Positions 1 to 64,000 of a DNA stretch of 64,000 nucleotides are shown piece by piece. The stretch comes from Dudresnaya verticillata (Eukaryota): positions 1,674,001 through 1,738,000 of the forward strand of contig OZ374565.1 of the NCBI GenBank assembly GCA_977862235.1, read 5' to 3'. The notes below the pieces were generated by a model. It was not told the origin of the DNA and made no database searches. It worked only from the letters and a program-made list of their open reading frames with translations. The position numbers and the translations under genes were made by a program. How positions within the stretch are numbered: the first letter of the stretch is position 1; each line of letters opens with the position of its first letter.

Positions 1-308
1 AGTTGTTCGGGAAGTTTCCACCTTTTGGTCGCTCGGACGCTCCGCGCCTGCAGGGGTCGCCCAGTACAGGCCCGGACATCGTACGATAAGTACTCTACGA
101 AACACCGGGTCGCAACCTCTATACTTTCCTTCAGTCGGTCGCGCCGAGTCTTTACCGTGCTTCCGCAACCCCCCCTTTCGGGTCACCAGGGCCCGCCTTT
201 TCCAAGCCTCTACCAATCCTCCCTCGAGCTACCACCAATTAGCATGTGACATCGGACAGCTGTCTTTTCTTGTTCTTTGCTGTTTCTGGCCGCTGCCATA
301 CTGTTACA
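1..308 (+). repeat. 3' part of a Gypsy-type LTR (truncated by window start)
   Basis: Patchy similarity to LTRs at 26508-27129 and 55632-56298 (GAGCTACC, GGACAG(C/T)T, GCCAT..TACA end); ends ...CTGTTACA at 308. Confidence 0.45.
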
Positions 309-616
309 CGGTGTCCGCCCCCCTCTAGACGCGACCATCGATCATTACCCATTCCACTAAAGGACCCACACCATCCCATATGGTAGCATCAAACTGAGGC
401 AAGACTCTCCTGTCTCTCAGCTGCGCTGTTCAAAGCTTTCTAGAGTGTACGGATCAACCCTGCTAGAAGACTTTCGCAAGGAGCCCGTCGACCCGTCCGA
501 TATTCTCGGTTTCGTGCACCTGTTGACATCGTCCAACGCGCGATAATTCCCCGACAAGATCCATAATCGTCAGCACTCGTTTCCGAAACTTCAAGTGCTA
601 ACACCAACCCATCAAC

Positions 617-2053
617 ATGACTGATCCCACTCCGCTCCCGCTGAGCAATGCATCTACCCCTTCAGTCGCTGAATCTTTCAACTCAGAGGCTGAACTCATT
701 TGGCAGCTATTGGACCGTGAAAGTGTCCTCCCGGACTTAGTCTCGTACTGGAAAGGTAATAACGCGGTTTCTCTCCGCGAACAGATAATTCCGCCGCATG
801 ATCCTTCCTCCGGTCCGATGCCTTTTGGATTTGCTTACTTCATTCTCAAGGACCTATACACGCCTCATGCCTCCCGAACGTAGAGCAAGCCGTGTATCGA
901 AGTGCATATCGAAGGGTTCCCTCAAAGACTACCACCAGACTTCGGAATCGATTCTTCACCCGTTCCGGATTTTCTACTGCAATCGGCAACGTACCGGTAC
1001 TCTTCGCAAGAAAACATTACAATGTATTCATGATGAATGGATATGACCTGTACCGAGACTCTGACGATAAACCTATACATGGCTGTAGTATAGCTGTCAG
1101 CACACTATCAGCATCGGCTGTAAGGTATGCTGGCAGCGCCGCACTGCAATGGTGCACACGATGACGCCCGCTGGCAAGTCGTGGTTGGGCAGCGTGCCCT
1201 TAGTTTTTTCGTTGAATTAGTAGCGGTCGACCGCATTGCTGCCGGCAGCGGCCGCGGGCCGTGCCGCACACGGCTCGCCCCTGTGACGCTCTCCGGCATC
1301 GAGCCGTTGAGAGGGCCGCTGCCCGTTACGCCCCGCGCGCGCCCACGGGTAACCGTTACCCGGACGTGTCGACACGTGTATGGGCGCGCGCTCGCACACC
1401 TCCCGCGTTGGTGTTGTGGGGCGCACCTACTGTAGAAGTAGTCGTAGTGCACATAGTGTAGGGTATTTAAGACCGTCGGCCATCGACGGCTCAGTAAACC
1501 GGGCAAGCAACAGCTCGCGCTGAAGCTTGCCCCCAGCCTTTTCGGGTTCGATCCCTTTTCCTTACGCCAGCGGGCGGTTTCCCTTTTCCCCTTGCCTCGC
1601 TAGGCTTCCCCCTTTCCTTTTCCTTTCCGTCGGCTTCGTGCCGCCCTTCAACAGGGACGCTGGGATCCGGCCGCTGCCTACCAGCGTACGGTACGCCCCG
1701 TTCGCGCTCCGGCATCGACGCCGTCGATCCGCACCTGCGGGGCGCACGCGGCCGACACCGCTCTACCAACCCCAACAGCTAACCATCGGCGGTTCTGTGT
1801 GGCGGCTTCGGACCAGCATGTATCAGACGTCGGATCGACCCGACGTCTATACTACAATGGCGACGAAGACATTGTCGATTGTGATATAGTGAAAACCCGC
1901 GAACTCCGCAACGGACAGCTGGCCTGACTTTCCTGTGTTGTAAACGCGTTTGATGACAAACTGCACCTCCGGACCGTTCGTAGTCCGGTAGGTAGCCGCT
2001 GGAAGCGGATAGGTGTGGTAGAGATAAGGGAACTCGCCGAAGGCAGACTTTAA
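617..2053 (+). pseudogene. Degenerate ORF of unknown function, split by solo LTR
   Basis: ORF 617-883 plus downstream frames; reading resumes across the excised solo LTR (…DDKPIHG|DEDIVD…); internal stops; no recognisable motif. Confidence 0.3.
1084..1856 (+). mobile_element. Solo LTR (family B)
   Basis: Perfect 10-bp inverted ends TGTAGTATAG…CTATACTACA; 5-bp TSD ATGGC on both sides; homologous to 7713-8652. Confidence 0.92.
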
Positions 2054-2059
2054 ACGCCC

Positions 2060-2680
2060 TGGGCGGTAAAAGGAAAACAACAGAACAAAAGGGGAAAGTG
2101 AAGGCAGACAGAAACACGTCATGGACGCAGTACGGACGCGGAAGCGCGATAGGGCAGACGCTTGGGCCTAATGGCTAGCGAGGAGGTACGCGTAGCGCGA
2201 GAAGGGTAGTCTGGACCAAGGCCGGCTTTCCGGGAGTTTACCTCAACGTCTGGGACGGATCAACTAAGTATTGAACTACCTAGCGGCGGCGGTGTGTGCG
2301 CGCGCGCCGCGCTGTAACTCGAGACACGTGTTGTCCCGAGGCGCGTCTGACAAGTTCCTTTCGTCATGCAGCCGCGCGTCTGACAGATCACGCGTAGTTC
2401 GCCGCTTGAGTCCTTACAAGTACACGTGGATGTACTTCCTTACAGCCGCACGCGTCCTGTAGAGCGTGCGATCTCGATCCGTACCAATCCCGATCCAATC
2501 CGGATTTGGGCCAGCCATGCGGATGCGCCAGGGTTACAGGCGCGTGCCTTACAATTCTTGATCCCGATGTCTGATCTCGATGCGGAATCCCGATTGAATC
2601 CGGATCCGGGCCACGCTTACAGCGAACGTTCCCGCCACTGTGCCATGCGCGCACGCGTGGCGCCGTACAGTGCTTCGGAG
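2060..2680 (-). repeat. Probable LTR fragment abutting truncated Gypsy-1 pol
   Basis: Repeated CTTACA(G) and CACGTG motifs, the reverse complement of those in the other LTRs; no termini or TSD found. Confidence 0.3.
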
Positions 2681-2682
2681 TC

Positions 2683-5600
2683 GGAAGGGGTCATAGAGCC
2701 AGCGCGCTCTGAGTTCGCAAGTCCAGTGGTACTGGTGAAGAAGCCAGACGGACCCCTCCGTTTCTGTCTTGATTCCAGAAAGCTCAACGCGATAACCATC
2801 AAGGATTCTTACCCTCTCCCGCCAATGGACGAGTGCTTAGACTCGTTGGGCGACGCCCAGTATTTTACAACCCTTGATTGAAATTCGGGGTACTGGCAGA
2901 TACCAGTCGCGGCGTAGGATAAGCCAAAGATCGCTTTTACCTGTCATGCAGGTTGCTTTCAGTTCTGCCGAATGCCATTCGGTACGTGCAACGCACCCGC
3001 AACGTTTCAAAGAACAGTTGGCATTTTTATCGGTATTCCGATGGAAGTCTTGTCTAGTCTGCTTAGACGACATCAAAGTCTTTTCTACGAGTGTAAACGA
3101 ACACCTAGGTCACGTTTAAGATATCCTCTCTGTTTTGAAGAAGGCGGGTGTTTCGCTCAAGTTGAAGAAGTGTAATTTCTTCGCAAAAAGCGTGGACTAC
3201 CTTGGACACGTGATCCGACCTGGTCTCCTGGAGGTAGCTACCAAGAATACACAAGCCATCGAAGGCTTCAAGGAACCTACGACGCAAACGCAACTACTAG
3301 CCAATCAACTTCGTTGATTGGGCTATGCAACGTCTATAGACGTTTTGTACCGAACTTTGTACGCGTAGCGTCTCCGCTTATTAGGCTCTTACAGAAGGAC
3401 GTTTGTTTCGAATTTCCCCCATTCGATGAACGGCAACGCGAAGCTTTCGCTTTACTGAAGAAGGCCCTCATCGCGCCGCTGATACTCCGCCTTCCTAAGG
3501 AAGACAGACCCCTCTCGGTCGATACCGACGCGTGTGACTACCGAATAGGGTGCGCCCTAATGCAAATGGAACCTGACGGGACTCGACACCCTATTGGCTT
3601 TGGAAGTCGGGGCCTCACACCAGCAGAATGGAACTACTCCGTCGGCGAGAAGGAATGCCTCGCTGTAGTGTGGGCTATACAAATGCGCAGACCATATCTG
3701 GAAAGGTCTCATTTCGGCCTCTACACCGACCACCGCGATCTGAAATGGATGATGAGCATGACGGACAAGTCCGGACGTCTAGCGCGATGGCGTTTGCGTC
3801 TCTTAAAGTATGACTTCACGGTTCAATACCGTAAGGGAAAGAAAAATCAGATTGCTAACGCCGTCTCACGTTTACCTACCTATGGGTTTACTAAGTGGGA
3901 ACCGGATCTTGAGATCCCCTGCTTCATAATCGCTGATAGCTATAGAGAAGATCCACCTGAGCCTTCGGCGAAGGAAGAATCGCGAGTCAACACCAGGTCG
4001 CGACCTTTGGAAGAATGGGAGATGGAACCCGAAGATATTTCGTTCGAGTCGGGTCTCTAGGACGAGCAATTGATAGCCAACGTGGCTGAGAAGGAAGTGG
4101 ACGAGAAGAGTCTTTCCCTCCTCACAATAGAGGAACTCTTTCGCGCCCAACGAACAGATGAACTCTGTAAGGGTATCAAATTAGCCATCGAAGCGGGAAA
4201 ACCGGGATGCTATCTGGAGGACGAACGCGGACTTCTAGTCCGAAGGTCTTACATTGACCGGGCTTTACAGGTAATCATACCTAGAGTTCTTCAGGGGAGA
4301 GTCCTACATCTTGCACACTACCCGGATATGGCTGGCCATCCTAGTGGCACACGGATATACCACAACTTGAGAAAGCAAGTGTATTGGCCAGACATGACCC
4401 TTGTCGTTTACTCGACAGTGCGTAACTGTGTCAAGTGCGCGATGGAACGAGTCCAGTTGAGAAAACATACTTCGCACATGAAGTTGTTTCCGGCTACTAT
4501 GCCGCTCGAATTCCTAGGAATTTATATCTTGGGCCCGCTGCCGCGACCAAGCAAAGGGAACGAGTATCTTCTCGTCATCACCGATCGTTTCTCGAAATTC
4601 ACACGGGTAGTCCCGTTGAAGACGGTAACGGCTTATACGGTAGGGACAGCATTCTGAGAACAATGGGTGTATATCTACGGGCCACCCCATTACGTCTTGT
4701 CTGACAATGTATTGAAGTTTGCTTCCAAGTTCTTTATTGCCTTCTCTGGAATCCTTCGTATTCGGAATATGTTCACTTCTACATATCATCCGCAGACCAA
4801 CGGTCAGACCGAAAGGTTCAACCGCACCCTTCTAGCAGGGTTGAGAGACTTCATCGCAGATGATGAAAAGGAAAGGGACGAGTTCACGTCGGCACTGACG
4901 TATGAATATAATACGACCGTTCATCGCGCTACGGGATTTGCGCCCGTTGATTTCGTTCTATCCAACCCACCTACTTCCATCCTAATGGAGCAAGCTGAAA
5001 CGGTCGACGTGGCTAACGTACCTGCGACGAATGCCCAGAAGCGGTTGACAGCTAGACTTGAGAAGTTGATGGATACAGCATTGCCTCGGTTAAAATTAGC
5101 GCAACGTCGCTACGGGGCTAACTTCAACAACCGCATGCGTCTGAGAAATCAGAAGATAGGCCCGGGACAATGGGTCTTTCTCGAAAGAGAAACTCAGATG
5201 AAAGACTCTAGAGCCGTAGCGCGAGAAGGAAAACTTTCCCAAAGGCTCTGGGGCCTTATAAGGTCCTCAAGAGAGGAACGCACACAGTCGTGCTTGAAGT
5301 CAAGGGCGAGCGAGAGTCGATCTCGTTGGACCGCGTGACCTTGGCGCCCTCGCCAGACGAAGAGCTCGGGGCTCTAGGACAGGACTCCAGGATAGTTGGT
5401 GAAGCACCAGAAGCCGGGGACCATATATAACCACCTTCTGGGCCAGAGCCCACCGTTAACGAGGCAACCCCAACTGAAGGGGCGTCAAGAACTGAAGATG
5501 AGAAATGCTGAAGAGAGGCCGTGCGATCCGCAAACGCGACGACTGTTCTCCCTCCATTATTGGGAAACACTGACAATATAGATAACATCGTGGGCCCGGT

Positions 5601-6023
5601 TTCTCCTAACACCCCCCTACAGAAGCACCTGTTGCCCTATCGCAAGGCGGTAACGCCCCACAACTCTTACAGGCGTCAAGTCCGCCTGCCGCTCAGACGG
5701 CAACGCCGATGATTGAGGATAATGTGACGGCGCCTCGCCGTAAGGTTTCCCGCTGTAAGAAAGCACCCCCGCGCGACTTCTTGTATGACAAAATCGTCGA
5801 CTATGACGCCGATACCCATACGTACCGTATTCGGTGGTTCCAATGCCCAGCGTCGCAAGACACCTGGGAGCCAAGGGATCATCTCCCTGGAAATTTAGTC
5901 AAACGATACCACTGTTCAAAGAAGATCCCCCTTCCAGGAGCAGCAGCCAACTCACTAGCTGAGTTAATAAGCAAAGACGTGGAGTGGAAAATCGTCCAAG
6001 GAGAACAGTGCCCACAGCAATGA
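2683..6023 (+). pseudogene. Gypsy-1 pol remnant: RT, RNase H, integrase, chromodomain
   Basis: SPVVLVKKPDG, CLDD (for YLDD), DTDACD…EKECLAVVWA, HPQTNGQTERFN, YRIRWFQCPASQDTWEP; many frameshifts and stops. Confidence 0.95.
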
Positions 6024-6100
6024 TCATCGACTATTAGGCGAGGTGGGTTGAGACGTGGAGAACGTACGATAATGTATAGAAGGTTAAGTCCTTGGAAAAG

Positions 6101-6195
6101 AGATGTGGATAGATGAATGTATATTCAAGATATGGATAGATGACATGGATAGATGTGGATAGATGTACAGAAGGTTCAAGACCTAGAATAGATGA
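6101..6195. repeat. Degenerate tandem TGGATAGATG repeat
   Basis: About four copies of (A/G)TGGATAGATG visible downstream of pol. Confidence 0.6.
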
Positions 6196-7188
6196 GATCA
6201 AGGGAAATCTGGACGTGGGTAGAAACCTGCAATAATAAGACTTGAGCTAACGCTCAAATGTATAGAAAACAATACTACCCCCGGTAGGAAGGAAGCCTTA
6301 CACCTATATGGCAATTCCGTCATGAGGTTATGCTCCAGCCACTTATGGGATTGAAACCCAGAAGTGAAGATCTGCCCTCATATTGGACATATCCACCACT
6401 GTACTAACCGTAATGGGAATCCACAAGACTACACTCGTCTGCCCTAGCAGAGTTTTTATAACTTCGTCGCCATTACAAGGCCGTCGTGGGCGAGTCTCAC
6501 TACCATGGAGAAGTCGCTTCACCATGACGGTGACCTGCCAGCAGCAGATGTGGAACACACACACCCGCGTCGACGACGACTAGGAGATATTAACAACCCT
6601 CTCCGAACGAAAGGACGGTGTGTTGCTCCAAGGGCCATAGAGGCGGAATAACCTGCGAATCAGCTATGGCTGAAGAGCCCCCGCATCGGTTGGCGCCAAA
6701 AAGCGCGCAACTCTACAGTACATTTTTAGTCAACTGTAGAGTCGCCTCTATCATTGCTGGCATTAATTGATTGGGCCAAGCGCCAAGGGAGGCGGATTGA
6801 CTAACGAATCACAATAGTTTGGCACCACAAGCTACAGGGCACTGCCCCTACACCCCCGGCTCTAGCTACCAACTCCCCTGAGGAGTATGCCGCGCAAGTG
6901 CACGCAACCCCCTCTCAGAGTGTGAAAGACATAGAAAAGAAGAGGAGCGACGGTCCTGACATGAAGGCAGTCACTCGACGAAAGTCGATGGGGGCTCCCT
7001 CGGCGTCTAGTCGAGGATGCGTGTTAGTGGGGGCCACCTCAGTCGTTGGCTCTACTCTTGGGAATCGGCTGTACCGAAGTGACGCGATCAACAACAAGTC
7101 ACTTTCCTTCAACGGATAAGCCGCTCTTGCCCAAGTGTGGCGAATTACGTTGGCTAGCGAGCCATTACTCGAAGAATGATAACTTCGG

Positions 7189-8951
7189 CTAGTCCGATAA
7201 CAGGTCAATAACTTCATCCTCACCCAACGGAGGATTCGGCTGGGGTGCCGAGTGAGACACGACGACACGTCGCTCCTCGCGCACGACGTGACGACTTCCC
7301 CCTCCGCGACGCAGACCACGACCACGCCGACCCCCCTCTAACTCGCCTAACGCACGGCGACTTCCCGTTGGCTGGTCCACCTCCATGGCATCAACGCCAT
7401 TAGTCTGGCTACCCTGTACGAGTGGGGCCACTTCGTCTTCTTCCTTAACGAAGAGCTCAGTCTTCACGACGACGTCATGTTGCGCGGCTACGTTAGACTC
7501 TCCAGCAGTGGGCGAAGGCCCAGTCGATATATCCGCAGGATTCACGCCCTCTTGGCCGATACCGCTTGGTTGAACAACCAGGGAGTCGCCCTGAGAACGG
7601 CTAGCATCGGGCTGACCCCGAGAATCATCTCGGGGAGAGATCGTGTTAAGCAACTCGCCAGTGGCAATGAAGCAAGCCAGACATTTGCGTCGTAGGAGCA
7701 GCCGGCGCCATCTGTGGCATAGCTGCAAGACCAGCTGTGCCACGCACGCGCAGCTGTAAGACCAGCTGCGCCACGTGTGCACTGCTGTGCGCACGCTGTC
7801 AGCCGGTGGCGCCGAAGCCCCGCTGAACTGTAAGGAAGTGCGCAGTGGCGAGCGCAGCTGTAAGACCAGCTGCGCCACGTGTGCACTGCTGTGCGCACGC
7901 TGTCAGCTGGTGGCGCCGAAGCCCCGCTAAACTGTAAGGAAGTGCGCAGTGGCGCCCACGTGTGCAAGCGTTCGCGTGTGACACTGAAACTCCCATGTAA
8001 TTTCTACGTTTATTGCTTTGTAGTGTACAGCACCGTCTAGTGTAAGCGGCGGTCGAACGCCCTGCTGTCCTGCGCGCTGTGCGCACGCACTCCGGCGCAG
8101 AGCCGTTGAGTGCGTGACACGCGCGCGCGCACTCCAGCGTCGAGCCGTTGAGTACGTGTGGACCGTTCCGCGTACGAGCGCCCCCGGGTTACCGTTACCC
8201 GTACGCGTCGACGCGTGTTGGGGCGCGCCGGCGCACCTCCCGGGTTGGTGCCGCCGCAGGCCCTGTAGTATATCTAGTAGTCGCCCCTCTGGGGTTCAGT
8301 AAACCAGAAAAGCCAGCCTACGCCGGGCTTGCCCTTTCTGCTTTGGGTTTCTTTCCCAGTCCTTCGCCCTACGGCTTCCCTCTTTCGCTAGCCGTCTAGG
8401 CTTTCCTTTTCCTTTCCCTACCGTCGTCTTCGTGCCGCCCCACGACGGGGACGCAGGGATCCGGCCGCTGCCGCCCGCGTACGGTACGCCCCGTGCGCGC
8501 TCAGGCTTCGACGCCGTTGATCCGCGACCGTCGACGGCGCGCGCGGCCGACACCACCGCTCTACCACCACAGCTACCACCCTTCGACGGGTCTGGGTGCG
8601 ACTGATCGACCAGCGCAGCTAGACGTCAGTTCGACCTGACGTCTATGCCACACCATCGTCGATGATGAGACGCCAGCTGTATTGATCGGCTTGGGAGCCG
8701 AGCGGGATATGGTCGCTCCATGACTGGCCGAAGGTGCCACAACTGACTCTTCACGAGGAATCACCGAGATGTCACTACCTGTCATAGCATGCAGATCCAA
8801 ACCCTCGACCTTACCCGATTGCTTCTTAATTCGTGGCGTCGCTGAATGGCCGAAGCACAAACGCGGTTTGATGTCAACATCATTGGGGTATCCCTTCAAG
8901 GGCGGAAACCTTGACAAGTGGGCACGGAGCTTCTCCAAACGCTCCACAGGA
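7189..8951 (-). pseudogene. 3' part of Gypsy-1 antisense extra ORF (split by solo LTR)
   Basis: ORF 8573-8956 (PVERLEKL…SRFPPLKGYP) and the host part of 7189-7878 (low complexity, ends VIDLLSD); joins the 24290-25755 segment in frame when the 15-kb insert is removed. Confidence 0.6.
7713..8652 (+). mobile_element. Solo LTR (family B) with internal ~104-bp tandem duplication
   Basis: Ends TGTGGCATAG…CTATGCCACA; TSD CCATC on both sides; duplicated unit at about 7750-7955. Confidence 0.92.
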
Positions 8952-9275
8952 AACACAGGTTCCCCGCGTTTCAGAATGTACTTTCAAAAACAGACTGAAA
9001 TAAAACCCTTCCAAATTACATGCGTTGGAAAGGGGAGCGTCCCCTGAGCACGCTGGTGCAAACAGAGTAGAGAACTAAGTAGTAGTTCGCGAGTTATGTC
9101 GGTTGGCGTGCTCACCCGGCAGTGAGTCTGAAATAATAAATTTTGGTGTAATTTCTGAGATTTTTAATTCGGATTTTGAGGTAACCTAGGCTACTTCCGT
9201 GGGCCCCTCACCGCGCAGTATTCGCTGCCCCAACAGTGCAGAACTACTCGTCAGTTCAATGCCGCTCTCCCGATG
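8952..9275 (+). repeat. Left TIR
   Basis: AACACAGGTTCCCCGCGTTTCAGAATGTACTTT… is the reverse complement of 23967-24289; roughly 90% identical in the core by eye. Confidence 0.9.
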
Positions 9276-9980
9276 AGATGCAGAGTACTGCAGCACTGCC
9301 ATGAATTCCCTTCCCGGACTCAATCCGGTGCAACTTCGGGCATTCGTCACCCGGCAACTCCACGCCACATTCTCTACTGCCATGCACTCTCTGCTCTTCC
9401 CTCGGCGTCAGGACTTGCTCTGCGCATTCGCACTCGCCCGCTACACTCTCCCTCCTCACCGACATATCGATTCGTTGTCCTTAGCGACAACCAAAAACCC
9501 CACCCAGGTATTGTAATCCCTGTTTCACCAACGTTACAGCATGTGCTGCACAGGGCGACGGCATTCATGTAGCGCTCTTCCCAGTGTATACCGTCCTCTC
9601 CGTCGACCTACTCCATGTGGATTGGACTGGGTTCTGGTACTGAATTTTGTCCCACATTGCCGGGAATTCGCCGTGGTAATAAGTTAGACCTCGTTCCCCG
9701 CTCCGAACACCTCGTACTTCACCCGTGCAGTTCCCTACAGATGTAGAGAGCTGCAGCTCGCCAGACACCCCAGTCAAAACCACAAACGCCCATTTCTAGT
9801 CATGCACTTGAACCAACTTCGAAAGTGCACTCAAAGCCGTCTCCCGTAGTAGTCCACACCACGATTCCTTACTTGCGCCCGTTCCCCTCTTCAAGCGCCT
9901 CAGCATGATAAACATACCAAACCGCTCCCGTACTCACTTTATCTGTAACTAAAACCCCTCAACTACCTTTACCCTAAACC

Positions 9981-10250
9981 TCAGTCCGCTTCAAACTCCG
10001 GGTCTTCTTCATCGACCTCCACCACCCACCACCCTAAGAAGACTAGTATTCCCTCCAGCACCACCTTCACCGCCTCCCCAACTGCGACATCATCCGCAAT
10101 CATGACCTGTGCCCGCTCCATCAAGTCCAGACGAAGCCATATGGCGTCACTGGTATGCCGCCTGGCTCGCGCCAGAGCTTCTTCTAGCTCGGCGCGCAGT
10201 CTCCGCACCTCCAGCACCAACGCTTCCGGTGCTTCATCGCAACTCTCCAT
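9981..10250 (-). CDS. Small coiled-coil protein with acidic tail (transposon cargo)
   Basis: ATG start; TATAAAA on minus strand at 10296-10302; EVRRLRAE…T.DA..LRLD motif shared with 14631-15017. Confidence 0.5.
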   Translation of the reverse strand: MESCDEAPEALVLEVRRLRAELEEALARARRHTSDAIWLRLDLMERAQVMIADDVAVGEAVKVVLEGILVFLGWWVVEVDEEDPEFEAD

Positions 10251-10432
10251 CTAAGTCGTCTCCACCAACCCTCAAACCGACACTGTACCACTCCCTTTTA
10301 TAGACGGAACCGGGCACCATTCTGAAGTTTAGTTGACCTTGTTTACACCACCTCTCCACATCTTTTCCCTATTGCGACACCGCTGCAACGTCGGGAATCG
10401 TTAGCATGCAAACCGTTCTTGCTGCGTAGTTG

Positions 10433-11059
10433 TTATTCTTTTAGCGGACGCGGCGAATCCCAATCGATGGGCGTACTTGGTGGAGGAACGTTCACAATGT
10501 TCATCCCTGCGATTTTGCGCTTCTCTTCATGGACTTTGCGAACTGCTGTCTCATACTGCCGACGTTCTTGTGCTGACAAGTTATCCATGTCTATAATCAG
10601 AGGGTTGGGAGCCATCTCACGCGGGTTCTGCATTCCTCTCTCCCTTGCATCCCTGAGGAAGTTACTCAATGCGAAATCTTGCCCGCGCCCTGCCACACTG
10701 TATTGACCTTCTTTCCCTATTACATCTGTCATGAAACTCTTGAAGACCGACCTGTCAAAGAGCTTGATGCCCAGAGTTTCTAGACCGATTATTTCCTTCC
10801 CTGCGCTGCTGAAGTATATCAATATACTCTCCAATCTAGCCACTCCGATCCGTTTCACGATGTCCTTCGCACACTCCCCGTCCTTGCACAAGTCGGCTAC
10901 AGTCAGGGACTCCATTTTCTGGCCCACTTCCACCATATCAAATGTTACGTCCCGCAGCTCTGTCAGACATTGACGGTGTGCAGACGGGTTTCTGTGCTCC
11001 ATTCTGTTCTGTTCGACAGTGCCATTCATGTGCCATGCACGATTCAAGTTCAATGGCAT
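10433..11059 (-). CDS. Hypothetical 208-aa protein (transposon cargo)
   Basis: Uninterrupted ORF with globular-like composition; divergent from the MTase gene; TATATA near 11233-11238. Confidence 0.5.
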   Translation of the reverse strand: MPLNLNRAWHMNGTVEQNRMEHRNPSAHRQCLTELRDVTFDMVEVGQKMESLTVADLCKDGECAKDIVKRIGVARLESILIYFSSAGKEIIGLETLGIKLFDRSVFKSFMTDVIGKEGQYSVAGRGQDFALSNFLRDARERGMQNPREMAPNPLIIDMDNLSAQERRQYETAVRKVHEEKRKIAGMNIVNVPPPSTPIDWDSPRPLKE

Positions 11060-11648
11060 GCAGTCCTGAGTAACTGAGCGTGAGCCACTTCCGAGACTCG
11101 GTGAGGGGTGCTTCCTGTTGCAGTAGTCATCTCAACATCGCGGTGGCGGGCTTCGGTCTTCATTATTGCTTCGTGCCGTAACTGTCGTGAGAGATGTCTT
11201 ACAGGATATATCGTTCCCGCTTCTCTCCACAATATATAAGGGAGAGAGACCGAACTAATCACAAGAACCTGGGATTCGGATTGCCCACGTATTACTTGGC
11301 ACGCGTATTAGCACACGTTGTTGTCCTACCCAAATTTGATTGACGAGAATCAGAATCTCCCGTTTACCACCGTTTCGGTTGCACTCAAACTGTACGGTCG
11401 TCCCCAGGGCAGTTACATAACGTAAAGACACGTATCTTTATTCCGTCGTTGAAAGATGGCACACAGGATCTCCATGCGATATATAGTGTGATGTCTGTCT
11501 CCAAGGCTGAGACTATAGCGGTAGTCTGTGCGGTCACCGCGGGAAAGCTCACTTGCCATCTTGCACACCCCTTCCGGGGTTTGACTAAGTTCTTGAATTC
11601 GCTCTACAATCCTTCACGACCATCTAGGTGATCACCTTCATATTCGGA

Positions 11649-14600
11649 ATGGGTGGTGGGAAGCGAAAGTCGAGAGGTGCTGGACCTAAACAGATTCCTC
11701 GATCGACACAGACCGCAAAAGCTCTATTCGCCGACTTAATAGATGGTTCCGTCAACACAAGAGCAGACCCCGTTTTCTGTATTCCATTGACGGCCATTCG
11801 TCCTATTGTGAGGTCTGGAGTAGAGCGTTTGAAGGCGCGCTTTGATGCGTCGCGCAAGGACCTCCACGATCCTCGAGCCAGTGCAATTGGATATGATGCT
11901 GGTTCGGACGCTCCCATTGTAATTGAAATATCTGGGTCCTTTCTATCTTTGGTAATTGAGCACTTCCAACAAACGTTTTAAGAAAGACGGAACGTCATAC
12001 TCTCAAAAAGAATCCATGGAAGTGTCAAACAATCGAGCGAAATGGTATGGAGTAGTGGACGGGATGCACAGACTTATAGCTATCACAGAACTCCGGAAGG
12101 AGGATTACGAGACGTGTAAATCTTTCTCATGGCCTGCTACTGTTCTAAGAGGGAGCCATGAATTGCAGTCACTTCGACAATTGGCTCGTCACCAGAATGA
12201 CAAGCACGATTCTTCATTCTACATCGAGACTACCTGCTTCGATACTCTTCGAGGCCTGAGAGAGGAGGCAGATCGTCTCACAGCGGGGAATGGTGGAAAA
12301 CGTCCGAATACCACGAGGATTGCTGAAGCCTATGAGGGATGCAACCATTTCAGGGACAATACTGTTAAACAGACTGCTCAGACTGTCCTTAGAATTTACC
12401 GCGCAGTGATTGACACAATCGGAGACATTATAAACGAGGAGAGGGATGATTTGGTGTCGATTTGATCTACAACTGTGGATCACAAGGACATCAATAAGAG
12501 TGTGGACTGTCGAGTGTACCGCAAGTCCATCAAAATAACATCTCTCAAGTCCGCAACAGTGTTCATGAACGCGTCGAAAGCACCGGATGGTGTACAAGCA
12601 CAGATTGCGACTTTATACCATTTGAGAGAATTGCACTGTTTACACAACTTCAAACCGCTGTCTTACCGGTACACCGTGGAACAGTTTCAGAAGGCCACCG
12701 CCGCTCTTCGCAAGGTTCGTAAGTTTGAAGTTCTCCGGGAAAGTCACGAGTGGCCAGAGTCCATTCAGGTGTTTCACTCTAACCTTCTCAATACACAGAA
12801 GATGGATGATGAGGTTGCGGAGAATATAGGAAATGACAAGGACATTGTGGCATCTATACTGGAATTGTACAGGGATGTATGTCCCCAGGAAGCTGCTGTT
12901 AAGGAGAAGAAGCATGCCAACTTGCTTAAAAGCATTGTCGGAAATAAGACAACACATAGTTCAGGACATTGTCCAGATAATGCCTCTCTGGAAGGGTCGC
13001 ACTTGCACTGTGATAGTGCCGAGCGCACTGATTGTGGAGATTCCACTCCTTCACCAAAACCTGGGGCACCTGTTGATAAACATAATTGCAAGTCTGTCGC
13101 CGCGGGATGTGTTGACAGTACTACTGGTTCCGGAAAAAACGCCTCAGAACCGCATGGAAACGAGCAAGAATCACCAAATGAGGATGGAAACTGTGGCACA
13201 ACACATGAAAACGAGAAAGGGACCGCCAATAGCCATGCTGGAGACACCGGGGAGGACACGAATGGCCATCTGGAAGGGAATAAAAAACATACACGATCGT
13301 CCGCGTCTACCATACAGTCTGAAAAGCTCGAAACATCAGGTATTGGAGACGTCGATGCACTGAATTCAATGAGGATCAGTTGCCACCACATGAGGTGGCA
13401 GACGTATAACCAGTCCGTTCGAAACGATTCGAGCCCACTGTTCGACCTCGTACTGACGGACCCTCCCTACGGAATACCGCCTAGTCGTTCGAATGCTGGT
13501 ATATCTTACGACAATTATATCAGCGATGGGGAGATTAAGCAATTCATCGAATTCTGTCGAAGGGTCATTAAACCTGGTCACTGGGTTTTCATCTTCTGCA
13601 GTTTCATTAACTTCGCAAAGTATCAACGTGCTCTGCTTGATGCTGGGCTCTACTGCCCGGAATATCCTTTCACCGTTTGCAAAGATACCAGGACATTGCA
13701 GGGACATCGTAATGACTACCCACAGAATGTTACGGAAATAGCCGCGTTTGGTCGCCGACGGGGACTGTGTGGGGAAAATTCAAGCCTGACCTCTCCAGTC
13801 CACTTCACTTCTTGGGAAGCAAAGATTGGCGAAAGTTCGCAACCTTCTCAAGTGTTCCAGTATCGAGACAAAAGCTGCTGAAGCCAGGGACCAAATCCCC
13901 TGTTGTGGTAGAGGGTAAGAACGTTTTGGCTCTAATGGAGGTCATGACAACTTTCTGTCCCGATGGTGGACGCGTTTTGGATGCCTACGGAGGTACCCTG
14001 ACCACTTGCATTGCAGGTTTGAGAACGGGGCGTCCGACTGTGGGCATCGAGCAGAACCCTGCAACATTCAGACTGGCATATGATCGTTTGAAGAAAATCG
14101 CAGTCGATGTGTGTAATGAAAAGCAGCGCTCTTCCACACTCACTGTCGTCCAACGGCAACACCGCGAAACGACTACCGATATTGATTCCGCTGAGAAGAG
14201 ACGGAAAGTAGTACGGAATGAGAAGAATGTGATAACGTCAACTGTAACAGACCGGCAACCCGCCAAATAGAAACGAACTAGTCCGGAAGGCTCAGAATCT
14301 GATCCTCTGCGGGGGGCTTCGAAGGTAGTCCTGCTTCAAGACGGAGATAAAGTCGGAACAGCATCTGTGCAATGAAATGCTGAGAGTTCCAAATTAACTG
14401 AGACTCTTCACGGAGTGTCGTTGTCGAAGGTTGCGAGGGAAGGATAACGTTTCGTTTCTCTTTCCGGATTCAGCGTATTACCTGGATGTGAGTCCCGGAA
14501 GTATCCGTATAGTTTCACATGTCAAGAGGAAGCGCCGGAGACGCTGAGTGGGCTGGTGGGGTTCTTTGCATGGGATTTGCACAAGTTGGAATCGTCGTAG
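11649..14600 (+). pseudogene. ParB-like + beta-class N6A/N4C DNA methyltransferase + C-terminal En/Spm-Tnp1-like domain (disrupted)
   Basis: Basic N-terminus MGGGKRKSR; ParB-type WYGVVDGMHRL (about 12043-12075); motif IV FDLVLTDPPYG (DPPY 13459-13470) precedes motif I RVLDAYGGTLTT (about 13974) and motif II VGIEQN; frameshifts near 11970 and 13770; in-frame stops at 12463, 14268 and two more before 14600. Confidence 0.85.
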
Positions 14601-14630
14601 TACGATATTACGGTCAGAGTAACCTCCGAG

Positions 14631-15017
14631 ATGCATATTGGGTATAATCGCCAAGCACGAGCTTTTCAGAATCCTCCGTCTACAGCATTTATTCCAGATC
14701 GAGTGCAGCTTTGCTGCAATGGCCTTGCAATATCTGGAACGTGGACAACGATATACCCCATGAACTCCTCACATGTACATCGCGACCGAATTACGAGTCT
14801 TGACCCCACGACAACGTTGCGTGAAGTTCAGACTCTTCGGGCTGAGGTTCTTGAGATGAGGTCGTTCACTGATGACGCACGACTGCGCCTGGATGCCATA
14901 TATAGCGATGTTTTCAACCGCGTGGAAAAGGTGGTTGTACAGGTGATGAGGTTTGCCAGGCAGGCTCAGGACAGACTACGTTCGGTTGAAGAAAGGTTGG
15001 GAATTGAACACAGATAA
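14631..15017 (+). CDS. Small coiled-coil protein (possible true start ATG 14760)
   Basis: LREVQTLRAEV…FTDDARLRLDA; helical heptads. Confidence 0.5.
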   Translation: MHIGYNRQARAFQNPPSTAFIPDRVQLCCNGLAISGTWTTIYPMNSSHVHRDRITSLDPTTTLREVQTLRAEVLEMRSFTDDARLRLDAIYSDVFNRVEKVVVQVMRFARQAQDRLRSVEERLGIEHR

Positions 15018-15134
15018 GAGGTGGACATCGAGTTGGATTCAGATCCGGAATCACATTTGCCTCCCCTCCATTTTGATCGCCATTGCATTGCACACCGACG
15101 CTCCTAGTGAGAAGGGGCTAGAAGAGAAATCAGA

Positions 15135-15419
15135 ATGACGCGTAAAACACTCCAGGAGCTGAGAGGTGAGATAGACAACCTCCGTGTGCAGGTTCGACAA
15201 CTGCAAGCGAGAGAAAACTATCTCGATGAGCAACTTCGGGCCGTGGCACAAGCCGTGAGGGAGATTGTGCATGGTGAAGGCAGACGAGCTGTGAACGCGC
15301 TGAGGAGCATTAGGGGGAGAGTCAGTGCCCTATACAGGATGATTACCAGACTTTATGGTCCAGCACAGAACGAACAGAACCCCGGTTCGGATGGAGGGGA
15401 GGATACCGGAAATGTGTAG
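15135..15419 (+). CDS. Small coiled-coil protein
   Basis: LQELRGEIDNLRVQVRQLQARE heptads; intact ATG to stop. Confidence 0.5.
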   Translation: MTRKTLQELRGEIDNLRVQVRQLQARENYLDEQLRAVAQAVREIVHGEGRRAVNALRSIRGRVSALYRMITRLYGPAQNEQNPGSDGGEDTGNV

Positions 15420-15799
15420 CCATCGGCTATCTTTAGAGTGGTCCTGTGTCTCGTCAGAAACTGAAATGTAAACTGCGTTGTGTTGCATCTTTCCATGTCG
15501 TCTCACGCTGGAACATCATGACACGCGCCTGTATCCGTGCTTGACGGTAATGCCGCGGAGGACGACTCCCTGCGCTGTCCGCTGTGTGCAGGAAATTTGG
15601 CCATGCGAGAGCGTTTTTGCGTCACATGGGCGCCGGCTCTAAACCCGGCGCGGGGTCAGCAACGGTAGCCGCTGCGTGAATAGGAAGAACTGGCGGCAGT
15701 GTGGATGGTTCGCGGCATGGTGCGCGAGGTGCACCCAAAAATCTGGCGACGAGCGCCGGCAGGCGGCGGGCTGTGTACGACCGAGTCCCGGGAGCCCCG

Positions 15800-16136
15800 G
15801 ATAGGTTTTCACAGCACGACCTTGCAGAAACCTAAAAAACTAATATCAATATTGACGAATAGGTTTTCACGGCTCGCGAGATCGAATATCTGTGTAATAG
15901 GTATTTCTACACTGAGTCTGGAAATCCCTATATAGGTATTTTCCAAATCACCTTCACAAAACCTATCGTAATAGGTTTTGCTGTCGGCGCGTCAGAAATA
16001 CCTTTATAGCTATTTGTAAGCACGCAACCAGAATACCTATTAGAAAGGTTTTTGCGTCGCCGGGTCGAAAAAACCTAAAACCTAATATCGATATTGCCGG
16101 ATAGGTCCTGACGGCTCGCATCCACAGAAACCTATC
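15800..16136. repeat. Palindromic array of ATAGGT(T/A)TT / AA(A/T)ACCTA motifs (MITE or foldback-like)
   Basis: Ends GATAGGTTT…AAACCTATC; central palindrome AAAACCTATCGTAATAGGTTTT near 15958-15979; about ten motif copies; CCG flanks both ends. Confidence 0.65.
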
Positions 16137-16687
16137 CCGCCATCTTGGAACCTCACCCTCCCATCGCTGCAGCCACGCGGCCTCGCGGTCGGTATGACAC
16201 ACATCAGCAGAGCTGCTGCTGAATCCCTGCCCAAAACGTCCCCCTGCGCATGAGACCCACACACCCCAGCTGCCTGTACCGCGCTGAGCATGCTGCAGTT
16301 GCAGCGCCGCGTCGACGTCCGCCAGTTGCGGTCGAGGTCTGTCGCGTCTGCAACCGCGCTGAACGCGCGTGATTGCGCACAGGAGCGCAATACGCTCCCA
16401 CCGTTGCCGTGCACCACTCCGTTTGTACGGGGTGTCGCCGGTGCTGCATGCCCTCGCTCCGGACTTGCTCAGGAACTTGAACTCGTCCTCACCCGCCTTC
16501 TCCTCATCATACAGATCGCTGTTCGTTAACAACCTCAATATGGCAGGTAGTCGCAGGTTGTCACCTTTCTGCAGCACGACCTTCACCGTGTTTACAGCTT
16601 CCGACATGATGCAAGTAATCCCGCGACTGCACTAGTGGAGCGGAGGTCACGGACAGCTACATTGGGTCTATCAAAAAAGCTCTCCGA

Positions 16688-17271
16688 ATGACGTCCTGGT
16701 GGCTGTTCGCGAGGTTGCATCTTGAAAACACGAGGGCTAGTCGATACCCTTCTGTCTGGTATTGCATGGGCATAGGCTCCGTCGTGAATAACACCAACTC
16801 TCGCCATCAGTTTTCGTTCGCTCTTCTGATTAAGGAGTTGCTTGGCAGCCCCTCGCGTTGCACGATCACCGACCCGGTTATGAATGAGGATGACATCAAG
16901 ATGGCACGCGAGGCAGGCTTCGAGGTTGTAGCGGCGGACGCTTTCACAGTGCGTGTCCCCCTTCTGGGGCCTGTACCGTGCTCTTCATGCCGCACTGTGG
17001 GATAGCTCTAAACAAGAAGACACTGAGGCGATGTTCAGAGTTTTCAGACAAGGGAATTGTTCTCTTTGGCAACATCCTGTCTGGGCACGCAGCTTTCCCG
17101 CGAGGTTCCTATGACTTCTCGTTGCATGGTTTAATTGATAGGCTTATAGGTTCAAAGGCACTACATTAGAGGGAAAGTCTAGAGTCGAAGCGGTCAACGC
17201 GTGAGTTGGCTTTCAACGATCTTGCTCTGACCACAATCGAGGACCCAGGCAACGATTTGAACCACGATTAG
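16688..17271 (+). pseudogene. SRR1/BER1-like domain fragment
   Basis: CMGIGS…SRHQF…TDPVM..DD…LFMPHC…IVLFGN…AFND match the SRR1 domain pattern; one frameshift (about 16980) and one in-frame stop (17167). Confidence 0.7.
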
Positions 17272-17294
17272 CACGCTTGGCTACTGCATATGGC

Positions 17295-18035
17295 TCCATT
17301 TGTTGGATATTTGATGCTTGGTCTGTTCCGGGGCCGTGCCGCCTACAGTGTTCCGCAGGTCGACGCTCTGCTCAGGCTTCCACAAGTTGAGACACTCAGC
17401 GTTCGCTTCCGGTACGGAGATTTGAATCTGCTCTAGGGTTAACTTATCAAGGCTCACATAATTTTCCGGCTATACCAAACCAGAATACCAACCCGGTGTT
17501 GGGCATCGCGGCACGGAACACCCTGTTCGACCAGCCACTCCGCGAGCTCCGTAGCCATTAGAGCCGGGTAGCTCTCTGCTTCATACATGTGCTCCTTATT
17601 CACACGCATCGATGCAACCATTGGCCCGTAAACCGACAGCACCAGCTTCACAGTGTCAATAGCGTCGAAAATGGGCTCCTCATCCTCTTGTATGTCGCGA
17701 TTGTATTCCAGAGGAATTCCCTTCATAATCGTAAGCAAAGTCGCAAGGTCTCCTTAAACCCGACCAGTTTTTCACGTGTCAGCTCACACATGTATGGGTT
17801 CTTCTTTTGCAGCATAAGGAAGCTTGCCGTGCAAAATGCGTCGCCAAGTTCAACCCATCCAGCTTTTTGGCTCATCAAGAATATGATATCCTCACTGAGG
17901 CGGGACAGATGCATCATTACAATACTGCAAGTCGAAACCAGCTATGTTGCGAAGTCGCGGTCACTAACGGTGTCCAGGTAATTGTTGCATACGCCGCCAA
18001 AGCCCAGTTCCTTCGCGAAAAAATCGCGGAGGAAG
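17295..18035 (-). pseudogene. argH: Argininosuccinate lyase, 3' half, degenerate
   Basis: AKELGF…DTVSDRDF; MHLSRLSEDII; decayed signature ASFLMLQKKNP; MKGIPLEYNRDIQED; ATELAEWLVEQGVP; GGTAPEQ; frameshifted and lacking the N-terminal half. Confidence 0.92.
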
Positions 18036-18500
18036 CTATAAACACCGCTAGAGGTGTCCTGGACCCCGCAGCGTTTTTCATGACTCAAGCGTATATTGCA
18101 TGAATAGCTATCGCGTTCTCCAGCAAATATGAAACCGTCCTTGACAAATTGAGAATAAAAGTCAAGGGCCATTTCATAGTTGTAAAGCGAGGCAGATCTG
18201 CCTGCTATACTTGAGTGCACATATTGCGCAAGGGAGTGCGAAAAACGGGAGGCAGTCTACTTCAATCTGCAGCTTCATGCATAACGAAAGCGGATATGCA
18301 GGGCATCCAAATCGAACGTAGTCTTGGCAGTGTGGTAAGTTATGCCACATCAAGGACAATCAGCGTTACTTTATGTGAGCGTTACTTTATGCCACATCAA
18401 GGGCATTCAGAGTAGGTATTGCGTGATTAGCATTCTGAGGTTCATACCAATTCCCTTCTCCTTCAATCTAGGAGCGTTAAGACTTTAATGGACTATCGTG

Positions 18501-21500
18501 CTACGATTTCTGTAGGGAGTCTCGTATCTTCTTCTTAACGGCTTGGGGCAGACATCTATTAGACAGCTTCTCAAACTCAACGAGGACAGACGCGGCATCA
18601 ACATCGTCAGTCCATGCCTTCTTGGCTCTGGCGTAGACAGAAGGGTGATATTTACCGTCCCACGCGTCCTGTCCTGAACCAACCTCATACCACCTGACTG
18701 AAAGGGTGCAAACGACACACGCGCTGTCCTTCTTCCAGCCCTGTACCTGTGCGATCCAGAAAGGCACATTATTGTCCTTAATGTTCAGGACCACGAAACG
18801 GTTGACACCATACGTCAAGTCAGCACGCTGAGTCTCGTGCTCAGCGTCATCCTGCTCCTCGGCGTCGCTATCTGCATCCTCCCCCGGTTCACCATCGCTT
18901 TCGGCAACTTTCTCCGACTTTCTATATACACCCTTCTTCTCGAATACCTTTGTCAGGTCCCAATGCAGAGGCTCCTCGCGATCGCGGAAGAACTCATCGA
19001 GCAACTTTTTAAACTCCTTTAGCTTCGCGGAGTCATTGATTCGCAGCTCCTCTGAGAGTAAGCGCTTGCTTACTTCTTCTTTATCTGGAGGGGAGATTAT
19101 CGCAGTGGCAGGTGTCTTTTCCAACTCGGGTGGTAATAGAAAGAAATCTTGTTGAGGTCCCTTTCTTTTCAACGCCTTCCACGAATCCTTGCAACCCACT
19201 CGTACCTCACACTTCGTCTTATAATAAGCTGCAATAGAGCCGGAGTCCAGTTCCGATCTGGAAAATTTGAATTAGCGAAAGTGGGAGAAAGGCTCAACCC
19301 CCCAATACACTTCTCCTGTTTGCAGAGTCCGGAACAGTTCGCGATGTGTCGCATGCGCGTCACTACAGGCGCGGGTGTGTACGATTGGCGTAGTTTCTCC
19401 ATCAAGTCCTGCATATTCACCGCGTCGTGGACTCGAAGCCTCCTGGAGGTGCAACTAAAAGTTTGGTCGATGTCGGCATGAGTTTGCCCGATTGGCAAGA
19501 AAGACATATGCACTTCAGTGAATACCCCCACGACACGAGCGACTCCAAGTACGTGAGTAGGAACTTGTTCTAGTTTTTACGTGTACAGTTGTCTCCTTGC
19601 AGAAAGAGAGTGCCCCGGAGCTCCCCTCTCTCATATTTGGTTGCTAACACGCGTTGCAACGCCTCAGCAATATGGTTTGCGCCTGATTCGAACTCGGCAG
19701 TCATTGTCAATAACGACAATCGATCTGCAGCGCTGTGGTCCAGTACTACTATTAACTTTGCCGCCAGCGCATGACCCGTTGTGGCTTTCGATCGAACATT
19801 GAAGTGCGGCAGACCATACGCCGATTGATCTGCACCATCGATAATCATTGAGCAATACCTTGTCGGCGAGAGTTTTGCCATGTCGCATTTCTTCTGGTAC
19901 TAGATTCTTTCCTGCCTTACCATCTCTATATGCCGCCTGCGGCGCTCTCTCAATCCCTCTGTTGCAGTCTGGTCTGCACCCCCCGAAGTCATGCGGGCAA
20001 GTTGATCCCTCACAGTCTCGCACTCGGCACAATTCGCGAATCGGTGGGTTTTGCGCACTTTGATCCTTGCGCAATGTGCAGTCCAAACAGTGCAAAAGTA
20101 GCTCTGAGACGGCAGTGTCTTTCCTCGGTACAATTTGGAAAGCTCACGCACAAAAACCTCGTACACCGCCTGCTTTTGAAAGAAGGGTAGATGAAGCTCG
20201 TCTCTGTCCGGTATTGCGTCAGATGTAGCTTCCGCTAACCTCTCTAAGAAGCTCCCAATGAGTTCAAGAGAGCTGTGGAAGCATCTCGCGAGCTCTTTCC
20301 GGGGCCGGCCCGCCTCCGGGCCTGTCTTATTCCTTTCGTTGACGACTGCAAGACCTTCGAAAATCCAAATGCCCGTTCCCCAAACGTGTAACACACCGGC
20401 CTGGCGCTGAAGAAGTACATATTAGAGTTGGGTTCCAATAGGCTTCGTAGATATGCCTACCGAGCTGCTCCGTTCATTACAATCGTACGCCTCACTTCCG
20501 CCCGAATACACGTGCTTTCAATTGTCGCAAAACATTGTTTTGACTGACAACATAACCATGACGAAATTTTTGTGTTGTAAACGTCTTCGAGCAGTTTCCG
20601 GCGCTTGCTGGCCATCAAAGGAGCACAAAGGGTGCCTTACGGCCTGCTGTGATAGTTGTAGCTTCGCTCCTGCCGGGTGTGCCCTTGTGTTATTTCCACA
20701 TCCCCCTCTTACGGTCCAGTGCTAACAGCAGCAGTTGCCTCCCCAGGAGGGCTGGGCACCGCGCTTGCCTCAACGGGTCGTTCTATTTCGGCATCCTCCC
20801 CATCCTCAGAACTTTCTTTATCGTCCCTGTCACCCTCCGGTAAGTATGCCTCGTCACCACATTGTTCTGATTCCGAAGAATCCTTCGTACTCGGTCTGGG
20901 TATACCAGCTGTATTTGAAACCTCTGGTTGAGGTCATCATGGCGGTCTGGTTCGATGTGTGTATTGCAGAGGCGATGCGGTTAATACTGGCGAAGGAGCT
21001 GTTTGCGGGGGAATCGACAGTCAGCCTCTTTCCTCGTCGGCGACTCTTTGGCGGTGTTTTCATAGAAGGTTCCTCCCCGAGGAGACGGGTCGCGGGAAGA
21101 GGTGTATCTGCTGCAGTACTGGAGCGGGCGGCAGAATGTTTGTTGCGCATCTGCGCCACATCCCAAACATGCATTACTACCTCAAGACCGCGAAGAGTAG
21201 CAGGTGGTTCTTCGACGCCCTTGTAGGTATAACGGTAAGGCTTCGAAGCAAACTCTTCTTCTATCTTCACCTCGTAAATGACCGCCAATGTTTGCCCTTT
21301 TTCCTCAACCTCGTTCCGATAATGCCCATGTAATCTAGTGCAATAGCACCCTGTGCTGTCCGCTGCACTAGGCTTTGACGGGGCGAACGGCTCAGTGGTG
21401 CCGACTATCAGCCTTTTGTCGAGCAACTGAACACGCCTTCGAGTATTGGAATTAGCAGTTTCCTTACCATCATTACCTCCACGCACTGCAGCTGAAGATG

Positions 21501-21507
21501 TCGACAT
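18501..21507 (-). pseudogene. Sola-like DDD transposase (disrupted) with N-terminal Tnp1-like and C-terminal beta-barrel-like domains
   Basis: LP…K..VY…S.SYF..VW…F..CxxC; IIDGADQ (about 19825-19845); LFLQGDNCTRKN*NK (about 19590); FLPIGQTHADIDQTFS (about 19455-19500); C-terminal PFWIAQV…VRWYE; several frameshifts. Confidence 0.78.
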
Positions 21508-22331
21508 TTCTGGTCCAGCTTGCAGACCGTTGTCGTCTCCACGTCGCGGAGATCTCCTTCCAGCTGATGATACAACTGATAATTACTGTTGAGGAGGCGA
21601 AGACGGTGGCGGCGCTGGTGGCACGTCTAGGAGATATCGGAAAGTGGCATGGAACCACCTGATTTACCAGTCTGATTCTAGGAAATACTACCGGCGGCTA
21701 TAAGGGGTCATTTATTTATCTGCCTCGACGGAGAAAGCCCTAATCACAACAACCTAGAAGTGCTGCTCCGTCAAATGTGGCTTCGAAGAAAGGAAAATAA
21801 GATGAAGGCTCCAGTTTTCGTTTTCCATACTCGGTTCAACATATTCAAAACCGATTTGCACTGCATTGACTCTACAGTTGCTTCTTGCATACCATGACAC
21901 TTTCGTTTGCTTTGTACGCCATGGTGTAGAATCCTTGCATCTTTTACGAGCGGCACGGCAGGTTCGACGACTGGGCATAAATGTAGCGGAACAGCAAGAA
22001 AACAGACCTGTTTAGCCTCAATTGAGGTACGCTTAAGCGTTCTCCAATGGTAAGCCTAACCATCCACAAGTTGGATTCGAAAGTACAGCATCCATGGCAG
22101 GGTTGGGTGGCGGCCTACATGCCTTAGTTCGATTTGTGACGTTTGCCAGTATGCTGGCTGCTAGCACAACTGGAACACAGGTGCTTCCCAAGCCGTAAAA
22201 ACAAGAGTAACAGACTCGACCTCAAAGGGATGACTACATACAATGCACAATCGGTGGGATATTCGTACGCTCAGGGGTTAGCACTATGAACGCCTAGGAG
22301 ATGAATACTGCAAGAGGCAGCGCTACGCTTC

Positions 22332-22830
22332 TGGTTAAATGATGATATCATCTCTGGTCACGCCATTAGTAGCGAGGATACACTGCACCAGGCATAGAAT
22401 TCCAGGTTCACGTTAGTAGCGAATGGCGTTTTGAAATCTGGCATTACACACCTCCGATACCCTACAATGAAGGCTCAGTTACTCTGAGTTCGGCTTTGAC
22501 CATCACAGTTTATTGAGGGGCTGTCCCGGTATACACTTCGAACGTGTTGTATGAGGCGTCTTTCCAGTTTGGCATGGCCGTCGACCATCTCAAACACCTT
22601 CTTGAAGCAGAGTATATGAATGGGATTGTCTCTATGTTGCCTTATTCGAGACCTTTTTCTTGTCATTCCACAGATGCTGATAGTCGTTCCAGGAACGACA
22701 TATTCACGGGTAGAAACAGCAGATGACGGGCAGCATGCCCAATGTTCTTTTAGGGCCGCACTGGACATGTGCCTGGTGGCTAAGGGCTAGAGCAAGCAAA
22801 AAATGTTGTTAGGATAGATCCTCTGCACAC
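22332..22830 (+). pseudogene. Possible Ulp1/C48-like protease remnant
   Basis: WLNDDII at 22332, P…HWTC at 22759 and RIDPL downstream, in different frames; no clear catalytic Cys motif. Confidence 0.25.
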
Positions 22831-23709
22831 TCGATGACATGGGGAACAAACAGCTTGCTCACGTCGGCACAGTGTGGCAGACAGCGAAGCACTGTTCATT
22901 CGTTTCGTTTGGAAAGGGTGGATACCGGACCTGAGGGTGGACAACGGTGCCCAGCGCCTAGTCCGGATCGCTGCGCACGACTGGGCTCCGAACTCGCGCT
23001 CATGTCGAGGTTTTGGCGGCAGCTAAGTGGCCTGACAGTAAGAGCGTGAACGAAGAAGGATGCAGAGCTCGGCACGAAGGAGCCGCTAGTCGGTACAGGA
23101 CCTGGAGAGTCAAAAGTTCTCTATACCAGGCTGCACAATATTTACAACCGAGAAGACGAATATGGGAGAGCAGCTAACTCCGTAGACGGGAACAGTAAGC
23201 AAGGTAGCAAAGCTGTCTTCCAGGCCGTCTATCCTGAAGCGCATAACAAGGACCGAAAACGCGAAAGTCTTTACATGCAATAGGTAGAAACGTTGGTGTT
23301 GCAACTGCTATGCACAAAATGCGTTTTGCAACCGTTTGAGTACTCTCATCGCCATTGCAACTCTTCGCGTTGCCCCCCAGTCAAACCAAAATTATGGTCA
23401 CTGAATATTAGAGTAAAAGCTGGGGGCAAAATGCTCAGCATGCATGAAACACTAGAAGCGAACATTTTAGGTACGGTGTTATCGTAGAACGAACACAACG
23501 TCATTACCAGCATCGTTGAAGACGCAACAAAGTTCATAAAAAAAGAGAAACTATACTTGCAAGATATCAAGATGGACTGCCACGAGCTGGAATTCGGGCG
23601 GATACTCGGAACATCTGAGAGACCGAGAGTGATGTTGTACTTTATTGAATCTTTAACGTGCGCGGTTGCGCGGGCGACTAGGGCCCATTTGCAGGCAAAC
23701 GCCCTACCA

Positions 23710-23911
23710 ACCAGCTATCTACTGTATGGTACACTAGAGGGCTTACACCCGTAATCTGGAGGCAGTCCAGCCGGCTCCATGAGAAGAATGGGCAAACAAC
23801 CCCGGTGGGGAAAAATCCTTGAGAAAAATGTAGAGCCATGGGACCTGGCGGGAGTCGAACTCGGTTTCCCGGAATCAACGGCGCAGCGGTGAACCACTGC
23901 ACTACCCGTCC
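23710..23911 (-). mobile_element. tRNA-derived SINE-like sequence
   Basis: A box TAGTGCAGTGG (23894-23904), B box GAGTTCGACTCC (23851-23862), tRNA-sized head 23839-23911 with imperfect acceptor stem; 3' boundary approximate. Confidence 0.55.
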
Positions 23912-23966
23912 GCCTCCGCGGGCGGGTTAGTAGTACCAAAACCACACATGCCTTTCAACTAGACCA

Positions 23967-24289
23967 CATCGTGAGCTGCATTGGACCGACGAGTAGTTCT
24001 GCAATGCTGCGGCTGCCTGTACTGGGTGATGAGGGGCCCATGGAAGTAGCCTAGGTTACCTCAAAATCCGAATTAAAAAATCTCAGAAATTACACCAAAA
24101 TTAATTATTTCAGACCCCGCTGCCGGGTTAGCACGCCAACCAACATAACGCGCGTACTACTACTTAGTTCTCTACTCCTTTTGCACCAGCACGCTCAGGG
24201 GACGCTCCCCTTTCCAACGCATATACTTTGGAAGCGTTTTATTTCAGTCTGTTTTCAAAGTACATTCTGTAACGCAGGAAACCATTGTT
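23967..24289 (-). repeat. Right TIR
   Basis: Reverse complement AACAATGGTTTCCTGCGTTACAGAATGTACTTT… matches 8952-9275. Confidence 0.9.
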
Positions 24290-25755
24290 AGGACCCGGAG
24301 TCCTCATCCAATGGGACTCATAGTCCACCATAGCCTCCTCGACCCAGCCGGCGAGGCTATTAACAGTAAGATTCCGTAGCTCCCAATGCACTGCGAGGCG
24401 GATAGCCAAACCACGTTTGTTGAAGACGCCACACAAAACGTGATTGGCCTTACCATGGCCAGTTGCCGCGGGCGCGTACGGACCCTGAGATTGACCATCG
24501 ACAGTATAGTCGAATGACGGAACGTCTCCTGGAGTCTCCGGACGGGGGTCTTGCCAACTGGCACTGACCCACCCTTGAGTAACACCGGTGATACGGTTCC
24601 CCTCGTCCAAGACCAGGGGTCTCTCCTCTGTCGGCCCTGGCTGAATAAAGAAGTCCGGCAACACCGGATGTCAATCATCGGGATCAAATTCCATCCAATC
24701 CCCCTGTCATACACAGGATTGAAAGGACCGTTGTTCTCGGGGAGGTGGCGGTTCCTCTTGGAGATGCGGCTCCATCTGATACGGTCTATGAAGACCAACA
24801 AGGCTTCTTCGGCATTAGCCGACAATTTCGCAATACCCATCTCCTTGATGGCCGTAAGAATCGGCTGGTTAATGAAGAATAACAGACCATGTTGAGCCTC
24901 ATAGACGTGAGTCTGAGCGACTAAGACGATCCACTCGTCTCGAAAAAGACTCCAAAGGACACTCTCATCCATGGCTCGCGCTATCATGTTCAACCCGAAG
25001 TAAGCCACAATAGTGGGAGTTCCCCCGGGAATAGAGTAGGACAATTCGTACGACGCATGGTCGTCAGGGATCTGAGGGTACTTCGCCCTATAATATTCTG
25101 GTTTGATGGAAACCACTTCTTGACAGTGACACGGGATGAGACACCCCGTCTTGTGGCGCTGACGCCGCTCGAAAATCGAATACGCTAACGGCTTGGCCGT
25201 TTGAGGATTGTCAAGTGCGTACTTGAGATTCGTGGGCTCATCCCAGCGAATGATGTGGGCTAACGTATACGGGCAATTATCCCGGCCCTTCCGAATCAGC
25301 GGACGAGAGTGGTTGACCATACGCAAGTCCCACCCTCCACGAGAGTGGATTTCACACAACATCTCTAGTTGATAGTTCAGCTTTTCTGCCACGCTGTTCG
25401 TGAAGAACACCTCATGCCTGAATCGCACATATGCGAGGTCCAACAGATAGCATGAAGCCTCTCCCTGAAGGACGGGAACGAAACCGTTTGTGCCGGTCAG
25501 CATCTCAACCCGCGCACGGCTCACGCTGTTACACATACGACTTTGCGCCACGCGTACACCGCGTCGTTGGATATCTTTCCGACCAGCCCCAGCACGGGCT
25601 TTGATGTGCGCCAGGTTGGTACGCACCAACCAGTCGCGACTGTGCTTGATGGCAACCGGCACGCCCGAAGAGTCCACTTCGTGGCCGGGGACGCTCGCGC
25701 TAGATCCAGCCTCCCCATACGCAAAGCCGGAGTTATTCATCACAGGGATGAGCAC
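24290..25755 (-). pseudogene. 5' part of Gypsy-1 antisense extra ORF
   Basis: 483-aa ORF frameshifting near 24660 into the 24239-24664 frame; lies between pol and the 3' LTR on the opposite strand. Confidence 0.7.
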
Positions 25756-26507
25756 ACAACAACGTCGCGAGACGTGGCACGTTTCCTGGATCGAGAGTGG
25801 GGTATGCCCACAGGTATTCTTCTAAGGCACGATTGCCTTGTCTTCAATATACGCGTCGGCTCCAGAACCGAACCCTAAGGTGGGGAGCGCGATCTGAAAT
25901 GTCTCCTAAGGCACGGAGGCCTTCCTTGAGATACGTCGGCTCCAAACCCGATCGTCAGAAAGGCAAGCGCGACCTGAATCGCTCGAGCGATGCTTCAGGG
26001 CGCAAGACGCCAGTCGTCTGGGGACGCAAACGTGCTGTGTCACGCGACGAAGGTGAAACGCGCCCGCGCACTGAATGGAACGGCAGGGAGAAGCGCCAAA
26101 CACGACGGGAGTCGCTGCGGCGTGGCGAGGTTGAAGGGGCGTTGGAGGGGCGATGACGGAAGAGGGCAGGCTATCAGGTGTGTGGAGGTTGCGGTCGAGT
26201 CGGTGGATGAACGAGGGAGCGGAAGGGCACAGTCGGCTCTGCGCCGAGGTTGAAATAGACGCCCGCCCCGTCTGGCGTGTCGAGTTGTCGATACCAGTCG
26301 TGGTGCCAAAGGCGAGCCACCGGCGACGGCTCACGCTGGGCTGATCTGGCGCATGCGCCGACGACCGTTGGCGGATGCTTCTAGAAATTCGGAAAACCGC
26401 GCTTGGCTGGGCCAATCTTTTCGGCGAGATTTCATATCTCAACGGTCGGAACCGTTGGAAACAGCATTCTGTACTGAGCGGGGTCGCTCAGTTTAAGAAG
26501 GGGGCCG

Positions 26508-27129
26508 TGTGGAATAATGAGCACCCGAGCGCTGTAAGCCCACACGTGTACACAAGACGCCTGTAAGGTGTGAGGTGCCCGAGGGTGCGATGGTTGAGAT
26601 GGCTGATTCCCATTGGTCGATTAATCATTGTCACCCATATTTTTGGCATGGAGCGCCAAACAGCAGCGCGCCTTATCTCGTAGTGGTACTATAACTCATT
26701 CCTATCATTGGATTGTAATCCACCTTTAGTGTGTAGTATTAGGTAACTGTCAGTATTATAACTCTAACTTAGAGTGGGTAGCATTTCCGGCTTCCCGCCG
26801 TATTTATTGGGCCCCTGAGTAGCAGGGGCCCCGCATTAAACCGCCAGCGGTGTGTGCTTTGGGCTGTACCCATTTTCTGGTCTTCCTACGGTGCCACCGT
26901 TGTTCCCTTGTCTTGGGCATCTACAAGCCCTATCGTGTACGAAAATTGCTCTACGCTGTAGGGTCGCCTTCCCTTCTATTTGTTTCTGGGTATCACACCC
27001 ACTACAAGTCTCTACCACACCCCTTTTCCCCTTTTCCTTTGAGCTACCGCCCACCGTGAGTGTATGTACCCAGGACAGTTTTCGCGCCGTTTTGTCGCCG
27101 TCTACCTGGCCGAGGGCCATTCTACTACA
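26508..27129 (+). repeat. Gypsy-1 3' LTR
   Basis: TG…CA ends (TGTGGAAT…ATTCTACTACA); PPT AAGAAGGGGG at 26495-26504; colinear similarity to 55632-56298. Confidence 0.85.
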
Positions 27130-27332
27130 TATGCTTTCACCTGACACAGTTATAGACGTTCCTGGTTTCCCGAAGACGGGTCGTACTATCGAGGGGAGCT
27201 CTCTAACACAGTGAAGGGCTTGCAAAAGTGGGCCCTCTGCCCACGTGTATGCGCTGAAATAGCGTTACCTATGGGACACTGGAAGGGACAAGACTGGTAG
27301 TCTTCGCTTGGACCAAGTGTTACCCTGTAGGT

Positions 27333-28019
27333 TGTAGTGTAGTAAAAGACACACCTGTAAGGAGAGCTGATCAGGCAATCCCAATAAGGAGTGATCTCAT
27401 ACAGCACCGGGGTAGTAGAGCTTAGTTCGTAGACCGAAGGGAGCACCTCGAGCGGCAACACCTGTAAGGAGTCAAGGAACGCAAAAGACAAGGGGGACGG
27501 TACAGTGCCAGGGCAGCTACACCAGGACGGAGGTAAGAGGAATCCGTGTACGGGGCTGGCGAGGGGAAACCGTAAAGGAGTATGAGGGTAAGGCTTAGGG
27601 TAAGTCACTTTGCCCAGGGTTGCGTACCCGTTTACCTGTAGGACTCGCGGTGGCCACCCATTAATATACTGGGAGATACACCCCGCGGTCCTGTCCGTGT
27701 GGGCCAGACCCCAATGGGTCTGGTCCACCAGGTGGGTCCGGCCCTACTCGTCCCGGTCACCATTGCGGACATGCTCAGTATCCTCATTGGCCGACTGACA
27801 CTACGTCCTGTACAGCATCATTACAATTACCTAATTACAAATAAATCAACTACTTGGCTCCTATTGGTGGTACGCGCAGACTCCAGCAGGGCATAGAGTG
27901 CTACTGTGTCGCTGCACTCCCGCTTCAGCTTTTGGCGCGCGCTTAGCAGAGCGCGGGCTGTCGACGGTCAGGCGTCGGCTCGCCCGCCGTCGGCACTCCG
28001 AAACGGCCACTTCACCACA
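27333..28019 (-). repeat. Gypsy-2 3' LTR
   Basis: Highly similar to 38352-38912 plus 44145-44268; TG…CA ends. Confidence 0.95.
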
Positions 28020-28647
28020 GACCCCCTCCTTAAATGGCGACACGTCCTCGTGCGCCACAGCACGTCTTCTAAAAATCCACTCAGGTGTATCCAGCAACGG
28101 ACCGAACATCGTCAGTGTACTGCACCTCAGGCAAGTCGACAAACGTGCAAGTCCAACCCGGTGTGCCACTAGCGATGGCGGGCGGTAACACTGGCCGCGC
28201 ACGGGGCTCCTTCGAACCGACACGGCGTACACCTTCGGTGAGGGCGGCTCCTGCGCCGGAGGAAGAAGAGAGAGAAGGCGGCGGGCCCGCGGACACCATA
28301 GTGGGGGTTGTGGCGGCAACGGGCGCAACGCCGACGCTATCAGCACGTGCGGGTAGCCCGCGGGTGCCGCGACGGCGCGATGGTGGCGAGGCTCCACAGA
28401 CGCCCACTCCGCTTCCGGATCGGCAAATGGGGTCGGGAGCACAACAGCCCGGTCTTTCGAAAGGCAACACCGCAATGGGGTCCCTTGGCTATCGTCGAGC
28501 AACTCCGCATGGGCGATACGAGGCGTATGCGCGGGGTCTCCAGGTTGGATAGGTTGGAAGTGGAGTAACCTCAATCGCACTCCACATAGGTGTAGGCGGC
28601 ATACCCACGGGCATGTGTAATCGACGGGTTACACCGATGAGGGAACT

Positions 28648-30884
28648 TTGCCGGGCCGGGAATACGATCATCGCACCGATCGGCGTCAGCGTACCGAAGA
28701 GGAGCGCGATATGGTTCGTCTCCCCACGCCCGTATCGGTGTTCGTTTCCAACTATGGTGGCGCCCTCGAGGGACGTCGCTATAGCGCCGTCTCAGACTCC
28801 AGTGGGTTAATCAATAACAAGTGGTTCCCGAATCGGCGTGAGGAGATGTGGAGAGCCAGGTGGATTCACTCAAATTGTAGAGTGCGAACTCCAACCGGTT
28901 GTGACATGGTATGGTTGAGGTTTCAGGAAGAAGAGGGCTATCCCAACAAGATGTGTCGGTTTCTGGCGATGGCCCACCGACTGCGAGACCATCCGGTTGG
29001 TTTCGACTTCCTGTGCTCCGAGAAGCCGTACGACCAAGGCGTCCACTGGTTTGGAAATCCGCAACGGTGGGCTGACGACGTAGCGAAAGAGCATCGGGTC
29101 CGGTTGCGGGGTAGAGATGGGCGCCCCCTCGGAAGGGCGATACTCCATACCTGAAACACGAACGAGTCTTTCCAGGTGCCGCCGGGTGCGCATCGTCGAA
29201 TGTACTGCACCGCTCCGGATTGGTGGGCTGAGTACGAAGTCACACGTTGGCTGTCAGTGCCAACTCCGACGGCGGTGGCGTACTTCTCCAATCGGTTTAT
29301 CCAGCATCGCGACTGGCAACCTACACACCCAGGCGGAGAGAAGTCAGTTTACCATCCGCTGGTGACTGTGTTGGGTCGGATACTCCGAGCGGAATAGGCA
29401 ATGTTTGTCCTTTCCTCTTGGTTACAGGTCACCTACCGGGGCGTGAGAGCCAATACCAAGATGACCGACTGGAGGGCATACCCGTGGAACAGAACGGGTC
29501 CGGAAGGTGGCGAGTGCGGGCGCATATTCAAACTACCCGGAATGGTGGTTGCCCTTATACACCAAGTTGGAGTAGCCCGGTTGATTTAGGGGACCGAATA
29601 CCCCTTGGCGTGTGTTGAGCGTTTCTTCACGGTTCACGCAAACACCAACTGGGAGCGAACCCCAGGGTTCATCGGCTACCATTGGGATGAAGACCGCGTG
29701 TTGTCAGTGCCACCACTCAACCCCGGATGCGGTATGGCCTATTTTCTATCGGAAGAAGACCCCGAGCCGGTGTGGTTGATCGACGAGCAAATGTCAAGCT
29801 GGCACGCGATGCGCTCCAGTTCGAGATTCTATCCCATGAAGGAGGGGCCATCAAGGGTTCCGCCGTCACGCGGGTGGGGCACGCCATCCGGTGTACATCC
29901 TCAACAGGGGCGCCTTTTCAGTCCGTCTGCCGACGAAATTACACCAGTGGGGGTTAACGAGGTCAAAGGGGTGCGTAAGGACCCTAAGGTCCTCGTGCTA
30001 AGAGAATCCCCTGGTGTAGAAGCCGTCAAGTCGTGGCGCGACCGCACGACCTCGTCACCCAAGAAGACCATAACGGAGTCTCCTCCTGGAGGAGCTGATA
30101 TCGAGAAGCAGGGAGATTTGTCGGGGGTGGCCGCAACGACCACACCAATCGGGGCCCTGAAACCCGTAGTCTCACCGGGTACCAGCGACAACACCAAGTT
30201 GGAGAAAGCGGCAGATGCAGTGGCGGTAGTTGGCCCGAAGCCCACGTTAGTAGCTGCGGCAGCGGCTAAGTTGGGTCCCATCGGGGAACAAGAAGACTCC
30301 GAAATGAGAGGACACTACACCGGTGGAAACCGACCAGGTGGAGTCATTGGCGACCACACGCCCCGGAATCGCAGACTACTGTACCGAAGCGGAGCGAAGT
30401 TTCCAAGCCGGTGTCGCCCGCGTCGAGTGACGCCGTGATGTTCGTAGCCGCTGCGGGTCCAGATGGAGGACCACCACGTCATATCGACGCCGTAACGGTG
30501 AAGCAAGAAGAGGATACTGCGAAGGAGATGGTGCGTTGGACCGAAGCGGATTTGCGCGTCAATGGGGCTGCCCTGCAGCGACTCCGCGACAAGTGTAAAG
30601 ATGCGGGTAGGCCTCTTCCGACGTCGGCGAACGAGGCCATCAACGCCGCAGTGCTGTGGGTCGGGCGTCTGGTGCGCCTGCGACGGACCATTCGCGCTTT
30701 GCGTCGTCGCATAACAGACACCGGTAGGAGACTCACAATTATCACCGCAAGGGTGTATGGTGAGGACATTCCCGACTCGGAGGATAACGCGGCCAAAGAG
30801 GAGGATACGGAGGCTGACTTGGCGCCACCATCCAAGCGCCCGCGGAATGCAGTGTATTGGCGTAGTGATGCCACTTTTCAATAA
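28648..30884 (+). pseudogene. Gypsy-2 antisense extra ORF (fragmented)
   Basis: Successive W-rich ORFs 28648, 29176, 29401, 29605, then low-complexity and coiled-coil 30411-30884; antisense to pol, before the 3' LTR. Confidence 0.65.
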
Positions 30885-31249
30885 AATATCGTGATTTGTG
30901 TGAGCCCCCTTCCACTGGCGGAAGGGAAGTGGAACAACACCACTGTGGAGTGAGCCCCGAAGAGGCGGGGGTAACTCTACACCATACAAGGCTTTGCGTC
31001 CGATTGGCAATCACCTAATACCAGAAGTGGTTGCGCGCTTGTCAGCGATTCACCAATATGGAGTAGAGCCCCTTGCGAAAGGGTTCTGTGATTACAGAGT
31101 CCGCAGATCATGCCCGTTTTTGCCAACGCCAAGTCACCAAGAGGGAGTACAGTCCCTTGGACAAGGGCTCCACGACAATGTAGGCCACAGGTCATGCCCG
31201 ATTTTGCCAAAACCAGTAACGCTTGTGCGAGTAGCAAATGGCTATCGAC

Positions 31250-34200
31250 GGGTGGAAGCTCGGCGACGTCGGGCACAGCGGCTGCCGCGCGCTTTCTATT
31301 CCAATAGCGGTGTATGACGTTTTGCGGCAACTCCTCAGCGCGTTCATACGTGTCCTGGTCTTGTGGGTAGCCGTATCAACGCACCTTGTAGGTCATGCCC
31401 GTGGGTTCTTCGCGGTCTCCCACGATCTGCTCGATGACATACTCCGTGTCGGCATCAATTGTCTTCGGAACGGGGGCAGGAATACCGCCTGGTGTTTGGG
31501 ACGTTACAGTAATACTACGTGGTGTTTGGGGTACTACTGTGGTGCCTCCCGTCTGCTGGAGCACTGCACCGTCTACGTCGGTGTGTAGCGTAACTGGCGG
31601 GGCCAATAGCGGTGCAGGCTGTACGGCAACTCCAATTGGTACCTTAGTGATACGATCGATGATAATGGGAATCAGGACGCCGTCCTTCTTGATAGTGACT
31701 ACAGTGTCCATTGCGGTGTGAACCTCGTAGGGGCCCGTTGATCTTGGGAGGAGCTTCTTCATTTGCTCCGCAAATTCACCGACGTGGTCAGGGCCTTGAC
31801 CCAATCGGTCGCGTTATTTCCGTTCGGTGGATCGTAGATTACGCGGCGGGTGATCTAAGTAGACTTGATCGCCACCGCGAACCACCGGTCGGAAACGCAC
31901 CTTACGGTCGAAGAGGGCCTTAGACTTCACCTGGGCTGTAGTCTGCTTGGTCTGCGCCTTCTGTAGGGCATAGCGCAAACGCCGCATGGTTCCCCGCTTT
32001 TGGAGCACGGGCGTCATACGCCCCTCCGTAACGGTTTCTCCCAACTCCACAGGGATGGCACGAACAATAATATCCGATGGGTGTCGAGTTAGCACCAAGT
32101 CAAAGGGAGTTGTATCCGTAACCCGGTGTACCTGCATATTGTAAGAGTAGGTCAACGGCTGTAGGTATAAATCCCAATCGGTGTGGTGATCCTCGACGTA
32201 GTGTCGAAGGCGCTGCGCGATGGTTTTTTTAAACCGCTCGGCTTGCCCGTTGGTTTGCGGGTGGTAGGCAGCGGTCAGCAAATGCCGCACTCCGAGTAGG
32301 GCACAGAAAGAGTCCAGGAAGGTCGCCGTGAACTGTCTTCCATTGTTAGTGAGTACAAATTTAGGTGTGCCATACGCATACACCCAATGGTCCAAAAATG
32401 CATTCGCCACTACGACGGCTGTAATCGTCCGTAACGGGGTGCACCGTGTTAGTTTAGAAAACGGATCGGTGATGACCAGCACATAGACATATCCGCGTTT
32501 GGTTTTCGGCAGCGGGCCCAGTATATCCGTAGCGACAAACTCCAGTGGGCCAGTCGCGGGAAATAGCTTCATGAACGTCTGACTCTTAAACCGCGTGCCC
32601 TTGGTTTTGACACATGAGCGGTAACTCCGAACGGTCTCGAATACATCGTTAGCCATATATGTCCAATAGTAGTCTCTACGTAAGTTTTAGTACATCTTAA
32701 TTCCACCAGGGTGTCCCGACATGAGGGTGTAGTGGGAACGATACAGGACTCTGCCACGCATCTGTTGCGGTACCACCTTTTGGAGTGCACCGTCGAGAGC
32801 AGACTTGCGAACAAGAAACCCCTGTCGGTCGTAGTCTAATTTTGATCCAGGGGCTCCCACCGATTCGGCTTTAAGCTTGCAGAAAGTATCCGTTGCTTGC
32901 GCGGCTATGAACGCCTCACGGGTAAGGGTCTCATTTCACATATCCTCTTGTTGGATGACCGTTTGCCGGAGTGGAGTGGGTGGTACTGTATGATTTTCAG
33001 GAGTAGTATCCGTTTCGGTGTCTCCACTTTCAATGCCTAGAACAGGGCTGCTCGAGGCATCAGGCTGCTGGGACTGTTTCCAATTGGTTAGTTACACACC
33101 ATGCCTCACTACACCATTAGGAGTTGATTCCATAACGAAACAAGGCACTTCCGCATCCAACTCAGCTTTGTCAGCACCACCTGTTCGGAGTCTTGACATA
33201 CCGTCTGCGAGTTCGGGCTTGACACCAGGGCGGTATTGTACTTCGAACTCAAATTCCGATGAGAGTAGGTGCCATCTTGCTAAGCGTCCAGATGCATCGG
33301 CTAAACTCAATATCCAGCGCAATGCATCGTGATCCGTACGGAGTATAAAATTTTCACCGTAAAGGTAAGGGCCTAGCGTTAGCATACTCCAAACGACAGC
33401 AAGGCACTCCTTTTCAGTGGTTGTGTAATTCTTCTCCGCATCGGTTAGGCTTCGGCTCCAGTAACCCACTCGTAGATTATCTCCACTAGATTGCTGCTGG
33501 AGAAGGATACACCCAACTTGGTAATCACAAGCGTCGGTATTCAACGTATAATTGAAACCATGACGGGGTAAAGCCAATATTGGAGGGTAGATTAGGTGTC
33601 TATTAAACTCCTCAAAGGCGTTAAATTTTTTTCGGTGAGAGTTCCAAACTCGAATACCAGACCCTTGCCGGTTTTCTTATTGAGTGGCGAAAGAATACGT
33701 GCAAAATTGGGACCGAAGCGTTGATAGACGTTACATAATCCTAGGAAAGAGCGCAACTCCGTTTGGTTTGTAGGTGGCTTAGCCTCCTTGACGGCGAGAA
33801 TATTCTTTCGCCCCGCTTCCAGTTGACCTGGGCGCACTATGTGGCCTAGATACTGTACGGAAGTGTTGAAGAAGGCACACTTCGATAATTTCAGAGTTGC
33901 ACCTGCGGAACGGAGTAGCGTAAGACCTCCTTAAGGTGTTCGAAGTGCTCCGTAACGGTGTTTGAATATACAATCACATCATCTAGGTAGACTAAGGCAA
34001 TTTCAAAGCCATTTCACCGTAGATAGGATGATTTCAACCGCCCGTTGGAAAGTAGCGGGTGCGTTTTTGAGCCCAAAAGGCATTCTCCGGAAGCGGTATA
34101 ATCCATAATGACTGGTGAAGGTGGTTTTGTCACGCTCCTCCTCGGGGATCTCTACTTGCCAGTAGCCGTTATTACAATCCAGAGTGGTGAATACTGTAGC

Positions 34201-35642
34201 CTCTCCAAGGGAGTCGATACATTCATCCATACGGGCTAAAGGGTATGAATCCCGAATGGTGACAGTGTTAAGACGCCCGTAATCAACACAAAACCGCATG
34301 AAGCCGTCCTTTTTAGGAACGAAGACCACAGGGCTGCCCCACTCCGAAGCGGATGGCTCGATCACCTTAGCGGACAACATACGATCTACTTCTGCCTTCT
34401 CCAGCTCGCGCTGTTTATGTCCTGTCCGATATGGTGCTTGATATACCGTTTGGCACCAGGCATTGATTCAACACTGTGTTTCGCGGTAGTTATATTTCCT
34501 AACTCGCCGTTCCACATGGTACGGAACTCCTCAAGGAGTGTAACCACTTTAGCGCGGAGTTTTTCATCCTTGGAAACAATATGGATGTTATCTTTCCAGT
34601 CGGTGTCAGGAGTTGTAGTTGATTCCGATACGGTGTTTTCTTTGAATCAATCTTGGGGTGTAGCCGTGCTGCTCTCAGTAGGAGGAGTAGGAAAGAAATT
34701 AACATGTCCTCCCCCTCCTTAAATGGGGTTAAACCGTTAACGGTGAGTATGGCAGAGGGAGCAGCAGTAGCGATGCCGGCGACGGTAGACTTGGGTAACC
34801 CCACCAGTTTGGGGGAAACATTGGTCAGCCACACTTTAAAGGGTTTGTAGGGATTATATCCATAGCCCTGTTAGCCATAAGGGTGTGGTGCTTATGGATG
34901 GGTTTGTGATGGTTTTGAAGAAAACACAAACCACCGGTAGGAGTGGTGACCAATGCAAGGGATTGGGTCATAGTGGGAATAATAAGGGATTTTGCTAGGC
35001 GGAGCTTTTGCGATACCAAAGCGGATGACACAGGGGGCCCTGAAGAGTAGAAGCAGCCACCGTTTTGAAGTGTCGGGTTTGTCCCATCAACGAAACCGGG
35101 GAGTGGTGATGAAAAACAACTTTCCGTGCCGGTGGGAGGATCGCCTTGACATGGCGGTCAATAAAACTGGTTCCCAGAATACATGGAGCAGCGAGGTTCG
35201 CGACCACCAGGAAGTAGACTCGAGTACGCGATTCTTCGATACGGACGAAAAGTTGAATGACACCAAGCGGGCGTATCGACCTATTGGACGCATCCCGTAA
35301 AGGTGGACTGGCAGCTGGGCGAATCAAAGACAACCAGTGGCGTGGAAGCTGTCTGGAGTTGATGCGATTTGGCTCAGCACCAGAATCCAATACGGTGATG
35401 AGAGGTAACATGAGGTCATTACTCCTTCCCACCACGGTAATCTGGATTTTATAATTCTGTCGTTGTAGAACACAGACAGAATCACCGGGTGCTGGAAATT
35501 CAAAGGGGATTTCTGGAACAAAATCAGGGGGGTACTCCGTAATGGTGGCGGACTGACAGTCCGGAAAAGCCCGTATTGGTGGGCGTACCACGTCGCATTG
35601 AGGAGATGGGGACGCCCTTACACGTCTCCTGCGACGTTTTCC
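31250..35642 (-). pseudogene. Gypsy-2 pol: protease, RT, RNase H, integrase, chromodomain
   Basis: LDSGAEPN; SPVVFVPKKDG and YLDD; TDACD…EKECLAVVW; HPQTNGQAERF; EYVIEQIVG…YKVR*YGY…DTYE. Confidence 0.95.
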
Positions 35643-38199
35643 GAGTCGGGGTGTGCCATGAGAGCCTCCTCCACCATATCAACTGGGGGTTCGCCAACCG
35701 CACCACCATCGACAGTCAGTACCCGCGCTGGGCGTTGCTGGTAGTGACCAGGCGGTCGATTTCCCGTATTGGAGTTTGCGAAGGCCTGCCGCTTGAGGAG
35801 GATCGCCTGATAGTTGCGCTCGCGCTCTTCCATCAGGGGATCCCTTTCGGTCTCGCTCAGATACGGGCAAATAACATGGTCCGGTGAGAGGCACAAGCGA
35901 CAGTAGCCGATTCCGTAGAGGCGTCTGAAATTCGGTGAGGTGTGATCCGTAGGCCCTGTGGCAGGGGTGTTTTCCAAGACGGTGTTCGACCTGCCCTTGA
36001 CGAGGAGGCGTGTTGCCGTGGGGGTGCCCAATGTGGCCGGGATGCTGTCCGGTGGTTCCTTGACGGTGTGTAGCGAGACCGAAGCGGCTGTCAGCCGGTC
36101 CGCAGCGGGTTCGCCGGGGTGGTTGCATCCGTGGCGCTGGTGGGTGAAGGTTGGGAGTCCGAGGCGGAGTAGGGTAGACACTACTCGGTGGGGAAGAGTA
36201 TGCTGTAGTAAACGTAACCCCAGACGAGGTGCCGGTGCTTCGACCCGGGACACCTTCCAGAGCGAGCACGTGCTCCCCTGATTCAGCGGGATACCCCAAG
36301 TAGGTGTACGCCGATGGCGCATCAATCGACAGAACGCCAGAACGTCGTGACGTCTTCGGTTTTCCGTCAAAGACGTGCACCGCTGAGGTTTGGCGTCTGG
36401 TTGCCCGATGGGATTCTCCAAGCCCTTTAGCGTAGCGGGTGATGGCTTGGTAATCCATGTGGGGGTGTGTTGCCAGATAATTGCGCATCTGCTGACACGT
36501 TCCCGGTAGGAGTCCTTCCACAAACAGCGACTTGAGGGACCTGTCGGAGAATACTGTACCGCATCGGAGTGCCTTAGTCCAGAGGTGGTTGGGGAATTGC
36601 TCTTCCGTTAAGGCCGACGTTTGTCGAAACGACGTTACGTCCGAATACCCTTCGGCAATCACCTCATTGGTAGCATTAGTTCGTAGCGAAACGTTCACCA
36701 CTTCGGTATAGATGCGAAGCATCTCTGCTTGCTCCTCGTCGACCGCCATGGTGCCACCAGCGAGACGGGGCTGAAGCAAAGCTTCAGCCTGTCCACTTAA
36801 GAAAAACTAGAAACACCACAGTGCGATTCCTTCCGAAATGGAGTTAATGTTACACGCATCCTTGAACTTCGCGAGAAATCTAAGGACCGTGATGGGGTCC
36901 GTACCGTTAAAGGAGTGGGACTTCATTTGTACTTCCAGCTTTTTGCGGATGCGTCCCATATTCTGGGACAAGCTAGAGCTGTAGTATGAACGCTTTTTCT
37001 CCAGTCGGTATGTTCGGAAATCCAGTGCCTTCACGAACCTGTCGTTCAGGGGCCGTATTACCTTTGGGGGTGGCCTGTCGACCTCTCGGTGTTTGGCGTC
37101 GTGTTTTCTGGCCCAACACCGCTCGTCCCTATCCGTATCGGAGTAGCTCGTATCAGAGCCGGATGAATGGGAGGAGTCATGCCCTCTTTTGCGCCTATGG
37201 CACGACTTGCGCTTATTCTTATTCCTATTGCGGTGTTGGATATCATCATATTCCGTACCGGAGTGTTCTTTGTCCCGTCGCGAAGCGCGTTTGCTCCGTT
37301 GCGAACGGTCACGTTCCTTATCTGAGTGGGAGTCCTTGGCCTTTCTGTCAGCACTGTCTCTACCACTCCGGTCCTGGTTTTTCTTGGAGTCACCATCGGA
37401 GTGCTCACTGCCTCTACACGAAGCCACCGGCACGTGATACGTTCCCCCGCAGGCACTTCTGCGGGTCCAGGGGCCGTACTCCGATTCGGATGGGGTTGGT
37501 GTGTTGGATCCAGTTCGGTGTATTGAGTTTGGGTAGGTAACTCAGGGGCTGCCGTTGTCCTTACCGGATCGGGCGGAAACACTGAGTGGGGATTTCTGGC
37601 ATATACGTCGTTTCTCCCTTGACCGGGAAGCTATTCCGTATCGCTTTAGGTCCAGAAAAGGGCTGCTCCTTGGGTCCCGGTAGGGGTTGTCCGGGGGTCA
37701 GCATCTGCTCGATCTCCGACGCCTGACGCTCCTGACGGATGAGCGTCTGCACCAACTCCGGAAGGTGTTTCTCCAGATAGGAGCTAACGATAACCGGAAC
37801 GGAGCCGGCGAGCGTGGTCTCAACCTCCTTGACCATGTTGGGTTGCACCTCTATACGGAGATACTCCAACACCCGTGGGATGACTTCCGAAAGTATCCAA
37901 TGGACACGACGGGAGTCACCTGGCTTGGATATACCCTTGCGGGAAGTATCTGAACCAGGTCGGGACCTAGAGACCTTACTGGCTACACCTTTAAGGAGTT
38001 TTTCGGGGTTCTCCATACCGGGGTTCAGGTCGGCAGCATCTCCACGGCGTGTTCTCGTGGCTGAGGCTACTTCCGGTTCGGTGGGCTCACTGCGGCGTGT
38101 TCTCGCAGTAGAGGGCACCTCCGGGACAGTGCTACCGTCACCGCGGCGTGATCTTGCGGTTGACGGCACCTCACCTTGATCCGATACGGAAGGGTCCAT
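35618..38199 (-). pseudogene. Gypsy-2 gag (fragmented)
   Basis: FNGTDPITVLRFLAKFK, FVEGLLP, degenerate knuckle CRLC..PDH.IC; similar to Gypsy-3 gag. Confidence 0.85.
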
Positions 38200-38912
38200 T
38201 CTTAGGATACCAAAACGGTCTCAACGATTGTTTTGCCTTGTCCTGCCTTTACACCAATACGGAGTTGTCACAAAGCTGATCTCCTACCGAAGTGGAGTCC
38301 AACGGAGATTATTTTACCTTGACGGTGTTCTAGGTCGGGAGCCCAATAAGATGTAGTGTAGTGAAAGGCACACCTGTAAGGAGAGCTGATCAGGCAATCC
38401 CAATAAGGAGTGATCTCACACAGCACCGGGGTGGTAGAGCTTAGTTTGTAGACCGAAGGGAGTACCTCGAGCGGCAACACCTGTAGGGAGTAAAGGGACG
38501 CAACAGGCAAGGGGGACGGTACAGTTCCAGGGCAGCTACACCAGGACGGAGGTAAGAGGAATCCGTGTACGGAGCTGGCGAGGGGAAACCATGAAGGAGT
38601 ATGAGGGTAAGGCTTAGGGTAAGTCACTTTGCCCAGGGTTGTTTACGCGTCTACTGTAGGACTCGCGGTTGCCACCCATTAATATACTGGGAGATACGCC
38701 CCGCGGTCCTGTCCGTGTGGGCCAGACCCCAATGGGTCTGGTCCACCAGGAGGGTCCGGCCCTACTCGTCCCGGTCACCATTGCGGACATGCTCGGCATT
38801 CTCATTGGCCGACTGACACTACGTACTGTACAGCATCACTAAAATTACCAAATTACAAATAAATCAACTACTTGGCTCCTATTGGTGGTGCGCGCAGATT
38901 CCAGCAGGGCAT

Positions 38913-41900
38913 TGAATAACTTGGCTTGCAGAGCTGTTCAAAGTCTTTGGCAGAGCTGTTCTGTTTTACCAAGATTTAATTACTGTAGTGCTTGTTATGT
39001 ACGTAGTTCAAGCTGTTGAGCTGCTACCCTGCAACGTCCGCAATATCTTCTCTAGCGGTTGAAGTATCTAGCTGTTTAGTGCAAGCTGGTACTCTACAGT
39101 AGTCCTGTTCATGTGGCTAGTTGTTCTGCGGACTTTGGTCTATTTATGTTGGGCAATTGTAGTACATTCCTAGACCCAGCCATCGACACACATACACACA
39201 CACATCAACACACACAACTCATTCTACCTCTATTCACTTTCTACCAGCCAACTACACCTGCGTGTTTCCCTCCATTTATTAAGTTATGGGCCCAGATCTA
39301 CCATCTCTCCCCAAGTTCTCTTGGACGCTGAAAGATGCACCCTGGACCGATGGTCGTGGTCCGCAGGAGGCATATGTCAATGCTGTCCGACTCTGGAAAT
39401 CCTTTCATGAAAAGCTCCCTGTTGCAAACAGTAACAAGATTCCAAAAAACCTCCAAGGACTTGTTCTACAGTCGCAACTGTATGGGCGAGCGCAGGATTT
39501 GGTGAAGAAGCTGTCAACAGAAATTATTGAAAGTGAAGATGGTGCTCTGGCTATCGCTAAAGCTTTGCATAAGGATGAACCGCTCGCAGTGGTGCATGAC
39601 GTATTTCACAAATTTCTGTCTGTGTTACACACCACGCGGGGTGATAATGAAGGTTTTAGGAACTTTGAGCAGCGCTTCGATGCGCAATTGAGCCGGTTTA
39701 ACTCTGCTGCTTCTACTGCAGCTCTACCGGAATCGCTCAGTTCTTTTATTCTTTTGGCGAACTCTCGCCTCGATTCGAACCAACGTGTTTCGATCCTTGC
39801 TGCGTCGTCTCCTCGTGCTTCCGATGTCTCGAGAGATAATACTCCGCTAACGCGCATCAAGTATGAAGAAGTCGCATCGATTTTACGCACATGCGACACG
39901 CCCCAAGAAATTACAAGATCATCTACTCCCGCCGTGTTTGGTAGTAGTGGTTTCGCTGGATCCCGTATGCGTGGCACGCGAAAACATCGCAAGCCCATTC
40001 GAGATATGACACCAGAAGAAATCGCAGATCTCAAGAAGCGCTCTACGTGCCGTGGGTGTCGCGAAAAAGGACACTAGGAAGGTGACCCAGAATGTAAAAA
40101 GTCCAAGAATAATACTGAGGCAAAGACTGGTGGAGCTGAAAAGAATAATACCAAGACTGTCAACTTCAACATGGTTTCTGTTCAGTCTAAGAATGCTTTT
40201 CCTCTTCATGTACCTGGTCCCTTGCTGGATGATGGTGCACCATACTCAGGGATTGGAATTTATGAGCTACGTAAGCTTGCCCCTTTTTTGATTCCTGATT
40301 GGAATGGATCTTTACTACCTTTACCAACGTCAATATCGGACCGTCCCTATTGGCAATATGGTCAAGGAGAGCACTCCAGTGCTCCTCGAAAAATTCTTGG
40401 TTCCGTCAACCTTACTCTGCGCAGTGACTCTAATACTGTTGTCAACATTAAGCATCTAGTAATTGATGGCTCGTCCCAATGGATAATTGGAAAGAACGTC
40501 ACAAAGCTGTGTAATATTATTCACATCAAGGGACACTATCTGCAACTACCTTCTTCTAGTGGTGAAGGGAAAATGGACAAGATTACGATAATCAAGCATG
40601 GCTTGCTTGACTACCTTCCGTCTGCAAGATTTTGTTGTATGCCAATTCCATCCATTTATGATGCCCATGTTTGCTCCCTGGTTGCAAATGCCACTGACCT
40701 ATCCTGGAACGAACTCAAATTGGTCATTGACAAAGTTCACGACATGTATGTGGTCATTCAAACTACTTCGATGTGAAGACATTGCTTGAACGCAATCAAT
40801 TATGGACACCGGAGTGTGCCTCATATTTGTCTAAGGTGCTCAGCTCATGTCGTTCTTGTCATTCTACAGACCTACCTGCCAAGTCTCGTAGCGTCTCGCT
40901 AAACAACTTTTCGCGTGGTTTTAACGACTTAGTTTTCGTCGACCATTTTTTCCCTGAGAACGAGAATGTATTCCATACCATGGACGCCATGTCGCGATAT
41001 TCTGCTGGCGATTGTGCTCCATCAAAGGGGATGGAGGACTCTATCGGGGTGTATGAGTCGTGTTCGATTTCGCCTTTCTGGCCGCCTGCTTCAGTACAAG
41101 CTGATCCAGCATTTGATAATGATGAGTTTAAGTCTCATTTGCATCGTTCTGGAACTAATTTTCGTCGTGCCCCTCCACGAAGACCAAGCAAGAATGCCTT
41201 TGAGTCTAAGCATAGGGTCATTAAGTCAGTCTTTACTCGATTGCGACATTCAAATCCTAGCATCAGTGCACGTCTGCTTATCCAACAGTCTATTCGCATA
41301 TCTAACGACTTGTATGGAAATAATGTTGCATCCGCCCATGAATTGGCCAAAGGATACACACGCCCTATTATTCCTGGCCAAGCCCCCATTCAAGTTCCGG
41401 TCGAAGTTATCAAAGCGCATGAAGAGCTTTCTGCTCGACGCAAGCTCACAGCAATTTTGCGCTCCAAAGCTACCGCCGACCGTACTTTGCGCGTCGGTGA
41501 GCTTGTTGAAGTTTTTCTCAAGCAGCCCAATAAAAAGCATGGAACTTGGACACAGCCGCGTCCAGTTCTATCATTCGATAGGCGCTCGCAAACTGTAACA
41601 GTCCCTGGCAGATCCGGTCGCAAGGTCTCTGCGGCTGTAGAAGATGTAAGGCATGCTCTGCCTAGTCAGGCAGACTTCGCGCATATAGTTCAAGAAGCCA
41701 TTGATGATGAATCCCTGTCCAGTGCTGTATATGATATGGTTCAATGCGCGAATGATACACCTCCTAATATCGTTCCGGACGTTCCCGGAGATGCTGTAGA
41801 CGAAGATGAGGATGGATATGGTGCCCTCTCAAGCCACGCAGATGAAGATGTCACTTCAGGTGAACATGGACTGACTGAAAATGCTGATTCAGCTGACACA

Positions 41901-44139
41901 GCTCTTGCTGCACCTCCGCAGCATTCATATCCGGATAGTGAGAATGAAATTGACAACGAAGACTTAACCTACACTCCGCCTTCTGGTCGTGTCAGTGCTA
42001 GAGAGCTGAACTCTCTTGATGGTCCTATCAACAGTGGCGAACCACAAATGGTTACTCGGTCACAACGGGGCAGTGCAGCTGATATTGTTTTGTAGCCTGG
42101 GCAGAATTTGGATAGCTCCGAGCAGCTGCTTCTAGAGAAATATTATCATCGTTTCGGTTCGAAGGAGTTTCTACTATACGAAGCTCAAGGATTGCCTCCA
42201 TCTATAACTCGGAATGCCTACAGTACTGAAGAGAGCAATTTTCTCTCCACCTGTGAACCTGTGCCCGTGTCTGATGTCCCAACTGATTCCAACACAATCA
42301 CCAGCCATGTATTGTATAAGGTGAAGGTACAGAATGATGGGTCGAAACGCTGTAAGGCTCGAATCGCGCCACATGGAAACAAGGATAGAGAGAAAAACAA
42401 CCTGAAGACGGATTCTGCCTCTTGTCCTCCATTGGGGTTTCGCATCTTGTTGTCGATCGCAGCATTATTTCAATGGGTTCTCACCAAGGTCGATGTGAAA
42501 AGTGCTTTTCTACAATCCGGTCCTGCAACACGAAATGTATATGTAATACCACCTCGTGAATGCATGAAGAGGTCTGTCTACTGGTTATTGCTTGCAGCCA
42601 GCTATGGCTTGGTTAATGCAAATGCCAAGTGGCAGTATCACTCTGACTCCACTTTCAGTGAACTAGGCCTTAAGGCAGTTGTCCATATACCCCAGCTGTT
42701 TTATCTCTGCAAGGATGGTGTAATTATACTTTTGGTCGCGAAGGTTGTCGATGACCTTTTAATTGCTGGTACGGATGCTGCCAAGAAATGGTTCGTGGAA
42801 GCACTATCTACGTTTTACGTCCTCGGAACAATTGTGCATCTCCCTGGCACATTTTCCTTTTTTGGACTCACCATCTCTCAAGATGACGATGGTGTAATAA
42901 CCATATGTGTGAATGATAAGCTTGAGAGGCTTCAGCCATACGCACTTGGTCGTATGCGTAGAAAACAGTTTGATGCAGAACTTAACTCAGTTGAGAAGTT
43001 TCAATTCAGCTCTCTGAATGGATCTTTTGGGTTCCTGGGACAGAACGTTAGCCCTTTTGCAGCATTCTATTCAAGCTTCATGCAGCAAAGAAGGTCAACA
43101 CCTACTGTACACGACATAGTTCGTCAATTTGGTTTATGGAGAAAGCTCAAGAGTATGGGTTCTACCACAAGGTTTTGCGTTCCTGATTCTGGTACCTTTC
43201 CAGTTCAAGTTGTGGTTTTTTCTGATGCAGGTCGTCCCACAGCCCATGGACAACTTGGTTATATTGCCGGTTTGCTTATTGGAGAGCTGAAATCTAATGC
43301 GCACTTCCATGTTCTTGGTTGGCGTTCTCACCTGTCAAGGCGGCCGGCAAAATCTAGCGCCGCTGCTGAGGTAATGGCAGCAAGTGAGGCACTTGATGAT
43401 GGAAAACTAATTGCGGCAGCTTTTTCTCCATTGCTACAAGGAAAAGTTCATTTAAGCCTGGTCGTAGATTCTAAGGATTTGTTCTCATCCCTGTCTACCT
43501 GTCGGTGTCCCGAAGACAAATCAATAACTGCTGATGTCCAGCTAATTCGCTACAACTTTGAAACACATTCGCTCAACTCTGTTATCTGGATTCCAGGACG
43601 ATTGAACCTCGCAGATGTACTCACGAAGGTTGATAGTCCTCTTAGCGACAGCCTACAACTTATGATATTTGACGGTGTTCTGCCCTTTGACTTCAAGCAA
43701 CACGAGTCGCGCACTTCCCACAGATCGCTTGGATAAGCACTTTTAAAAGGGAAGGTATGAATAACTTGGCTTGCAGAGCTGTTCAAAGTCTTTGGCAGAG
43801 CTGTTCTGTTTTATCATTGTACTGTTCAAGCTTTAATTACTGTAGTGCTTGTTATGTACGTAGTTCAAGCTGTTGAGCTGTTACCCTGCAACGTCCGCAA
43901 TATCTTCTCTAGCGGTTGAAGTATCTAGCTGTTTAGTGCAAGCTGTTACTCTACAGTAGTCCTGTTCATGTGGCTAGTTGTTCTGCGGACTTTGGTCTAT
44001 TTATGTTGGGCAATTGTAGTACATTCCTAGACCCAGCCATCGACACACATACCCACACACATCAACACACACAACTCATTCTACCTCTATTCACTTTCTA
44101 CCAGTCAAATACACCTGCGTGTTTCCCTCCATTTATTAA
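38913..44139 (+). mobile_element. Copia-1: GalEa/CoDi-like Ty1/Copia inserted in the Gypsy-2 5' LTR
   Basis: LTRs 38913-39282 and 43758-44139; TSD GGCAT; PBS GTTATGGGCCCAG; PPT AAAAGGGAAGG. Confidence 0.95.
39286..43736 (+). pseudogene. Copia-1 gag-pol (gag, PR, IN, RT, RNase H)
   Basis: CRGCREKGH*EGDPEC knuckle; LLDDGAPYS; integrase before RT; DVKSAFLQ, KVVDD; FSDAG…NLADVLTK; two in-frame stops and one frameshift. Confidence 0.93.
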
Positions 44140-45175
44140 GGCATAGAGTGCTACTGTATCGCTGCACTCCCGCTTCGGCTTTTGGCGTGCGCTTAGCAGA
44201 GCGTGGGTTGTCGACGGTCGCGCGTCGGCTCGCCCGCCGTCCGTACTCCTAACGGCCACTTCACCACATAGGTCAGTAACTTAGGATCTGTCTATCTCTT
44301 TAGAGATTATCTGTTGTAACTTAGGGTAAGGAGCATGTATACATCCCACAAGGAGTGGCCCTGTCTCACACTCGGAGTACCTTATAGGGGTACCTTCAGG
44401 AGCGCTCACGGTACAGTAAAGGCAAGCACCTTTTGGCCCCAACTACGTCTCCGAGCCATCGGCACGGCCGCACACTCGTCCCCCGTGCCCGGTTAAACGC
44501 TCGCCCAGATGAATTCCTTCAGTATCGTGCTTCTATTTAAGTTACGCCTACCCTCTGAGTTCCTCCGGCTGTACCACTGCTACTATCCATCCGCTCTGTG
44601 GCTATCTCACTGAGTGCACTCCTTGAGTTCACAAGAGACCTAAAAGTCACTTCCTTACACGTTTAGCAAAAAACCTGGTGGCAAAACCAGTCAACCACGA
44701 CGCCGGCACAGCCGGAGCAGGCGACCAAGACAAGTGAACTACCCATGCTAGAACCATCCGCTCGGCATTCCACTTGGATAAGGATGTTGTACGCATAGAG
44801 CTGAGCTGGAACTGTGGCCACAGGAACTTCCTGCCTACCGCGTTTGACACCTTCGGAGCTGCCAGTACTACAACCTTTAGCCTCATCATGGCCATCTCAG
44901 AGCTAATAGCCTCCCGCAAGTCTTCCATACCCGGTCTTATCAAAGGTCGCTTCCTTGAAAGGATTAGCTACTCCATCTGGTCCAGCACAGCCCAACCAAT
45001 GGGCCGCTCCTGAAATCAAAAATTGAGACGGGGTAGCAATTATCAAAATAAGTAAATAGTACTGTTGGGCACCCCGGACCGTGTACTGAAACTCTTTGCA
45101 CTAAATTCCCTTCCGCGTGCTTTTCCACCTGGCTACCTCCGGGTACAAGCCCAGAGTACGGGGAAACCAACCATT

Positions 45176-46358
45176 ATGACTCAAATCACCACATTGCTGC
45201 TCCTTGTGCTCCTCCGGGAAGAGCAAAACGGGCAGCTCGCGTTTCGAGAACGACAAGGAATCCGAGGACGTCGACGACGTGACAGATTTGTGACACGGCG
45301 TGCACTACAAAGCCCAGTAATCTCCCCTTTCATGTTTCTATTCCAAAGCATGTGCATCAATCTATGATAACGGTGACAGGATTTGACCATGCTAGCTTTC
45401 TGGAACTATTTTCTAGTTTTGCGGCTTTGAGCCCCTCTATAACAGGTATACCCCGTACTCAGAAGATGGAAGTATTAGGCTCATTCCGACCCGCCTGGTC
45501 ATAAGAGGAAGGCCACGCACATTAAATGCATCGCAATGCTTGGGTCTACTACTAACTCGGCATCGAACGCGAGGTAGCACATTCACACTGTCCATGCTAT
45601 TCGGAGTTACAGGATCCGTTTGCTCTCTTTTTCTACGCTTTGCACGCTGCTTGTTGCTACAACTCATGTCTACAGACAGAAAGGCTCAAATAAGAATGCC
45701 AGATACCCAGGAGATGGAAGATTTTCGACAGGCTATTACCATTAAGTACCACTCGTTACAAGATGTATACTGTGTCGCCGATGGTTTAAAGTTGTACCTG
45801 GAGCAATCTGGAGACTTTGTTATTCAAAACATGTTTTACAATGGCTGGACACACGACCACTATGTGGGAAACGTTTTCGTTTTCGCACCAAATGGAACAG
45901 TCATTGCGTGCTCTGTGAACGCTCCTGGGAGCATGCACGACTCACAGATTGCGGAATGGGGAGGTGTGTACCGAAAATTGGAAGCGTGCTATAACGAGAC
46001 AGCCGAGCGTTTTGTTATGGACTCAGAATTTTCACAAGGGCACTACCCCTTTCTGATAAAGTCAGCGCAAGACGAAACGAATGCCGAAGGGCCACAAGAA
46101 TTTGTACGAATATGGTAGGCTACGTCAGTACGGCAAGGAGCGGAGAGAGGAATGCGAGCGTTTCCAGAATCTTTCCCTAGAATGAAAGATCGATTCATTT
46201 ACGAAGAACATGGAGAAAGGAATCTAATGCTATTGTGTACGGTGCATATTTTCAACTTAAGAACGCGTCTCGTCGGCTTTAACCAAATTCTATCTACATA
46301 CATGCCGTACATGAGTGTAGAGGCGAACGTGTTTCTCCAAGAACAGTTCCATCTTTAG
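45176..46358 (+). pseudogene. Harbinger DDE transposase (disrupted)
   Basis: VADGLK…FYNGW…PGSMHDS…MDS…R..AERGM; stops and frameshifts. Confidence 0.88.
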
Positions 46359-47315
46359 GCATCCTTACGCGGACTCTCTCCAGTTGCTTTCGTAAACGCG
46401 AGCATCATTGCCTGCATGAACTGCTGATGGCGTTCAATCTCTTCTTTACGCCTGTCCTTGTCTTCCTCGCGCTCCATCTCGCGACGCAAGCGCTCCTGCT
46501 GAAACTCCTGTTCACGACGTCTCTTCCATTCGGCTCTCCCTCTCCTGCAGTAAAGCCATCTTGAACATGGACAAGAAATCGTCCGTTCCTTCCGAGCGTA
46601 AAAGGGCAGCACGGCTTGGCAGTTTGAAGACTATCGGCCTTGGGGGAACAGCGGCTGGGGTAGCGGACGAGGGACAGGCCTGCGCGTGTGTCGGGACCGT
46701 TAGTGGCGCAACGGTTGGAACGGCAGAGTCAGTACCGTAGCCAGTATTCGTTCCGTCATCATCGTCGGAGGCGTTCTGAGGCAGAATGTCTTCTATAACG
46801 GCAGCAGTGTCGGCACCATCCCCCAAATCCGCTCGATCGCACATACGGTGGCGAAAGTGCTTGGCCTTACGAACGTCGTCGGGTATTCGGGGATCGCCAG
46901 TTGGATTTTTTCGGTGTAGAGTAGCAAACTTTCTCTTCAGGCTGTCGACGGTCCTGTGCTCCTCGAAGAAGGAAGCCTCGTGATCTCTGGCGACGACATC
47001 CCACTCCTCCTTGCACAGCGGGAGAACCTTCTCGATACAGGACAGCAGGTGATCAACCTCCTTCTGAGTGAAGCCTGTACCTCTGGTCGGCTCGGCGGGA
47101 GTTCTGCGAGAAGACCTTCCGCGAGGTCGAGGAACGGGAGGCGGTGGTGTCGGGAAGTGACCTCCGTAGCCATGCGCCTGGGCCGAAGAAGGCAGATCGG
47201 GAATCGTTGTAGATGCTGCCTGGCCAAATGAACGATCCTTGCTCTGAGCGGTAGAAGGCTCGGCACAGGGCTGATCTGCAGAATCAGGGTGAGGAGAAGG
47301 TCCAAGGGGAGACAT
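46355..47315 (-). pseudogene. Harbinger accessory Myb/SANT-like protein (one frameshift)
   Basis: FTQKEVDHLL…EEWDVVA…RTVDSLKRKF…PTGDP; C-terminal charged coiled coil in the 46355-46612 frame. Confidence 0.8.
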
Positions 47316-49654
47316 CTTCGGGGAAATGGAAAGGTAAAAATCGCAGGTTTGGCCTCAGCCAAAAGAAACGGTACGCTGGTTGAGCGATCGAAAAAGGCGT
47401 TCTGGATGCTCAGGATGTCTTCATGAGCTCCTGTTTTCCCTTTTTCGCGGAATCGAACACAGCGGAGTTTCTTTGTTTCCCACGAATGATGTTCGGTATT
47501 ACAGTGGGGCGTTTACTTTTTGCCGCGTAAAATAGTCATTTGGTGACCTGGACCAGATGATCTGGCGAGTGGCCCTAACCACTTCCGGCATTTTGCTCAC
47601 CCCCTATTTCCTCTAATTCGATTATTTTCCCTGACGAATTTTGGTATTTGTGATCTCAGGAGTGGTCCAATAGTCTCTCAAATGCCGCTGAACGCCATTG
47701 GTGCCCCACTCGACGGTAACCGCTAAGCCCACAGCATTCATGTAGTATCGGAACCCCTTCCTGAAATAAGCAACACACACGTGCTTACAGCCGCCGTATG
47801 AACCCCACCTCCACACCGCGCCTCTGGTCATGTCCACGATACCGCCTAGTTCCTACGCCCCGCCCGGCACGCGGCCCGGCCCGCCCAGCAATCTACACCT
47901 TCCACAACCGGGATTACGAGCCGTCCGAGAGTGAGTGCAAGCACGTCTTTATTGCAAAAAATGGCGCCTGTAAAGTCTTCGCGTACCTAACCCAACTCCG
48001 AAATTCCTTCCGTGTCCTTCCATGAATTGGCAATTATGGTATTCAACATACAATTACTGATTCCCCAACACCTCTTTCTGTGACCAAGGAATCGCTAAGG
48101 AGGAGGAAGGTTCTTATGGTACGTTTTTTCGCTGCAAATATTGTATACGTAGTGCAGCTTCAGCAGCTAGAAATTGCGGGAACAGAATACGGCAGGAAAT
48201 GCAGCATCCAGTACAAGACTGGGGTAATCAGCACTTTACGACATTGTATTACAAGCGAGGGTCCCCTTACTGGGCGAGTGAAAGCTCAGGCGACCAGTGA
48301 GGGTTGAGAGCCGACGTTTATTGACACACTAATGGCTACATACTGTAGGACAAAAGAAGTAGGACGAGTAAGAAGGGAGTGCCTTTTTCAGACAGCAGAT
48401 GAGTCTCTTCTGTAAAAGCAAGAAAAGTAGCAAACGTTTGGATGCCAGATTTAAAGTTCTGTCCAACGCGGCCGTAGATTCCCACAACTATTGGGTGGAG
48501 ATCGAACTGATACAGAGAAGAGATAGCAAGATAGCGTCCACGCTTAACGCGTTCTTGAGACGCAATGACGTGCCCAGAGATGCGGCCAGTAGAAATACGG
48601 AATGACTGGAGAGAGTTCAACTTTACCCAGGAATAACAAGAAGCTCCGTAAGGGAGCTTAAGGACTTTCACTCAAAGGAGGGGAGGTCAGTTTGTGGTGA
48701 TTGATGCTAGGAGCTACATATTGGAGAGCAACAGACAAAAGACGAGTAGAAAGTTGAAGCCTTTTGACAGAAGGGGAGGTTCCTTTCTTGACAGTCATGA
48801 AAGGGAGCAATGAGCTGGATTCCACGTTCGAATCCTGTTCCAATGCGCCCATATATATCCATCACCACGAGGTAGAGTTCCATTTCCTAGGCTTCCATAA
48901 ACCCTGAGATAGTGTGCGCGCTTCTGATGTTCGCGAGAACAGATAGCTTGAGCAAAAACATGGCCAACTGGTGTCGAGATATTGCAGACATCATGCTTCA
49001 GCCCTGACAAACCCTTTAAGCTTTCAACAATACGGACAGAACTGTTGCCCGGTTGCTCGATTTATGGCGGAGATCTGAAAGGGGGAGCACAGTCAAATAT
49101 TTGTATTTCGTAAACTTTCTAAACTAGGAAGAAGATTCGGTCATGACTCTTCATCACACTAGGTGCTCAAAATGATTGCATCATCGCTCGAGGCTTTAGT
49201 ACCGATACAGAATTTTCTTTAAAACAATAGGGTGGCTGTCACAGTCGCTCCACCGCTAAGACCTAGATCGCAGTTCGTCAATGGCTAGCAGCGAAAGTCG
49301 CAGGACCCTGCAAAAGAAATGGAGCTTGTGTACAAACGTTGTTCCCGATCATGGGTTCTTCCCTCTCGGGTGTCCCCCCAACGCCCCACGACGTCTCCTC
49401 TTTATTGACCCTCGGCGGTCCTCTGCATTCTAATTATTGTCAGTAACCCTCGGGGAGATTTCCTCCCGCACTTCCGTGTGCCAGGGTTTACAGTACCTAA
49501 GGTCCCTTTGGGCCGGACCGGCCATGCCCCTCTGTGGGCAACTGAGCGATGACTACGGCCGCACACAAGAGGACTCTAACACCCCTCCTCTGCAGTAGCA
49601 TCCTCATGATTTTCAACTCCTTGGTTGCAACTCAACAGAAAAATAAATCTCACT

Positions 49655-49729
49655 CGGTCCCTGATGGGATTTGATCCCTCGACTTCTGCGTTGAACTCGA
49701 GACCGCTGTACCAATCAACCAATGATACG
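49655..49729 (-). other. tRNA-like (Pol III A/B box) sequence in the Copia-2 3' UTR
   Basis: A box TGGTTGATTGG (49711-49721), B box GGATCAAATCCC (49666-49677), TTTTT just downstream. Confidence 0.45.
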
Positions 49730-50138
49730 AGAAAATTTTGTTCCATTCCGAAATCCAGTCGGCGCCGGCCGCGCCAGCAGGCAATGTTGATTTGCAGTTA
49801 CTTTTGGGCGGATTTCGCCCACGGCCTGATATAAGTGCCACGAGTTTCGCATCTTTGCCTTAACGAAGCAATTGACGGCTACAGGATTAAGGACAGCCAA
49901 TTGAGAGCCACGTACTTTTTGACCGCTTGCGGGAGGTATATCGGAAAATGGGTGTCCTCGTAATCCCCCGTTGCTCGGAACACACCCATCCCTCAGGGTA
50001 GCACTCCAGGTAGTCCTGGAAAACAATAAAGGTGAGCGGTTGTGTTTTTGCCATTTTCTTTTTCATCTTTAGACCTTGAGCGTGCATGCCTGCTGCAACA
50101 AGAACAAACGGGCGCAACGTTGACGAACGCAATGCCAC

Positions 50139-53100
50139 TTAATGGAGCAGCACTGCAACATTCTTTTGCAGTGTGCGCCGATCAACCGGTTTCGTGAGGA
50201 TGTCGGCGAACTGCTCTAGGGTCCCGATATGCATCAGCGACAATCTTCCCGCGAGCAAATGATCCTTGACGTGGTGATACTTCACTTCGATGTGCTTACT
50301 TCTCGCGGACACTTGGTCATGCTGCGCAATTGCAATGGCCGCAGTGTTGTCGGATAACACCAAGGTGGGTGGTGTGCGCATGGCTTCGTGGAAAGGGGTT
50401 AATGTTACCAACTCCCAAAACAGTCGGCGAATCCAAAGGACATCCTTTGCACATGATGAGAGGGCTATGTACTCAGCCTCCGTAGATTACAGCGCCACGA
50501 GCGTCTGACGCTGGCTCTTCCAAGAAACGGGTGAACCGTTCAGCATTATGAGGAATCCCGTTGTAGATTTGCGCTCTGGTTTATCCCCAGCCCAATCGTC
50601 GTTAACGTACGCCTTATTCTCAAGTGGGCTAGAGCGTTCCCCTCCTTGGGCGGCACCGCGGCGATACATGATGCCCAACTTTCGCGTGCCAGAAACATAG
50701 CGCATGACTCTTTTTAGCAATTGCAAGTGTCTGGATGCCGGGGAGTGGACTTGTCGTGCCAATGCGCTGATGGCGAACGATATGTCCGGGCGAGTGCACA
50801 CTGCGAGGTATAGATGTTCGCCGATTGTGGCTCGGTACTTGGCGTGCTCCGCTTTTGACAACAGCATGTCATGTTCAGCTGCAGGAGTGATGTCCGCGTC
50901 TGTAGGCAGAGGTGTCCAGGACCCGTTTGACTCAGCCAAGCCGTGCTTTGCCAAAAGCTGCTCAACGTAACGAGTCTACGTGATCCTGATCCCGGACTTC
51001 TCTTGACGAATTTCCCATCCTATGAATGATGCGATATTTCCAAACAACTTGACATTGAACTCCTGAGCCAGCGTAGATTTGAAGTGACCCAACAAATGCT
51101 TAGAGTTTCTGACAAACGTCATGTCATCGACGATGATGACTATAATAATGAATTCTTTTCCAACAACCTTGAAACGTTCGCGAGCATCTATACGGGACTG
51201 CACGAATCCCCAGCTGATTATGGTGACGAGGAGAAGCGAACCCCAAATGTTTCCAGCTTGCTTCAGTCCATACATGGACTTTAGTAAATGACATACAAAT
51301 CCAGGTTTCTCCTCCTGTCCTGATGAATTGGTTGGCTGCTCCACGTATACGCTAACATCGATTCTGCCGTAGAGGAAGGCATTGCATACGTCCGCCCCCT
51401 CAACGATGAGGTCGTTTGCGGCAGCCATGGCGAGAATCATGCGAATCGCCTCGTGCGAAGCAACTGGGGCATGTAGTTTATCAGGATCGAAGTCGATTCC
51501 CGGGGCTTGTAGGTCACCTCGAGCGCAGCATCTGGCCTTGTGTAGAAACGTCTTTCCAATATGGTCCCGCGGCTTAAGTCGAAACACCCAAGTGAAAGGG
51601 ATTACATGAAGATCCTTGTTCCTCGGGACGTAGTCCCAAGTCTCACGTTGGCGAAGCGCGAGGTATTCCCGGCCGATGGCCTCGCACCAAAGCTTGTTCT
51701 TGGTGGCTTCACGGAATGTACACGGCAAACGCGGGTCCTTGAGATTGCCACGGGCAAATGTGACTTGAGGTAAAACACGGGAAAGTGGCAAGCGATAGGC
51801 ATGAAATGCCTGCTTCAGATCATCTTCTGCTATCGCATCGGCGTTGCCATTTGCCGCGTCCTCTTGCGCTTGACGCGCGATCCCATCTAGAAGAGCGGCT
51901 ACGCCCGGTAGCTGTTCGGATCTGCACATGCGAAAATCGCTAGCGCGAGTGATTATGATGCGCTTGGTTTGGGGGATGTATGTGCGGTAAAGCTTTGCGC
52001 CGCTTTCCAAACCGACGAAGTGACCATGAGCAGAACGTGGCGAGAGCTTCTTGTTTGGCCTTGCTGGCGATTGATAAAGAAAGGCGAAACCCTGTTGGGC
52101 AAACCTTGGAATATTTTTGAAGTTGATAACTGTGCGGTGGTCCGACCTCAGGATAGGTATCTCTCCATTAATTCACTCGGACGGAAGTCGGTTTCGAATC
52201 CAATTGCCATGGCTCATGGCTTCGGCCCACAGCTCATCACCGAGCTTGGCGTCGATGAGCAGTACGCGTGCACGAACGCCCAGCTCCTTCATGAAACGTT
52301 CGGCTACACCGTTGCTATCTGGCGCATACGGTGGGCTAGGCTCCAGACGAATGCCGTTAGCGAGAGCGAAGTTCTTAACGGCATTGGACATATTTTCTCC
52401 TACACGATCCAGCCGAATATTGATGAGCTTATAATGCATCACATTCTCTGATCTCTCTTTGTAGTACTTGAGTGACGAGAAGAGTCCATCCTTGGTCTTG
52501 AGAAAATGCGTGTCTGACTTAGTGGTGACGTCATCAATGAAACCCACAGCGTATTGGCTCCCTCCAATAGACGGGGTATTAATCCTTCCAGTAATGTCAA
52601 TATGGACGAGCTCGAGTGGGTTAACTGTGATGAGTGTGATTGATCGAACAGTTCCGCGCTGTGCCTTGCCAAGTTGGCATGGAATACAAGGCATGTTCTG
52701 CAGGACACTTCGCGGAAAGGTAGGAACGTCATTGAAAATGTTTGCCAACTGCAAATATCGCTGAGGATGAGGGTGTCCTGTGCGACTGTGCCACTCCAGA
52801 GCGAGCTTTGTTTGCGACTTCCTTGCAGCAATAGCCCTTGGGCACTGAAAACAGAATAACTCCTCCTCAACTTCATTCTGGTCCAGGAGGGACATCTTGA
52901 CCTGACCGGAGCTGTTGCGCTCTTCGATGCGATGATGTCCGTCCTCGTTTATTTGAACTGCCTTACTCAACTCCTTTGTTTCTCGGTCATATAAGGCGCA
53001 GGTGCTTATGTTGTTGACAGCCGGCGGGTCCATCGTAAAAAGAATACTGAAGTGAGCTGTAAGTAGGCCTACCGACAGAATGTTGGTCTGGAAGTTCGGT

Positions 53101-55209
53101 GCGTGATATGCGTCCAAGTAGAGACCTCCAGCTAGTTCGATGTAGACCTGGCCTTTTCCGACTAGAATAGACTTCTCAGAAGCGGCCTGAACATCAAGAA
53201 CCTTAATATTCTCATAGTTGACGAATAACGACTTGTCATGGCAAAAGTAGTGGGAGCCGCCGGAGTTAATAAGCCAGTCCTTAGATTTGACTGCACTACA
53301 CTTGGCGACTTTGCTTTGGAACTTAATTGCAGCCATGAATCCATAACAATGGCCGTTACCCCTTGATCCAGCGCCCCCACTGTAGTTGCCCTGGTAGTTC
53401 GGAGGCTGTTGGCCAGGTACGTGAGCTTGATTGGCAAAGGGAGCGTCACTGCCATCCTGGCTCGGAGCTCCTGACTGCTCTGACTGCCCTTGATGATGCT
53501 GATGGTAGGGCTGCTGGCCAGACGGTCAACCCGGTGGGCCCCAATATTGGCCATGCGGGAAGTATCCTCACGGCCCCCACGGCCACTTCGATAGAAGCAA
53601 TCCTTAGCCCTATGATTCAGGCGACCACAAACCCAACATGGGCCGAAGGACTTGTAGCTGCCGTTGCCCTTCGAACTTCGTCCGCCACGAACACTTTGAC
53701 CGGAGCTTTTGTTGCCTCCTCCAGCGGAATTGGCTTTCGGAACTTGAACGGTGGTCTTGTCCGAGGACCCGGACTTGCGGTGCGAGTTCTCAGTTTCGAT
53801 GCAATTGACGAGCTCTTCAAAATTCATCTTTGCGGAAACCATAGCGAGTGGAGCAAAGTGCTCTGAAAAGGTTCGGATGAGCTTCGAAGACTTCTCCTCT
53901 GTGGTATAACGAAGTCCACGGTGACGCGGGGAAGTCTCGAACTGTAAGGAATGGCCTCGTAGCCTAACGGAGAAAGGAAAAGGGGTGGCAGCGTAGTAGA
54001 GCGGAGCGACCAACACGAAGGACCACGGTGTCAACGTATTCGTGTGCGGAAGGGAGAACTCGAGCGATCGATCACCGGGGATGACTACGGGTGCGCGGGG
54101 CTATCGAAAGCGAGGCTCGATCGTATCCGCGGTCAAGAAGACGAAGACACCGAGCTCGAAGAAACAGGCGTTTACCGAAGACTCCGAGGTCCGGGCGCTA
54201 GTCGCTTGCCGGAAACCCTCGGAGGTTGTGCCAGACGACTGGCTAAGTAATACTACATGAGCGCGAATACACGTGTACGAACCGTCTCCCGCGTTGACGT
54301 ACGTCAACGGGGGGACGGTTCGTACTCGAATGATTCGTAACGGCCTCGGTGCCAACGAACGGTCGCCTCACGTATGGTGGCGGTTACGAAGTGCGCCAGC
54401 GATGCATACGGAGGTGTGCGTGTCTCGTGGGCCCCGGTGCCGTTACGCACGGGAAGCAACGGGAACGTCACGAAAGTGTCAGCGATTTCGTATCGGGTGC
54501 GCACTGTAATGAGAATGCCATCGTGGCGCACGCGATCACGAAGTCAGCTCGGGATTCGTCCGGTGGTGTCTGCGATTTCGTATGACGTGCGTGCTGTAAT
54601 GCGAGTGCCATCGTGGCGCGCGCACAATATGCGCACTGTAATACGTTTGCCATCGTGGCATGCGCATTCACGTAGTCACTTCGAAATTCGTATTTCTCGA
54701 TTATTTTCACGTAGACCACGGAGTCGTTTCGCGGATAGCGTCTATACTACATCCTCCTGTGGAACAGACTTGTCAAGTGAGGCCAACTTGCCTAGGAGTT
54801 CGTGGAGTTTGTTTAAATGATCCTCCCAGTTTCCACCATCCTTGAACTCCAGCGAGTCCAACTCTTGAAGGAGGTTGATGACTGTTTACTCATTAGACGT
54901 TGTATACAATCGTGCCAGTGCGTCCCAGATGTCCTTAGCAGTGCCATCGTTCGAGTCGATGATGGACGAGGTCTGTGACATGGGCCCGGTGCCAATAGTG
55001 GACACTATGACATACTTGGCCTTGAACATGGCCTTGCGCCAGTGGGTAAGGTTTCCGGCGGATGTGCCCTCCGATGGATGCAGATCGAGCCCTAAAAGAT
55101 CGATGTAGTCCTTCTGAATGTAGGCCTTGATGCGGCGACGCCACGGAATAAAATCCTTCGCACCCGTCAGCTTCGGAAGCTTTCTGAGCGAGTCGGAGTC
55201 GCCCGCCAT
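50139..55209 (-). pseudogene. Copia-2 gag-pol
   Basis: PKLTGAKDF..W; CWVCGRLNHRAKDC; WH.RTGH…C..C; NGVAER; DVCNAFLYG, YGLKQ, IVDD; RSKHIEVKYH…ADILTK; gag split by solo LTR. Confidence 0.95.
53900..54751. mobile_element. Solo LTR inserted in Copia-2 gag
   Basis: Ends TGTGGTATA…TATACTACA; TSD TCCTC; three internal CTGTAAT…GCCATCGTGGC repeats. Confidence 0.9.
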
Positions 55210-55631
55210 GTCGGCGTGTTCGGGAATAACGGTGTTGAGTTGTTGCTGGAGATAACTTGTGCGATGCTACCATGTAGGGAAGTTGTTCACGATCATGGGT
55301 TCTTCCCTCTCGGGTGACCCCCAACGCCCCACGACGTCTCCTCTTTATTGACCCTCGGCGGTCCTCTGCATTCTAATTATTGTCAGTAACCACCGGGGAG
55401 ATTTCCTCCCGCACCTCCGCGTGCCAGGGTTTACAGTACTTAAGTCCCTTTGGGCCGGACCGGCCATGCCCCTCTGCGGGCAACTGAGTGATGACTACGG
55501 CTGCACGCAAGAGGACTCTAACAGCTTGTTGACAAGTTTCACATGATTCAGTTTAGTGATTTATGACATGATATTTCTGAGGTACAACGGGTGTTGACGC
55601 CCTGTACGGAGCCACGTGGACACGAGTCCTC

Positions 55632-56298
55632 TGTAAGTAATGGCAGGCGCACAACCGCCTGGGCGATATGGCTGGTGCTCCGATTGATTTCATGGCTGGA
55701 ACGCCCCTGCGCTGTAAGGGAACACGTGTACAGAGTTAATCTGTAAGGCACACTGCTGATATGGCACTGTGCCATTTGGGGATTAACTATGACCGCACCA
55801 TCGCGCCATGCATTGCTGGCGGATGTTTGCCCCGCGGCGCCTGACAGTTGCACCGCGCTCACCTTGTGGCCTGACCACTCATTCCTATCTAAGGACAAAT
55901 CATACCTGTGTTGTACAGTATTAGCTAAGTATTAGCCATAGAGCTCTAACTGAGCGAGCAGCACCTTTTCGGCTCTCGCCGTATTTATGGGGCCCCTGAG
56001 TAGCATGGGCCCGGCACTAAACCGGCAGCGGTCTGTGCCTTGGGTTTTCCCCTTTTTGGACGCTTACGGTGCTACCGCTACAACTCCACTTTGGGCGTCT
56101 ACAAGCCCTGTCGTCTACGACGAAATGCTCTATTCAGCAGGGTTCGCCTTTCCCTTTTCCTTTGTCAGGGCTTTAAGCCCTCTCAAGTATCTACCACCCC
56201 CTTTCCCGAGCTACCAACCACACGAGTGGGATCGCTCTTTGAGGACAGCTGTCGTGCCGTGTCGCCGTCTCTGTTGGCTTCAAAGCCATTCTACTACA
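55632..56298 (+). repeat. Gypsy-3 5' LTR
   Basis: TGTAAGTAATGG…CCATTCTACTACA imperfect inverted ends; similar to 26508-27129. Confidence 0.8.
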
Positions 56299-56710
56299 GT
56301 GGTCTCCCGACCTAGAACAAGTTCTTAGGATCGGACCCTTTTTCTACCTTACCCTCGACGGGTCGAGTCAAGATATTCAAGACAGGACGTTGTCCGTTGA
56401 AGTTTCAAGAATGCTCCTTCGAAGGAGCAGGGTAAAACCCTAGTCGTCTAATTGTCGACGGTTTCTACGCTTTATACTAAGCTCCGGAGTTACGCCAAAT
56501 CTTGTGAGCAAGCAAACTACATTTTACGGTTTTTAAACCATCCCTAGAAGTTCCCCTCGACGGCGGATTGACGCCCGGATCGAGCCTACTTCGACAGGTT
56601 TTCCGTGCAACCTGAGAAAACACGTGTAACCATACGGTTCTGAACCGCCGAGAGGCCTGGGAAGAAGTCCCCGCTACCTCGCCGGCTGAGCCGAAAATTG
56701 TATTGGCAAC

Positions 56711-59418
56711 ATGCCAACCTCTAATAGCGAGACTACCCGGCCCGGATTATCGAGTCGGGGAGTAAGCCGAACAGGCAGTCTTGCCTCCGTGAGAACGACT
56801 GGGCCCCGCACCCGCGCAGCCTCAACCGCTCTCGCAGTAAACCCCGTAGCGGGTAAGCCGGGACACCCTCCTCGAATAACGGTCGCCCCGGCTGGAGAAG
56901 AAATACCTGGACCAGGCAGGGACCAGGTCCCGGAAGGAGAATATGCGGTTCGAACCGTGGAAGAAGTCCCCGCCAACATCGGGGAGACTGAGGATTCGAA
57001 CCCTGGAATGATGCCGCCGCCTCTGGCTTTAGCCAGCCAGCACGCCATAGGCGGACGAGCCCAAGATGATGATACCACGGCCGCCCCGGACGTAGGGCTG
57101 CCGTCAAGAACGAAGTACAATTCGTCGGACGTCCGCTGCTTTACAGAGCGCGAAATAGGACGAATGGTCGAATTGGGAATCGAAAGATCATTCATGACGA
57201 GTGTCGTGGCGCTCCTGGAGAGTCAAGCCGATGACACCTTTCTAAAGGTCAAGCGATATATCGACGAGGCGTCGACGCGCCGTGACGACCGCCTTTTGGC
57301 TAAATGCCAACAGGAGATGGAATCTCGATTCCGGCAAGGTCCTCTTAGAGGATTAGAAGAAGAGAGGGTCGAAACCCTGCAAGCGCAAATGGACTCACTA
57401 GGTGACCAATTGGACGCCGTCCATGGAAACCTCCATACGCTTACAAAGATCACCGACCTAACTCGAGAAGAAGCCGCATTGGCTATTGAAGACGTTCGAC
57501 GAAACGTAGACGACACCAGGTGTGTCGAACAAGACAGAGCTATTGAGCTCCTGAGACAAGAGCTTGAAGCTGAAAAGCGGAAGGTAACGTTGCTGGAAGC
57601 AAAGATGCGACGACTCAGTCGCGAGAGGGATTTAATCCCTGAGGTCGAGCGGCGACGCTCCCCCGTGCTCCGCGGCACGAGAGACCGTCGCAGGACGTCT
57701 CCAAGTGACTCGGATAGGGAGTCTGGACAGGACGACCTTAGTCGTAGGAAGTCCACGCACCCCCGGTGTGATTGCCGATCATCGCACGGTCCCACTGTAT
57801 GTCGCAATACACGGGACGCCCGTCAAGAGCGGCTTTCAAGCCGTAATGATGAGGGGCAGCGTCGAAACGCCTCATACCCAGCGCCGATGCAATCGGACGA
57901 GGACGAGCCGACGACACGAGTTCTTTCAAGACGCTCTTGGAGCTCCTGGCGAGGACCGCGTCGAGCGGGAATCGAGGAATTAACTCCACGAAACCCGGCA
58001 TTCATACGGGTACTTTCGTATCGGAGATACCGATTATTGAATGTCGATTCATATCGTGGGCCCGAGGTAACGGAAGCCACCTCGAAAAGATCAAGCGGAT
58101 TAAATCCGTAATGGGGAGTCGGAGATTCGATGGGCGAGATCCAGTTTCCTTCATAGGCTTTCTAGCCACCTTGAAGAGACAGTTGGACCAAGCCCAAGTG
58201 AGCGAAGGAGCGGCCATCCTGGTCATACCTGAATTCCTTGAAAAGAACGCGAAGGACATGTTCGAAGCAAATTTCGACGCGGCCGGAGACGACAATGGCG
58301 GATTCAATGAGTGGCCCGAGGCCATAAATTACCTCTTACGGACTTACGCCAAAGACGTTTACATTGAACAGATTTCTTCTGAAATGGTTACGATGACCCA
58401 AGGGTCAGAGGAAGACGAAGTCTCTTTTTCAAGACGACGACAGAATAAGGCGCGAAAGGTCGCGGGAGTCTACTCGGAACAAGACTTGATATTGCGTTTT
58501 ATACGCGGGCTACTACCAGCGGTGAAACCGCTTCTAAGCACGTCCTCCCTGGACCCGCGCTCCGCGCGACTAGCCGACTATATCGAGTTAGCGACAGCCC
58601 AGGGAGATTCGCACCGCGCCCTTGCGAGTGGTTCTCGTCTCAAGAAGACGAGCTCCTCTCTACCTCGTAAAACCCTGGCACGGATCAAGACGCACAAGTC
58701 TGGAAGAGCGCTCCTCATTCGCCAAAATAGGACTCAACAGTCCTCCGATACCGATTCCTCGAAGAGCAGCAGCTCTCAGGCCGACAGTGAGGACGCAGTG
58801 GTTGCAGCCATTGATCACGAAGCGCCTCCATCCAGCGCAACCAAATCAGACTCGTGGTCTGCGGCGCTGAGCGACCACCCATATCAAGGCGATGTGGACG
58901 CAGTCCTTCAGAACTACAACCACAGGATGCCTGCCTGGGCTCAGCCCACCAAGACACAACGTCCTGGTTGGGTGGCTGTCGAAGACAGGCCAAATGACAT
59001 ATGCTTCGAGTGTCTGGGCGTGGGCCATAAAAGGCCGAATTGCCCTTATCTGGCTCGTACGGATGAACCGTCATTTGAGGTACTAAAACGCCAGCAGTTT
59101 TATCAACTGTCTCGTGAACAGAAGGCATGGTTAGCCACCATAGGGCGACTGCCTGATTTCGCCCCGGGGAATACCCGTAGGGAACAACCCAATTATGCGT
59201 CGTCAGGAAGTGGAGCAGGGCCATCGAGGTGGCCTCCTCAAAATTTGGGGTCTGTCCCAAGCCGAAATGGCCATGTCCAATTTCAAGGGGGATTGAATCA
59301 TCCAGTGGACACTCCGAAACATACGCCGGCGGCGCCACGGTCGCCAGGACCTGGCTCCCGAAGCCTTCCGCCGCTTCCACCACTCCCGCAGTCGCCTGCT
59401 AGTAGGCCGAAAAACTAG
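56711..59418 (+). pseudogene. Gypsy-3 gag (one frameshift near 58090)
   Basis: N-terminal coiled coil; FDGRDPVSFIGFL; RFIRGLLP; CFECLGVGHKRPNC zinc knuckle. Confidence 0.88.
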
Positions 59419-62400
59419 CAAGGGGGGAACCGGTTTCGGTCCACTGGGCAACTCCAGTCGTATCGGAACCCCCCGATCGCTCCGAGGAATGTCATTTCCT
59501 ATGTCCTCCCTCACCCGAACGATCGGTCTCGCGGGAACTCCGGCTTCCTCTTCCAAAGAAGGTATTAGCACGCCCCGTGGGCTTACCCCCCGGGTGCAAG
59601 TATGATGAGTACATTAAGGACCCAGTGTGCGCGCTATCGAGATACAACTATAAAGTTGTCGCGTCCGTTGGGACCTCTGTTGAAAACATGACTCAAGTAC
59701 TTTCAGTTCTGGACACGGGCGCAGGCCCCAATCTCATCCGAGCTGACGTGCTCTCTTTGGACGACCGGAAGAAGGTTTCCTCGACCCAGTCAATCGTCAA
59801 CCTTACCTCGGCATCAAGCCACCGCTTACCAACATTGGGAATGATCTCCCTCTTCGTCAAGATTGGAATCTACACGGTCCGTCAACCCTTCGTCGTGGTT
59901 TCGGCGCTAGCCGTCGATATGATACTAGGATGCACCTATATCGATAGCCACGTCGAACAACTTCGAGTGCGTAAGCAACACGTAGTCTTACGTGATGGTT
60001 CGGTACATCCCATTCTACGACGGCGATGCGGTATCCCAAGAGCCACACGCTCTGGCGAAACTATGGAGGTCCCTCCACTAACTACTTCTCGCCTCGTGCG
60101 AGTTGCTCACACAACTAACTTACAACCCGGTTCGGAAACCTGGGTCGCGGTATCCTGTACCGCAAAAGGAACACACTTCTTGGATTCCTTCCAACGTCTT
60201 TACGACCGTCAGCAAGTGGTCGTCACGAATGGAATCGGGATACAAGATACAAGAGAACGTTCTCTTCCGTGTTAAGATTGCTAACTTCTCTCACCGAGTG
60301 CAACGGCTAACCAAGCACCAAGTCATTGGTCGCGCCGTTCCCGCTCCGACGGCCACGCCGGTTTATACTCTTTCCATCGACGATGTCCCCGACAATACGG
60401 ACCCGAAGCCACAGGACTCAAGTCCTCCTGCTCATACATCGTTCGATGCAGGGGGGCAGGGCTAGCTGCTGCTCTTGGCGCGGCCACCTCGAAAGTAGGC
60501 GTCAAAACCGCCATCAAAACCGCCACTGAGAAGCTCACAGTCGACGACTTGGAATTAGAACACATATCCCCGTCTGACAGACGCCGCGTTCGCAAAATGT
60601 TGCGTCCGTTCGCCGACATGTGGAACGGGAAATTAGGAACCATCAAAGGTCACGGAGCATGGTATTGAGCTCACAGAAGGTTCCAAACCTGTATTCGCAC
60701 AACCCTATCGTTCAAGGCCGAAAGCGCGACAAGCGGAGCAGGAAGAGGTCGATAAGATGCTCAAGGAAGGAGTCATAGAGCCAGCACGCTCTGAATTCGC
60801 AAGTCCAGTGGTACTGGTTAAGAAGCCTGACGGATCCCTCCGGTTCTGTGTCGATTACAGGAAACTGAACGCCATTACCATCAAGGATTCTTATCCTCTA
60901 CCGCGCATGGATGAGTGCTTGGACTCGTTGGGCGACGCCCAGTATTTCAGCACCCTCGATTGCAATTCGGGCTACTGGCAAATACCAGTTGCGGCAGAAG
61001 ATAGGCCCAAGACAGCGTTCACCTGTCATGCTGGTTGCTTTCAGTTCTGCCGAATGCCATTCAGACTGTGCAACGCACCTGCGACGTTTCAACGAACGGT
61101 TGATATTCTATTATCGGGATACAGATGGAAACCCTGCCTCGTCTATTTGGATGACATCATAGTCTTTTCCAAGAGTGTCGACGAACACATTGGCCACGTT
61201 CAAGAGCTACGCTCCGTATTGAAGCAAGCAGGTGTATCGCTCAAGCTCAAGAAATGTAATTTCTTCACAAAGAGTGTGGACTACCTCGAACATGTGATCC
61301 GACCAGGGTTGCTAGAGGTGGCTACCAAAAACACCCAAGCTATCGAAGGTTTCAAGGAGCCTACGACTCAGACACAACTAAGGTCGTTTATTGGATTGTG
61401 TAACGTCTATAGACGCTTCGTACCGAATTTCGCTAGGGTCGCGTCTCCGCTTAATAGGCTTCTACAGAAGGATGTTGGGTTCAACTTACCCCCGTTTGAT
61501 GAACGGCAACGCGAAGCCTTCGCCCTGTTGAAGAAGGCACTCATAGCGCCACCGATCCTCCGGCTTCCTAAGGAAGATAGACCTCTCTCGGTAGATACCG
61601 ACACGTGTGATTATTAGATAGGGTGTGCCCTTATGCAGATGGAGCCAGATGGCACACGACACCCGATCGGTTTCTGGAGCCGAGGCCTTACCAAGGCTGA
61701 GCGGAACTATTCCGTTGGAGAAAAGGAGTGTCTCGCTGTAGTCTGGGCCACACAAATGCTCAGACCGTATTTGGAAAGGTCACATTTTGACCTCTATACC
61801 GAGCACCAAGCTTTCAAGTGGATAATGAGTATGACCGACGCATCAGGTCGTCTAGCGCGCTGGCGCTTGCGACTTTTGGAGTACGACTTCACGGTTCAAT
61901 ACCGTAAGGGAAATAAGAACCAGATAGCAGACGCCGTCTCGCGACTACCCACTTATGGATTCACCAGTTGGGAACCGGACCTCGAGATCCCTTGCTTCAT
62001 TATCGCCGGCAGCGAGCGTGAGGGATTTCCCGATCGTCCTTCCGAAGGAAATGCTAGAGCCGACACCGAGCCGCGACCTCTGGAGGTTTGGGAAGTCGAA
62101 CCCGAGGACCAATTAGTCGAGTTTGAATTCGAGGATGAGCAGCTGATAGCCACGGTGGCCAAAAAGGAAGCGGACGAGAAGAGTCTATCTCTGATTACGG
62201 TGGAAGAACTACTTCGCACGCAATTGACAGATCCATTCTGCAAGGGTATTAAGCTGGCCATCGAGACTGGAAAGCCAGGCTGTTACCTCGAAGACGAAAG
62301 GGGACTTTTAGTCCGACGGTCTTATATCGACAAAACTTTGCAGGTAGTGATACCTCGGGTCCTTCAAGAACGGGTTCTGCATCTGGCGCACTATCCCGAG

Positions 62401-64000
62401 ATGGCAGGCCATCCCGGTGGCACCAGAATGTATCATAACTTGCGCCGACAGGTCTATTGGCCTGGTATGGCTCTCGCAGTATAGGCGACCGTTCGAAATT
62501 GTGTCAAATGCGCTCGGGAACGAGTCCAATTACGGCAACATGCTTCGCATATGAAGCTGTTCCCGGCTATGATGCCGTTAGAATTCGTGGGGATTGACAT
62601 CCTAGGGCCGCTACCCCGATCGAGCAAGGGTAACGAGTACATTCTCGTAATAACCGATCGCTTCTCAAAGCTCACCAGGGCTGTCCCATTGAAAACGGTA
62701 ACGGCTTACACCGTGACAAGAGCGCTCTGCGAACATTGGGTATACACTTGCGGGCCTCCCCGCTATGTTTTGTCGGACAACGGTCCGCAGTTCGCATCGA
62801 AGTTTTTCATAGCCGTCTGTGGCATACTTCGGATCAGGAATCTGTTCACGTCTACTTACCATCCACAGACGAATGGACAAACCGAGAGGTTTAATAGAAC
62901 CTTGTTGGCTGGGCTGAGACACTTCATCTCTGATGACCAGAAGGATTGGGATGAATTCACGTCGGCTTTGACGTACGCGTATAACACGACCGTTCACCGC
63001 GGGACCGGTCTTGCGCCCGTCGATTTGGTTTTATCCAACCCTCCCACGTCCATTCTAATGGAAAGAGCCGAGGCAGTAGACGTTGAAAACGTTCCAGCAA
63101 CTATCGTGAAGAAACGGCTGACTACCCGGCTCGAGAAGCTGATGGATACAGCGTTGCCACGCCTGCGGATGGCCCAGCGACGATATGAAGTTAACTTCAA
63201 CAATCGTATGTGGTTGACTAACCAAAACGTACGCCCAGGCCAATGGGTATTCCTCGAAAGATACACGAAGGTGAAAGAAGCCAAAGGCGTGGCTCGAGAA
63301 GGGAAATTGTCCAAAAGCGTTAGGTCCCTTTAAGGTGCTCGAACGAGGAACACACAGAGTCGTGCTGCAAAAAGCTGGCGAAAAAGAGTTAGTCTCTCTG
63401 GATCGTGTAACACTGGCCCCATCACCAAACGATGAGTTCGGCTCTATTGGACAAGTGCCCCTATCGTGGAATCTGGGCGCGACGACGCGCAACCAGCAGA
63501 CCCACCCTCGAGGGCAACGCCCCCGAATACCAGTGGTGTCGAAAGGGCACCGGCTCAATCCGGCAGCGAGCTGTTGGAAACGGTCGTCGAGGCCGCATAT
63601 GCGCCGACTGTCTCGCCCCCACGGCGAGAAACCGATAATATCGATAACGACGCTGGCCCGGTTTCCATAACCACACCCGCTCGTGAGGTCCTCATACCGC
63701 CTGAATTAGGCGATCGCACGGCAATGGTATCCAGGGATAATAGTTCTCCTCGGCTTGTTGCCGGACCAACTGCTACAGAAGCCGAAGAGACGGCTCCCCG
63801 CCATAAGTTCTCACGCTTCAAGAAAGCTCCCCCTCGGGAGTATGTTTATGACAAGTTAGTCGGATACGACGCAGAGTCGGAAACGTACAAAGTACGTTGG
63901 TACCAGTGCCCTGCCTCGCAGGATACGTGGGAACCACGACGGGATCTCCCGGAGAACTTAGTTAAGCGGTATCACCGTAAGAAGGGAATCCCCCTTCCCG
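59406..64000 (+). pseudogene. Gypsy-3 pol
   Basis: LDTGAGPN; YLDD; EKECLAVVWA; GHPGG; HPQTNGQTERFN; chromodomain YKVRWYQCPASQDTWEP near 63885-63935; stops at 61615 and 62482 plus frameshifts. Confidence 0.95.

Follow-up and report, generated by a model that had tools for sequence, protein, structure and literature searches.

A decayed DNA transposon inserted in a Gypsy retroelement

The window analysed here, a 64-kb stretch of the genome of Dudresnaya verticillata, contains a decayed cut-and-paste DNA transposon of 15,338 bp that is inserted in a Gypsy retroelement (Table 1). The initial annotation had described a decayed, multi-gene cut-and-paste element in which about 320-bp inverted repeats and AGGA flanks enclose 15.3 kb with a DDD transposase, a ParB-methyltransferase gene, small open reading frames (ORFs) and captured host genes. 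Each of these parts was recovered: a terminal inverted repeat (TIR) pair, a 4-bp target duplication, a DDD transposase and a ParB-amino-methyltransferase gene, the latter two broken and convergent, as well as the small ORFs and the two host gene fragments. The palindrome array, another copy of the methyltransferase's C-terminal domain and the large methyltransferase family described below had been overlooked.

Table 1. Features of the element and its borders (window coordinates)
Feature	Position	Strand	Details
Left target-site duplication	8948..8951	.	AGGA
Left TIR, about 320 bp	8952..9275	+	First bases AACA; pairwise alignment with right TIR
Decayed ORF pieces (putative)	9259..10250	-	Coiled-coil-like and Cys-containing stretches; no Pfam match
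Open 208-aa ORF	10433..11059	-	Head to head with methyltransferase gene
Broken ParB-methyltransferase gene	11649..14600	+	Pfam pieces, relatives, predicted folds
Predicted ParB/Noc-fold domain	11721-12267	+	DGMHR at 12058
Helical region	12268-12906	+	Linker follows
Beta-class amino-methyltransferase domain	13375-14102	+	DPPY 13459-13470; motif I near 13980
C-terminal domain of methyltransferase gene	14310-14588	+	
Two short coiled-coil-like ORFs	14601..15419	+	138 and 102 codons, stop to stop; weak Pfam matches below cut-off
Eight 35-bp palindromic units, candidate parS-like binding array	15801..16135	.	ATAGGTWTT-N17-AAWACCTAT
Captured host SRR1 domain fragment, broken	16619..17166	+	Pfam E 7e-14
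Captured host argininosuccinate lyase fragment, broken	17457..18049	-	Model positions 200-393 of 455
Broken DUF7869 transposase	18501..20933	-	Pfam PF25273 pieces, motifs
ORF with second copy of methyltransferase C-terminal domain	20854..21582	-	Copy at 21435-21148; E 4e-20
Right TIR	23966..24289	-	First bases AACA
Right target-site duplication	24290..24293	.	AGGA

The TIRs were 88.4% alike over 318 columns (8952-9267 versus 24289-23973; E 2e-110), and pairwise alignment stretched them to about 9275 and 23966, with 286 matches and 35 substitutions between left and right. It had also been claimed that removal of the insert fuses an antisense ORF in frame. Indeed, only one of the three minus-strand frames stays open across 125 codons to either side of the insertion, and both sides were in register, giving a frame of 251 aa once the insert is removed. 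Since a register match has a one-in-three chance by itself, insertion is better supported by the 4-bp duplication. The proposed interruption of Gypsy-1 was borne out by an LTR-like stretch beyond the insert (26519-27129; its onset near 26510 is a purine tract followed by TG) that was 67% like the LTR of a second Gypsy element at 55699-56298; the pol genes of the two elements were 73% alike. An uninterrupted Gypsy relative with an empty site was not found within the 64-kb window, nor was a second copy of the transposon. A repeat at 1287-1869 and 8128-8665 was considered as an empty site and rejected because it ends before the insertion junction.

The SRR1 and argininosuccinate lyase fragments are passive captures that lie outside the system discussed below. 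A short local duplication was seen near 18340-18400, beside the lyase fragment. For the 208-aa ORF no homologue was found (0 of 136 candidates related). Rfam and tRNA searches gave no match, and a promoter scan remained at chance level.

The transposase and an upstream copy of the methyltransferase tail

Pfam searches with the transposase pieces and four intact relatives matched DUF7869 as the only family (PF25273; E 5e-18 and 4e-6 in the window). The closest intact relative has 808 aa and is 57% identical. The window copy has a CxxC at 20031, DGADQ at 19839, DNC at 19593 and a third Asp in a motif at 19489-19466, which is followed by a conserved C-terminal domain. Three Asp motifs are conserved in the window and in the intact relatives, and their pattern points to a DDD-type enzyme in which these residues would be catalytic. 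We found no solved structure related to the transposase alignment and no mention of DUF7869 or PF25273 in our literature searches. When prokaryote genomes were scanned with the alignment, 1 of 36 candidates was a DUF7869-like gene (30%) on a 4.7-kb bin contig with neither array nor methylase. The transposase may resemble that of Sola1.

Sola elements have a DDD transposase, a 4-bp duplication and TIRs of 11 to 1124 bp, and some exceed 15 kb; Sola2 elements have captured Fanzor genes (PMC10741241; PMC3627910). The AGGA duplication, seen in one copy, has the Sola length, the TIRs of about 320 bp lie inside the Sola range, and the predicted DDD triad is shared. Sola2, in contrast, has DFxEN, SDG..QYKN and ATSHGK in the alignment of PMC3627910, where by eye our element has DGADQS, DNCxRENKN and GHTHxDID; moreover, the duplication given for Sola2 is AT-rich (PMC10741241; PMC3627910). 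On the shared features, the carrier is described only as Sola-like.

The C-terminal domain of the methyltransferase has its second copy just upstream of the transposase core, in an ORF that is likely the frameshifted N terminus of the transposase. The two copies are identical at 26 of 89 positions (29%; z 11). None of 15 transposase relatives carries the domain, and it had no match in Pfam, PDB sequences or Atlas.

The ParB-methyltransferase gene

The gene is damaged by two frameshifts and several stops. Two PF01555 pieces scored 24.5 and 22.1 bits, just below the curated cut-off of 26.7, which intact homologues clear. Motif IV, with the canonical (D/N/S)PP(Y/F/W) form, precedes motif I, which is the order of the beta class. 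The ParB part was not detected by Pfam and was revealed by structure prediction. The N-terminal model of a relative (P0106; pLDDT 93.8) had ParB or Noc proteins as all of its top 11 Foldseek matches, with a best E of 3e-3 and no ParB match at 0.001, and it superimposed on PadC (VIA Z 10.7, rmsd 4.3, 122 aligned) and KorB (VIA Z 8.6, rmsd 6.8, 175 aligned). The N-terminal part is thus predicted to fold like ParB/Noc and to include a helical region that binds DNA. A model of the full-length protein was of poor quality (pLDDT 51), and only the methylase domain was taken from it.

The initial annotation had left the mark as 6mA or 4mC. In the structural comparison of the methyltransferase domain, beta-class N6A enzymes ranked first (M1.HpyAVI, E 7e-19), and DPPY is the motif of bacterial N6A enzymes, whereas most N4C enzymes have SPPY (PMC8885841). 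Because of this motif and the best structural matches, 6mA is favored. That the enzyme works as proposed below but writes N4-methylcytosine is exceedingly improbable: PF01555 spans both marks, and rotifer N4CMT and M.PvuII were among the structural matches, but at lower rank than the N6A enzymes.

A palindrome array downstream of the methyltransferase gene

The array is tandem and starts 1.2 kb downstream of the methyltransferase gene. The palindrome pattern had eight matches, all of them in the array, while shuffled sequences gave a mean of 0.04 and at most 1. Half-sites and spacer length are constant and the spacer sequence is variable, as expected for protein-binding sites. The exact palindrome was also present in 36 viral loci, which had one unit each and lacked a related gene; we took these as chance. 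Since the array adjoins captured host DNA and is known from one copy of the element, it could be a nested repeat. A MITE is a less likely possibility: the ends of the array are short inverted repeats, but a target duplication was not seen by eye, and a fixed 17-bp spacer with free sequence suits binding sites better.

We give a little more than an even chance to the following reading: in this now dead transposon, a predicted ParB-clamp/DPPY-methylase likely docked on the element's own palindromes and would have written 6mA on the element, likely for the benefit of its transcription or mobility.

Relatives of the methyltransferase

The unnamed methyltransferase family comprises 241 clusters at E ≤ 1e-30. 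Intact relatives of 887 to 1010 aa (36 to 41% identity) all have DPPY (5 of 5), which points to selection maintaining the gene. The window copy nests in a clade (support 0.992) in which DPPY is kept in 8 of 8 members across roughly 55 to 60% divergence; six of the eight scored with the C-terminal domain, that of the window lying outside the piece used. PF01555 was found in 38 of 39 relatives scanned (E ≤ 0.01), whereas SET (PF00856) was found in none of these 39 and in none of the window ORFs scanned.

Across the family, canonical motif IV is absent from 58 of 84 non-redundant methyltransferase domains. The GxxR nucleotide motif, present in the window as DGMHR, is kept in only 46 of 93 ParB domains of relatives. 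Therefore, neither methylation nor nucleotide gating is family-wide. Some of the motif-less relatives may be decayed copies.

If catalysis were dispensable, the protein could act mainly by clamping onto the DNA of the array or by serving as a scaffold there. Its methyltransferase fold would then be a module that binds DNA or flips bases, with methylation optional; such a protein might block silencing, bridge the ends or recruit the transposase in cis. In line with this, 37 of the 58 domains lacking canonical motif IV retain the motif-I pattern, altered forms (EPPx, DPFQ, SLPx) are common to whole supported clades, and the ParB and helical parts are kept in 43 of 44 long relatives. The constancy of DPPY in the window's own clade speaks against it, and we consider this reading unlikely, albeit a serious contender.

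The nearest Atlas clusters were phage proteins with ParB_N and N6_N4_Mtase domains (score 0.92), and phrog_67 matched the gene with an E of 2e-29. When metagenomes were scanned with the methylase alignment, 1 of 208 candidates held up, with a 24% match confined to the methylase domain; in two scans of viral contigs, 0 of 66 and 0 of 38 candidates did so. Together with the predicted ParB/Noc fold, the phage likeness would suit a pair of protein and array that retains or segregates excised or extrachromosomal copies, like plasmid ParB-parS, or that aids packaging like the phage loci described in PMC4738411. However, ParA, terminase, capsid and replication genes were not detected in the element, and long TIRs and a 4-bp duplication suggest ordinary cut-and-paste movement. 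Such a role is very unlikely.

Probable recurrence of the transposase-methyltransferase pairing

It had been suggested to look for intact transposase and methyltransferase genes together elsewhere. The three members of the top transposase relative come from contigs that are 10330, 9690 and 12365 nt long, and members of methyltransferase cluster 7, one of them intact (986 aa), are on contigs of these same three sizes. Three or more coincidences of this kind turned up in 12 of 200000 jittered trials. Because three contigs are equal in size for both proteins, the two genes probably occur together elsewhere too, with intact frames, in one family with three near-identical transposases. The other four of seven transposase contigs of at least 6 kb had no match among 63 methyltransferase contig sizes (20 clusters looked up).

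These four contigs and the large diversity of the methyltransferases would fit gene and array being a cassette, selfish or hitch-hiking, that travels between unrelated transposons for the sake of its own propagation, with the DUF7869 element as one carrier. Indeed, PAG genes of red seaweeds are reported from elements of the Plavaka, Mutator, Zisupton and Fanzor types and have been termed highly mobile (bioRxiv 10.1101/2025.02.11.637652). But the gene is probably joined with this transposase clade elsewhere as well, at 57% and about 41% identity, and one of its domains has a counterpart in the transposase-proximal ORF (29% identity); recurrent pairing and shared domain together argue for long co-residence, and we give the cassette a slim probability. 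The methyltransferase gene might also be a one-off passenger, a Pack-type capture like SRR1 and the lyase with no role for the element, which does capture host DNA and is, in this copy, broken throughout. Against this stand the full length of the gene compared with the fragmentary host genes, its likely co-location with the closest transposase elsewhere, the shared domain and the palindrome array, and we find it hardly credible.

Comparison with known systems

The initial annotation did not recognise this combination as a named family. However, its kind has already been described: giant Plavaka, Mutator and Zisupton elements of red seaweeds encode PAG2, an adenine methylase, and PAG3, a ParB protein, and contain arrays of inverted repeats (Petroll et al. 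2025, bioRxiv 10.1101/2025.02.11.637652). There, the arrays adjoin PAG3, and the same idea of self-modification has been proposed. Our element shares with them giant size with TIRs, a PF01555 methylase, a ParB-like protein and a tandem palindrome array by the gene, and 7BNR, the best HHpred match of PAG3, is also among the ParB matches of the relative's predicted model. In those elements, methylase and SET form one protein and ParB and a putative 2OG oxygenase another, whereas here ParB and methylase are one protein. A methylase fold follows ParB and no 2OG domain was matched by Pfam; the 2OG call in PAG3 is an HHpred match with an E of 0.016 that is invisible to InterPro. The carriers differ as well, being Plavaka/EnSpm, Mutator and Zisupton there and a DUF7869 transposase here; the word "Sola" does not occur in the preprint's main text. 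Our literature searches found no methyltransferase cargo in Sola elements and, from 2018 on, no further ParB or adenine-methylation cargo of red-algal DNA transposons. As far as we have seen, the ParB-methylase fusion, the Sola-like carrier and an exact candidate site are new, although elements of this type may be among those in Table S6 of the preprint.

Phage ParB-N6/N4 methyltransferases, discussed with ParB-terminase loci in PMC4738411, likewise join a ParB N terminus to a beta-class methylase. The element's protein is twice as long, with an extra helical region and C-terminal domain, and only 24 to 31% identical to annotated phage enzymes across the methylase. It also differs from the eukaryotic clades set out in that paper (Emiliania FHA fusions; chlorophyte ParB-HTH Dam), whose text and supplement do not contain the word "Chondrus". 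Bdelloid N4CMT, too, is a beta-class amino-methylase of prokaryotic origin and acts on eukaryotic repeats, but it serves the defence of its host and combines SPPY with a chromodomain, whereas ours is transposon-borne with DPPY and a predicted ParB fold (PMC8885841).

A functional analogy lies in eudicots, where VANC proteins encoded by VANDAL transposons act at short motifs of their own family and thereby change its methylation state. VANC brings about loss of 5mC; the system proposed here would instead add a mark, using a prokaryote-type clamp.

Proposed mechanism and implications

In the reading that we favor, docking on palindromes and writing of 6mA, a ParB-type dimer would bind two half-sites 17 bp apart. 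By analogy with bacterial ParB, loading may be nucleotide gated and followed by sliding. The enzyme would then write N6-methyladenine, rather than 4mC, on its own element, which might benefit by escape from silencing, and the domain common to the methyltransferase tail and the transposase N terminus could link the two proteins, or the DNA that they target. A much more demanding version holds that the whole bacterial ParB-parS device was adopted: a CTP-gated clamp would load at the array, slide outward, place 6mA on its own element only, as a "self" and active mark, and dock the transposase in cis via the shared domain. The result would be an epigenetic system that writes its own mark on a Sola-like carrier, and many catalytically altered relatives would have kept the clamp and dropped the mark. 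We regard it as doubtful in this full form.

The locus makes the question testable, since it offers one fusion protein, an exact candidate site and motif-less relatives as natural controls; intact natural relatives are available (P0003-P0007, P0023 and P0029). A site-loaded, spreading DNA methylase, if real, would be a possible tool. If the reading is true, eukaryotic chromatin gains a 6mA mark written by a transposon as well as a sliding clamp of the ParB type, and 6mA detected in such genomes may stem from transposons rather than from the host.

Element boundaries and host retroelement

The inverted repeats of the element are 88.4% alike across 318 columns, both element ends start with AACA, and AGGA stands outside each of them as a 4-bp duplication; the repeats and the flanking AGGA agree with the initial annotation. 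Its claim that removal of the insert re-fuses a host antisense frame also held: on the flanking minus strand, one of three frames is open for 125 codons on either side, both in register, in agreement with a 251-aa frame spanning the insertion site. The host is a chromodomain Gypsy (Gypsy-1). Its 3' LTR-like stretch and the 5' LTR of a sister Gypsy are 67% alike, and the pols of the two elements 73%. No empty-site relative of the insertion was found within the 64-kb window. The SRR1, Gypsy, Copia and Harbinger-like genes in the window mark its source as a eukaryote, presumably a red seaweed if one goes by the parallels in the literature.

Features of the element and other repeats (window positions)
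Feature	Position	Strand	Remark
Direct repeat	1287-1869 and 8128-8665		71% alike, coding frame not evident; perhaps from the 3' region of a related Gypsy, where Gypsy-1 gag is expected
Gypsy-1 pol	about 2400-6020		
Antisense frames, Gypsy 3' region	7189-8983 and 24304-25821		Long, no Pfam match; extra antisense gene
Tandem duplications, Gypsy 3' region	7717-7954		104 bp and 31 bp
TIRs	8952-9267 and 23973-24289		
Accessory gene	11649-14600	+	Single gene; two frameshifts, several stops
Array	15801-16135		Eight units ATAGGTWTT-N17-AAWACCTAT, 1.2 kb behind ParB-fold gene
Start of protein-like frame	16458-16631	-	Head to head with SRR1 fragment
SRR1 fragment	between array and transposase		Partial, broken
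Argininosuccinate lyase fragment	between array and transposase		Model positions 200-393 of 455; partial, broken
Transposase pieces	18501-20933	-	DUF7869 match
Copy of C-terminal domain	21435-21148	-	
Gypsy-1 3' LTR-like stretch	26519-27129		Follows purine tract near 26510
Gypsy	about 27323-44268	-	
Copia-type element (RVT_2)	38913-44140		LTR-like repeats about 95% alike; appears nested in LTR of minus-strand Gypsy
Copia-type element (RVT_2)	49338-55523		LTR-like repeats about 95% alike
Likely decayed PIF/Harbinger element	45417-47354		DDE_Tnp_4 transposase piece (+), convergent with DUF6818 gene (-)

Transposase

The DDD transposase proposed earlier was recovered as DUF7869 pieces. Eleven intact relatives (808-982 aa, 42-57% identity, all unnamed proteins) span this stretch, and the three Asp motifs are kept among them. 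The motifs presumably resemble those of Sola1. Its 4-bp duplication, long TIRs and DDD triad match the description of Sola in PMC10741241, whereas its motifs differ from the Sola2 alignment in part 1 of the two-part PMC3627910 supplement. The element is therefore best termed Sola-like, with membership of Sola itself only a possibility. An open 880-codon DUF7869-like frame (L002:1310-3952, 30% to the intact relative P0039) comes from a Bacteroidia bin, where its contig is 4.7 kb long; it is likely eukaryotic contamination, or else a rare prokaryotic member.

ParB-methylase accessory gene

The predicted ParB-methylase gene was borne out as one gene, and its lesions confirm that this copy is decayed. 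Ten relatives were found, five of them 887-1010 aa long with DPPY, and when representatives at 50% identity were searched with a profile, 241 clusters passed E<=1e-30. The domain order ParB-like, helical, methylase held for 43 of the 44 listed new relatives of at least 780 aa, 11 of which additionally had the C-terminal domain (first profile). In a model of the first 398 aa of one relative, P0106 (93-sequence alignment, pLDDT 93.8), the fold was ParB-like: the first 11 Foldseek rows were all ParB or Noc, each at E > 0.001, and VIA-align gave Z 10.7 for PadC and Z 8.6 for KorB. GxxR was present in 46 of 93 ParB domains, which, like the altered motif IV of many methylase domains, complicates a simple account. 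Episome retention as the role of the protein appears very improbable.

The methylase is of the beta class, nearest to M1.HpyAVI, M.BceJIV and CcrM. DPPY, associated with 6mA in the part of PMC8885841 available, points to 6mA as the mark; 4mC is hardly credible, the least probable of the readings weighed here. The Atlas clusters closest to the protein consist of phage ParB-methylases, yet identity to annotated phage enzymes is just 24-31%, so the gene is likely of phage origin and old.

Motif IV was canonical in 24, non-canonical in 58 and gapped in 2 of 84 non-redundant methylase domains. Because so many relatives have altered catalytic motifs, the chief alternative to self-methylation, though one we consider unlikely, is that the protein acts as a clamp or scaffold and methylation is optional. 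The element's copy groups in an all-DPPY clade with support of 0.992 (FastTree tree of 52 sequences over 709 columns, rooted at the midpoint, without the shorter fragments). Several well-supported clades of relatives (P0058-P0130) share the non-canonical variants EPPx, RPPx, DPFQ, SLPx and QxP; these may be pseudo-enzymes or carry out new chemistry.

Palindrome array and captured genes

With up to 3 mismatches, the palindrome occurs 8 times in 64 kb, always within the array (shuffled sequence: mean 0.04, maximum 1). The spacer is 17 bp in every unit and varies in sequence. Binding sites of a dimeric protein have this pattern, and the units are candidate sites. The array, absent from the initial annotation, was seen in this copy alone. 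An exact single unit was present in 36 viral loci, none of which had the array.

The captured host genes noticed earlier are fragments of SRR1 and argininosuccinate lyase, both partial and broken, and are read as passive captures. Passive capture of the methylase gene seems a shade less probable even than episome retention. The minus-strand frame beside SRR1 is possibly a third captured host gene; family searches with it gave no match.

Possible linkage of transposase and accessory gene

Members of the closest transposase cluster lie on contigs of 10330, 9690 and 12365 nt, and members of methylase cluster 7, a group of accessory-protein relatives, lie on contigs of exactly these sizes (an intact protein of 986 aa on the 10330-nt contig, and split or C-terminal pieces on the others). 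When the sizes were jittered (15 transposase versus 63 methylase contig sizes), 12 of 200000 trials gave at least three matches. This evidence is indirect and comes from one independent family, 57% (transposase) and about 41% (methylase) identical to the element's genes. Of the 7 transposase contigs of at least 6 kb, the remaining 4 matched no contig from the 20 methylase clusters examined. A hitch-hiking cassette is a quite improbable reading.

A second, putative link is internal to the element: the 96-aa C-terminal domain of the accessory protein recurs on the transposase side (E 4e-20, 26/89 identical). Since the transposase frame has no Met ahead of its conserved part, the ORF with this copy is likely a frameshifted transposase N-terminus. 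The domain was present in 0 of 15 transposase relatives.

Relation to known systems and proposed mechanism

The initial annotation had not recognised the combination as a named family. For the kind of element this did not stand, because giant transposons with methylase, ParB and arrays are already known: the accessible part of Petroll et al. (bioRxiv 10.1101/2025.02.11.637652) describes Plavaka elements of 17-19 kb with PAG2 (PF01555 + SET), PAG3 (ParB + putative 2OG oxygenase) and inverted-repeat arrays adjoining PAG3, reports PAG genes also on Mutator, Zisupton and Fanzor elements, and proposes self-modification. Likewise, the available parts of other papers describe large multi-ORF En/Spm families in Chondrus (PMC6431247) and viral Mariners bearing methyltransferase (PMC3627910); PMC4738411 covers other eukaryotic ParB-linked methylases. 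PAG3 may belong to the same ParB family as the accessory protein. The specific makeup differs: in contrast to the PAG elements as described there, ParB and methylase form a single fusion (SET in 0 of 39 relatives scanned), the carrier is DUF7869, methylase and transposase-side ORF have a common domain, and the site is defined. No published account of a ParB-methylase fusion on a DUF7869 carrier was found in the literature searched; Table S6 of Petroll et al. may hold such elements.

By a narrow balance of probability, we infer that a dimer of the fusion protein would dock on the palindrome array, perhaps load and slide as ParB does, and methylate adenines of its own element, which would favour the element's expression or mobility.

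Follow-up and report, generated by a model that had tools for sequence, protein, structure and literature searches.

A broken ParB-fold methyltransferase gene carried by a Sola-like transposon in Dudresnaya verticillata

The window analysed here is a stretch of 64,000 nucleotides of Dudresnaya verticillata DNA (contig OZ374565.1), with a GC content of about 52%, long genes free of introns and a dense population of LTR elements, a combination that would fit a red algal host. On its forward strand, at 11649-14600, lies a pseudogene to which intact homologues align in tblastn at E 1e-135 or better, and whose product would have comprised, in order, a ParB fold, a helical region, a linker, a beta-class amino-methyltransferase domain, a second disordered stretch and a C-terminal beta domain. 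The initial annotation of this DNA had reported five motifs in the gene, and each was found where it had been placed. KRKSR (11661-11675) is a basic patch and a putative nuclear localisation signal, and DGMHR (12058-12072) falls within the ParB/Srx-fold domain, the approximate limits of which (11715-12210) come from a structure model of the homologue P0004. This domain is followed by the helical region (12230-12920), a putative HTH supported by confident helices in the homologue model and by an alignment with the Pnob8 ParB structure. The methyltransferase domain (13365-14100), supported by PF01555, the homologue model and the family profile, contains FDLVLTDPPYG (DPPY at 13459-13470), the SAM motif VLDAYGGTLTT (13974-14006) and VGIE (14040-14051). 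The annotated 3′ limit of 14600 was likewise correct, as intact homologues align as far as 14588-14597. What had been overlooked were the C-terminal beta domain as a unit (14322-14588, forward strand; about 95 aa, matching no named family, with a family HMM E of 8e-22 and confident model strands) and the transposon surrounding the gene.

When three intact relatives were mapped back onto the window, the gene proved to be spread over three frames, the reading frame shifting near 11970-11986 and again near 13780-13806, and it has in-frame stops at 12463, 14268, 14373 and 14445. Forty alignment columns are conserved in 85% or more of the family, and this copy keeps 37 of them, the median for intact members being 38. 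With two frameshifts and four stops the copy, as it now reads, cannot be active in its present form, which bears out the earlier caution that its product might not be.

The gene is surrounded by an element of 15,338 bp (8952-24289). Its left terminal inverted repeat (TIR; 8952-9267, forward strand) starts with AAC and its right one (23973-24289, reverse strand) ends with GTT; over 318 bp the two are 88% identical (281/318, E 1e-114), and the same four bases, AGGA, are duplicated on either side (8948-8951 and 24290-24293, forward strand). The flanking DNA resembles retroelement sequence, and a flanking open frame continues in register across the insertion once the 4-bp duplication is allowed for, a coincidence expected one time in three by chance. 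On the reverse strand the element contains a broken transposase unit (18501-21507) with matches to DUF7869 (E 5e-18 and 4e-6), candidate D-D-D residues near 19839, 19593 and 19468, which were read by eye from the translation, and a C-terminus that is weakly BAH-like (E 0.053, below the cut-off). Sola elements are described as having a 4-bp target-site duplication and TIRs of 11-1124 bp (PMC10741241), and the AGGA duplication and the TIR length of the present element agree with both. A homologue search recovered no Sola reference protein, and we call the element Sola-like by its ends, target-site duplication, DUF7869 match and candidate triad.

How long ago did the gene break? The outer parts of the TIRs differ at 20 of 243 sites, or about 4% per copy, and at 4% divergence 4.0 stops would be expected in the 986 codons of the gene (95% range 1-8), where we observed four. 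Since the stop count fits neutral decay at the divergence of the TIRs, the gene was apparently intact when the element inserted and has evolved neutrally since; it looks to have decayed together with its transposon. CpG depletion was absent within the element (o/e 0.95). These observations bear on whether the gene is a host-domesticated epigenetic writer like Marchantia's 4mC enzyme or bdelloid N4CMT, which carries a chromodomain. The initial annotation had leaned towards a host-adopted, N4CMT-like writer, and the prokaryotic-type beta-class fold and the basic N-terminal patch would suit one, but the gene is enclosed by the TIRs and the target-site duplication of a transposon and has decayed at the neutral rate, and neither a chromodomain (homologue profile scans) nor SPPY (53 relatives) was present. 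The idea is thus not supported, and we consider it very improbable.

The element carries other candidate genes and gene fragments. Divergent from the methylase gene is an open frame of about 208 aa (10433-11059, reverse strand), a candidate accessory gene with no match in Pfam. Downstream of the methylase gene, two small coiled-coil-like frames (14631-15017 and 15135-15419, forward strand) gave only sub-threshold coiled-coil matches in Pfam; they share coiled-coil-like leucine repeats with a further short frame at 9990-10250 (reverse strand), and all three are possibly accessory genes. A tRNA-like stretch just inside the right TIR (23838-23911, reverse strand), noticed by eye, is possibly a tRNA-derived SINE; ARAGORN predicted no tRNA anywhere in the window. 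In addition, the element has captured two broken host-type fragments, one of an SRR1-domain gene (16757-17229, forward strand; PF07985 E 1e-11) and one of argininosuccinate lyase (17463-18031, reverse strand; PF00206 E 2e-15, PF14698 E 7e-6, PDB 2e9f E 3e-19). Such fragments raise the possibility that the methylase gene is also passive cargo, captured in the same way and with no role for the element. However, it is of full length, its family comprises 209 clusters, one of its domains recurs in the transposase unit and an element of Ectocarpus has such a gene in the same position, and we regard passive carriage as having very little chance of being correct.

Several other mobile elements lie in the window. 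A copia-type element at 38913-44140, with LTRs 98% identical (6/371 mismatches), is nested at the edge of an LTR pair (27333-27897 and 38352-38915; 94%). A second copia-type element, at 49338-55523, has LTRs about 95% identical, and five of the eight transitions between them fall on CpG sites, which hints weakly at methylated cytosines. A Harbinger-like pair at 45417-47354 has DDE_Tnp_4 on the forward and DUF6818 on the reverse strand, and two gypsy-type pol regions (2683-5381 and 60765-63453) are 76% identical.

To characterize the N-terminal half of the protein we used a structure model of the intact relative P0004, which is 38-40% identical to the window gene. A first model from 11 sequences (pLDDT 51) was superseded by one from a 99-row alignment, with a mean pLDDT of 85 and a pTM of 0.77. 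In this model, residues 23-176 match PadC (Z 9.5, rmsd 2.4, 97 residues aligned), KorB (Z 7.8) and sulfiredoxin (Z 7.3), and the Pnob8 ParB structure aligns over residues 15-345 (Z 8.5). No sequence profile of the ParB families matched the window gene, its intact homologues or the long relatives scanned; among the latter there was one DndB profile match (E 5e-4). Among the Atlas neighbours of the ParB-like region, PF02195 occurs in 15-35% of members. Because sequence profiles are silent, the assignment to ParB rests on fold and Atlas neighbours: the ParB-like domain that had been proposed from DGMHR stands at the level of structure, and the ParBc-type match looked for with it is absent. Fungal DUF3723 clusters also appear among the Atlas neighbours of P0004 residues 15-260 (score 0.92); DUF3723 genes commonly accompany the Starship elements of fungi as accessory genes, and this may be a parallel use of the ParB fold by giant transposons. 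Within the helical region, the modelled helices suggest an HTH. The basic patch at the N-terminus is found in 18 of 53 long relatives, relative to a control mean of 5.3 and maximum of 13 in 200 draws. The NLS-like element noted earlier is therefore present and enriched in the family, and its nuclear role is one that we infer: the patch may serve nuclear import.

A candidate target for this DNA-binding region begins 1.2 kb downstream of the methylase gene. There, at 15802-16134 (no strand assigned), are eight 33-bp inverted-repeat units of the form TAGGTWTT-N17-AAWACCTA, a candidate parS-like site identified by motif count and fixed spacing. We had sought such an array with the inverted-repeat arrays of Bostrychia in mind. 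Nine of the window's ten matches to TAGGTWTT fall within 283 bp, 2.3 being expected in 64 kb, and ten matches were reached in none of 100 shuffles. Half-site pairs occur eight times at a unit length of 33, whereas none of the other lengths between 18 and 59 gives more than two; the half-site matrix was trained on seven of the units and the eighth was found by the matrix. The spacers are constant at 17 bp and variable in sequence, a combination that a rigid dimeric protein bound to duplex DNA might require. The periods of the array (58, 38, 35, 39, 35, 38 and 57) are nearly mirror-symmetrical, which suggests growth through inverted duplication. We rejected as a further site the paired half-sites at 24052 in the right TIR, which do not rise above the background of 1-7 pairs per length. 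From the ParB fold and the position of the array, we propose that the ParB/helical region would bind it. The linkage of gene, array and transposase was seen in one copy of the element. In our search, which left most subscription papers outside, we found no published report of a fixed-spacing array of this kind.

The C-terminal beta domain links the methylase gene to the transposase. A second copy of it (21145-21435, reverse strand) was recognized at E 3e-20 by the family HMM, for which other proteins had supplied the sequences, and lies at the transposase unit's 5′ end, within an open frame; a fusion to the transposase would hinge on one putative frameshift near 20940. The two copies are 29% identical and no other methylase remnant adjoins 21145-21435, from which it follows that the second beta domain is old; a recent duplication of the 3′ end of the methylase gene is ruled out as its source by the low identity. 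The domain has no match in Pfam and no usable match in the Atlas, no row at Z of at least 5 covers it in a structure search with the whole protein (922 residues), and no longer homologue of it was present among 45 candidates. It may resemble the Tnp1/En-Spm-like domain DUF8039. Within the same bounds of the literature search as for the array, no report of a beta domain common to an accessory protein and a transposase was found. Such sharing may bring the methylase and the transposase to one partner or target.

The initial annotation had made its reading dependent on intact copies, and they exist. A search with the middle segment of the gene, in which stops were read as X, gave ten relatives among 7496 candidates, five of them with single open frames of 887-1010 aa that are 36-41% identical to the window gene. 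An exhaustive search with a 471-aa segment extended the family to 209 clusters at 50% identity (E at most 0.001); 150 of these clusters were listed and 182 proteins fetched, of which 61 were of at least 750 aa, leaving 53 long relatives after removal of eight near-duplicates.

The variation in catalytic motifs among these relatives is considerable. Motif IV reads DPPY in 16 of the 53, DPPF in three and SPPY in none, and is non-canonical (no D/S/N-PP-Y/F/W) in 34. The SAM motif is kept in all 19 canonical relatives and in 14 of the 34 non-canonical ones, 23 of the 53 retain DGx[HY]R, and the C-terminal beta domain is recognized by the family HMM in 21. One well-supported clade of 19 proteins (P0062-P0124) is wholly non-canonical, with EPPx or ALPS-type words in open frames of 830-1050 aa, and its members are candidate pseudo-methylases. 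That 34 of the 53 are without a canonical motif, and that only 14 of these retain the SAM motif, leads to the conclusion that a large part of the family can do without catalysis; judged from these sequences, its loss is tolerated. Conversely, the seven closest intact relatives of the window gene form one well-supported clade with DPPY in 7/7 and, as canonical members keep the SAM motif, the lineage of this gene was likely once catalytic.

Does the protein then act mainly by binding? In such a reading the ParB part would load on the array, spread or bridge, and shield the element from silencing by the host or aid the transpososome, with the methylase fold as a scaffold or reader and catalysis optional. 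The 34 relatives without a canonical motif IV, including the clade of 19 with its long frames, argue for this, as does the beta domain common to the methylase gene and the transposase unit. Against it are the DPPY of the whole nearest clade and the SAM motif of every canonical member, and the active-site residues of ParB are variable too. We consider binding without obligatory catalysis unlikely, although as the main rival it deserves to be taken seriously.

If the lineage was catalytic, which base would it have modified? Motif IV (DPPY, 13459) precedes the SAM motif (13974), the beta-class order that had been proposed from the motifs. The two methylase halves of the window gene match PF01555 at E 3e-5 and 1.7e-4, neither of which reaches the curated cut-off; that cut-off is passed by all seven close intact homologues, and 43 of 45 further long relatives match at E of at most 0.01. 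The family profile matches M1.HpyAVI (E 2e-18), and residues 515-775 of the P0004 model match CcrM (Z 24.0, rmsd 3.1, 228 aligned), followed by M.BceJIV (23.1), M1.HpyAVI (21.9), M.MboIIA (21.6), N4CMT (19.5) and M.PvuII (19.3). Both the class and the Rossmann methyltransferase fold are supported, and the concern that the best homologues might be RNA enzymes was unfounded, as METTL3-type enzymes reach a Z of 15 or lower. The top structural matches are adenine methylases, the Z margin over the cytosine enzymes being modest. Most N4C enzymes have been associated with SPPY, and N6A enzymes with DPPY (PMC8885841, as far as its available text goes), and DPPY favours 6mA over 4mC as the product of the family enzymes; together with the nearest structures it makes 6mA the predicted mark. 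An active self-marking methylase that writes N4-methylcytosine would find support in the common fold of N4CMT and M.PvuII, and the accessible part of the report on a related Ectocarpus protein leaves the target base open (PMC12477816), but SPPY occurs in none of the 53 relatives and its published association with N4C enzymes speaks against this variant, which we think quite improbable.

The initial annotation had also suggested horizontal acquisition, with ParB-methylase fusions of phages and prokaryotic mobile elements as the model. Phage matches are confined to the methylase domain, the best rows having 26-27% identity over 25% of the length, and none of the 181 matching phage records among 50,697 searched reached 80% query coverage; PHROG matches are similarly limited. 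A viral scan yielded no family locus among 24 candidates, and scans of metagenomes and prokaryote genomes each returned one unrelated bacterial methylase locus (22% identity) and no family locus. The methylase domain likely has an ancient prokaryotic ancestry, and this part of the suggestion stands, whereas phage records do not extend past a quarter of the protein; if horizontal acquisition happened, it would have been ancient and family-wide. ParB-HTH-fused methylases of another class are described in chlorophytes and chytrids in the part of the survey by Iyer and colleagues available to us (Iyer 2016, PMC4738411).

We conclude that the pseudogene is a broken accessory gene of a Sola-like transposon, and we propose, with moderate confidence, that its intact counterparts mark the element that carries them. 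The intact product would enter the nucleus through its basic N-terminus, its ParB-type DNA-binding region would bind the element's own fixed-spacing inverted-repeat array, and the fused methylase would add 6mA nearby, a mark that may keep the element open for expression or transposition (anti-silencing or self-licensing). In favour of this design, Sola1-1_Ec32 of Ectocarpus has a matching layout, and self-modification by a methylase has been proposed for that element in the accessible portion of its description (PMC12477816). A more elaborate version is conceivable, in which a clamp loads at the private array, the methylase marks, and the shared beta domain couples marking to transposition, such that only marked or clamp-loaded copies move and the degenerate relatives are derived readers or clamps; this self-addressing system we consider distinctly doubtful. 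With a dead copy and a design already in print the element can surprise us only to a limited degree. Self-marking transposons have been proposed for algae, and in the reports we found they are undemonstrated; what this element offers is a well-defined predicted target, units of 33 bp in which the spacer is always 17 bp. Given that site, intact relatives that can be expressed and a natural contrast between DPPY and motif-less clades, the self-marking idea is directly testable, and a domain common to the accessory protein and the transposase would give a clue to the link between marking and movement.

How does the gene compare with known systems? Its product has the fold, the motif order and the DPPY of the PF01555 adenine methylases CcrM, M.BceJIV, M1.HpyAVI, M.MboIIA and M.RsrI, at 15-20% identity, but those enzymes have no ParB, helical or beta domains and are not known from eukaryotic transposons. 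In parS the half-sites are adjacent; those of this element are 17 bp apart. As in ParB/parS systems, repeated inverted sites lie near the gene at the candidate array, but unlike in those systems no partner ATPase accompanies it. ParB/parS systems and phage ParB-methylase loci also place a helical, DNA-binding-like region after a ParB/Srx fold, as described in the part of the survey available (Iyer 2016, PMC4738411). Bdelloid N4CMT is another case of a eukaryote with a prokaryotic-type beta-class enzyme, and has the same fold (Z 19.5), but according to the accessible text it belongs to the host, has SPPY and deposits 4mC, with which it marks transposons (PMC8885841), whereas the window gene is transposon-borne, has DPPY, is fused to ParB and is broken.

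The closest parallels are in other algae. The Plavaka elements of Bostrychia (bioRxiv 10.1101/2025.02.11.637652, as far as its available text describes them) are giant DNA transposons that, like the present element, combine a methylase of the PF01555 family with a ParB-like protein and have inverted-repeat arrays near the gene for the latter; in Bostrychia, however, an EnSpm-type element splits the parts between a methylase with SET (PAG2) and a ParB protein with a 2OG oxygenase (PAG3). No SET domain was matched in the 52 long relatives scanned, and by its fusion of ParB to methylase in one protein the window gene falls outside the PAG2/PAG3 cassette. Sola1-1_Ec32 of Ectocarpus, of 21.5 kb, has, opposite its transposase, a gene whose 1104-aa product joins a ParB-like part to a 4mC/6mA methylase; its ends read AACCG-CGGTT, its imperfect TIR measures 282 bp, and its target-site duplication of 4 bp tends to end in A. 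The accessible account of it mentions no array of fixed spacing and no domain in common with the transposase (PMC12477816). The overall design is thus already published, and the array and the shared beta domain are details for which we found no record in print. The Dudresnaya element is shorter (15.3 kb), a dead copy, and has captured ArgH and SRR1 fragments; in the layout and ends from which we judge the likeness, rather than in protein sequence, both are giant Sola or Sola-like elements with a ParB-methylase gene opposite the transposase, AAC...GTT ends, an imperfect TIR of about 300 bp and a 4-bp target-site duplication ending in A.
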